A stretch of DNA of 63,950 nt, counting the filler, from Bipalium vagum (lineage: Eukaryota), in assembly GCA_037834085.1 (NCBI GenBank). It is 3 parts of 3 records of this genome, joined end to end, with 100 filler letters (N's around TTAATTAATTAA, not from the genome) between each part and the next. Parts side by side here need not be neighbours in the genome. Positions count along the whole stretch, not along the records: positions 47,342 to 63,950 come from JBBMKC010103171.1; 2 more parts are not named here. One strand, 5' to 3'. The notes under the pieces were generated by a model. That model did no database searches, was not told the origin of the DNA, and saw only the letters and a program-made list of their open reading frames with translations. The position numbers were made by a program, and so were the translations under genes. Shown here piece after piece: positions 1-63,950 of this stretch (positions are counted from its first letter, which is position 1; the number at the start of each line of letters is the position of its first letter).

Positions 1-1674
1 AATAAATATATCTTTAAGATAATAATTATTAAAATTATTAATTAATTATAATTAATATAGTTTTTTAATAATAATAACAGTAATAAAGTGGATTCATTTA
101 AAAATATTTATTAAGAAATATTATTATTGCCATTAATTGTAAAAATATTTTTTATTATTTAATTAAAAAATAATTAAATTTTTCTTGCTAAATTATGAAA
201 AATTAAATAAGAGATGTTATAATTAATAATTGAATAATAAATATTTTTCTTTTTTGTGATTAATTATTGATTTAATTTTTGGAAATTTATAAAATATTTT
301 TAAAATATACTTTAAATGAACACTTCCTTTTTCTTCTAATTTATCAAAGGATATTTATTTTCCAACAGGCAATTGAAAATATAAGTTTCTGAATATTAGA
401 CAATTTTACCTTCTTGTTAATTATTGAGACTTTTATTTAAGGAGCAACTTTCTTTCAATATTTTTGAACCACTTAAGCCTCGTGAAGTGTCGCCGACAAC
501 TTAACTTGTCCCCGCCAAAATTAATTCCAGTCCACAATGTTTATATTACGTTGTGCTTTAGGATTCACCATGAAATATACTTTGAGCATCCAAAGGAGAA
601 ATGTAAATAAATTGAGCCAGGCGTTTGTCAGTTTAATCAATAAAATGGATTCGTTGGAACCCCTTTGTATCAGGAGGTCTGAAGAACAAAACATGACTTT
701 AATTTGAAGAGTTAGACACGGTTGATGTGGTTCTAAGCCCTTCGACATTAAATGAATGTTAAATATTCATTTATCAGTCTAGAAAGTTACTGAAACAATT
801 ACTGAGGTAAAGGTCATAATTTTTCAAAACTTATGGAGAACATTTTGTCTGCTTTACCAAAGAAAATTAAATCAGTGGATCTTGTTTTATCCTTATTTGG
901 ATGATACTACGTTTATTGACTATTTATATTTGACCTCCGTTACTGGAAAAGGAAAAAAAACGACATGTTAAACATTGATATTGACAGAGGTATAAAATGA
1001 TGTTAAGTGACAAAGTTAAGACACAGATTACTTATAAAACATCAAATTAGTGAGATTACATTAATATTTAATTTGGAATACAAAAAGTTGATTTTTCGAC
1101 GTAAACATTGATAAAATTGAAAATAGCTAATTTTCCTATGAATCCTTATTTGAGCGTTACAAGTTATGATTTGGTACTTTTCTGATCGTATCTCTCGCTT
1201 TCCTAAGCTGTTTTCATTTAAACAAAAAATTATCTTTTCATTGATGACAATTATATAATTAATGGTTAGGTTATATCGGTTTTCACATTTTGCTATTTAG
1301 ACCTACTTGAGACAATTTTGACTTATTACTGTTAGAAAGGTTCTGTTGTCAGATTTGTTATGAAATATGAGATTGCTGAAGGTAAATTTAAAAAGGGTTT
1401 TAAGTTTACATAAATAGTGATCACAATACTTTATGCAGAACGCCATAATAGAGAAATTGCTAGTGATTCAAATATCTTCAGATGTAACAAAGAGTTCTGA
1501 GCAACATTTATTTTTATAACAAACTTTGTACATCTTTTACAATTGCCAACCTGATTTTCTGATATTCGAACAAATTTGGTTTTTCTCTAAAAAATATTAA
1601 TCATTGATTTTTAGTACTTCATAAATTTTTGTGCTCCTTAATTTTATTTTAAAATTTTATACCTTAATTAGATA

Positions 1675-2240
1675 CAGGGTGTCTCAAACAAATACATACA
1701 TACTTTAAATATAAATCGTTAATTAATTATAAGTCCTTAGTTCTTGTTTTAAAATTTGTTTAAGTACTCCAATAACTAGTAAGAAATTACTTCTATTTTA
1801 AATCTAAAAAATAAATTATAAAATGTTGAGTCATGAACTTTTATCGGCGAAAATTTATTATCAAAAATCACTTCAAGTTTGAAAACATAAAAGAGATATA
1901 GATCCTGTTCAAGAAAGAACTTCAGATATATCCTCCAACAAAACTGACAATCAGTCGTATAAAGGATAAATCCGAAAAAGGTGGAACTATTAATAATGTC
2001 AACAAGAACCGTTCTGGAAGACGGGAGTATATCAACAAGTACCAAAAAGGAAGAAAGAATACTGGAATTGTTATTATTTTAAGATAAAATCCATATGTAC
2101 AAAGCCTTAAATTGATATTAATAATGCAGATATAATGACATCGAATAATGTTTGCTGTTGAATTCATGAACTTAAAAATCATTCAGAATAAATAATTTGC
2201 ATTTATAATGAAACAACCGATGACATTAATGTAGCTAACT
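1675..2240 (+). mobile_element. Degenerate Tc1/mariner-superfamily (maT/Tc3-like) transposon, 5' part
   Basis: Starts TA|CAGGGTGTCTCAAA (TIR-like). Internal translation ..EKGGTINNVNKNRSGRR.. resembles the HTH region (F..TGSV....RSGRP). Frameshifted; right end not located. Confidence 0.55.
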
Positions 2241-3429
2241 AAAAAATTATAACAAATTTGAAAATATTTTTTATAAATTAAAACAAATCAATAACAAAAT
2301 GCGATATAAAATATGAAAATCAATATTAAAAAGCTAAAAATCAAATAATATGTAATATTTTAAAAAGATAAATGATTATTTTTAAGAAAGAGAGGATCTT
2401 AAAAATTAAGGTTTTTAGCTATGCTCAAAAGAAATATTATAATTGAACCATGTTGAAATGGTTTCAGTCAATTTAACGAAGTTTGATGCCAAAACCACCC
2501 GACCACTCGAAATTCCTCCTCATAAACTTGTTATGCATTTTAAGTAATACATGATATTGTTTATCAAACTATTCTTTCTTAATGTCTGGAGATTAGGTAA
2601 AAGTACAAAGTTGAAAATTTTTTTTCTTTTGAAATTATTTTTTATTATTAATTAAATTATCATAGTTTCTCAATGACTTCTTTTGAGAACTTTTTCTAAC
2701 ATATCTGCTCAATTTCCATTGCGTTTTATCACTGAATAATTAATGTATAATAATTTATGTTTTCATCTTTAATTGATAATTAAATTTTTAAAGAAAATTT
2801 TCGTTTTAGGACTGCTTAGAAATTGAGAATTAGTTAAAATTTTCACTGAAAATTTTATTTTATTTTTAATTTCTGTAATTAATTATTTTATAATGTTTAA
2901 GACCAAACTCATTTTATGATTTTTTTATATCAATTTTATTAACTAATCCTTTATCAAGGATAATTATCGTAATGAGGACAGTACAATTTTTTATTTTAGT
3001 CTCCAAAACTGAATTTCAAAGAATTTCTACACACAATAAATATTTGGGGGGAAAAGATACAAAAAAGACCTTCGTTTAATGAATTTATAGGTGAAAGGGT
3101 TTTTTTAATAGGAAATTAAAACGTGAAAGACTTGAAGAAATCATTGGAACACTAACAGAAAAAATCAATAAAATTATTTAAAACAAAAAACTTGCAAGAA
3201 AGTTTACAACAACTTTAAATGTTAGAAAAGTTTCTTCACAATCCTACAAAGATTATGAAGTTTTCTTTTCAAGTATTTTATCAATAACTTTAACATTGGA
3301 GGTGTAAACTTAGCGATTATAATATGGTAAGTATAATTTGAACATTCTTAGGATTCTTTAGAGACTGTTTAGAGTGCTGTTTGAAAATGTCAATATATGA
3401 AAAAATTGTAAATCAAAAGAATGGAAGAT

Positions 3430-4191
3430 GCCTCTAATATTTCTTTAAGATTGTCGTTATCAATGATCTTTAATCTTCCAGAACATGTTTCATCTGTTAA
3501 ACCAGATTAATTCCTCCGATGAAAATTTTTGAAACCACTTCTGTGTTGTAAGATTGCTTACAGCAGTGGCCTTCAACCTGGGTGATATCGCCCACTAGTG
3601 AGCATTTTGAAATATTGGGTGAGCGTTAGGAAGAATGAGATTGCTAATATTACCATTTCCCACATCTTACCTCCTAGAGTGTGGATTCAGTGCAGTATCT
3701 AATCTTCTCACCAAGCAAAGATACAATCTGTTTTTTGCTAAGAGGGATATTTTTTGTAGATATTGCATTCTCTTTTATCATTGAACATTATTTGGATTTT
3801 AATAAGTTTTTCAAAGTTCTGATGGGCGATAGATTTTTTATAGATGGGAATTTACCAAACGTGGGCGTTAGGCTAAAAAAATGTTGAAGGCCACTGGATT
3901 ACTGCATCAACATCGAACGCCACACAGATCTTTCGAGCAGCTTCAGCAGCTTTAATACTAAGTTTGTACTAATAGAGTAAGCAACCACGAATTAGCGCTT
4001 TTTTAGAGGTCATTTTGATTTGTCATTGAGCGTTTTAAACAAGTATTGCTAAATACTTTTTTATAAATATGTTGAAAAACAATATTACCTAATCCAAATA
4101 ACAGAATATAAATAAATTCTATCAATAAAAAATGAAAAAATATATCATGAAATGTATCAGAAAAGCCACACGAACTTTATTGGTTACCTAA
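3430..4191 (-). mobile_element. Mariner transposase N-terminal remnant, interrupted by a hAT element
   Basis: With the hAT insert and one TSD copy removed, the minus strand reads KAAEAARKICVAFDVDAVSNLTTQKWFQKF..DETCSGRLKIIDNDNLKEILEA. TIR-like end near 4165-4191. Confidence 0.75.
3564..3896 (+). mobile_element. Non-autonomous hAT (Buster/Charlie-type) internal-deletion derivative
   Basis: Perfect 14-bp TIRs CAGTGGCCTTCAAC / GTTGAAGGCCACTG. 8-bp TSD GCTTACAG / GATTACTG (6/8 match, central TA). Retains the C-terminal motif IPFPTSYLLECGFSAVSNLLTKQRYNL. Confidence 0.9.
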
Positions 4192-5199
4192 GACTATATT
4201 TATTTATTATATCGTTGATGTAAATAAAAATATTGATTTCATAAATTTGTTGATGTCGAATTGATTAAATTAAATCTTATTTAAAGAATAAATTATTAAT
4301 TTAAAGTAAAATAATTTATCGCTAACAATGGATTATCTATTTTATTTGCTTATCAACAGATTTTATTCTTTTTAATGTTATTATTTTTTTATAAATCATT
4401 TTTAAAAGTCTTGTAAAATATCAGATTTTATAAATTATTAATATTATTGATATATCACTTAACAATATATCATTATCGATTTATCATTTTATTATTTTCA
4501 TTAATTCATATTAAATGATTAACAAGGGTATTTGTTCAAAATGAGTTTTTAATATTAATTCTAAAAAGAAAAAATGATAAATTATGATCATTTTACCAAA
4601 TTTGAAAATTGTTTGTTTATTAAACGGGCTTTTATACTTTAATTTATCTTTATCATCGTTTCGGGAAAATAATAAATAAAATACAGCTCTTGTCATATAT
4701 ATCAAATAAGATATAATTAATGAAATGTTTATATTTCCCTTTTCGTCGCTTAAAATAATGAAAGTAAATCAAGTGTGTTTTAATTCCCGAAATAATTTTT
4801 AGAGAGATTTATTTTAAAAATTTAATTTAATAAAACAAAACCATTGATAGACTTTATTAATTTTTTTGATAAATATATTTCTTCGGAAACAAAAATTATT
4901 TTAATAAATATTTATTTAAATAATTTCTATGAAAAATTGTTTTCGGTAATGTAGATGTTTAAATTATGATTAAAATGTCTGTATTTAACTGATTGTTTAC
5001 ATATTAGTAGAGCATAAAATAGAAATGAGAACTAATATTGTATTTTTATTCATTAAGTCTTCATGTCTANNNNNNNNNNNNNNNNNNNNNNNNNNNNNNN
5101 NNNNNNNNNNNNNNNNNNNNNNNNNNNNNNNNNNNNNNNNNNNNNNNNNNNNNNNNNNNNNNNNNNNNNNNNNNNNNNNNNNNNNNNNNNNNNNNNNAA

Positions 5200-5315
5200 T
5201 TTATTTATAAAATTAATAGCTTATTATTTACGTATATCATTATGGTTTTGATCAAGTTTATTTATAAAATTAATAGCTTATTATTTACGTATATCATTAT
5301 GGTTTTGATCAAGTT
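5200..5315. repeat. 57-bp direct duplication abutting an N gap
   Basis: Two identical 57-nt units immediately after the gap at 5070-5197; probably an assembly edge effect. Confidence 0.8.
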
Positions 5316-5378
5316 TAAGAAAAAGCTTAAACTAACAACAACAAATAATTTAATAGAATATTTGTTAACGTTATAATA

Positions 5379-6238
5379 TTAAGTTGGTTCAAAAGAAATT
5401 GTGATCTTGGCCTTTAATATTGGAAATAAGAACTATTCAATTGTACATATTGAATAAATTTATTTATTTCCAAAAATCTGTAGCTCTGTAGACTAAGAAA
5501 TTTTTAAAAACTTTCTTAACATCGTTTACGTTTCTGAAGATTTTCTTAGATATGCTTGAAAATCTGATATTCTGTAGGTGAGGGGTTCTGGAGTAAGAAG
5601 AATGAATGCAGTTTGCACAACTTTCGCAACATAGTGTCTCTCGAGACGTGTAGTCTTGGTTATATGTTGAAAATGGGTTTATTTTTTGGATTTTTAAGAC
5701 TTGAGTTTCTGGTTTATTTCTTGGACTAGTTGAACATAATTTTTCACGGTAAATCGTTTAATTTTTTTGAGAAACTGAAATATACTAAAACTTAAGTAAT
5801 TTCGACTTTTGGAAATACCGTAGAGCTTCGATATCAGAACACATACTGAAAAGCTACTCTCATCACTGAAGGCAATGCGAGACTAGTCATATAAAATCCA
5901 GTGTTAGTGATTGAGTGCCCACTCACCTCTTCGATATTTTAATGTTTAATTCAGTTTTGGTTTTTACTTTGCTGCAGCTTCTCCTATTACTGAAGAAAAT
6001 TTTTGACGGGCTTTTGAGGTATTGAGCCAAAGCTTAAATTTATACAGTAAGCAAGAAAAAATGATTGAATTTCTGTCCACTACTAAAAAATATGAGTTCA
6101 TGATTTTTTTAATATCAAATTACATGTTTGATTTAAAGTAATCTAATAAAACAAATTGGTTTTTTGAGGAATAAAACACAAACAATTTAATGAAATGTCA
6201 ATTTATTAAAATCGGCAATAATTTATTTGAACACCTAA
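5379..6238 (-). mobile_element. Degenerate, internally deleted mariner
   Basis: TA-flanked imperfect TIRs (TTAAGTTGGTTCAAA.. / ..TTTGAACACCTAA). Decayed HDNARPH-like and HPPYSPDL-like motifs on the minus strand. Confidence 0.6.
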
Positions 6239-7789
6239 TAAACAGAAATTCCTTTTTATGAACCTTATAATTTAATTTTATTTATTTATATTTATTTATT
6301 ATTTTATTTCTCTTATTATTATAAAAAGATAATCTTGCATTGCTTATTTTTCTGATAAAAGGAAATTTTTATTAATACCTCATCTTCTAAATTATTATTT
6401 GCAACCTGTGTTATTACTTTGTTAGTACTGCCTTGAAAAAAAAATCTGTTGCAGAACATTATCTCTGGGTTCTAAGTTAATATATATTATATACTTTTAT
6501 CACTGCATTCAGTTGTATTTTATCTTTTATTTTACTCTAATTGTACCATCTTTGTTATTCACATCTTTGACTTTGTTTTAATTGTATTATCTTTTTCAAA
6601 GATTAGCTGATGCTTATTTCTCCTTAATTTTTACTATTTCTTTCGATTCTTATTTTATATTATTTAATTATTTTGCCTGCTTTTATAATTATATATACAG
6701 CAAATGCAAATATACATGTATAATAACTGTTGTGAAATATGAATGTATGAGACTAATTATATTGATATACAGCTGTATTTAATAACTTGGATTTTTCAAA
6801 TTCTATCGACTTACTTTGTTGAGATAATTTTTATCAAAAAACGTTTAAAGAAACAATTATGACCTACAATTTGTTAACATCTTATATTGAATTGGTTGCA
6901 CTAATCCATCTCCTTCCCTTTTAACACGATTAGGTTAAAAGAGGTAGCACTGTGAGCAAATAATTCACACAATAAGACAATACGATTTATTATTTCCCAA
7001 CAAATAAACCACTAAAATACAATAAAACAAATGTCAAGCAATCGATCATAAACTACTCAACGCATTCCAAATCTAAATTAGCAATATAACGCAAATATTT
7101 CTTGGTCGCACGTTAGGCTCATCTATTACCGATAAATCCAATATTAAAGAAACCTTTATTATTATTAGTCAATATTATATTTATTTTTGTTATAATTGTT
7201 TCAAAATCAAATAAATTAATTTTAAAACACCTATTGAAAATTCATTAGACATCATTATGTATAGTAAGACTCAGAAATCTTTGAAATTATTTTAGGTTAA
7301 TAATGGATCCAAGTTAACCTAAGATATAACTGTATTTTTTACATATTTTAAAGGTGAAGACAATCTTCATTTACATGTCTTTGTCACATTATTTATACAG
7401 ATCCATGGTAGGTACCACAACAGTGATAATTTCACAAGGATTTCGATTTGAAGTATGAATAAAAAATTTGTCTCCGACATTTAAGCGCCAGAGTCTGTAT
7501 TATACTAGCCAAAAATCTGTCCATGATCAATGACATTTTTAATTAATTTATTTTTAAGTTTAAGATGATTTATAAATTTAATTAATTAATTTCTTATTAT
7601 TAATTAATTAATTAATACTAATAATTAATTAATTAATTTTTTAAAAATCAGTTCATCATTTAAATAATGTAATTTTAGAAATACTTTTCTTTTGAAGAAA
7701 AATATAACAATCAATGTTTTAACCTTATACATTTTCCAACATCATCTACAAACCTCTTACATCGTTTTGATGTATTTTATATCCAAATT

Positions 7790-8730
7790 CACCATAACTT
7801 ATTTGACTGTAAATAAAAATGTTCACGTAAGACCCTGTTGACTTCGCGAGAACCAAGACTTTTCTGTATGAAGACTTATTTCATAATCAATTTTGCCTAG
7901 AAAATGAAAGTCATGGAAAATTGCTGAATACAATAGATGCAAGGTAGTTCTATGAATAAAAGTGAGCCAAATTTCCAAGTATCCATAGCCAGCATCAGAA
8001 ATTGAAATTATGAAGAAACCGGACAGTTGAATTCTTTATGAATTGATCAAAATACAAAAAATATCAATTACTAAAGATATCTTCTCTACTTAAATCCATA
8101 AGAATTTTCTGTCGTTGAAATATATTATAACTTACAATGAAAAATAATTCCTTTATGATAATCGCAAAAGAAAAGACAGTGGCTGAACAAATCTGGACAG
8201 CCAATGATCCTTAGAATAGGAAACATTTACTTTAATAATATTATGATTACTGTATGGCGGTCTAGTGAATGAATTATTCATTAATCATTTCCCGAATCTC
8301 GTGTAACCAAATAATTCACAACTTCTCTGTGTTAAACATCCTGCTTGCAGCAGAATAGACATTAATCTATTCTGCTGCATCAAAACCCCAGACCGTATGT
8401 TGAACAAATACTATTAGGTGTGAAGTTCTGCTTAAACACCAATTTCAACGAATCTGGGACCTAACAATTTTAATCTTTACAATGACTTGATCAAGTTTGT
8501 GCAAAATCACGACATAACAACCACATCTCTGCCATTTTAGCTTTCCTAACAAGTAAAAATAGAAATTTTCAAAAAAATATATTTTTATCATGGCTGTCCG
8601 TTGACAGCAAACAATTTATTCAAATGATGACTATTTCATTAAATAAATGTGTGTTGCTTGTTCATAATACAGTTCAACTTTCATGACTGATCGCACACTT
8701 AATAAAACAAATACTATTACTGTGCAATCT
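7790..8730 (+). mobile_element. Highly degenerate mariner
   Basis: Fragments MITVWRSSE*IIH*SF and ILLHQNPRPYV resemble mariner MVTVWW..GIIH and LLHDNARPH. Boundaries approximate. Confidence 0.55.
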
Positions 8731-9259
8731 AAAAAGTATCTTTAGAAAAATATTTTTGTTTATTTTACTCATTGGGTAATGGGATTTGCCAATGTTTTGA
8801 TGACAATCGAATTTCACGAAGACTTTTTCTTTTTAATATTCACCAACTTTGGTTTTCTTGAATATCACTTTTTGTATGGAAAACTCATTTAAAATATAAT
8901 CCATCAGTTAATTTCCGTTTATTGGCATTTTTATTTTGAATAATTCTTCTTATTGATCATCAATCATTATTTATTCATGCCACGCGCTCTCATTTTTATT
9001 AGTATTATTTTATTTATATTATATTGATTAATCAATAATGTATTAATAGTATTTCTAAATTTTATCGATTTGGATTTTAATTAAGGAAATAAAACATTTA
9101 TTTAAATCAATTATCCATTTATCAACTTTTGGATGATCTGAATAAACAAAATCAGTGTAATTTTTTAAAAAATAATAATTTAATAGAATAAAATTAAGTC
9201 TTCCAAAATATTTTATTTGTCAGTAGTGTTGTTTTAATAAATCAGTATACAGTTTTTTT

Positions 9260-9365
9260 GGTTTTTATTACATTGAAATAATTAGCTGTCACTAATGTTC
9301 CATGTGCATCCCCGTGCTTCACCGCATCAAGCTTGAAAGCCGCCGTGTAAGGTTGCATCATTTCT
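9260..9365 (-). mobile_element. pogo-family transposase N-terminal (Brinker-type DNA-binding domain) remnant
   Basis: PYTAAFKLDAVKHGDAHGTLVTANYFNV resembles the Y(T/S)AAFKL.V...A...G...AAR.F.V pattern of pogo/POGK. Confidence 0.5.
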
Positions 9366-9939
9366 GCATTAATGATTTTAAAGCTTAAGGTTAAATCAAT
9401 AAAATCAATTACTAAATTTAAAAACAAAATGTATATAAATATATATCTAAGGAACTTTATGGTAATAAAAAATAATTTACGCTTTGATTATTTTATTAAC
9501 TTACATTTTTTGTGTTTTACTTTTTTTTCTGCACATTTTGAAAATTTATAAAATAAAATTATTTATCAAAAATATATTTAAAATATTAAAATTATATTTT
9601 TCTATTTTTATTTTCTTTTTTTTATCATTTTACTTTTACTAAATTAATTTTTCTTTTATCAAATTTTTTCTTTGTTCATTTTTGATAATGATAACATTTC
9701 GAAAATTATTATTGGTAAATATTAATAATTTAGAAAAAATATTACTGCAAATTTAGTGTTAGGAAAAAATTTTCAGATAAACCCTTTACTGTGGATATTG
9801 ATCTAGATTCATGTGAACAGACTTATGATTTATGACCTTTATTATTTACATTATTAAAGAACATCTCGATTATTATATTATTTATTTTATTCAATTAAAA
9901 GGGTAATAATTAAAACCAGCATGGATATTTCAAATTCAG

Positions 9940-12028
9940 AACTTCATTTTTATCGGAAGCTGTATCTATCGATGATTTCCAAAAAATTGCTACACTTGGT
10001 GTCGGAGGATTTGGGAGAGTTGAACTGGTAGGATTTCGTTTTACAGTTATACTGAAGCTGACATTTAAATATTAAACCAGGTCAAACTAAAGAGCGACGA
10101 CTTGCAATCATTCGCACTAAAGAAACTGAAGAAAAAGCACATCATTAAAACGCGACAGCAAGAACATGTAATGAATGAAAAAATTATCCTATCGGTCATT
10201 AACTCTTCATTTATTGTCCAGTATTGGTTTATTTTGTTTATTTTGTTATATTTTGTTTATCACAATATTACATATATATATTAAACATAATATATTCTAA
10301 TGAAAATGTGAACCACCTTTTCACAAACATTTATAAGAATTTCTAATATTATATTATGCATAAAATTATACTATTATGTTGTTCCATAAAAAATGCCGCC
10401 TATGATTAAAAAGTTTCAACAGTTTTTTTAGCAAGACAAGATTCACGAACGCAAATAAAATCCATCGTTTTGACAAACAACAGTCCAATGTTGTGCTACA
10501 TTTAGATTCAACTTTTATACCATTCCGCAGGTCTGGAGTCAAAAAACTTCATCAGTTTCTCGTGAAGAGCTTTTTCATTTGCAAATCACCGTCATCAGAG
10601 AAAATGTGATATCGAGAGAAAAAATTTCAAGTCAGACGCTGTGTTGACTGGATTTGGAAATATTACAATTCCATCAAGGCTATTGATTGTTGCTATTGAT
10701 TTCCCTGAAGTAAAAAGCTTTGCGTTATCTCCTTGTAATAAAACCTTCCGATTGATTAAAGGAGGATATTTTGTTGTCATAACTTTATGCAATCTCTTCA
10801 ATTGTGCTGAATAAATGTCCGAACTTAAATTACATGATTTGTATGTCTGTATGTATAAGCACCTGGCAAAAGTTGAAAGAATATTCCATCGCAATTCCAG
10901 AAAAGGAACAAGACCTTTTTCCAAATCGCTGTGTTTTAGGACAAGAAAGAGACTACTCGTTTGTAGATAACCATTTATATTTTGTGTTTGGATTATTAAC
11001 AAATCCCTCTTTTCATAGATACGTATTAGCAATCTTTCGGAAAAAATGGTCATTCCATGGTTTTTGTAATGTGACTTAAAAATTTCAAGCCGTTTGACTG
11101 CCTGACTTTTTGGCAGTTCATAGGGATCGATTCGAGGAGCCCTGTATTTTTTTTCCAATAGAATGAATAGATAATTGTCATATGAGAATATATGATATTT
11201 CCCAATCTCTATATTCATAATGAACATCTTTCTGAATTAGTCTTTAATAAAAGCAGATTAAATCATAATACTTATCTATAGGTTTCTATGCTAATGAAAG
11301 ACTCAAATATAATTTTCACGGGGAAAAATTTCATTAAAAAAATTTTCATTAAAAAATTTTAAATTTATCAAATTTCGGATTAAAAAAAGGATTTTTCATG
11401 TCATTGATAAGGAAGCATATTTTACTATTTTTCATAAACTTTTAGTTTTGTCATCTATCAATAAGTCAAAATCAATGTCATTGGAATTTTCTTTCTATTA
11501 AATTGATTCGATAACTGTCAAATATTACATTTAGTTAAATTTCTCCTAATCATACCTTTCCAAGCAAACTCTAAAGAACCATAATATAGCATTAATCAAA
11601 TGCTCGAAATTTGGTATTACACTTCATATATCATGTACAACACCTCTATATAAAATGATAATATTATTAATAGACAGATTTTGATTAAAGTTGTATAATA
11701 TAATGAACACTTGGCTGTTTTTTGTATGTTCTTGAAAATGTTACTTAATTGATTATAGTGGTACACGGATATTTTTGTTTTCTAGGTAATTTGATATTAT
11801 ATAATAATTATTATATTATTATATTATAATTGAGAAACAAACTTTGGTATAATATAAAGATATTTATTATTATTATTAATATTAATATTTTTTTATGAAT
11901 CTTGTGCTGAAACTTCAAAAATAATTTATTTTATTTAGACTTTACAAGACTTTCAAGGACGCAAAATATCTTTATATGCTTTTGGAAGTATGCTTGGGAG
12001 GTGAATTGTGGTCCGTTCTCAGAGATAT
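9940..12028 (+). CDS. PRKG1: cGMP-dependent protein kinase (PKG), partial: three kinase N-lobe exons
   Basis: Exons 9940-10027 (..[19 protein letters not shown]; alternative acceptor at 9920), 10081-10220 ([37 protein letters not shown]) and 11939-12028 ([29 protein letters not shown]). GT-AG introns with compatible phases. No cNMP-domain or catalytic-loop exons found in the window. Confidence 0.88.
10376..11310 (-). mobile_element. Degenerate mariner in PKG intron
   Basis: ORF 10595-11227 has decayed motifs (RIDPYEL ~ [40 protein letters not shown]). TIR-like start near 10376. Confidence 0.75.
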
Positions 12029-12943
12029 GTGAGTTTTGTTTGTCAAAACAGCTTTATTAAATGTAAATAACAATTTTATTACAGCAAAATTTACGTTTGG
12101 TAATCTCATGTTAATCTTCTTATCATATTTCATAAGTCTAATAGTAAAAGGGTCAATTCGTTTTATCATAATACTTTTATTATTCACTGTAATCCTCAAG
12201 GAAAGATATTTAAGACCTTTGTATATCACCTTGATTAAGATGTCCTTTCACTTAACCGGAATTTTTTTAACTTCGGAAGAATTTTTAGAAAGAGCTTTGT
12301 CCTTTTTACCATGGTTCAAAAAGAAAATCATCCAAAATTTCCTGAAAAATAAAATTTTTTTAAAAAAAAAATAATTTTAATAATTATTAAATTGCTGTCA
12401 AGTTCCAACTTTTATTATTATTCCTTTTGTTGTTTACCTACTTACAAGAGTTATTTTAATGTAATAAAAACAACTGATCAAGAATCATATCAAGTATATT
12501 TGCATATATTTATATTATCATCTGGAGCAAATTTGCATATACATAGCCTTGTATTGCCATGTGTAGAACAATTTAATATATAAAAACAATGGATAATCAA
12601 GAGATTTTAAAAAAACAAATAATTCACTCGCATATAAATGTTATACAATTGATCCGTCATGTTTTCATTTTGAAGAAAATTAGTATAAAAGAGATACAGG
12701 GTTGTAAGAAACATACTTGATTAGCTACTTTAATATCATCAGCCACTTCATAATTACCAAATTTTTTTGTATAAATTTTATTTCTTTGTGAAAAGGAATT
12801 GGAACAAAAATATTTTCCCTATTTTCCTTTTAATCTATTGGTTATAAATGTTCTGCTTATTAAAATTTCTGTTCTTAGAAATTTTCGACAGAACATTTAT
12901 CTTGTATAAAACTAATAATATAACAAATTCGTGAAAATGAAAT

Positions 12944-14070
12944 ATTATGTCGTTTCATAAGTTATGCGGTTTATACTAACACTTAAAAATTAAGAAAAAT
13001 AAGATAAAGGAAAAAGTTATTATAGTCACCACTTTCACTTTCTCCATTTACAAACAAGATTTTCTATTCCTGATTTATGAAATCATAAGATTTACTGTTG
13101 AAAAAACACCTTGTGTCTTATTTTAGCATCTTCAAAGGAACTAAATCTTTTTCCAGCTAAGTATTGTTTCATCGATTTAAAAAGATGATAATCAGAAGAT
13201 ACTATATCAGGAATACTTTCCTAATCTAGCTGTCTAATTTTTTCCTGTTTCATCTTGGTTACATGCGGTTTAGTATTACCGTGTTGCAAGATAACCTTTA
13301 CTGATTGCCAATTCCGGAAATTTTTCGTGAAAACATGTAATTTAATCATATTAGACTTGTGGTAATAACAGTTTGACCAGGTTATAACAGTTATTACCCA
13401 CCAAACTTACAAAACCAGTATCTTTCCTCTAAAAATTGATTTTATTTGTGATACTGAAGACAGGACACAAAGAAGATATTGTCTTTTGTGCTTAGATTTA
13501 ACCCATTTCTCATTCTTGGTAATAATCCGATCCAAAAATGAAGCGTTCTAATGTCTGGAGAGTATGATGTTCAGATTTTTAGTCATACAGATTTTTGAAT
13601 ATCTCTTAATTGATAAATGACCAAATTTCTGGCTTTGATAGTCTTACAAACAGACTTTAGATGCATCCGAGCTTGTTATAGTCTTCATGCCAATCAATGT
13701 TTGCTACTCATAATCCTCAATAAATACCGTATCAAATCCTCATTGTCATGAGGAGTTCCGGAGTGTGAATAATCAACCAATTTGAAATTTCTTTCTCTAA
13801 ATCTGGAAACGAATGTTGACATGTTCTGACTTCCAGTGCTTCAGGATACACCGCATTACTGCAGTAAGTTGCTTCTGCAGTATTTTTTATTTTACAGAAT
13901 TCATAATGAATGCAATTCCAAACATGGTCTCTTTTTGGTGATCATTCATTATCATTGCCCCAATTGCTTGATTATACCTAAATTTTCACATAATTAAATA
14001 AACAATAAGAAAAATTGAAACAAATTGAATTGATTTCATTGATGTCAATACATGCTTATATTTTTTCAAT
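12944..14070 (-). mobile_element. Degenerate mariner, near full length
   Basis: Minus-strand fragments HVWNCIHYEFCK, DRIITKNEKWV, VILQHGNTKPHVT, SSDYHLFKSMKQYL. TIR-like TTATGTCGTTTCATAAGTTATGCGG. Confidence 0.8.
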
Positions 14071-14077
14071 TAATATA

Positions 14078-15229
14078 TATGGTGGCTACTGAAAGACTGA
14101 ACGATGTAAAAAAACTTTTACCAAAACGTGTATTTTTAATTTTTATTATTGTATTTATAAATATAAGTTATGGAGTTATTTCAGGATTATGTATGGAAAA
14201 TCACATTATTCAAATGGCAACCACTTTGTTGCTCACGAATACAGACTCTTTTCAGTGCGTTTTCCGTGGTAGTTTGTGAGGTTTCAGATCTCAAATTTCG
14301 GATTTCAGCTTGAATGTTAACCCTAAGATCATAGATGGTCTTAGCTTTGTTTATGTAAGCCATGTCTTTCAGATTTCCCCACAAAAAGAAATCCGGAGTC
14401 GACAAGTCAAGTGAACGTGGAAACCAATTAAATTCTGAATTTTTAGAAACTATTAGTTTACCGAAATTTTCTCTGAGGATTTTCATTGCTGCTTTGATAA
14501 TGTGCGCAGTAGCTCCATTCTATTGATTTTCTTGGATCGCTGGATGTAAAAACATTTCAATCATTGTCCTATACCGAGCACCTCATATGGACCAATAATT
14601 CTGTCAGCCATAACGCCGCACCAAACAATGCATTTTTGTGGATGCAATTGATGATGGTGTAATTCTCTTGATTCAATTTATCCAGAATCTGTTGTTTTTC
14701 TTGTTGATGCAACCATTCAAACAGAAATGAGCTTCATCACTCATCAAAATGTTCAAAAATTGATTTTCAACTTTGGTCATTTGCTGAAATTGGATAGCGT
14801 TCTGAAAGCGCTGATGAGTATCCTGGGTTTTCAAAGATTGAACCATTTGAATTTTGTAACGGAACAGTAAGGGAACGAATAGATATATATGGATCCTGAA
14901 GTACACTCTGCTGTACACATTGCACGACTGCGTCCGACAGGTACTTTTTCCGGTAAGATCTGCAACTGATCCAGTATTTTCAAAACGAGCAACTAGGTCC
15001 CGAATCGTGTTTTTAAACATTACATTAAAATATATCCGATATCATCTTTGTGTTAAAATAATAGACTTATCATTCGAATAGAATAACTCTATTAGTTTTA
15101 CTCGTTGTTGAATATCATATATACTCAATTTAAATCTCCAAAGGATGCTTAATATCTAAAAAAATTTTAAAAATCATTATTATATTCATTTTTAAATTAT
15201 TTTTAAATAGTCTTTTAGTGGCCACCCTG
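14078..15229 (-). mobile_element. Tc1/mariner-superfamily (maT/DD37D-like) transposon, disrupted
   Basis: Imperfect TIRs TATGGTGGCTACTGAAAGACT / AGTCTTTTAGTGGCCACCCTG. ORFs give RFENTGSVAD, ILMSDEAHFCLNG and WFPRSLDLSTPDFFLWGNLK. Confidence 0.9.
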
Positions 15230-15837
15230 CACATTAATGAAAAAACGATAAAGCTTATGAAACGATCTAATCTTTAAATTATGGTACTAAAGTTATTAAA
15301 TCACCTAGTTTACGGGTCAATACTACTCATCTGTAATGATGAACACCCTAAAAAGAATATAATTCAGTACAGTAAAATCGAAAAAAATGAGATTAATGTT
15401 TAATGAAGTATTAAATCAGTAAAAATTTTCAACAGGAAATTGTGGCATTCAAAGAAGAACTAGGAATAGCTATTGTTGCAGTTATAGTTAATGGTAATCA
15501 AAAAGATAATTGTACCAAAAAAAATTATTCGATATTCTTATGATAAACCAAAGAAATCAGTCAATAAAGATATCAATAAAATATCATTGAAACTACCCTT
15601 TTTCTTAAAAACGATAAATACTGTGGATTCCTGTCGATCACAAATAACTGATGCATTTAAAAGGTTATTGAAGAATTATTAAAATTATTCAGTCTTTAGT
15701 TCCTGGAGCTCGTTTTAAAATTAACAACTATTGACTTAGAAAGTAAATAAATCATTAAAATTGATATTTAGATCAATATTTAAATAATTTGTGATTGGAG
15801 AACATGTGAAATTAAGTTTGAATCCTATGATGATCTA

Positions 15838-17036
15838 CATGGTGCCCCAAAAGTCTCCGGTGAAGTAGGCTTTGATGTTTCTTATGCAGTTTGAGCTATT
15901 TAACGACTTGTTTTATAAATTGAAAGACAAATCTTCAAAGTTTATAATAAAATAATTTACAGTAATTGTTTAAAATGACTACCACTAACTGAAATACATA
16001 AACTCGTTCTTTTTACAATATTTAAAAATACAAATTCAAAGATTCTCTTATAATACTTTTTTTTCTTCAAAGATCTATGTTTTCAAATGTTCAATATTTT
16101 TAATTTCAGATTTGAAAACTTTCTTCTTAAAATGGCCTGATAACCAGAAGTCAACAGATGTTAAATCTGATGATCATGGAGTTCATTGGACCACTTCTTA
16201 TGAACCATTTGGCTGGAAATTGATCGTTAAGATACTGTCGCACATCTTTTGAAAAATGTGCAGGAGCTCCATCTTGCTGAAATATCAAACACCGTACTTT
16301 GTGCAATTTTCTCACTTTAAAAATGAAATGGTATTGAAGTATTGATAGATAATTTTGGCCGTTTAGTCTCACAATCGAAGAAATAAGGACAGATAATTTA
16401 ATTCCTTGGCAATGTACACCAAACATTGTCTTTCAAAGATTTCATGAATCTCAGAATTAACATATGAATTAGTTTCTTTCCAATATCTGATGTCATTTTT
16501 ATTTATTAATCCGTTATCATCTAAAAAGAAAATATTTTTTTGAATATCAACATTTTCTAAAATCGAGATCAGAGTTTGTAACTTCTCGTCTTTGTCTTGC
16601 GAATCTTCATGTATTTCTTTTGTTAAATGAAATTGATAAGATTTCAATGACAATTTTATAATTCTTTGTGTTTTTGTTCGTGAATTGGAGTAGGTGGATC
16701 ATTTTCACTGATCACCTTTGGTCTTCCAGAATATTCTAGGTATTCTACTGATACAGTTTTCAAAAACAATGAAAGGTCCCTCAAACTGCTTTCACTCAGT
16801 GCGTTTTTCCCTAATTCAGTATATAATTTTTTTACCACGCATTTTGACTCGAAATTGGCCATTAATAATAAAAATTTTATTCTGATGTTCATAGGAACCG
16901 CCATTTGCTAACTCTAATATTAAAATAGAACTTAACCTTACATACTTCAATATTATACAAATAAAAAATTCAAGTGGATTGAATTAAATGAAAAATATTT
17001 AGATTTACTTTTACCGAGGACTGCTGGGACACCTTG
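15838..17036 (-). mobile_element. Tc1/mariner-superfamily (maT/DD37D-like) transposon, disrupted
   Basis: TA on both flanks; ~28-bp imperfect TIRs (CATGGTGCCCCAAAAGTCTCCGGT / ACCGAGGACTGCTGGGACACCTTG). Three broken ORFs with YSGRP, FQQDGAPAHF and YLNDQFPAKW. Confidence 0.9.
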
Positions 17037-17339
17037 TATGTAACTAAATTAACACTTGAAAGTGTGTTTCAAGTGCATTTAAAATAAATGATTTCTTCAA
17101 ATATTTCGATTACATAAAAAAGCCCTGAATTTATTAATTGGGTCGATGAATAGTAATTATTTGAAGTCCCAAAATATATTCAAAAGGTATATATTACACA
17201 CATGTATGTATTCCACCACTTAGTATTTCTTTGTGAATAATTAACTTTTTGTAATTTTCGTAGTTTGTCTGAAGTGCCATTTAAGTGTCATCTATTTATA
17301 TATTTGAATTTTTTAAAAATTTAAAAATAGTTTAGATCA

Positions 17340-17910
17340 GGAAGTTTGACCCAGAAATCCTTACAATTATGATTATTTTTAAGAAAACTACAATAGAAGC
17401 ATAAAATAGTAAGGTTTATGGCTACTGTACTATACCTAAAAGAGATTATCAATTATACTTTCAAATACTGAAAACAAAAGATTTTGATTTATGGTCAAAA
17501 CACATTTTGTACTATTAACAACTGAAACCAAGAGAAATAGTTACTGACAATTTATCCTAAACCCATTACTGTTCAATGATAAACTCAGACAAAAATAACT
17601 AAAATGAGAAGTACAGTTTTCATGCTACATAACAACATCAATCTTTTGCTGGAAAACCTGTCACAGGCACAGTAAAAGAGTTTTGATATAATTTGTTATC
17701 CCATCAGCCGAACTCATCTAGTAGGTATTCGTTGGATTCTGACTTTTTTTGGTCGATAGGAGAACAGAGTTTCAAGAATTATGAAGATGTCAGAAAATAA
17801 CTAAATGATTTGACTCTCTCTGACCTAAATCAATTTTCCTGTGATGCAACTCATGAATTGGAAAAAAGTTGGAAATATTATTAATAAGGAAAATTATTTT
17901 AATATAAATG
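17340..17910 (+). mobile_element. Highly degenerate mariner catalytic-domain remnant
   Basis: Fragments FMLHNNI and LSHQPNS..DSDFFWSI lie in mariner order. Confidence 0.45.
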
Positions 17911-18509
17911 TAATAGCTTTTTAATTACGTTGAATTTTTAATTTTTTGACTACAAAACATTAAGGACAATGTTTCTTTATCTATTGCAATATTATAGGTC
18001 AAATTATACACATTGCATATATTAAACTTATATTAAGATTATTTTATACAATAATTATTGTACACATGACCTGTTCATCACCCAATATGTATAATTTGAC
18101 CTACAACATTGCAATAGGTAAAAAAACATTTTCCCAATATTTTATATTTAATTTGTTTAAATTTCCACAGAAAACTAAAATTTCTGAAAATAAATACTAA
18201 AAAATATATAAATTTTCTCAATCTACTGTGCCAACCATCAAATGCAATGACATCAAGATTCACGAAATGTTTTTTTCGCAATGAGAAGGATACAGTCGAA
18301 AATTGTACCGCTTTTGAACTGATTAAGACTCTACTTATGTGGCTTGAAGAGAGATGTAATTAAAATTGCATGATATCCGGCCAGTGAAAAAAACTATGTT
18401 CAAATAAATTTTACTTATAAGCCAGATATATCATGGATTTTTTATATATACTGTATATATATTATATATACTTATATTATATATATTGTATAATATTAAT
18501 TACAATCGC

Positions 18510-19211
18510 ATTAAAGGAGAAAAGGCAAGTTCTGACATTTCTGCAGCTGATTCTTACATTGCCAACACCTTACCGAAATTAGTTACCGGGTATGATACTG
18601 GAAATATATAACGCAGATGAGACTGCATTATTTAATAAACCATTATCCAATGGACATTAAATTTTTTAAAAATGGATCCAATAGCTGGTTATAAAAATTC
18701 TAAAGAAAAGTTAACTTTTAACTTTAAATGATGAAAATTATATTGATGAGATCATGAAAAGAGAAGGTTTTGATCTTTTTTGTGGATCTGATAAGGAACC
18801 TATGACCTCGATACTAACAGACACGGATATCTGCGAGGGGAAGATGATTTTTTTACTGAAACTAACTAATTGACGAAGTGGAACAACATATCAGCGCTAA
18901 AGACTAGTTATCCTGTCATTTACATTCGCGAATACCTTCAGAAAAACAATCTTAGTGCTGAAATGGGCTTAAGTTTGTAATCCTAAATAAACCACAATGC
19001 TATAAGCAGATATTCATACCGGACTTGTTTTAAAAAAATTAAATGATATGTAACATACTTATTATTTTAGAATCAATATTCTTTTTTTTAATTAATATTG
19101 CACTAAAATTATTGTGTAATCATATTAAGTAAACTTCTTTCAATACGTTATATCTGTTATTACGACAATTTTTCAATGTCCGGGCAATATCGTATTAGGC
19201 GAAGTCTACTG
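18510..19211 (+). mobile_element. Tigger/pogo transposon remnant
   Basis: GEKASSDISAADSYIANTLPKLVTGY..IYNADETALFNKPL..GYKNSKEKLT. Right end ..CGTATTAGGCGAAGTCTACTG|TA is Tigger-like. Confidence 0.85.
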
Positions 19212-19286
19212 TATTATATTAGGTTGTCTAATAAATTCGTGCCGTTTTTAAAATGCAAAATTTTTATTTATAACATATGTACATTA

Positions 19287-19386
19287 NNNNNNNNNNNNNN
19301 NNNNNNNNNNNNNNNNNNNNNNNNNNNNNNTTAATTAATTAANNNNNNNNNNNNNNNNNNNNNNNNNNNNNNNNNNNNNNNNNNNN
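19287..19386. other. Artificial scaffold spacer (44N-TTAATTAATTAA-44N)
   Basis: Exactly 100 bp with a six-frame-stop 12-mer at 19331-19342. Same layout as 47242-47341. Confidence 0.92.
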
Positions 19387-19490
19387 AACTCTTTCAGTTA
19401 TCTTTTGTTTTAGATTAATACCATTTTAAAATCCCGGAGTGACTTATCGAACACCCTGTATATTAATAAAATATGATAATAATGATTTAC

Positions 19491-22400
19491 CCAGTAATAA
19501 AATGATTTCACATTGCGGTATGTCTGAACTCCTTTCGGCCTCCTGAGTAACATCAGTTAAATCTAATATTTCCTCACTTGCGTTTTGGTTCTGTGTCATT
19601 GTAAAATTTGATCCAGATGAATCCAGTATTATTGGATCTTTTGAGGAAGACTTCGAAAAATGAGGCACTTCTAACCCATTAAGTAAGGATGCGTAAAATC
19701 GAAGAATAAATAAAACCTCCTCGAATTTCTTCTTTAAATATATTATAAATCTGTTCCAAAACCAATGTGTCTTGACCATCGGCATCAATCTACGGGTTTT
19801 GATTAATATTATTGAAGGATAATGAAAATAGTTTTAAATTTCTTCATATAAAAAATCTGATAAAAGGTTTAAAATTGTCTTGTGTCATATAGAAATTTGA
19901 TATTTATAGAGATGGGTTTGAAAAGTTTTATCCGATTTTGATTTCCTTTATAACACTAAAAAATTGAATGACAATAAGATATTATATATGTGAATTTATT
20001 TATATAATAATAAATATAAATAATAGTTGTATGTATCATAGTTGACAAAGACTAACTGTTCGAATTGTTGTCGTGATGCAACAAATTGTCTTTCATCCAG
20101 TCTACAAGGTATATATGTCTGTGCAAACAACTACTAGACTGGATTTGGAACAAGAAGCTGCTGTACAAAAATCAGAAATCATTAAGGCAGTTCAAAGGTT
20201 GTTCCGAACACAATGTCAAGCTGACTATGAAAATAGAGAAATCAGTTTCATCGATATTCCAAATGCATTTGGACGTGTGACGACCAGAGTTATCTTAGAT
20301 ATATTAGAAAGGCACAGGTAGAAGATAACTAATCGAAGACCTGTATCAGAATTATCATACTCCAGTTTTCGGCGAAACCATTAATACCTAGCATATAGAA
20401 GTTAAGAAGGGAGTCAGACATGACTGGCCGTTATCTATGTTACTGTTTAACAAGTGATGAATACAGTGCTGACAGAGAACCACCTATAATTCCTCCAGCT
20501 GTACTTTATTACTTGCATACGCAAACGACTTACCTTTCGTTACCAACAACATTGGAGATCTGCATACGTGGTGAATGACAGTTAACATCTCGAATTTTGT
20601 TTCTTAAATCTCCCCAAGAAATGGGATAGAATGATAAATAACAACCCAATACCAAGAGTGCAGAGTGATACAGATACTTTGGTAAAGAAAGGAAACTTAA
20701 AATAGAACGAAACCATCATCATACCTATGAATCGTTGAAGAATTTACTGCCCAAAATTCGCAAGTGTGCTATATCCGTGGTAGACCTCAAAAGTCTTAAA
20801 AACATTCCTTGATCCGAAACTAATTTTTGCGTTCCACAACTATAGTACAACGGTAATCTATTTAAGATGCTCTAAAACTACAGCAAAAAATGAAGTTACA
20901 TATGATATTCTATATTTCATTCTTAGAAGGAATTCACGGGAATTACTATCACAATGGTAGTCGTCTCCAATTGGATATTTATACTGCCAGATAGAATATT
21001 GAGAACTGAGTTGTATATCACATTTGATGAACACATAACTAAATCAATCATACACGCTTATTAAATTCGGTTTACTGTTAATCCATGCATTGATTATTGA
21101 CATAATTCGGTCTTTGTTTGCGAGCGTTTTGCATTGAAAAAACGACTTTAAAGAAGAAAGCAGATTATTATTAAAAAAAAATATTTAGAGAACATTACAA
21201 GAAAATTGATTAGAAATATTTTTTTGGAAAACAAAGAATATTGTGATCCAATACCTAATAGTGTATAAAATTTTCTTTCTTTTGGCATTATGACATTCAG
21301 GTCAGTATCATCATAACATGTCCTCCAAGTTCCAATCACTGTAATTTTGTATTAAAAATATTTTTCTTCCGCTTCACGACTAGTTTTTTTAAAGAAACGG
21401 AAACAACAATCTCATAATTTAAAAAATAATTAGACATCAATATAATGTACACTTAGGGTTCGTGTCTATCATGAATACTCTTACTGCTTACCAGACAATG
21501 TGAAATAAATGTTATAAAAATCTTCATGTCTTGGTGAGAGAGTAATTTCCTACATTTATTAGGCTGTTCAGAAAGTTTTGCATGTTTTTTGTTTATATAC
21601 AATAAAGTTGTAAGTGTTCAAATAAATTATTTAAAGACTATTTAATATTGTGTAAAATTTAAAACCCTACATATTGCTCTCTTTAAAGTATTATTCTGTT
21701 TTGCTTTTAAATTAAGATTTGATTACCCTTTTCCCATTTAAATGTAAGATCTCGTGTCGTGACTTGCTCCAAATTTATTTAAATAAGTTTCGACTCAGTA
21801 CAAAAGCAGCTGGTCGAAAAGTTAATGAAGTTTGGAACCATGATACTTTGAATCAGTCAACAGTACAACGTTAGTACCAGATGTTCCATAATGGAGATTT
21901 ATCCCTTGAAGATGCAGAGCGAATTGGTTCTCCTTCCAAAATTGATGACAAGGACTCAAAGGCTCTAGTGGAAGAGGATACGCGAACAACAATAAGAAAA
22001 CTTGTCAAAAAAATAGTTGACAGTAATTGCACAGTTTTCAGTCACATGAAGCAAATCTGTAAGACAAAGAAGCTGGACACGTTGGTTCCACAAGAGCTAA
22101 CCATAATATAAACAAAATGAAGAGCTATGAGATATTCTCAGAACTCATTTTGAAGATGAAAAACGAGCCATTTCTTCATCGTCTGATTACTTGTGATGAA
22201 AAATGGTTGCTATATAACAATATTAAACGTTTAGCATAGTGATTAAACAACGGTGAATGCAACCAAAACCGTGTCAGCACAAAAAAAGATAATGGTTACG
22301 GTATGGTGGTGTTCAAAATGAGTGATTCATTACGATAATCTGGAAAAGGAAGAAATTATAACATTAGAGAAATACTGCCTAGAAATTGATATTATGCAAG

Positions 22401-25400
22401 AAAATTAGAAAAAATGTACGCAGCATTTATCAATAGAAAAGGTCCAATTCTATTGCATGACTATGCCCGTACTCACATGTGAACCAAACCATAGATAAGC
22501 TTAAAACCATAAATTATGACATTTTACCCCATCCACCGTACTCGCCCGATCTCTCGCCAACTGATTTCTATTTATTCAAACATTTACAAAATTAGATAAT
22601 TGGAAAAAGATTACAGAACGAAATGGTGCTAAAAAGAGAATTTGAACAGTTCATTGTCTCCATATCTACCGAATGGTTAATCTACCAATTTGTTATCAAA
22701 AGCGTGTAAATCACATGGGTTTTTATTTTAATCAATAAACCTTTTGTTTCGGCTAATTTATACTGTTCAAAAATGAAGGTAAAAAAACGTGATAAAATTT
22801 CTGAACCTAATATTATGCTCAGGAAAACTAAGAGAATTTTGAAAGTAATAAACTAGATTCGGTAAATAGAGAGAGCCATTCCTATCAAAACAACACACAA
22901 TCAAACTTAAAAAGAAAATTTAGAAAATTAAAAAAACATGATTTGGAACTTTTACATAACTTCAATACAATCTTAATCTTCCTAGTACTACTACTTGTTT
23001 CAATCAATGTAGCATTGGAAAATTTAATACTTATAAAGCAATAAAAATTGTTGTCTCGATTTATTTGATTTCAGACAGTGTGGTTTTAACAAAAATGATG
23101 TTTTGTTAATGGAATTACATTGTGGAAAGAAACAAACGTTATTTCTTTCATTATTGTACCTATTCTGTGAAAGATTTTTTTAGTTAAAGTTTTTCAAAAT
23201 AAGTTATTGTTTATGAGATTGTCTTTTTTTTAAAAATGCAAACAGCAATAGTCATTTTTTTTCTTATCAATACTTTATATTTGTTCCATTTTAAACCCAT
23301 TATCATTACAAAAAGAAAGGTAAAATATTAAGATTTATATTAATTAAAAGATAAAAAAATTATTTTTATTTATTTTTGGCAATTTAAGATAATGGTGAAT
23401 TCTTCATGAAATATAGAACAAAACATTAGGTAATATTTTTAAAAGTCAATTAATATTATAATTATAATTATAAAAGTATTTTAATAATATAATTAAAAAT
23501 ATTTACAGTCAAATTTTGTTCCCATGCCATATAGCTACTCTGCCACTCAATATTATTCCACTTTACTAGATTACGACAAAATTAAATACAAAATAAATTT
23601 ACTGTACCACCTCGGACTCTCGCTACTATACCACTATTCTGTGGCTGTTAAAAGACACGAATCGTGAAAAGTCTGTATTTTTGTGTATCAGGATTAAGCA
23701 CACAATGCTCTCCCAAATAACAACTACACAAGACAACCACAGCACATACAGCGACAAGTCTTTAACTGAATCTCATAAAAGACACAAAAGCGCGAGCTTA
23801 CATAAACACTCGCACAAAGTCTTTCTTCCATCGACTATTGTCAAGAGATGAAAAGTGGATCTATTTTGAAAATTTCAAACGTACCAAAGCATGGGTTAAC
23901 CAAGGTCAATCATCAAAACAAACTACAAGACCAGACCCCTTCGCAAAGAAAACAATGCTCTGCATCTGGTGGGATCAGCATGGCGTGGTGTACCATGAGC
24001 TTCTCAAACCAAGGGAAAGTGTTAATTCAGAGAAATACCAAAACCAAATAGCCCAGCTGAATCAGTCTATAATAGTTAAACGTCCAGAATAGATCAATAA
24101 ACATGGCAAAGTAATTCTTCTACATTTCAACGCAACGTATCACACTTCTAAAGCAGTTAAAAGTGTTGGGCTTACCCAAAACACCCACCTGTCACAAATG
24201 AAAATTGTAAAATTGTTGCTCAAAATAATAAGAATAATAATTATAACTGTGAAATTGTGCACAAGATTACAAAAATAATAATCATAATAATAATACTAAG
24301 AATAATAATTAAATAATAATTTTAGCTAATTAAAAAGTAAAAAGTTAATTAAAAAGGAAAAAAGGCAATAAATTATTTTTTAGGATCCAATCTTGACACT
24401 GGCGAACCTAAATTTCCAAGATTAGATCAGGGTCCACAAGTAGGGACCGATTTAAGATTAATGATCCTAAAAGAGAATAGACATTTCCTATAAATAAAAT
24501 TGGTCTATGACTGATTAGTCGTCGACCAAAATACTACATAAGGAGAAGAATTTCCCCAAAAATTCATTGAAGAAGACTGTTATTCATTGACGGAGAAGAC
24601 GGTATTGACAAGGAATTCATCATCGTTGAAATTTACAAACAAGTAATTATGTATTCCATTCGTCTGGGATTTTGTGTGAGTTCCCCACCAGAGAGCTATT
24701 TCTGAGCAACTGTAAAGGCTCAGCTAATAGTCCGGGAAGCTTAAACGAAGATAACTCGTAAGCTTATTCCATTTTTTTATTTATCTTAATTTTATTTTTG
24801 GTTAAACCTTAGTAATTTGATTATATTATTTCATAATTATTGATTAACTTTAAGTATCCATTTGTTTTTCTTGACTCGATATTATTAACTGTTGTGTTTG
24901 ATTGATTATTTAAGACATTTGCAGACATTTCAGATCCTATTGTGATTTCCTTCTCTTGAGTTTGACGATTTTGTGTTATTGTTATCATTGTGAGATTTAG
25001 TGTGAAGTTTGTGTTGTAAATACAAGTTATCGCTTCTCTAATTGTTATTATTTTTGCCTAAGAGTTGGAGTCAGGTTTAATCTTTGATACACTAGTTAGT
25101 GAACAAAAGCATGATAAAAGATATGAAATGTGAAGTACTCATTCTCCTTCCGATTTTCACCTGTTCCGTTCAATGGAACATGGACTTGCTGAACACCACT
25201 CCAAATCTTACGAAGATGTCCAAAATTGGGTCTCTGGATGGTTCGCCTCGAAACCAGAAGAGTTCTTTTTGGGTGGCATCTATAAATTGACTGAAAGATG
25301 GAAGAAATATGTGGATAACAATGGCCATTATTTTGAATAAATTAATTTTTATTTTTGTTTCAAAATTACCATGCTTCGGTTATGAAAAAATCCGCATTAT

Positions 25401-28400
25401 TTATTTGTACCCATAATAAATAAGTGAGTAGTCAAAGAAATAATTACCATACAGTTACATTGGTTATAATACTAACATTTATTATTTACTATTTTTACTA
25501 TTATTATAGTATGAAATATATTATATATATTTCTTCAAAGTGTAATTTTTATCTTCTTTAAAAGTGCTTAAATCTTCATTTATTCATATTCTTTCTTTAA
25601 GAGGAATTTATTAAAAATAATCTTTTAATATTGAAAAAAATTTTCTCTTTGTGGAAAAATTATAACACTTTTGACTTATAAAATAAATTATTATATTATT
25701 TTGATAAAATGCATTTCATAGATTACCTTTTCCCCTTGAAGTGACTCCATTGAAAATCGTAGAAAATAAAGACATTAGAGTATATTTTGAAGCCATTGAC
25801 TTTTTAAATTAATTTTTATACTTTTAATTAAAAAACTTTTAAAATTAGATGAAATGACTTTCTCAAATCTTTAGACGAGAAAATTATTTGGCTCTTCCCT
25901 TTGTCTTTTGATAAATATCTTTTTGTATTTTTAATGTCTCAGTCACCATTTGTAGCTATTGACAACTCAGATGTGGGTGACCAAACAAGAAATCATAAAT
26001 AAGAATTAGTACAACTCTAAATCTTTGATGTTTCGAAAGGAAATTCCAAATAAAAAGCATTCCCCAATTTGAAAACCTTCGAATAACAATTTTATTAAAT
26101 CCTGGACCAAGAACGCATATTAAAAGTTGTTTAAAAAAGTTATGCAATGTATTTATAATTTAGTTCTAGAATGTATCAACGAAGGCGTTGACACATGAAA
26201 AACTAAGTTTAGAAAAACCGGAAAGTAGTAATTAATCGAAAACCTGATGAACAAACAAAAATCACCTAAATAAAGTTGAGCCGTCTTAAAAGATGTTGTC
26301 ATAAACAAAGTCAGTTGTCATTTGATAAAAAGCGTTTATTTGAAAAATAAATAAATAAAAATATGTAATATTAATAATATTAATAAATAATAACAATAAT
26401 AATCATAATAAATCTGTCGGAATTTATTGCAAAATGAAAAAATTTAAGATTCAATTATGATTAAACTGAACTTTTTGGGAATAAAACCGAAAATAGCTTT
26501 AAAAAAATTACCACTCTCAGCTTTCCGAGATCGTCGAAATATTTGCAAACTGGCAGTGTATTGGATTTATAATTGACAATTCGTTGAGAAATTGCCATAT
26601 TATTGTGGTCTCGCCATCCTTCTCTGAAAGGCCTGGAAGAAATGAGTTTGTGACAAACATCCTCGTCACAATCTACTAAGATCATAAATTTTACTTTGTC
26701 CATTCCGATCTAGAACAAGCATTTGTCAACACACAACAAACCGGAACAATCCTCAAACCAGTTTCACAAAATCCTCCCTTTCCTTTAATGTCCTCGGATA
26801 ACCATCAATGAGAAAATTCTGTTTGTCCGCATGCTTGTTTAATTCTTTGAGAAGTATTTCTAACATCAGATCCTAAAACAAATTCAGGTACGTAATTGTT
26901 AACTTGTGAAATTAATTTTTAAAAATTTAATTTAAAAATGAAAAAATAATTTAATTAAAATTTAATATTAAATTCAAAAATCAAATTATATCTTGCCAAT
27001 ATTATTTTCGTAGTAGGTTTTATTCTCCCTTTTCTGACCCTTTGCCTTTCATAAGATACTTTAATTAATTTTATCCTAAAAAGGTCTCTTTTGAATTCGA
27101 ATTTATTAATTAAGACGTAAAAGTATTTTTTTAACATCGTAACACTATAATGTTACATAAATGGTGACATTTTGCTGTTCAGATTTTAATAATTTAAAAT
27201 CTCCGCCAACGGCTGTTCACGTGATCATTCATTTTGTAAAAAAGATCAAATGCGCTCATATTCGAAAATTCAATTCAGATTAATTATTAAACCCGTTTTG
27301 ACAATGTAAGTCACATTCAAATCGTTGATAAAATCAGAAATTAAAACTAAGACGGCTGAGAGATTATAATTTATTATTATTCTCGTATTTAATTTGAGTT
27401 AATTTTATAAAATTATGTTAATAAAATTATAAAATTTATTAATAAAATGTTATTATTATGAGGCTGATCAGACCTGGGGAATTTTTTAATTATTTAAAAT
27501 ATTTAAAAAGTATTTATAATGAAATTTTAAAAATAAACTTATTTTTAAAAATTTATTTAAAAAAAGCAATTTTCATGTCTGAGAAAACTTGTAGTCCTGC
27601 TGTGGTCGCCATGTTAATATCAATCGGTTTATTCTCAGAATTAGAAGACATTTTTTGAATAGATTTATTAAGTAATAAAACAAATAATATTTTAACAAAT
27701 TTTCTCAGACCTGGAAATTCTTTTTTTATTAAATTTTCAAAAAAAATTTATTTTTAAAATTTCATTTATACTTTTAAATATTTTAAAATATTTAAAATAA
27801 TTAAAATAAATAATTAAAAAATTCCCCAGGTCTGATTAACCTCCTGATAAATATTATTTGTTTTATCACTTAATAAATCTATTCAAAAAATGACTTGCAG
27901 TTCTGATTATAAACCGATTGATATTAAAATTATTATTATTATTATAAAATTTAAATTATAAAATGTTATATTTCATAATTGGAACTAATTAATCATAAAA
28001 TTATTCTTTTTAAGAAAATTATTCTATTGATTGTGTCCTCAACATTTTTCTATCCAAATATAATCATACTTCATTAGATTCAATTTCTAAAGGAAATTGA
28101 ACTCTGTCCTCATTAATAAGCGAAAATAATTCACAAATATAAAAGTACTGCTTAAGAAAGAAAATATTTTGTCAAAAATTGAAATCATAATTAATTGTCA
28201 AAATATCTTAATTGAATTTTTTCAACAAAGATTCATTTGCTCATAATAAATGATTGACTGTTGAAATTAATTAACAATTTATGTCACAATTTTAATCGGA
28301 TCGCATCTGAACACGAGATAGATTAAAAAGGAATACCAGATAAATAATATTTATAATATTAATATTACAACAGTCTTATCAAATTACAGTGAAAAAAAAC

Positions 28401-29855
28401 AATTCAATTTATTACAATATTTTTTTCTTATTAATTATAAATAATTTAAATATAAAATTAATTTTAAAATCATAAAAGAGATTGTTGAATATTTCGCCAA
28501 TTAGAATTGTATAAAATTTAATAAGTAATAAAAAGATTTATATAATAAAATAATTTTAATTTATTAATAAGAAATTTATCAGGCTTCCACTTTAAAACAG
28601 TATCATTTCCGATCCATAAAACCATTTTTTTGAACCACAAAACTTTCCTTTAATCGTTTGACAATCATCAGATCAGTGTTGGACAGTTTTAGATTGGAGA
28701 AGACTGGAAAAATACTTAAGATTAAAAAATCTATACTTAGGCCACGGTTCAGTTTGATCACTGAGTGTGCCTTATTAAAACTGATATTTCTTGTATTATA
28801 ATTAACCGTTTAAAATGACAAAACAATCAGTCAAATCATTTATGACATTTTTAAAGTTAATTTAAAAAAAGTCATAGAAAATTTTTCTTCCATTTGTTGA
28901 TCATAAATCATTTTATAATATAATTTTAATTTTAAAAATAAATCGAGAATTGAAAATTATCTTTATAGGGTTTTTCATTGTTATATATGCATAGTTGCAA
29001 AATTATATGGGCATTTGTTTTTATTTAATTTTCATTATCGCTGAATAATATATCAACCGTAGAAAAAGAACAACGATAACGCATGAATTGTATTCAATTG
29101 TTATAAGAATGTCCACTAATGAAGCCACAAAAATTTTTCAGATTGTAGAAGCTACTGGTTTACAAAGGAATACAATAACGAAAATAATAAATAATCAAAG
29201 AAATAGCATTGTAAAATAATTATTCTCAACTTAGTCTTACATCTGGAGCTAAGTTTCCTTCGTTGATAATTTCGGAAATTCCCCTCCATTTCGATTTAAT
29301 ATTTTTTGTTTCCAGACTTGCTCTTTCCCGAATCATTGAGCCAAGTTTAATATGATAAAATTCTTCAAATTTTGCAGAAATATTTTGGCATATCTCGTTT
29401 TTGCCCAAACCAGGACCACCTTGCACAATCACAATTGTTGAATTTGGTGAAATTTTCAACTGGAACGATCCAATTTCAGGTAAAACGTCTGGTCTGAAAT
29501 CTTCTAAAACTGTCGGTGCTGCAGAAATAGGAGGTAATGGTGGTTTTTTAGATTCCAAAAACATATCCCAATGCACAGCATTGACACCCTGTTTCTTGAT
29601 TTTCTCCAGACACTCTTGTAAGTAATTAATGTAATCCACTGGTCTGTGGTACATCAGTCCAGTCATTAGGCACTAAAACGTTTAAATATTTCAATTTCAT
29701 AAATATTGTCGTTAATTAAACAATATTTATATACATATCTGTCAATTATTAATAGATATTTATTGAATTACTTCAAATAACTGTGGAATTTCATTTTTGG
29801 ACAGATAGTCTTTAGCACATTTAGCGGTTGTTACACTTTTTTGCTGGACCTGCAT
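19491..29855 (-). CDS. AK5: Adenylate kinase 5-like (N-terminal dimerisation/docking domain, AK domain, start of second AK domain), 3' partial
   Basis: Exons 29855-29772 (MQVQ..AKDYLSKNEIPQLFE), 29672-29241 (CLMTGLMYHRPVD..GGPGLGK..GNLAPD), 26872-26759 (..FLIDGYPRT..), 26709-26512 (..DDLGKLRV), 19789-19717 (IDADGQD..) and 19670-19491 (..PQCEIILLLG). All GT-AG and phase-compatible. The N-terminus resembles AK5 AKEYL...EIPQLFESLL.GLM. Confidence 0.9.
20040..20750 (+). mobile_element. Non-LTR retrotransposon (LINE) reverse transcriptase remnant in AK5 intron 4
   Basis: Motifs in order: SFIDIPNAFGRV (FID..KAFD.V), IEVKKGVRHDWPLSMLLFN (GVRQG.PLSP.LFN), LLAYANDL (YADD). Stops and frameshifts present. 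Confidence 0.85.
21559..22810 (+). mobile_element. Full-length but inactivated mariner (DD34D)
   Basis: TA-flanked TIRs (TTAGGCTGTTCAGAAA.. / ..TTTCTGAACCTAA), 1.25 kb. Motifs LVPQELT, ITCDEKW, LLHDYART, HPPYSPDLSPTDF, with stops. Confidence 0.92.
23817..25416 (+). mobile_element. Mariner 3' half split by a solo LTR
   Basis: SRDEKWIYFEN..TMLCIWWDQHGVVYHELLKP..HTSKAVK | SMIKDMKCEVL..SDFHLFRSMEHGL. Right TIR-like end ..CCGCATTATTTATTTGTACCCATAA. Confidence 0.88.
24164..25105. mobile_element. Solo LTR (942 bp), probably Ty3/gypsy type
   Basis: TGTT..AACA termini with 4-bp TSD AAAG on both sides. Removal restores the mariner frame (gtt aaa agc atg). A second inverted partial copy lies at 59855-60372. 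Confidence 0.85.
27455..27927. repeat. Two nested, oppositely oriented copies of a ~230-bp AT-rich interspersed repeat
   Basis: Layout A(27455-27590), B+A'(27612-27850), B'(27850-27927). An uninterrupted B+A' copy lies at 46965-47193. Confidence 0.85.
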
Positions 29856-32800
29856 TTTACCAGATTTAAGAAAAATTTCTAATAAACCATGGCAACATAA
29901 ATATTATTTATCTATTTAAAGATATGCTCAACGATTTAATATTTTCAATATTATTTAATGTATCAACTTTACCTACTGTATAACCTCTAAATTAAACTTC
30001 ATTAACTATTTTGATTAATTATTAATTTTACCTTTTATTGTAAAAGAATTTAATTAAAATCATAATTATTTAGAATAATTTCACAAACTTTAATTTTTTA
30101 GATTTTAGGAAAGCAATAATGAAAAAATATTAAGTATTAATTGTATAAATTTCAGAATATTACATTATCATATATAATAAATTAAGATAAATAATACCTT
30201 TTTATATTTATGAATTTTTAAATATATTTCAAGCAAAATATTGTATTATTTACAATTTTGAATAGACAACTTTAAGGCACAAAATAAAGTAACGTGTAAT
30301 ATTCAAATTTTATATTATGGCTTTCGAAGTACAAAATCACAAATCTGAACTCTGGTTCATTTGTTTGACTCTATATGAGATAAATAAGAATTGTTCAAAA
30401 TACATAAGTTTAAAATATCTTGGTTTGGTTTGTAACGAGGACTTCTTAAAAGATGGTTTGTGAGTTAAGAAGAAAAATGATAACAAGTGAGTGAAAATTT
30501 AATTTACTAATAGATAAATCTTGATCATAATTTCTAAAATCTCCACATACCCAAAATATTAAAGATTAAAAGACCCCCATGTTACTTAAAAGACAGGTCG
30601 TTGTTGTTGCGAAATAAATTCTACCACAATTATGTAAGATATTAAACCAATATATTACTATCAACTCCTAAACTGATCGCCCAAACTGAGATCTTTTCTT
30701 TAGTTCATAAGAGTGTCATGGAACACGCATTCAAGGTTAACCGTTTTTATTCTGAACAATGGTTGGTGATGTGCTATCAGGAGCTAGATATCTTTCTGGT
30801 CATAATTTAAGTTATCAAAAGACTTATTATTTTAATATTCAAACAAATTTGATTTTAAGCCAATATGTATGTCTGAGACCTCATCTGAATCTATACAAGA
30901 ACAGGCGGACAGCTCGGAACATGAGCGTTCTTCAAACCATATCAAAATAAAGTAAACATGGGACTGAAATAGGTGTTTTCTTCCTGTAACTTATCTAAAA
31001 GTTCATTTCAAAAGTTACAGTTATCTTATAATGTTCATAATAAAAAAATTTGTTAAGTCTAAACCAAATCAGTTTTGATAATACAGTTTATTTATGATAC
31101 AAATAAGTACAGAAATTTATATTTCTTGTATTGCTGTATCCATGATTATAATGTGGGAGTCGGAGTCATAAAGAAAAGAGAATAATTTTCAAATGCCAAT
31201 CATCAATCAGTTATCAAAGTTTCAAATCCAATTATCAAGTTCCAAATTTTTATTCAAAAATTCAAGACATCTTATCATCAAAAGCCATTTTATCATTAAA
31301 AAACACATTTTGTCATTGTGATTTGATTACTTTAATCATTTTGGCATGACATAAAAACAGTTATTATTTAATTATGATTTAGTTACTTTGTTACATTTTA
31401 TTTTAATATTTTATGTGAATCTATACTCGATTTACATTCACATTATTTGGTAAAATTAATTAGATTTTTAAATAAAATAATTAAATTAAAATAATTGGAA
31501 AAGAAAATATAAGAATAAAAAATAATAAATGATTAAAATACTTTTAAAAAGAAAAAGGTAAGTAATTGATAGCATAGATGAATAAAAAAGGTATAATGAA
31601 CAGACAAAAAGCAGTGTTGTGAAAGACATAATTTATCTAAAAAAATAAATAGTAAAATAATATAAAATAAAATTATTTTTTCATAATATAACTTTTGGTG
31701 GTTTTCCACACTGAAAGAAAAATTAACAGAACTAATTAAAGAGCAGAAGAAAAGAAATACTTACTACAGGCAGGAGACATAATTTTTTACTAACTCTTAA
31801 AACAATCAGTTAAAAAATAATGAAAACAAAAACACTTATCACAAATAACTCGACAGAACCTTTCAAGAAAAAAAAAATTTTATAAAATAATAATTTTAAA
31901 TTATAAATTATATATATAATTTATTAAGGCATATAAATAAATATAAATTATAATGACGTAATATATTAATAAAAAAATAATTAAATTAATATCACGATAT
32001 CTTCATAGAAGAATGTTGGCGACAGTGAGATTAAGTCGTTAAGTAATTACGATACTAAAAGGAAATTAAATAACAATAAGATGACTTTAGCACGAAATTG
32101 TTCAGAGTAAAAAATGGTATAAATACAAAGCTGAAAATTATAAATTTGCCTTATAACATTCTAACATTTTAGTTTATAACTAAAAAGTGACTGAAAAATT
32201 ATCTAGCTTATTATAACTCACAGAGATAATACAAGTTTTAAAACATACAAAAACGCAAGTGAAAACCGATACTAATTAATTCAATTATGTAGAATGTGAA
32301 TATCATTTCCAGTTTTACTTGTATTTAATAAGTTATTTTGTTGTTTATTTTTCGACAATTACGGTTTGGATATATTGTTATATTACATATATATAAATAT
32401 TAAAAACTTTGATAGCTTCTACATACAAAAAATATGCATTTTCTTAGTGCGACAATAAATAGTGAAGTAAACTGTCGTGTGAATGCGTTACGTTCAGAAT
32501 GTATCGTGGAAGTAGAAATAAATACACACAATCTATTTTCTGAATTTGAGCTGTGATCAAATGAGCTGAGTACACGGAAACCGTATCATGTGAATTTTAA
32601 ATTTGAATAACGTGTCTTTAAAATATCATAGACAATTTTCAACTGTTCTGCGTACAACTCAACATTTATGAAGGCATTTGCCATCGAACGAAACATGTAA
32701 GAATCCTTAACAATTGTATGTCAACTCTTTTAACAAGACTATCAATGGTTTTACAATATGGGATCTGATTTTGACTTGTAGGTGTATCATGTCTAGCACC

Positions 32801-33092
32801 ACTCTCTGATTGTTGTGCTTTTATTAACTGTTACTCGTTTTGTGCTCCATAGTATTAGCTATATATAATAATATATAGCATCATTTGAATTTCAAAATGT
32901 GCACAATAATGCATTTTCCAGGGAAATTATTGTGGAGAATCCTAGGTCCAATTCCTAATTCGTCGACTCAATCCAGTTCAAATGTTAAATAACAATGTTT
33001 AACTGAACTGTTTGATAACAATATTTATCCAAACTTTTTGTGTTGTTTTTATTTGTTATATTATTATTTGAAAACATAGTTTTTTTAATTTA

Positions 33093-34170
33093 TGTAAGAG
33101 TTAAAACCCGGGTTTAATTATTTATTCTTCTTTCTTAATTGGTGACAAAAAGTAATATAAAACATAAATAATTTTAAAAAAGCACAATATAAAAGTTATA
33201 TAATGCTTAATAAAACAAAAAAATATATTATAAAAAAATATTATAAAAATTATAATTAATTAATGTCATATTTAAGTAACTAATAATAAAAATTAGGTTT
33301 AAAAATTTTGTAGTTACAAAAAGTTACTAAATAAATAAATAAAGTTAAAAACTTTTTTATAACTTACTAAAAATAGAATAATATATTAATAATTTATGTA
33401 AAAATTTTTAAATTAGTAACATAAAGTTAATATTATTAAAAATTAAATAAAATAAAATAATATAAATAAGAAAATTAATTAAAAAGACAGAGACAAAAAT
33501 AAGTTAAGAAACCTGGTGTAAAAAAGTTATATTGCAAGAACGTCAAGGACCAGCAGAACTTTTAATTCAATATATCTTTAAAACATTAACAATCAAGATA
33601 GTACCAGCAAGTAGCTCGCAGATTAAGAAAAGGAACAATAAATTTTAGTATAAATTAAAAACCAATTTCAGTAGAAATGGAGATAAGAAAAAGGAGCAAC
33701 CTCGATTTACCAGCGTTTCATTTGAAGAAAAAAGCCAAGATTCGGTAGCGTATAATTCAAAAGCTAAAAGTTATATACTAAAACATTTTTTGTTTATTAA
33801 AATTAAACCTTAGGGGATTTGATTATAGATCCCACTAACAAAATCATAATTTTTGGTTTCACACTAATCTTAGATGAACCGATTTCAAAATCATTAAATC
33901 TTTTAACTATAATTCGATTTGTAATTATAAGTTAAAAGCTAATTAATATTAATTAACCTAAATAAATATTAAAGGTTGGACAGCTACTCCAACACTTTAG
34001 GATCAAATAAGTTTTTACTTTTTTACTGATTTCCCAGTTTCTTCTTTTTTTGTCTTCTTCACGTCTAGAACGGAGAGCTGATTTTTTATCTGAGTGCCCT
34101 TGAGAGTAGGATACTGAGGGTGATCTAACTTTTCTTAGCAATCTTCACATCTCGGGTTTTAACTCAAAAA
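33093..34170. mobile_element. Candidate LTR or TIR-bounded repeat (~1.08 kb)
   Basis: Begins TGTAAGAGTTAAAACCCG and ends CGGGTTTTAACTC (13-bp perfect inverted core). Non-coding interior; no TSD seen. Confidence 0.45.
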
Positions 34171-37100
34171 TAATTTGTAACAATAAAATTGTAGATTTAT
34201 ATAAAAAATATATTTTAATAAAAAAATTGTTATCTCATTTTATTATTTAAAAAATTATTTTTAAAATCGATTTTTTTTAAATTGTCACTTGAAATTTAAC
34301 TCCATTCATACGCCCACTAAACCTTCTGAGTTATAAAAAGTTTATGTTAAGTTGCTCGAAAGTCCAATATCAATTTTTTAACCCAACTCTTTTTAAATAA
34401 AGATTTTCAGCAAACTTAACATTACCATTCTAATGACTTTATGCAATGCTCTGGATTAACCAAAGGTTTTTTACATTTCTCTCCTGTTTTACATCTTTAT
34501 TATTCCAGTACACCGTTATTAGGTTTTTTGGTTATTGTCATTCATTGAAAAAATTATTTCTTCTTGTGTTTACTCATTTACTTCAACTGGCCTTCGTTTT
34601 TCATAACCTTCTTTGCACATCAAAATATTCGCTTTTGAATCATTGTAATCATTATCGGAAAGTTCTTTAAATAGAACCTGACAAATAAAGATTCCCACAA
34701 AAAGCTTTATCTTCATAAAATACAAAATGAAATGAAAATTCAAAAGATAAGTTACTGTGTAAATATTTTTCAAATCGTAATATATAAATAGGTGAACTTA
34801 AACAATACTTCAGATAAACAACAACTATCAATCATTTATATCTTTTTTTCAACATCTCAGTCTTAAGTTATTTTCACTATAAAAAGAGATTACTAAAAGT
34901 TTCTAAATATCTTTAATGCATAAGTACTTTAATTCACAACATATTCTACAGGGAACTCAATATTAGTATCACTCTCAACATTTTCTTTACATAAACCAAA
35001 GAACTAATGAAGAAATAAGCAGTAGTAATATTGAATTTTTCAAGACTTTAAAAAAGAAGTTCTTAATGATTTTTTTCTACAATTCTAATATTTTTATATT
35101 TTCCTGGTACTATTTCATATTGATCATGTCATACCTTATTTGTCTTTAACTTGGTACTTTACCTTTCCATACTTTTTAATGGCTTAATGACCAGATACAA
35201 TAACTACTCATCCATTTCACATTTTACTATAATTTGAGTAATAGATCTATTTACATTCTTGTTCGGATTAGCTGAGAGAAGACATTTCTTTACTGTTTCA
35301 CAATTTAATACACCTATATGACAGATAAGAGTAAATGATCAACTGTTAAATAACGTCAGTTACACTTAGCAAGCATCTTGAATTTTATACGACAAGAATA
35401 CTTCATAATCATGAGAAATATTCGTTTTTCTCTTTAATATTTATTTTTTTGTCGAAAAAAAAGTTTCAAACCCTAAATGCTGGGCAGCCTCATAAGTGTT
35501 ACCGTCCTGACTTTACTTTTTATAAAGACCACGTCAGACTTCATTAAACCTTTTTACAGCCACGTAAATAAAACGCGAATATTATGTCGCCATAAATTTG
35601 AAATGATTTATAATCGAAAAAACTAAAGGGGGTTCTTAATTTAAGAACGTTAAATTAAATAATTATATAAATAATATTTAATTTAGATAATTTTAATGGC
35701 AAAAATGTTATATAATTATGTTTACATTTTCACTTGTTTTGGAAGTTTTTAAAGAAGCATTTTTTGCCTGAAATACTAAAAAGTTAAGCAGACAGGAAAA
35801 ACGTTATGGCCAAGAGAAAAAAATTTCAAATTTTTAAAGAATTCTTAGTTTAATAATAATGATTTATTCTTATACAGTAACAATAAAGTGCTTTAAAATA
35901 GTAAGACCAAAATAGAATCTTTCAAGAGAGATCTATTGCATTATCGAACAAATTCGCTGAACACATTTAAGCCAGTTGCATAACAGGTAATAATAATAGA
36001 TATCCATGAAAGGATTGGTTTTTCCTGTCTGAACCATTCCTGACAGTGCGTCAAGCAATAGAAGCTATAGAGATAATAGTTTAAGGACACAGAAACAATT
36101 GTCGTTGTTGCGCAACTATTGTTATGTAACATGATTTTTGAAAACCGCTTAGATCAAAAAGTTCTTAGGTATCAATAAAAGATTTTGTTGAGAGTGGCAT
36201 CAACTCATGAAAACATGATAAAATTGAACGACATTTTTTAGTAAAATAACATGTTTAAAGATGATAAATGAGATCGGAGATTTTAACAAACAATAATCTT
36301 TTACGAAACCAAAATAAGATATAATCGGGAGAAAATTCATTCATAAGATAACCAATTCTGATAAAATCTTGCCAATAAAAAATAGTAATAGTATTATAAG
36401 TACAATTATNNNNNNNNNNNNNNNNNNNNNNNNNNNNNNNNNNNNNNNNNNNNNNNNNNNNNNNNNNNNNNNNNNNNNNNNNNNNNNNNNNNNNNNNNNN
36501 NNNNNNNNNNNNNNNNNNNNNNNNNNNNNNNNNNNNNNNNNNNTTAAAAATGGTATTAGTTGATAATAAAGTATATCGAAAGTGTATTTAGTTTTTGAAG
36601 AGTAACACTTTAGAAAATATGCAATGATCCCCACTTAAGTATATGACTGACAAGATCACCTTGTTTCAATTTCTTAGAGGTTTGTACCATATATAAAAAA
36701 CCAGGCAGATTCTAAGTAACATTTTTCCTGTTGATATCCACTATATTTCCTTTTCTTCATTCAACCTTTTCGTGAACTTTCAGGTCTTATTTTGAACTGA
36801 AAAAACGTTTTTTCTAAAAAATGTGATTATTGATAAATTTGTTTCTTCATTTTTAGATTCATATTGCAAATCTTTCTTAATTCTTATCAAATAACTTTGA
36901 TATTTTAGAAATCTTAGAACTATTTCCACAGGCTTTTCGAGTTTCCTAAGAGTTTTTTGATAAAAGAAGTTCTCCAAGATATAATTATTCTCGGAGATCA
37001 AAATATAAGAAAACTAGTTAAAAAATGATCTGGCTTTCGAGATCAAATTTACTGTATCCAATTTTAGAATTCTGTTCGTAATCTTTTTTATGTTGTGTAA

Positions 37101-38662
37101 AACATTTTCTAAAAAGGTAAGAAATATAACACATTTCTTAGTAAATATTACAAAAAATAGTTACTTTTATCAGAAATATTAATAATTTTTAAAAATGCAT
37201 GATTTTTAATAAAATCGGAAAAAAATAATTTTAGACTATTTTTTTAAAATAATAAATTCATACAAATATTGACTATCCACCAATGATGTTAACTTCTAAA
37301 AGGAATTTAAATACAAAGGACGTTCAATGCTAAAATAATTCAGCCAGGCTGAGTATGGATTATGAACCCCCACTTCATGAATGATGGGTCTTCTTTATAT
37401 TTTGAAGAATAATATCCACCATTTTACACATTGATCTTTTTATTTTCGATGCCATAAACAATGTTTGCTTTAATTATAGGTTAAATTACACTTTTGTGGA
37501 CAAATGGTTATATTTGTTTATTCTATAAACATGACCTCGTGTGATGAAAACATAAAAATCCCAAGTTTGTTTACGTAATAATTATTTTAACTTAATGACC
37601 AACCCCTTTCAGCAGACCTCCAAAATATAGATAAAAAGTAAATGAACTAGAAATGTATTATAAAATGCGATAAAAAAATGTCAATATTTAAGTTTTGGCA
37701 CTTTTATGTTGTAAATTTACTGTTAAATTGATTTAAGTTAGTTTTTCAATTACTGTTCTATGAAAAATCACATTAAACATTAAATAATTTTTTATTTATT
37801 AAAAAAATCTAAAAAGATCCTAGTAGACATTTGAAGAATAGTTTTCCACACATAACGTAGATAATTAGGGAATCCATCATCATTATAATTATATCAAATA
37901 TCAAACTAGGTGGGTATTATGGGGTATTGTTATTATGTAAGGGTAATCTGAAATGCGATCTCAAACTTTAGTTGGGTAATAAATGCAATAATTAAATATC
38001 AGTTAGATCCATACATGAATGACTCATAACACACACACATTAAGTCTAGATCATGGTATTAAAGATCTTAACGAGCTTTATCAGGATCAAAATATTACAC
38101 AATACTGGTCAAATTAATTTTATTATCGAACTTATATATGATCTATTATAATGGTTTTAAAAATATAGACTTTATGCTCTAAACTTCTTTTTATAAAAAT
38201 GATAAAGTAATTTATTATTTTATACACGTAACAATTATGGACAATGTCAGCCACCACTAGAATCCTTTTATATATTAGCTAAATATTTTTTATTTTTTGA
38301 ACCAAAAACCAAATTTCTATATTATCATAAAACATCAAAATACCTAATTCGATGACCTAACAATAAAGCAAAATCTATTTGAGTATAAGATTCCCCAATA
38401 ATCGATCTTCATACTATCATATTAATAAAATAAGTTGTTTAACTACGTTACTTATTACTTAAATTTAGCGATAAACATTTTCATTTGTAATTTAATTTCT
38501 TGCAATAAAAATACAAAATGACATAATGATTGAAAGATAAATGAGACTTGTGTGTGAATTCCAGCCAGTAAAATTCACAGAAAAACCCCGCCAAAGCACA
38601 ACTTGTACTGTTACATGTTTAAATTTGACAGAAAGCTTTCTTATCACAGATATTAACGAAGC

Positions 38663-39166
38663 ATGGTGATATCCTCTAAGCCCTCGCTCCCAAAAATCAA
38701 GCATTTATGTACCAAAAGACCGATGGAGACATCGGTAACAGAAAATACCTATAATGCCTCTACATACTCTTTGAAAGCAAGATCTAAAATCAATCAAAAT
38801 AACACAAAGGTTTATGAAAGGCAAGTGAAAAAGTCAAAATTGCCAAACTTTGAATTTGAATACCCGAAAATGAGTTCAAATAAATCAGAAAAGATTTGTT
38901 TGGATCATGACTATCACAATGAAGATCTTTTTGGCTGTTTAAAATGTCTCCATAAAAACAATCAAAGAACGGATGCTTGTTATAAAATCGCCAAAAATTT
39001 CCCGGTCATCAACTTATGTACAGATATCAGCAACATTTTTTCAGACTTTGAAGACTATACTTTGGATGACTGTAACACTCGTGCTTTTTTATCCATACCT
39101 TACCATATTTTAGATATCGTCTTCCCAGTCAGCGACTTTGCGTGTATCGAATGTAGCCAGTTATGA
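38663..39166 (+). CDS. Hypothetical protein, 167 aa, Cys/His-rich C-terminal half
   Basis: Uninterrupted 504-nt ORF, less AT-rich than its flanks, with AATAAA ~50 nt downstream. No family recognised. Confidence 0.45.
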   Translation: MVISSKPSLPKIKHLCTKRPMETSVTENTYNASTYSLKARSKINQNNTKVYERQVKKSKLPNFEFEYPKMSSNKSEKICLDHDYHNEDLFGCLKCLHKNNQRTDACYKIAKNFPVINLCTDISNIFSDFEDYTLDDCNTRAFLSIPYHILDIVFPVSDFACIECSQL

Positions 39167-39930
39167 ACCCTGTTGTATAATTTCCTAATTAAAGATTTGT
39201 CTATTATTATTTTATTTAATAAAATTTGACTCTAACTGATCTTTTTATTTATTGAAAATGTTTCTCATGCGCATATTATCGTGTATATTTTATTTATTAT
39301 GATTAAAGTCAAGTCAATAATGTAATAACCCATTTTTATGTTACTGCCGTTCAGGTGTTTGGTTATTATTTCTGATTTTTTTATTTTCTCAGTTTACAGC
39401 TCTAATTATTAAACGCCTTCGATTTTTATTTAAATAAAAGGAAATACTCGTTAAAGGTTTTCCAGTTTAATAGAGCTTTTGCATTATTGAGGGTTTCTTC
39501 AATAGTTTTGTCATTTAGTCTTTCTACCAGTATCATGAACACGTGATACCTTACATTACCTTACACCTGGTCATTGGTATGTAGAATTTATGCCAACTGT
39601 GATTATATCCATACAGTTAAAATTAAAATAAGTTATACAACTTTTATTCTGCCAGACCATTTGAAACCCTTATCGTACGTTGGTTAGTACGTGAAAAAAC
39701 TAAAAGTACGCATTATAAACTGAAACTACCAGCTAACTTTTAAAAAAACGTGTAACATTTTATTAAACAGGAGCCCAGTAAATGGGGTAGTTACGTTCAT
39801 TGTCTCAGGTCTGGTCTGAGATGGTTAAACAATAAAAACTTTTTAAAATGATTGAAAATAACTGAAGTCAGATAGAGTAACAATATATTAGTGAAATTAT
39901 ATACAACTATGAAAGGAATACTGATATGGA

Positions 39931-40548
39931 TTAGAACTCTAATTTTTCGAGGATGTGCTTGCCTATGGAATATAGCTTGGCAATTTTTTTAACATTTTCA
40001 CACTTGACAACCTCAGCGATGGCGCAATCAATAATTTTCTGCTTGGTAAAGCGACTTTCAATGGCAGATCGTTGCAACAAAATGTTTCCCACTCTTTCCG
40101 ACAAATCTCGATTTCGAGATCTTCTCAGGCGTTCCTTGCTTGATGCCGTGATTTGTTGAATGGATTTAGAGTTTGGATTCTCTGATAAGATAAAAAATAA
40201 TCTCACGATAATTATCAAACATTTACCTGTCATCGAACTATGATCGATATTAGGTAGGGAAAATTGAGAATCTGGCAATATATTATCTGACAATAGTGTA
40301 TTTATAAAGCTTTCCATGTGAGAATTTAATACATTCTGATCATTTACCATGTTCTGAATATAAGTAATCGATTTTCGATACTTAGCACTTTTCGGATGGC
40401 TGTGGTCGTTGGAAGAAATTCTTTCCGGCTGATAATTAGTGTGACATTCATTTTTGATGACTTTGTGTAATGTTTTCCTTTTATTTTTCTCCAATGATTT
40501 ATTTATTAAATTAATTAAATCAGAATGGCGATCACCAGATCTGACCAT
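39931..40548 (-). CDS. Divergent bHLH-like transcription factor (two exons: 40548-40227, 40181-39931)
   Basis: C-terminal SKERLRRSRNRDLSERVGNIL..RFTKQKIIDCAIAEV fits basic region (ERxRR), helix 1, loop and helix 2 (K..I...AI). In-frame 45-nt GTAAAT..TATCAG intron at 40182-40226. Confidence 0.65.
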   Translation of the reverse strand: MVRSGDRHSDLINLINKSLEKNKRKTLHKVIKNECHTNYQPERISSNDHSHPKSAKYRKSITYIQNMVNDQNVLNSHMESFINTLLSDNILPDSQFSLPNIDHSSMTGKCLIIIVRLFFILSENPNSKSIQQITASSKERLRRSRNRDLSERVGNILLQRSAIESRFTKQKIIDCAIAEVVKCENVKKIAKLYSIGKHILEKLEF

Positions 40549-40952
40549 TTTTATTTAAGACTGAAATTTTTTTTATCCACGAGCATACATATAATGTTTA
40601 AACTTAATATATAAGCCAATAACTTTAATAAAAACCATTTGATAAGTTACGTAATGTTGACGAGAATCGATGCACAACACAAGTCTAACTGTTTTTAAAA
40701 TTTAAAAACTCCAATGAACATATTACTGTCACTATTGATTGAACCAAGGTTATCAAATGCTTACAGAAATTTAATAAATTGAAATGTACAATTATTTACG
40801 CTGTTCCTTTAGATAATTTATTTAAACAATTTTCGATTGTTGTGATGTTAACAAATTATGGTAAATAAACATTTTAGTTTTAAATGAATTACTAGAATTA
40901 AATTCAAAAGATTATAGATTAAATAAGTTAATATTGATTAATTATTAAGTCA

Positions 40953-40998
40953 CCATTTCTTGATCCATTTCTTGATCCATTTCTTGATCCATTTCTTG
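40953..40998. repeat. 12-bp tandem repeat (CCATTTCTTGAT) x3.8
   Basis: Perfect units read directly; ~400 bp upstream of the bHLH-like start. Confidence 0.95.
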
Positions 40999-42026
40999 TG
41001 TTCGAAAAAGTATTTTAATACTGATTAAGTTTATCAGGAAATAGCTTTTTAAAGTTTTACATATAACGTTAAAGGTCTCATAATAATTTATATAAATTTT
41101 TATTACATACATAAAGCTATAATTATTAAATAATAGCCAAAACTATAACAGTGTGTTGGTATAAAGTATAGATTTTAAAATTGAATTTTTATTATCAAAT
41201 TTACAATTTTATCTAATTATTGATTTGATTGATTTTTAAATTATAAATTATTATTTGTTTTCCAAGGATCTAATTTCACTGACTGTCGAACACATATATT
41301 ATACAGGGGCCTAAAGTTCAGAAATTAACTGTCTGAAGAATTGTACAAAATTTATGTCATAATTCAAATTTGTTGGAGTTTCAAAAGCGGAATTAATAAA
41401 GTTATTTCTTTAAAATATTCTTTAGATATACATTGTCTTTTCGCAGAGCAACACACTTAGTGTCTTCTTTTCAGTTTAAGAATGACAAGGTGTAGCAGAA
41501 CTGTACCTATAATACATGTAAATAAACGATTTTATCATTTTAATGTAGTGTTTTTCAAGTATGCCGTAATATGATGAGTCAAATATAAATTTTTAAATCT
41601 GAGGTATGCTTGGAGAACTTTTGGAGTATTACCACCCCTTAAGTTTGAATTTCGTAAAATTTTCAAATAGATAAATTCAGATTTTTAGGTCCACCCCAAA
41701 GATAGGGTGGATACTTAAAAAGCTCAGTGAAATAATCAAAACCTTTAAACCCAATCTACCAATTGGGACTAAGAGCATGGGGGAAATTGAGTCCAAGAAT
41801 AAGCCTTTTTAAAACTACATTAATGCTTGTTGTGATACAGATTTTATTCCGTGCAACGTAATACTCGGATCATTAAGTATCAAACATTTATTATTTTATG
41901 ACTTGGATTATTTTAGTAGAGATTTAGTTTTTATAAGAACCAACAAAGATCGAAGGATTATGAGTTATAAACGATCTCAATAAAAATTTACACGACTCTA
42001 AACGGATTTACTTATGCTCTCTTCAT

Positions 42027-42053
<27 letters not shown>
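42027..42053. repeat. (TA)n microsatellite
   Basis: Read directly. Confidence 0.95.
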
Positions 42054-42057
<4 letters not shown>

Positions 42058-42699
42058 ACGTAACTCTCTACCGTTTTATGATTGTATATAGAGACTTTAT
42101 TAATCTTGGTGTATTTTTTATTACTTTTTTTGAATATAAATCTATAAATTTTTATTATCTAATTTTATTTATAACCGCCATCTACATATTTTGGAATAAT
42201 TTTATCCAACCATATATCTCAAAATTATGCTTCAGGCAGGGTGCTCACATTTTCACAATTAATAATGATAGACAATGTGACAATAGTGGAAGTAATGTGG
42301 TTCCATTTTCCATATTTCGGTTACCAAATAAACTTATAGTTCATGGTTCAATTATTATGCAAATTTTAGTATTGTTATTCAATCATTTCTTTCAACCTTA
42401 TATTTGAAGAATATTGCTATCAGCTGAAGAGAAGCATATCTTTAATTGTGTATATTCTCTTCGGCCATCAAGCTTAGGGTTGCTTTTAAAGAATTAACAC
42501 GTTCTCCAAGTTAAATTATATAAACATGCCTAGTTGATGATTTTTCGTGATTTTGTGTAACATAATTGTGATAATTTTATTTTTTTTAACTTCATACTCA
42601 AAATACTTTGAATTATTTCACTATTTTATTTTATCAACTCAATCTTACTCTTAATAAAAACCCAATCGTCATAGAATAAAAGTTATAAAAAAAAAGAAA

Positions 42700-43300
42700 C
42701 TTATTTATAAATATATTTTGTTTTCTTGGTCTGAAGATTATGAAGATGTTTAAAGATATGATAACTCATTGGTATTATTATGTTATGGGAATATGGTGGA
42801 TGCGACAGTCTTTCTATTCGTAGCTTATTTACCTTTGCAATTTTTTGCATTCATGTATTTATGCATTGCCCTGCTGCTACATTACTCGTATTTTTGCTAA
42901 TCACTGTAAGTTTTCTAATGCATAAAATTTGCTGCATTCTTTCTAGATATGGTACTTGGCTGTTGAAATAGTCTCATCACAATATAGCATTGAAAAATGT
43001 ATAACACCAGCTATGGACCATTAGACAGTATGTATTATTTTTTTGGGCGGAGTTTGATCGACATTTACCCTTGTGCTGAACATCCTCATTAGTTGTAGAG
43101 AACTAATTTTTCATCACTTTTTATGACACGACTTTAAAACTGATCACTTTCATTGCGTAACAGTTAAGGTTTGCAAATGTCAAATAGTTTACTTTTTGTG
43201 ATCATTGTAATAAACTGATTCCTTTTTATTTTAAATGGTACCTTAGAAAGGATGTTTTTGGGCGAATCCAACATAAGTAACGATAACTGATTCTTAATCA
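42700..43300 (-). mobile_element. Degenerate mariner catalytic-domain remnant
   Basis: Minus strand KKIIHTV*WSIAGVIHFSML..DETISTAKY..QQGNA..LSHPPYS. Confidence 0.7.
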
Positions 43301-44376
43301 TTTGCATTTTATTTTATATTTTTATGATTTTATTATATTTTTATTTGATTTTATTTTCTGAAAAGGTTTTTTCGTGGACCTCGAAGGATTGAGAAATTGT
43401 GATTTACTAGGAGACATTTTGATATATTTGCGTAGTGACTTGAGATGTTTTAATATTTTGTAGGATGACTTGAGGCATTACCTGTGTAGATATTGTATGT
43501 ATCAAATGAATAAAAGTTTTAAACTCTCGTGTTCTTGTTTTATTTTTATCTTAAAGAGTGTTATTTATTATTGAACACAATTATAATATTTCTGGAGTCA
43601 GATACTACAACGAATTTGATTAATTAAAATATTGACAAGATGAAGAATTACAAGCACTAATGAATATCTGTGAAGAAATTGGAAGAATTTTCAATATTTA
43701 CAGAATTGTTTCTGATTAGTATCACTTCAAATGAATGAAAATTCCAATCATATATATTAGCCGAAAGGCAACAAGAAAATATTAAAGAATTTTGTGAAAT
43801 GCTTCTTATAAGTAAATAAAAAAATTAATCTTCAGGTCTCAGCTCTTACAATAATCTGTATTTAAGGAGAGATCCAAATATTATGTTTGCCCACAGATTT
43901 AATTACTTTGTGAAATTGCGAATGAAAACTTTTATTTAACATAAATTACATTTAACTAATAATGTACCTTTTATTATTCTCAAACTCTAATGAAGATAAA
44001 AAAATTCCATTTTCATAGAAACTGAAGTTTATGGGTATAGAACAGATTAAGCTACTATTATTGTGCTATTTTGATATATAAAATCAGTACTGGAAACCAT
44101 TTTTCTGTATTTCAATTAAAATTATCCTATTGTATTCTCAAATTATTATGAATAATGAAAATTTTGCACGCTTCAGCATATGTATACAAATGAGAAGCTT
44201 AAGAAAAATAAAATGTATTGATTAAGCCTAAAACGTTAACGAAATAATATTCTTGATTTCAAAAACTCAAGTGTTCCATAGTGACAAAAAATGAAAAACC
44301 TTCGTAATTATACTTTAACTAAAAATATTTTTAAATCTCCTAAAATTATATTTTTATTTGTATAATGTTATTTTCA

Positions 44377-44379
<3 letters not shown>

Positions 44380-44427
<48 letters not shown>
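44380..44427. repeat. (TAT)n microsatellite
   Basis: Read directly; just downstream of the DNALI1-like stop. Confidence 0.95.
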
Positions 44428-44428
<1 letters not shown>

Positions 44429-44491
44429 ATTGTAAAATATCTATTATTTAACATAGATTACGCTTTATGATTAATGAACCATGACAAAAAT

Positions 44492-45313
44492 CTACCCTGC
44501 TTCTGGATGTTTAATTAATTCAATTGCCTCAACCAATTGTTGTTTTAATTGATCATAGTTTTTCTTCATAAATATAAAATCAATTTCAAACTTTTTTCTC
44601 AACGTTATAAGTTTCTGCATTTCCCTTTCCTGAACAGCATCAACATTAGCATTTGCCTCAACAAGTCGCACCTTTAGCTCTTCGATTTCATTGAGTAAAC
44701 TTTCATTAGTTTTAGAATAATGAGTTCGATTTCTCTGTCCTCTTAATGTTTTATTCATACCGTAAGCAACGTTGCTCTCATATATTTGTCGAATTTTAGC
44801 CAGAGATAAGTTCAATTCGGAATTTACTCGACTGAGCAATAATCCTCGTTCTGTACATTCAATAGTCACTTGTCGAATTATTTCTTTAAATAATTCGCCA
44901 AAAAGCTTCCTCCGAATTGAGCAAATACCCGTACTTTGAGCTCCTTTAAGTTTCAGTTCTTGATTCAACTTTTCTTGTAGATGAATCATGTCAAGTGATT
45001 TTCCAGGACAACTTGAAACATCTTGAATGAACAATTCTTTTCCCAGGCTTATAATTCTTGGTTCAATTATCAAACTCAAAATTCTTTCTATTCCCAAGTT
45101 ACAAGTATCAGGTTTCTGAGTAAATGTTCCTGTACAATTGCGACTAAGAATTCTATCTCTTGCAGTGATAACGTTTCCTTCAGTCAAGTGGGTAATTTTT
45201 GGATTACCATGGGTTATAACTCGATTGGTGCTGTGATACTGAAGAATGCTGTCAACAGGCTTTGGAATACTTGAACCTTCGTCAGTAAATTCTGGTTTAG
45301 TTTCTTTTTTCAT
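44492..45313 (-). CDS. DNALI1: Axonemal dynein light intermediate chain (p28 / inner-arm) homologue, intronless and divergent
   Basis: 273-aa ORF with ILSLIIEPR, VSSCP..LDMIHLQEKL, TGICSIRRKLF, IIRQVTIECTERGLLL.RV, YESNVAYGM.K.L and a C-terminal coiled coil, the p28 family pattern. Confidence 0.9.
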   Translation of the reverse strand: MKKETKPEFTDEGSSIPKPVDSILQYHSTNRVITHGNPKITHLTEGNVITARDRILSRNCTGTFTQKPDTCNLGIERILSLIIEPRIISLGKELFIQDVSSCPGKSLDMIHLQEKLNQELKLKGAQSTGICSIRRKLFGELFKEIIRQVTIECTERGLLLSRVNSELNLSLAKIRQIYESNVAYGMNKTLRGQRNRTHYSKTNESLLNEIEELKVRLVEANANVDAVQEREMQKLITLRKKFEIDFIFMKKNYDQLKQQLVEAIELIKHPEAG

Positions 45314-46029
45314 TAGAAATTATATACTACCTATAAAATATTTTGTTTCATAAATTTACCGAAGACAAAATATTAATGAGTTCAATAATATAAAATAGAT
45401 TTATCGATTTCAAAGGGTTTACTACGAAATAAAAGTTTAATTAATTAAATTTCATCTGCATCACACACTTATATCTTACTGAAACTCCCAACTCATACAA
45501 AAGTTATTTAAATTCTTTAATTTCATTAATATTATTCCATTATTCAACATATCTATTATTTATTAAAAGATGTATAACAAAATGTAAATTCAGTCAATGT
45601 AATGCAAATAATGTAATTTTTGGGCACCACTATGACCGAATATTTTGCCAAAATTATAGATGGTTCATGAAAGCAAGTCAATATTTAATTTTATTAACAA
45701 AATTTTTGGGTGCCTAAGGTACAGGTTTCACTGTAAATAATCTTTCAAAATTGCACAATTTTTATCTTTAAAAATCACAAATCACTTTATCTTAAAAGAA
45801 TTTTCATTGGCAAATTAAGTACCAGTTTCGTTATTTATATAAAAATAATTGGCGCAAATGAACACATCTAAGACTTCCACAGATGTCTACACTTTTGTAA
45901 AAAGGTTTTAATGATGTCATAATTGTGATTCAATCTCACCAGTGAGATGAATAAATAGTTTAGGAATCGATTGTTGATTGTTTTTAGACTTTATTTTCTA
46001 TTATTTATTAAAAAGTTCACTATTTCTTG

Positions 46030-46860
46030 AAAATAACTCGACAATTACATTTTTCTTTTTATAAAGCAATTCGTTCCTTTGCAAAAGGTTGTGTAGTGCC
46101 ATCCTATTGAAACGAAAAGTCATTTAGACCAATATTGTTCAATTCAAGTTACATAAATTAAATGATCATTTTACGATATCGATTACCCTTCACAGTTACA
46201 TCTTCACCACTAGCATTTTCAAAGAAATAAGGACCAATAAAACTGACATAATAATGCGCGTCAGTCAGTGACGCGTTTTGGAAAGATATTTCGTAAAGTA
46301 ATTGTAGATTTTTTTTCAGCTTAAACCCGAAAATTTGGTTTATTGACATATCAATGAATTTCAAAATTTATTTCATCAAAAAGATGAAATTTAAAGAAAA
46401 AATAACTGGTTGTTCTTTGGCTCAATTAATACTTGTAAATGCTTTACGTTTAATATGATCTAATGACTTTAATTCTTGTGTTATATGAACCTTATAGACT
46501 TTTAGAGAAAAGTCCTTCCTTAAAATACACCAAGTTATTGTGAGCGTCACTTAGAGACATTTCAGGGTCTTCAGCTACACCTGTAACAACCAAATCAACA
46601 TGTTCTTTCAAACTACCATTGAGACTATACTTTTCTGTTCTTTTACCTTCCACCGAACAAGTTTGATGAAATATTTGAATAATTTGAAAAAATTAATCGT
46701 GCTTTCTGATGGTCGATTGTGTTGATCGTAAAACTTACGTATTTTTCTGTAGACATTTTTTTTAAAATGATTTTTTTCATAAAATGATTTGAAATCTGAA
46801 TGTTATTGATTTGTATAACAAGCAATTTTTTTAAATGGAAAAAATCAATAATTAATTATC
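46030..46860 (-). mobile_element. Degenerate maT/Tc3-like transposase remnant
   Basis: FIGPYFFENASGEDVTVKGNRYRKMI is the conserved IGPYFFE....TV.G.RY..M motif. Confidence 0.75.
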
Positions 46861-46964
46861 AATGAAAATATTTTTATTCATAAGGAAAATTGTATGACTT
46901 ATAAAGAATTTTTAAAAACGATGTAATTTGAAAGGCTATATTTTACTCTCATTGCGTAAACATT

Positions 46965-47193
46965 ATTAATATCAATCGGTTTATAATCAGAATTAGAAGT
47001 CATTTTTTGAATAGATTTATTTAAGTGATAAAACAAATAATATTTAAGCAAATTTTCTCAGAACTGGAAATTCCTTTTTTATTAAATTTTAAAAATAAAC
47101 TTTTTTTAAAATTTCTTTTATACTTTTTAAATATTTTAAAATAATTAAAATAAATAATTAAAAAATTCCCCAGATCTGATTAGCCTCCTCATA
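46965..47193. repeat. Intact copy of the ~230-bp interspersed repeat also at 27455-27927
   Basis: Shares TTAATATCAATCGGTTTAT..CAGAATTAGAAG..AAAATTCCCCAG.TCTGATTA.CCTCCT. Confidence 0.85.
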
Positions 47194-47241
47194 AACATGA
47201 CATTCTTAAATTATTTTTTATTTATTAAAAAATATAGATCG

Positions 47242-47341
47242 NNNNNNNNNNNNNNNNNNNNNNNNNNNNNNNNNNNNNNNNNNNNTTAATTAATTAANNN
47301 NNNNNNNNNNNNNNNNNNNNNNNNNNNNNNNNNNNNNNNNN
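47242..47341. other. Artificial scaffold spacer (44N-TTAATTAATTAA-44N)
   Basis: Exactly 100 bp; 12-mer at 47286-47297. Confidence 0.92.
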
Positions 47342-48283
47342 ATATTATTATTATTATAAATATTTTTAATGATAATAATCAATAACAGTTATTATTTAAT
47401 TTGAAAAATATGTAATGAGTATAACTCAAAATATTAGACGAAAATAAAAGATTATGAAAAAAAAACAATAAAATAAGGAAAATGTTTTAGGAATAATAAA
47501 TTAAAACTCAAGAAAAATTATAATTTTAAATAATATAATATTTTTCAATTTTATATGATATAGAATTTCTCTATACTATATAAACAAATGAGAAATAAAT
47601 AGGCATGCAAGGTTCCGAAAAAACCTTTATAAAAATACTTTAAGTTAATTTGAAATTCGTCACAATTATAAGTGACACATTATAAGAATTGTTCAACAAT
47701 GTATATATTGTGAGGAATATTGATAAAATTAAAAAATCAATTCAAAATTATTTGTGATTTAAATTATATGGTTATCGGCGATAAGTTGTTTTTGAGTAGA
47801 TTGTGAAAAACCGTTTTTACTTTATATGATTCCAGATAACAAAAATGAAATTGCCGTAACTAACGTATACATATTAATAAAAAATGATCTCATTGGAAAA
47901 AGCTGCAGAATGTTGTTTTTGTTTTAATGACTAATATAATCTCAAAGTAATATTACTTCTTAGCTTTACTTTTGTAACTATATAATATATTATTTAGATT
48001 TAACGAAAGTGATCGCTATTAAGGTCGATGTCCTCCCATAAGAAGGTTTAAAACATCACTCTGTAAACCTGGATTCTAAACAATGTTTAACATAAGAAAT
48101 ATTAAATTCATAAATATTAAATAACCTTGACAAAAGACCTGCAGTGAGATCGAGGTGCAACTGAAATTTAATATTTTAATAATTTATTATTATTATTACT
48201 TATTATTTAATTGATTGCGGCTTAATAATTTATTTTTAATAAGTTTTTCATTTCTGACTTATATATAAAGTAAGAACTGTTAC

Positions 48284-49595
48284 TTTTTCATTTACACATG
48301 GAACTAAGAGTCCCATGGTGAAAACGGATAGTATGGGTCCACCAGCCATGCCGAATAGGCTCATCGATATTTGAAGAACGGTCGGAGAAACCAGAGAAAA
48401 GATAAATGCGAGAAGAATTGTGATCAAACCGATACTGAAAGCTAAACGGAAAAAAAACTTAATGTAAACTCATTTGTTATTGTTATTATATAATATAAAA
48501 TTAATTGGATAAGCTTCACAGATACATTTTATCTTATAATTTATTTTTTTCACAAAAAAATCTACTACCAATTAGTTTCAAATGAAAATCCACTCGATTT
48601 TCTGAACCTCCTGGGAGATGAATAAATTTTCGACATGAGTTCAATAGATCTTCCATAATAACCGCGGATAAGCTGTTGATTCCAGAAGACATTGTACTAA
48701 ATAAAACAAAGGCATTAAAAACTTTCAAGTAAAATGTGAAAAGATAACCTCAATGCTGCTGCAAAGATCGAAGACATAAATAGTCCCGAAAGCGGAGAGT
48801 AATTTTGTAACAAATGAATCACAAAATATGGAAGTATCTGAGTTTAGACTGATTTATGAAATCAACATATCATTCAATACCTGATCTCTTTTGCTAATGA
48901 TTCCTCGAGATAACGGATCACAGAATATGAGAGAGGAGTAAGTTACTAAGCCTGCTGTGATCAACAAGAAAAAGAATCCGGATGTCAAAGGTATATTTAG
49001 AAGCAAGGCTCTGAAGTTCAATATTAAACATTTTAATGCGGAATCCTGGATTAAAGTAGACTCCTCATTCGAAATGATAAAGTCTTCCATGAAATTACAG
49101 GCTTTAATCTTTTATAAAACATTATTTATTATAACAGGTATCTCAAAATCAGGGGTACAGCGTGTTCTCGAATCTAAATTAAATTTCTTTCCATACAAAA
49201 AAGATATGAACATTATGTTCCACCTTCTGCACTTGACACGTGAAACATTTCTGGAGAAAGTTGAAACATGCACTGAATTTTTGGACACAAATCTTTTCAC
49301 AGACGAATCTTCCTTCTACCGGAATGTTCATCTTAATAAGCAGAAAGATAGAGGTTTGTCTCAGTGTGAAGATGACATCGACCTTCAACTCGAATTCCTT
49401 ATAAACAATATCCAAAATAACTTATCGTGTGGGCATGATTCTCTTCAAATTTCAAAATCGCACCTATCTGTTTAAAGCAAAATGTTACTACTAAAAGTTA
49501 TAAGGATATGGTTGAAACTTTCTCTCCAAATAAAATTTGGAAAAGCCGTGTAATCAGTTGGGGTTTTTCATTTGCTTGGTTATGTTATTCTCAAG

Positions 49596-49666
<71 letters not shown>

Positions 49667-51845
49667 CTTCGTACTTTTAATTATAATTGTATTAACAATA
49701 ACTTAAGAATTTCTAGGTGACCTTACTAATAGACAACTTGTTAATTTTTGGAACCTCTTATACACAACTTTAACGAAATTCTATCCACCCGATCTTTTAC
49801 TCTTGTAAATGTTAAAAAAAATAAAATACTTGATAGCGACTTGTTCAGTACGACATGAAAGATATCTTTGCACCTGAGCTTGATAAGTACCAAACATACC
49901 TAAGTGCAAACCAGTAGCACCAAATATCAGTGACCAAAATGAATGGCGAATGAAAGGATTATTATCAAAACTAAATGAAACAAATCAGTTAAATAATTAA
50001 TATTCAAAAGAAGCACTTAAATAATTTTAAATGACCAGTTTCTTTAGCAATATCCCAGACAGCAGAAATCCCACCAATTTTATTCGATCCGACAATGACA
50101 ACAGTTAAAATTCCGGCTACCATAATGAAAAATTGTATTAAATCTGTCCATATTACCGCACGCATTCCTCCCTTAAAATAAGAGTATCATTATGTTTTGA
50201 TAAAATGATTCCAAGTAAACTGACAAGCGACTGATGGACATTTTCAGCTTTTATTTGCAGTTTTTTTCAAATTATCTTGTGAATATAATCAATATATTTT
50301 TCAAATAAACGCTTTTTAAACATTTATTGGCCGATGAAAAACGGAAAAGAAAGGTCTGAGACTTGTTTCAAGAAAATAAATATTTGAATAGGTTTTGTGT
50401 TAAATTGATAAAACGCGTTTATTTGAAAAAACATATTTTTATTGATTATACATTATTAACTTAAAATTTATTGGTCACATCTTCAAAATGTATCTTGCCA
50501 TAAAATAAAGGCAAAGAAAAATGTTATAATGACAAATAAGAAAACATACAAGAATATAAGAATGTTTTTAATAATTGTCTCCATTTACTATTTTGAAATC
50601 GTTGACGTCTTTGAAATTGAAATTGTTTGACTGTTGAGATCGTTGATTGACTTTGAGCTGATCTCTTTATAAAGTATCGTTTTTTTTTCTTTTGGACTCC
50701 AACAGTTAGTTGAAAGATGGCAGGTAATAATAAAAACCGTATTTTTATTAGATTTTTTCATTTTGGTGTAGTGTTCTAATTTATTTGAAAGACAATTCAT
50801 AAATATTAACAAAATAGTACACAGAATTGTTTGTAGTGTTTAACATCAGAAATTGTTAGGAAACCCTAATTACTATAAATAATACAACTGGCCACCTTAT
50901 AAGAAAATTAAAAGGTTTCTCACAACAAAAATTAACTTGATATTTCTGAAATTTATATGAATGAGTGAAAATCAATATCAAACTAACAACATGAACTAAG
51001 AGATCTTTGGAAGGATAGACAACATACATGATCTCAGAAAAGGAATTATGTACGAGATGATGGTGGAAGTGTATACACATTGGCATCCGTTGTGCAGTAA
51101 TAATATTTTTGAAATAATCGATATTTCGGTCCTCCTACCGTTCATATGAATAGATTGATATATTTTTATATAAAAATATTGGTCATAAAATGTTCAAAAA
51201 ATAATATTTATATTAAAAACCCCAGTTTTAGTAAGTAGTATTAGTTGTATTATAACATTACAACACAATATAACTGTCAAAATGACAATGGAGTCAAACA
51301 TCTCTTCTTATTGTATACTTAATAAAGCAACGACATTTTATAATTACTCTGAATAAAGGGTTTTAAATGATATTATTAAATTATTTAAAATTCTTGATAT
51401 TAAATCATTCTTTATCTCTCAATCAGTATCATTTTACTTCAATCAATAATTTAATTTATTTTAATTGTTCATAGATTTATTATTTATCTATTTTATTCAG
51501 AATCAATTAATTCTTTAAATCAATATTAAATTAATTTATTCTATTGGACAGTAGATAAAAGAAAAGATTTTCAGACCACTGTGCAATCCTATTAAAACAC
51601 TGCCATCACATAAGAGGTATCGATTTATTTAATTGATTTTTCTTTAACATTTATTTAATAAAGACTGTTTCAAATCACATTTTCATGAAATTTCATTCTG
51701 ACATGAAAAACTTTCAAACATCTTTGTACGGTTTTCAATTTTTTATTATTATTTCCCATTTAAATTTAATTATAAATAAATATATTATTTAATTTTCAAA
51801 CTATTTCTTGAAACAAGTTATAACTGACTGAAATATTATGTTTAT

Positions 51846-51878
<33 letters not shown>

Positions 51879-52645
51879 TTCTAAATTATATGTTAATGTT
51901 TATTATCATTTGAACAAATGTGGCGAATTATAATTTATTATATTATATAATGCCATCTTCCAAATAATAAACATAATAAAAAAATCTTACCATTGCCGTG
52001 TATATTGTACAAACGACCCCGGTTGACAATATACTGATCCACAAGCTGAGGCCTGAGACTGAGAATTTCGTATTTATGGATCTTCACAATTATAAAATAG
52101 TTACCTTGGCTGAAAGCGAGGGCGGGAGCATACAGAACAACCGAAATATAAAATACCTGAAATGAAAAAAATTCTCATAAATAATCGATAAATGATTACC
52201 AACTGAGTCACATAAACAGTGGATATTATTATTCTAATTATTCTTGAAAATCTTAATTCTAAATACTGCTTTCGTTGAGATTAAAAAGTGGTAAGAAATT
52301 TTTTACTTCATGAACGCTAATAATATTCAACCTGTAAAACGTTGGAAGGTAAACAAACGCTGCCAGAGGTAGTGCGATAAAATACGAAAAACTTAATAAA
52401 ACAAATTCAATCCCCGACACATACACTTCTGCCACCATGCCCATGATACCAACAGCCGAAAAAAAGGTAACCAAAATGGAGGCAGATACGGGAATAAGTG
52501 TCATTGTTCTATCAGCAAGAACATATTCCACAATTTTTCTTTTAGGACGTTGATCATGTTTGAATTTCAGTATCACACCAACCAAAGCATAAAGGAGAAG
52601 CAGAATTCCAAAAATAAAATAATCTGACCAGTGAAACACGACCAT
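48284..52645 (-). CDS. SLC5 sodium:solute symporter (SMVT/SMCT/NIS subfamily), paralogue 1, 3' partial
   Basis: Ten phase-compatible GT-AG exons: 52645-52307, 52265-52200, 52156-52105, 52058-51991, 50171-50017, 49970-49830, 49010-48881, 48837-48749, 48696-48569, 48441-48284. Motifs EYVLADRTM, YLELRF, YAPALA, GGMRAVIWTD, QVQRYLSC, DQILPYFV, STMSSGINSLSAV, GGPILSVFTMG. Confidence 0.93.
49130..49560 (+). mobile_element. maT/Tc3-like transposase fragment in SLC5 intron 6
   Basis: TGISKSGVQRVLESKLNFFPYK..NLFTDESSFYRNVHLNKQ. Confidence 0.75.
49596..49666. repeat. (TAT)n microsatellite
   Basis: Read directly; source of the poly-Tyr ORF. Confidence 0.95.
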
Positions 52646-52707
52646 GTTGAAATGTAACTTTGAAAACCAAAGAAATTAATGATAAAGTTTGCTAACTTTG
52701 CACAAAT

Positions 52708-52742
52708 AATTTATTGATTAGTTTAAACAAATATTGTTTATT
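52708..52742 (-). promoter_or_regulatory. Conserved 35-bp upstream element of SLC5 paralogue 1
   Basis: Reverse complement AATAAACAATATTTGTTTAAACTAATCAATAAATT is identical to 61724-61758; 62 nt before the ATG. Confidence 0.65.
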
Positions 52743-55159
52743 GATAAAATTATTGTGAAATTTAATTGGAAGCCTTAGATTGATAAAAAGTATTTTAATT
52801 TTATCAGCAATGAATTTAAAATAAAAATTTTATCAATAAATAATTAGGTAACGCTAAACAGAAAATTTTTGTGCTCAAAAAAATTAATACAATTTAATAA
52901 CTAACTTGAGCCATAACTGTTTTTAATATAAACATAAATGAAATAAAATTTTGAAAATATAATTAACATGTGCATATTTGTCATTTGTTACACATCTCTA
53001 TATGTTCCCTGGACCGAAGTTCCAAGGTTTTATTATTGATTATTCTTGACTAGACATTTTGACCGTCAATTTCCCTAAACCTCTTTGGATGGCCATTATT
53101 AACTTTGAAATATAGTTAAATAAGTTAGTACAGTTCAGTAACTTTACATCGATCATCTCACAAGAAAAAATTTTTTTTAAGGTTTGAAAGAAAATAATAT
53201 TAATATTAATCATAAAAATAAAAAATAATTAAAATAAAATATAAAAAAAATTTATTAAATTTGTTATGTATAAAATATACTAAGTTGTCCCTTTATGTTC
53301 GCTGATATTTCCTCCTGAAGATAAATATTTTATCATTATAAAAATAAGTTTCNNNNNNNNNNNNNNNNNNNNNNNNNNNNNNNNNNNNNNNNNNNNNNNN
53401 NNNNNNNNNNNNNNNNNNNNNNNNNNNNNNNNNNNNNNNNNNNNNNNNNNNNNNNNNNNNNNNNNNNNNNNNNNNNNNNNNNNNNNNNNNNNNNNNNNNN
53501 NNNNNNNNNNNNNNNNNNNNNNNNNNNNACGTTCAAGTTTGATTGTCATTCAAAGATATCAACAATTCTGATCCAACATGACTGTCCGAAGTAGATAAAG
53601 ATACCATTATTGTCGGAATATCTAATACCCCAGAGGAGCTGTGCTCGTCATCGTTCACCAAAGTTAATTTTAGCGTTTATAACGATTTTCCGGCTACTCA
53701 AAAATTGTATTTTGACCTTCTAACAATAAAACGTATATGCTACCTCCTACCAAATTTTTTTAATGTATTTTAATATCAAAAAGTATACGACATTAATCCT
53801 TTCACTCCAAGTAACACGTATCCCTTTATTTAGAAAGAATTTACTTTATTATTATCATGTTTATGTAGGTCAAAGATTTTAGTTTCGCTAAAATTAACCA
53901 AATGACTTAGTGAACAGTTAATATAATACAGGACATACTGAGGTGCAAAGATATCTCATGTCTCAATAAGCAAGTGGTTTTAAAGTTAAACACTATCTAA
54001 CAAATTCCTTAGCATTTGTTTCATTAAATCATGTAGTTATATAATTAATCGCAATGCAAATTTTATTATAAACGGTCTGTGGCATTATTAATTAAAATTG
54101 AACAAAATTATTTAAATTCCTTCGTTGTCACCTTTTTCAATTAAATTTTAATCATTAATGCAAATTCGGCTTCATTGTTAAAATTGAACCAAATTCCAAA
54201 ATTAAAGTAATTGTAATAAAAATAAAAACTGTCATTAAAAGATAATAATAACAATGATAATAAATAAAATGATAAATAATAAAAAATAATCATAATAAAT
54301 AATAATAGTAAATAATATTATTATTCTTATTAATAATAAATGTATTGTGCAATGTAATTTTGTTAATGTTAATTTTTTTATAATCAAATAATATTTGTAA
54401 TATTTGTTAAATTCAAGAAAAATTATGTTACAAACTAATATTATTATAATATAGTTAATTTTAAAATTAAAATAAAAATCTAAGTTACGTAACCATAACA
54501 ATAGAATTTTAAACAAAATATAAATTATCTCATTTTCATTATTATATGCACTTGTATTTGTTTTTTGTTGTTTATTTTTTCTTTGTTAAATTAATTTCTT
54601 ACAATCCTTTTAAAGAATTTTTTCTATTTTTGATATTATTATGAATTCCTGTTTAGGATTCTGTTATAAATAATTTGAAGTCAACTAAATTTTAGCACTT
54701 CTTTTTGTCAATAAATATTTATTTAGCATTATCAATTCTTCTTGTCAACGTTAATTTTTACATGTTAAAAATTAGCCTGTCATAAAATTGTAAAGATTCA
54801 AACATTTGTTAAATTTTTTTGATTAGAATAATGTTATGCTGTTCCATTATTTCATTTTTACATTTTTACTTAGTTATATTAATACATAATTTTAGATTAT
54901 GCTTTTCAACTTGGGTTTTCAGTCATTAAAAGTATTTCTTCAAAATATTTTCATAAACATTCAGTTTTATTTAAAAATCTACTTAACATTTTAAAATAAA
55001 ATATTCAGAATTATCATTTCCAGGTTTTGAACTGATAAATATTTCTTCGAATGAAATTCCGTATATCCAGTCAAAACCATCTATACTGAATTTGTTTTAG
55101 TTTTTAATTGAAATAAATTTAAGATTTATGTTTTTTATATTATGAATTTTAGATATAGA

Positions 55160-55810
55160 TAGAAATTTTAGGGTTTAATCGATGATTGCGGTACATTTTT
55201 ATTGGAAAAAAATGATGAATTTTCTAAATCAATTAATAAATAAATTTATTATGAAATTATTAAAATAAGATTATATTGATTACAACAATTTATTTTTTTC
55301 GAAAACAGTTTTTCTTCAACCAGCATTAAAATATATTTATAAGATTGTTATAATTATGGTTTCTCAAAAGAAGAAGTTTTTCAATTATTTAGAAATAAAA
55401 TATAAATTTGACGAGGAAAACTATGAATATAAAGAAAGACAAATAAAAGTAACTATCTGATAAAGTTAAAGAAACTTAACCTCCATATAAATTAAACAAG
55501 CTAGAATTTATTTAATTATTTTTGATGATGTAAAAAATCAACATATAACGGAAATGTATTTCACAAGAGGAAGACAATAAATGTTCCTTTATTTATTTAT
55601 CAAAATCATTCTTTGATTTACCTTTAAGTGGTATAAGAAATAATACAAATATTTTAATGTTATTTAAACTATCAAAATCAGATAGAGATCAAATATATTC
55701 TAAAATCTTAGCAAGTTTTGTGGAAAAAGTATTATTTTGATTATTTCTACAATTTACATATGAGAGAAAAATATAAATATTTTTTTATTAATTCAGAAGA
55801 AAGGATTCTG
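55160..55810 (+). pseudogene. Polinton/Maverick-like DNA-packaging ATPase (A32/FtsK-HerA type), decayed
   Basis: Fragments in order: NFRGLI, DYIDYNNL..SKTVF.QP, GFSKEEVF, LIIFDD (Walker B), MYFTRGRQ (arginine-finger region), CSFIYLSKSFFDLPLSGIRNNTNILMLFKLSKSD. Walker A eroded; stops and frameshifts. Confidence 0.82.
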
Positions 55811-55902
55811 AGGGTGCGAGTACAATTATATCATCGCCATTCTGTGAGTTCATGTCCGATTTGAGCAAATCTTAAGAGAAGCTTTTCTCAAAACGATTAA
55901 AA

Positions 55903-56880
55903 ATGTCTAAATTAAATTTAGATAAAACTTACTATCATCAATATTTAACAACTACAAATGTGACTATTTAGAAAATTTTTAAAATCCTAATACTGCAACA
56001 AGTATAAGTAATAATGTAATATCTAACTTTTTCTTTATGACAATCAGCAAATATTTAGGATTTATCAGAAGCTATTATAGTTTTTTAAAATTCAAATTCA
56101 AGATGTAAAAGCTGAGGAAAATATATAGTTGCAAAATAATTGCTTGCCATACTTATTTACTAATACTACTTTAAAATTAGGTTCAAATGAAATAGAAACA
56201 ATAAAATTTAGGTTAGGAGAATTAACATTTACAAGAAGATGTGATATTGAAAAAGAAATATTTTATGGGCCCAAAGGAGACGCTAAAATAAAATTACTTG
56301 ACTTGAAATTATTTATTCCAGAATTACAATTAAATTCTTCATTAGAATTAAATATTTTTTCAAGAATAGATCATGGAACATATATAAATATAAATTTTTA
56401 ATATTGATATGTGAAGAAGGAAATTTAACATAAGGAACTACCCAAACATTACAATTTTAAAATGTATTAAATAAAAAAATTTATATTTTTATGATTTTTA
56501 AAGAATCAGAATTTAATTTTAATAAAAATAATAATTTGTTTATTTAAGATAAAATTAAATCTTTAAGAATACATGGTGAATATTTTTTAATATCCATTAA
56601 ATTCTAATCAATGTCGAAAATGGAAAAAAATGAAGTTATTCTTATTATGTAAAAGCGTGTAAATATTTAAAAACTTTTATTCACTAAGTTTATTTGAATT
56701 TCAAAATTTATAATCTATATTTTGTTTTGATTTAAAAGATCAAACATGAAATTTATTGTTAAATGGGCAGTTGTAACGTTACATATTGTAAAAGATTCAG
56801 ATTTTAAAGGAAAAATAAATGTTTTTTTAATGAATCTATTTATGGAAATACAAATAATAGGAGGAAAAATGTTTAAGACT
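55903..56880 (+). pseudogene. Double-jelly-roll major capsid protein-like gene of a Polinton-like virus, decayed
   Basis: MSKLNLDKTYYHQY.., LQNNCLPYLFTNTTLKLGSNEIE, KIKLLDLKLFIPELQLNSSLE, YIFMIFK..NNNLF..KIKSLRI, SIFCFDLKDQ follow the motif order I recall for invertebrate Polinton-type DJR capsids. Adjacent to the ATPase, same strand. Confidence 0.68.
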
Positions 56881-58809
56881 TAAACAAAAGTTAGGCGAAA
56901 CCTCTGAATGAAGTTGTCAAGATTTTTACAAAACGAAGTTGAGTCTCTTGATATGAAGTTGGTGTAGCCTTCCGATACGAAGTCAAAGTTGAACTTGAAA
57001 TAAATATCTAAAATATACAAACTTAGCAGCAAATTTGGTTTATTCGATATTCGATATTGAAAAAATCGAAACAAAATTTATTGGTTTGTGTGTTGGTCGG
57101 AAGTAGCAGATTCTTCACTACTGACCTTCAACATTTATTTAATTAAAAGGACTAGAAGTTATAAGAATTTCAAATAAGGTAATCAAATTTTCTTTTCATC
57201 GAAAAATGTGCCTTTGTTTTCAATACGGCTTTAACGATTCTCGACATTCTCTTTATAAGATATTTAAATTTAGATGAATCTAAGTTATTCCATTCACATT
57301 CCAATATACCACAGAGGTGTTCTGAGAACGTCAATTTTTAGAAATCCGAAATCGTATCCGCGCTAAATCTACCATTGTCATTTTGGGGACCTTATTTAGT
57401 CATAAATATGCAATAAATAGCATCTTGGAGAATTAGGACTTGTGTGCATCAAAAATAGAATTTTTTCGTATGGATATAGATGTCTTTCTACATTTTGCTG
57501 AGGTATATCTAGAAAGACTTTGATTAATTTATAACTTTAAAGTTTTGTTTCAAAATGTGCAATTTTTTCATAGAATAAAAATACTTCGCATTTTTGATCA
57601 TCAAAAAAGTTTTTTTCAATTTACGCAAAAATCGAATCATCTGAATATTTTATATGTATATGTATATGACTATCTAACTTTTTTTTAAAATTTGCTAGTA
57701 TTTAATATATTAAATGAAAAAGTGATTATTTTAATGATTTTAAACAAAAAATATATGCCAGTCATACGGAATTTCTTCAATTTAAACAAACCGTTAGAGT
57801 TAAAATGATTTCTATTTTATTTCAAGAAAGAATAACATTAATTTAAAAGAAATGTGATCATTTTTCAATATATTTTTATTTATATTGTGATATTTTAAAG
57901 AACTGGTAATTAAAAAAGAACACATTTTATTTTTTAGAATTATTAAATCAAAATAATTTAGGTAATTTTTAATTAATAAATAATTTTTTAATTTATCACA
58001 TTTGATCAAAATTTATTTAAAATAAATAAAAAATTCCTTCCGTTGGATATTTTGTTGATCAAAGCAGAACACTTTGGAGATATACTTTACTGGCTGGTTT
58101 CCGAGCTATTTGTTTGAAGGAATTTTATATATCCTTTAACTTTGAGATATTTTTAGGATTCTTTCCCGGGTATTTTTTCTAATTCCGGTTCTGTATTATA
58201 TTAGCTTTGTATTAATGTGCTCTTCAATAAATTGAGTAGCAAAACAAAGACAATAATCCATTAGCCTCGACAAGAGACATTTTCGGCGTAGAGACCAATC
58301 TCTACGACTATAAAGGAGACGGCTATTCCCGTTAGCAGCAGAGCCTCCATAATTTAACAAAACAAGAGAAAAGGGTTATTTGCGACGAAAATTACTCGAA
58401 GAAGATTTTTAACCTCAACGCTATCCAGATTACTTCCGAAGAAGACGAGAGCCGGGTACCGGCCGAGGATGATCTTGGTAATTTTCTATGCAGAGAGATT
58501 GTTTTTTTTATGATGCAGTCGAATTTTTACAAGGAGACCCAGCGAGCTTAAGAACCCCTAGGTGACTTGAGAAGGGCGTAGAGAGTGACCAGAGTACCCC
58601 TCGTCGCTCTTGGTGAGACCGATTCATTAATTTTTGTTTCATTCTCGATTTTTATTTGTAAATTATTATTATCAATTATTTATTCGATTTTAGCATTAAC
58701 GTAATCGTTGAATTTAATTTATTTTACTCTTGATAAAGTTTCGATTTGGATTTAACGATTTAGAAATTGTAATTGTTGTGGTAAAGCAAATAAAGTTTTG
58801 AATTTTGAA

Positions 58810-58814
<5 letters not shown>

Positions 58815-58854
<40 letters not shown>

Positions 58855-58856
58855 AT

Positions 58857-58885
<29 letters not shown>
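58815..58885. repeat. (TAT)n microsatellite, interrupted
   Basis: Read directly; source of the poly-Leu ORF. Confidence 0.93.
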
Positions 58886-58891
<6 letters not shown>

Positions 58892-59296
58892 TTGAAAAAG
58901 TTCTTACGGATGCGGATACAGTATAGTGGTGGGTGTTTTAAATTCGAAAATATTGCAAGGAGTTACGAACACAACGATTTAGAAAAGTGAGGAGCACACA
59001 AGCACACGTTACTGTCTAGTTAAAATAGTAACAAAAGAAAATTTCGTTTAATAACCCAGTAAACTGTTATGTATTTATTCATTTAATGGAGTCGAAGAAT
59101 CAAAAGATAATATAAATTTAATCTATAAATTTTAATCTCAAAAGGAAAACATATTAAGATCAAATAAAAGTTACGTTTATTCAACTAAATTAAATCAATA
59201 TATAGAAGAAAACAAACAAGCAGAATCAGTTTATAATTTTAAAAATGTTAAATCAATTAGAATCGATTTATTTTAAAAAATTTAGTAGGATTATTG

Positions 59297-59854
59297 CTAG
59301 GTCGTTCGAAAAGTCCCTGGCCCGAACATGAAAAAACACTAATAGTAAAAAATTGCAAACATAAATGAAAAGTGCATTTTTTTTAAACTTCGAAATTCTA
59401 AATTTTAATTCAATTCATCAATTTGTTTAAATTACCCACTAATATTAAAATTAAATACTCGATTTTGACTTTTTAGATGGAAAACGGTGAATTCCGCACA
59501 TTAATTAAAGATTATTTTTATTAAAGAAAACACTAAAAGCAGCACAAGAAAAACTGGATAAATATTATGTTAATTCGGGTCCTTGGTAATAAACGTAAAA
59601 AAATTGAATCGCTGACTTTAAACGCGGTATTCCAATTGAGATAGTTATGCTTGAGAACATTTAAAAAATCCATGAGCATATATGAATGATTGAAAAATCA
59701 AAACATGCAAGTTATCTAACTTTGCAAAAATTTCAGTCATTTTGTTACGAAAATGATTCATGATGAATTGGAAATGAAGAAAATTAAAAATTATCAGATT
59801 GAGCAAAGTGCCTATATCATTATAAAAAAATATGTGGTTGTTAAAACACAAAAC
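59297..59854 (+). mobile_element. Mariner 5' remnant, irritans (Himar1-like) subfamily
   Basis: From ATG 59477: MENGEFRTLIKDYF..AQEKLDKYYVNSGP resembles Himar1 MEKKEFRVLIKY... TIR-like GGTCGTTCGAAAAGTCC. Truncated by an LTR copy. Confidence 0.7.
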
Positions 59855-60372
59855 TGTTCACTATTTAGTGTATCAAACTTTAAACCTGACTCCAACTCTT
59901 AGGTGGTCCAAAAATAGCAACAATCAGTAAAGCAATAACTTGTATTTATATTCACATTAAATCACACTGATAACAATTTCACAAAGTGTCAAACTCAACA
60001 AAAAGGGGGTCACAATAATATGTAAAATGTCTGAAATTGTCTTAGGTTATCAATCACACACAAAAAGTTCAATAAAACCGAGTCAATTAATTAAAACAAA
60101 ATAAATATTTAAAGTTAATAAAAATCAATTATCAAACTTGAATAGTAATTAATATCAAATAATATTACAAAAATAATTAAGATAAAAAAAATAAAACAAG
60201 CTTATGGGTTAGTTTCGTTCAAATTTCCTGGACTATCAGCTGAGCCTTTACAGTTGCTCAGAGATGGTGGGGAACTTAAACACAGACTTAGGCAAATGGA
60301 GTACATAATTACTTGTAGATTAATTTCAATGATAATGAACTATTCGTTAATACCAATACAGTCTTCTTCAAT
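59855..60372. mobile_element. Partial inverted copy of the LTR at 24164-25105
   Basis: TGTTCACTA..TAAACCTGACTCCAACTCTTAGG..AGCTGAGCCTTTACAGTTGCTCAGA..ACAGTCTTCTTCAAT is the reverse complement of ~24565-25105. Confidence 0.85.
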
Positions 60373-61723
60373 TATTATTATTCTTATTATTTTTTGAAAA
60401 ATTCCACAATTTTTATTCGTGAAGCGTGGGTGCTTTTGATAAACCAAATAACATTAAGATCAGCCTTTAACCATATTTGTCTGAGGTTTCTTGATAGCCA
60501 TGGATATTCGTATTGTTTTATTTTGATAATATTGAGAAATATAATTAACCATTTACTTTTTAAACTATTTATTGTTTAAAATTGTTTTTTCTGAAATATC
60601 TATCTTTTAAGAAGTAGTCTAACTGAAATGGAAGTCAGTTAGAGATGAATAATGAGTATCATAGATGCCGCAGGATTTATTAACAAGACTTGTTCTATTT
60701 TTGTGGTGTCAGTTTTGAATATGCAGTCGAGTGTTATTGTGAAACAAAATCAGTTCGCTGATTAGATTCTCAGTTTAAACTCAATATAATATAATGTAAT
60801 CAATTATTTTCAGTGTTACTCTAACACTTTCATAATGACGTCTTAAATTAAATAATGATTACTAAAAATCAATTAATAAAAAATGGTTTTAGTAAAATTG
60901 ATTTTTAAAATGTGTTTACAATTATCTGCACTCATCTATCACAATGTCTTATATAAATGTTTAAATGTGTAAATAATTAAAACATTTTACAGTTATTATT
61001 GTTTTAATTAATTAAAAATTTATGACTTTTAAAGGGATTAGATTTAATGGTAACTTTATATAAAAGAGAAATAATTTTAGAATGTAACTTAAATTTTTCA
61101 GGTTTATAAAGAAATAGTTAAACATGTGATTTTGCGAACTGAATTTTGAACAGGAGATTAGTTTTCGAATAGAAGAATGCTTAGACTTCATCTTTTAAAA
61201 CCGGGATGTTGACTACTACGCGATGATGATAGAAAAAAGACTGTATAACTTTGAAATTAACAGTTAAACAAGGAAAACGTTTGAAGAAGAACATCATAGA
61301 CGAGAAGCGATGATGTTGTAAAAACAACATCTCTTCCAACTGAAAAGAAAAATGAAGTACTTGGATAACCACTGTTGACCATTTATTCTGCAGGTGAGCT
61401 CCTCTATTTCCATCATTGTAATCATCTCTGGTTTACTGATTCAATACCATCAATTCAGGGTCATCGGAATCGTGTTTATAAATAAAGAATTTTTGAAATT
61501 TTATTTATTAAATAAATTTTTTTAAGAACATATTGATTTCTTCATATAAATCAATAAATCATAATTATTTTTAAATTTTTAATTATCAAATTTCAAAAAT
61601 TTTAGAAATTAAGGAAAATTTTGAAGTAACTATGTTGTTTTTTATTGCAAAATTTTAAATTAAAAATTATTTGATTATTTGAATTAAATTACTCATTAAT
61701 CAATAACTTATCGAAATATTTGT

Positions 61724-61758
61724 AATAAACAATATTTGTTTAAACTAATCAATAAATT
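61724..61758 (+). promoter_or_regulatory. Conserved 35-bp upstream element of SLC5 paralogue 2
   Basis: Identical to the reverse complement of 52708-52742; 67 nt before the ATG. Confidence 0.65.
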
Positions 61759-61825
61759 GTTTCTACAGAATTCACAAACTTTGTTAAAAATCTCTTTATT
61801 TTCGAAGTAATTTTAATATTTCACT

Positions 61826-63114
61826 ATGACTGTGTTCCACTGGTCAGATTATTTCATTTTTGCAATTTTGCTTCTTTTTTATGCTTTGATTGGTATCATA
61901 CTTAAATTCAAATATGATAATCGTGCAAAAAGAAATATTGCTGAATACGTCCTTGCTGATCGAACAATGACACTTATTCCAGTGACGGCTTCAATTTTGG
62001 TTACCTTTTTGTCAGCTATTGGTATTATGGGTGTAGTAGCAGAGGTTTATGTTTCTGGAATTGAATTTCTAATAGCGTGTCTTTCGTATTTTATTGCAAT
62101 ACCGTTGGCAGCTTTTATTTACCTTCCAACATTTTACAGGTTGAATATTATCAGCATCCATGAAGTAAAAGAACCTTTTTTACTTTTTGACCTCAATGCA
62201 AGTAGTATTTAGAATTAAGATTTTCAAGGCCTATTAGACTGATAATATCCATTGTTTATGTGATCCAGCTGGTAAACATATACTAAGTTATAATGAGATT
62301 TATTTTTCATGCAGATATTTTATATATCGGTTGTTTTGTACGCTCCAGCCCTGGCTTTCAGCCAAGGTGAGATTTCTTTGGTATTTTAATATACATAAAA
62401 TTAAATGCACAGTTTCGGGCTTCAGGTTGTGGGTCAGTATATTGTCAACTGGAGTTGTATGTACTGTTTACACAGCACTGGTAAGACGTATTTATTATGT
62501 ATTACTTTGACTTATCGTTAAATATGAAAAAATGACTCGATACACCACTTTCAATATTATTTAGGTTTTTAATCTCTGTATAATTGACAAGTTTTTCCGC
62601 TAAGGAGCGTAAAATGTTTCCATTTCTATACTTAAAATAATTAATGGATCTTTAATAAATATATTTGGCATTATATATGATACTATATGAGTAAACCATA
62701 AACAAATAAAATCACGAAATAATATAATAATAATTGGAGCTGAAAACAAATTTTCTTGACTTTATTCAAAGGGAGGCATGCGTGCGGTGATTTGGACAGA
62801 CCTGATGCAGTTTTTCATTATAATAACTGGAATCTTGACTGTTGTGATTGTTGGCTCGAATAAAATTGGTGGGATCAATGTCGTTTGGAAAATTGCTAAG
62901 GAAACTAATCACATAAGATTATTTAAGTGATTCTCATTGAATATTACTTATTTAATTGATTTGTTTCTTTTAGTTTTGACTTCAATCCTTTTATTCGCCA
63001 TTCGTTTTGGTCACTTTTAATTGGTGCTACAGGCTTTCATTTAAGCGTATTCGGAACAAGTCAAGTTCAGGTGCAAAGATACCTTTCGTGTCGCACACAA
63101 AAAATCGCTGTGAA
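61826..63114 (+). CDS. SLC5 sodium:solute symporter (SMVT/SMCT/NIS subfamily), paralogue 2, presumably continuing beyond the window
   Basis: Exons 61826-62164, 62206-62271, 62315-62366, 62413-62480, 62772-62926, 62974-63114. Lengths (339, 66, 52, 68, 155, 141) and phases equal those of paralogue 1. Confidence 0.93.
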
Positions 63115-63861
63115 GTATTCTCAATATTATTAATAGTTATAAAAATATTGAAATTACACTAGTGTAAATTGGAAATCGTTACATCTTTGAATCTCTAAAA
63201 ACATAATAATTAATACCACTCATAGACTATCAAGTGAATATTATTGTTTTAATCGGAGGCATCATTCTCTTTGCAACTTTTCTCGGGTAGAATCTTTCTC
63301 TATCGCTAACGGAATAGATTGTTATCAAAATATATCAATTTCTTATAAAAAGCAATGTTATTTTTAATCAGAGCCTCATTTCTCGTACTGAGCAAAAAAG
63401 AAAGACAAATGGATAAACCATTTTTCTTAGAAAACCATCGAAAAACAACTTTATTTTATAGAAAATTTCTTTTAATAACATTTTAACATCTTATTAACAA
63501 CTAAAATAGTGATTACAAAACACAGAAGCAGTTAATTCCTTCTTTTATCCATGTATTTTCATAAGTTTAGATGATTTTTGACCACACACATGGTACTCTG
63601 TTCAGCAGTTTATTCAATGTAATCGATTCGATTTTTATCCAGGCTTCCTATAATTGATCTCACAATTGAGATTCTAATGTTCGTCATTTCAATCTGGCTT
63701 TTCCATCAAGCTTATCCCATACTTTCTCTGTTGAGTTAAGATAAAGAGAAATAGTTGATCACTTTGTGGAGACTACGACCAAACCCTCTTGCAAAAACTG
63801 CAAAAACTTCGACAATATCAAAATCAAGCGGATCTGCGGATATTCAATAAACAAAAACTTT

Positions 63862-63908
63862 TGATCATTGTGTGCATGAATAACTTTGTGATCATTGTGT
63901 GCATGAAT
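63862..63908. repeat. Short direct duplication, period 27 bp
   Basis: TGATCATTGTGTGCATGAAT at 63862 and 63889. Confidence 0.85.
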
Positions 63909-63950
63909 TCGAAACTTTATTATTGATCAGAAAATGTGCATGTGTATTAA

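Follow-up and report, generated by a model that had tools for sequence, protein, structure and literature searches.

A relic of a virus-like transposon was identified in the genome of Bipalium vagum. It very probably consists of the broken packaging ATPase and double-jelly-roll (DJR) capsid genes of a Polinton/adintovirus-type element, accompanied by a 100 bp scrap from another capsid copy, and is likely to be the inert leftover of a germline insertion by a multicopy family. The identity of the genes, their lesions, their position between two SLC5 genes, the absence of other core genes from the window (the whole 63,950-nucleotide stretch of DNA analysed, filler included) and the many related contigs in one sequencing run were observed directly. 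The locus cannot now encode either protein. The features are listed in Table 1.

Table 1. Features of the relic, in positions of the window.
Feature	Position	Strand	Evidence or placement
Inverted scrap of second capsid copy	54658..54758	-	DNA match to 56218-56324
Broken A32/FtsK-HerA-type genome-packaging ATPase gene	55239..55810	+	Frameshift-tolerant alignment, protein/Pfam search
Spacer, ~90 nt	55811..55902	.	Between ATPase gene and capsid gene
Broken double-jelly-roll (DJR) major capsid gene	55903..56883	+	Alignment to L059 capsid, Pfam

Locus and genomic setting

The relic is located in the 9.2 kb that separate the start codons of two head-to-head SLC5 genes (starts at 52645 on the minus strand and 61826 on the plus strand), where a reading of the sequence alone had placed it. 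The base composition at the relic is 20% GC and 42-44% A, and the spacer is GC-richer than both genes (35% over 55830-55910). As the ATPase homology ends at about 55804-55810 and the likely capsid start codon lies at 55903, the gap measures about 90-100 nt. The description of two co-oriented, decayed genes about 90 nt apart in A-rich DNA is accurate. All of the motifs that had been named were also found in place, occupying 55515-56734 in three different plus-strand frames: IIFDD (55515-55529) and YFTRGR (55557-55574) in one, IYLSKSFF (55591), IRNNTN (55633) and MLFK (55657) in a second, and NNCLPYLF (56135), EIE (56189), KIKLLDL (56285), IPELQL (56315) and IFCFDL (56717) in a third. The two SLC5/SSF genes (Pfam SSF) are inverted duplicates of each other, with about 80% similarity across the exons and nearby sequence.

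ATPase pseudogene

A single frame of the first gene, written with X at the stops, returned one protein from a search of 1.84 billion proteins (P0002; E = 3.2e-9). P0002 is a Pox_A32 ATPase (E = 3e-11) with 653 relatives. Of 120 such relatives, 108 matched the window at E<1e-3, all at 55.1-55.8 kb except for 13 poly-Asn matches. In a frameshift-tolerant alignment the intact protein P0004 shares 115 of 181 residues (64%) with the window over 55257-55804, interrupted by 2 stops and 6 frameshifts. Against P0002 the gene shows 4 stops and 5 frameshifts, so that the lesion count varies with the query (2-4 stops, 5-6 frameshifts). The alignment score was 469, compared with a maximum of 61 in 132 control tiles and 35 for the reversed query at matched parameters. 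The assignment of the first gene as an A32-like ATPase is thus supported both by the database match and by the controls.

The start of the gene, previously set at 55160, fared less well. The N-terminal 50 residues did not rise above background (89-165 of 274 tiles scored equally high) and a Walker A motif (GxxxxGK[ST]) was found in no frame at 55100-55300; a start at 55160 is hence not demonstrated, and an extension of the ATPase remnant further upstream to about 55150 is unproven. One unchanged frame of the gene clustered with P0002, P0003 and P0004 with a support of 1.0 in a FastTree phylogeny of 178 sequences, all of them unnamed proteins. These three are the closest ATPases and are all unnamed singletons. 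A word-index protein search with two short open frames gave nothing, which by the tool's own statement is weak evidence.

Capsid pseudogene

The open frame at 56129-56398 alone matched the Pfam family DJR-like_dom with E = 0.0014, at 18.4 bits versus a curated cut-off of 27. A comparison with 2,004 frames taken from 132 related loci gave matches to the capsid region from the capsids of loci L059 and L060 only. Residues 20-439 of the 444 in the L059 capsid align to 55926-56874 with 120 of 306 residues identical (39%), 6 stops and 5 frameshifts, and some 90 residues from the first half of the protein are missing from the window gene near 56200-56250. At matched parameters the alignment scored 223, against a maximum of 56 in 110 control tiles and 43 for the reversed query.

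The evidence for the DJR fold comes from the intact relative L059 and not from the broken gene in the window. The L059 capsid itself matches DJR-like_dom with E = 4.5e-28, and its predicted model (pLDDT 68, pTM 0.74) matches the capsids of iridovirus, Sputnik, PBCV-1 and mavirus (E ~1e-13) as well as MELD-virus and adintovirus models. For this relative an Atlas search returned a DJR cluster (0.98), although recognition fell short of the threshold set by the tool; for the capsid frame of the window it returned only leads below 0.9. The Pfam and model matches, together with the alignment controls, uphold the assignment of the second gene as a DJR capsid. The sequence-only reading had named the lack of any match to A32/FtsK-HerA ATPases or jelly-roll capsids as evidence that would count against it; both matches were found and the reading survived. 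Capsid scans of IMG/VR gave no matches, and sequence searches of solved structures and of NCBIfam were uninformative. An IMG/VR match of 19 residues on a phage-like contig (L001) was judged to be due to chance.

Missing genes and termini

Profile searches of the window gave no match to pPolB (best E = 0.66, with a polymerase profile built from one protein) or to rve integrase. At the locus there was no profile match to penton, protease, pX or one unassigned protein, and the best match to the protease profile in the window lies at 37 kb (E = 0.011). The seed proteins of two of these profiles carry the labels penton and protease, which we take to be correct. Within 52700-61800, only low-complexity inverted pairs were found in the search for terminal inverted repeats (the 25 longest of 1058), and no AG/AGT end motifs bracket the locus. 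The profile and inverted-repeat searches thus agree with the earlier inspection of the sequence, in which neither pPolB, integrase and protease nor terminal repeats could be identified.

With no polymerase, integrase, penton, protease, pX or terminal repeats found in the window, the genes that define a Polinton are unseen. As polymerase, integrase and terminal repeats are lacking here, the locus is classed as a Polinton/adintovirus-type fragment rather than as a demonstrated member of the family. Comparison with its relatives and with published elements suggests that the parent was replicated by a protein-primed polymerase, was integrated into the germline by a retrovirus-like integrase and had its DNA driven into a jelly-roll capsid by this ATPase. 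The remainder of the element would since have been lost through deletions, further insertions and point mutations.

Related loci

Loci with related ATPases were drawn from metagenomes (80) and from IMG/VR (52); the contigs of the closest ATPases, P0002-P0004, are not among them. An rve integrase is present in 33 of the 80 metagenome loci, most of which are short; among the 20 loci of 5 kb or more, 15 carry it. The same 80 loci contain a PLA2 domain in 30 cases, a capsid in 19 and pPolB in 1. Locus L059 carries a PLA2-integrase, a capsid, an Adeno_PX-like protein (E = 0.0009, under the cut-off) and the ATPase. In L059 and L060, the closest capsid-bearing loci, the capsid stands head-to-head with the pX-ATPase block. 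Gene order varies widely among the related loci.

Ten related proteins (L055:296-1609, L057:241-1557, L059:148-1470 and 7 more loci) are fusions of a PLA2 domain with rve integrase; in other related loci the two are separate genes. Two contigs from bacterial MAGs in GTDB (L134 and L135) encode ATPases 32-33% identical to P0002 and are possibly mis-binned viral DNA.

Copies of the family

Two sequencing runs, X1 and X2, contain the stretch with shares of 0.69 and 0.09, respectively; X1 may be the source sample. Summed depth over both genes was 2,352-23,520 per bin versus 20-24 for locus-specific contigs, where summed contig depth is not equivalent to copy number and the low-complexity bin 54106-54456 also reaches 9,476. 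At single sites, up to 73 contigs in the ATPase gene and 111 in the capsid gene share a reading that differs from that of the window. These data suggest a large number of related copies, with identities of 80-95%. With dozens of related contigs in this run the family is likely to be multicopy, and the relic is likely to be one dead copy of a family with many related copies in the host animal. Further repeats of high X1 depth are located to the right of the relic at about 57150-57290, 58310-58700 and 59855-60260, the last of which matches 24601-24793 and 25057-25105 of the window in inverted orientation.

Alternatively, the ATPase-capsid pair may be the central part of a compact non-autonomous derivative, or mini-Polinton, which multiplied in one piece by using the polymerase and integrase of a helper. 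An ATPase followed directly by a co-oriented capsid, as seen here, occurs in 0 of the 20 capsid-bearing related loci, which would set this locus apart; gene order is so variable among the relatives, however, that the adjacency may simply be the order of an autonomous family. In favour of an amplified unit, depth is high over both genes and drops to 132-209 just upstream, at the inverted capsid piece, yet no terminal repeats that a target-site duplication might flank were seen at the locus (the 25 longest of 1058 inverted pairs). One X1 contig (depth 443, with 48 letters on its short side; among 15 of 454 joints) joins 55783 to 55896, which is a weak hint that the two genes are also adjacent in other copies; by this joint, the spacer stretch may be foreign to the family. 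Against amplification as a unit, many joints with differing internal skips (among 15 of 454) fit random decay. On balance, we consider a compact derivative of this kind unlikely.

Inverted capsid piece

The sequence-only reading had allowed for another decayed viral gene at 54500-55120. This region does contain viral sequence, in the form of a capsid-copy piece of about 100 bp on the minus strand, but a different type of viral gene is not demonstrable there. The second copy is new beyond that reading. The piece matches the main capsid gene at 82 of 101 aligned bases, with a score of 131, whereas 100 shuffles reached at most 66 and 74 window tiles at most 67. It has no significant extension at the DNA level, as 38 of 200 and 65-116 of 200 shuffles scored as high on its two sides. 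The capsid-profile signal at the piece reaches 54808 with E = 0.62, which is not significant, and a protein-level test fell within the controls (27.5 versus a maximum of 32.5 of 128). The scrap most likely belonged to another copy, one that is older or more diverged.

A broader scenario would join this piece to the ATPase-capsid pair: an unnamed lineage, that of the ATPase clade P0002-P0004, might have been amplified in this animal to hundreds or thousands of compact ATPase-capsid units, possibly with a second, opposite-facing capsid. Such an element would be either a mini-element that depends on a helper and donates capsids, or an adintovirus with two capsid genes. We regard this scenario as distinctly unlikely. 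Quite improbable, in our view, is a parent that carried a capsid paralogue on each side of its ATPase, with the inverted piece as the remains of the second gene. The inverted DNA match is real, and the head-to-head capsids of L059 and L060 would suit such an arrangement; only about 100 bp is established, however, with no extension on either side and a profile score within the controls, depth at the piece is far below that of the main genes, and no related locus has opposite-orientation capsids flanking the ATPase. Little was found on two-capsid or non-autonomous Polintons in the accessible parts of the literature, which is not proof of absence. The compact derivative and the two-capsid parent are both variants compatible with the main reading of a decayed Polinton/adintovirus-type insertion.

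Comparison with known elements

Polintons are defined by PolB and integrase, and FtsK, hexon, penton and PLA2X genes have been described for them (PMC8502044, accessible text). An A32/FtsK-type ATPase and a DJR hexon are common to the present locus and to the adintoviruses and animal Polintons (Mavericks) of the Polintoviricetes, as far as the available parts of PMC8502044 and PMC11161782 cover these. The nearest relatives of the locus carry rve integrase, PLA2 and an Adeno_PX-like protein, as in the virion module of Alpha-type adintoviruses (PMC8502044, same portion). Unlike adintoviruses, the locus keeps two genes and a scrap, is without pPolB, integrase, penton, protease and terminal repeats, and has its ATPase abutting the capsid. 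The closest intact ATPase and capsid are 64% and 39% identical to the locus, respectively, and both are unnamed proteins. L059, which combines the closest capsid (120/306) with a related ATPase, differs from the locus in being intact, in having its capsid head-to-head to pX-ATPase and in having an integrase nearby. Three motif searches of the supplement text of PMC8502044 gave 0 matches; the sequence files of that paper may lie outside this text, so that a named close relative may exist. The proposal of a possibly undescribed lineage is borne out only to the limited extent that no name has been given to the nearest proteins.

Degraded, highly amplified animal Polintons have already been published and such fossils are common in animals. 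Degraded Polinton copies have been reported across animals (PMC8502044, accessible text). In the part of PMC8097293 available, stops and frameshifts had eroded 96% of 3,511 vertebrate Maverick loci, and discernible terminal repeats were lacking in 2,166; the present locus shows the same erosion and likewise no discernible terminal repeats. Copy number in vertebrates averaged 22 with a maximum of 287 (PMC8097293, same part), compared with which the contig counts and depth found here suggest a larger family. In some assemblies of bivalves, insects and anthozoans, viral regions reach 12-16% according to the accessible portion of bioRxiv 10.1101/2025.04.19.649669; they are assigned mostly to Polinton-like viruses (PLVs) and Orthopolintovirales and are mostly diverged copies. 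The many diverged copies resemble the situation described here.

An origin from a PLV, virophage or giant virus instead of an integrase-bearing Polinton was also considered. An A32 ATPase and a DJR capsid are common to all of these, the fold search returned all of the groups, and integrase and polymerase were not found at the locus. The relatives in IMG/VR are distant, however (27-38% identity to P0002, with one partial match at 52%), and carry rve in 2 of 52 loci and the matching capsid type in 1 of 52, whereas the closer metagenome loci (47-54% identity) include PLA2-integrase-capsid arrays such as that of L059. Such an origin is accordingly very improbable.

That the genes are intact, with the lesions being assembly errors or the sequence contamination, has next to no probability: the window does contain scaffold gaps (one at 53353-53528) and among the contigs listed none spans the whole locus, but identical contigs from X1 (56799-58330, depth 23.6) and X2 (56643-56909) cover the 3' lesions of the capsid gene and the junction with flanking host DNA, and in-frame stops are distributed over both genes in addition to the 90-residue gap.

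Taken alone, the locus matters little: it is dead and fragmentary, and virus-like transposons of this class are well known. Its value is that of a marker. It shows that a Polinton lineage otherwise known only from unnamed metagenome proteins entered the germline of this animal, probably on a large scale, and it provides a probe for counting and dating the copies of the family. Its importance would rise if other copies of the family turned out to share the direct succession of ATPase and capsid or the second capsid.

Other features of the window

Five frames, at 10598-11236, 14187-15041, 16151-16698, 23766-24092 and 48942-49475, resemble, by their motifs, remnants of Tc1/mariner transposases; a Pfam transposase match was absent in the two of these that were examined. 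A long, apparently intronless frame at 44495-45319 on the minus strand matches Ax_dynein_light (E = 8e-48) and is possibly a retrocopy or a divergent paralogue. An adenylate-kinase-like exon (ADK, E = 9e-5) is located at 29229-29672 on the minus strand. Two related copies of a small MITE-like element with an 82-nt inverted repeat are located at 27450-27935 and 46960-47200.
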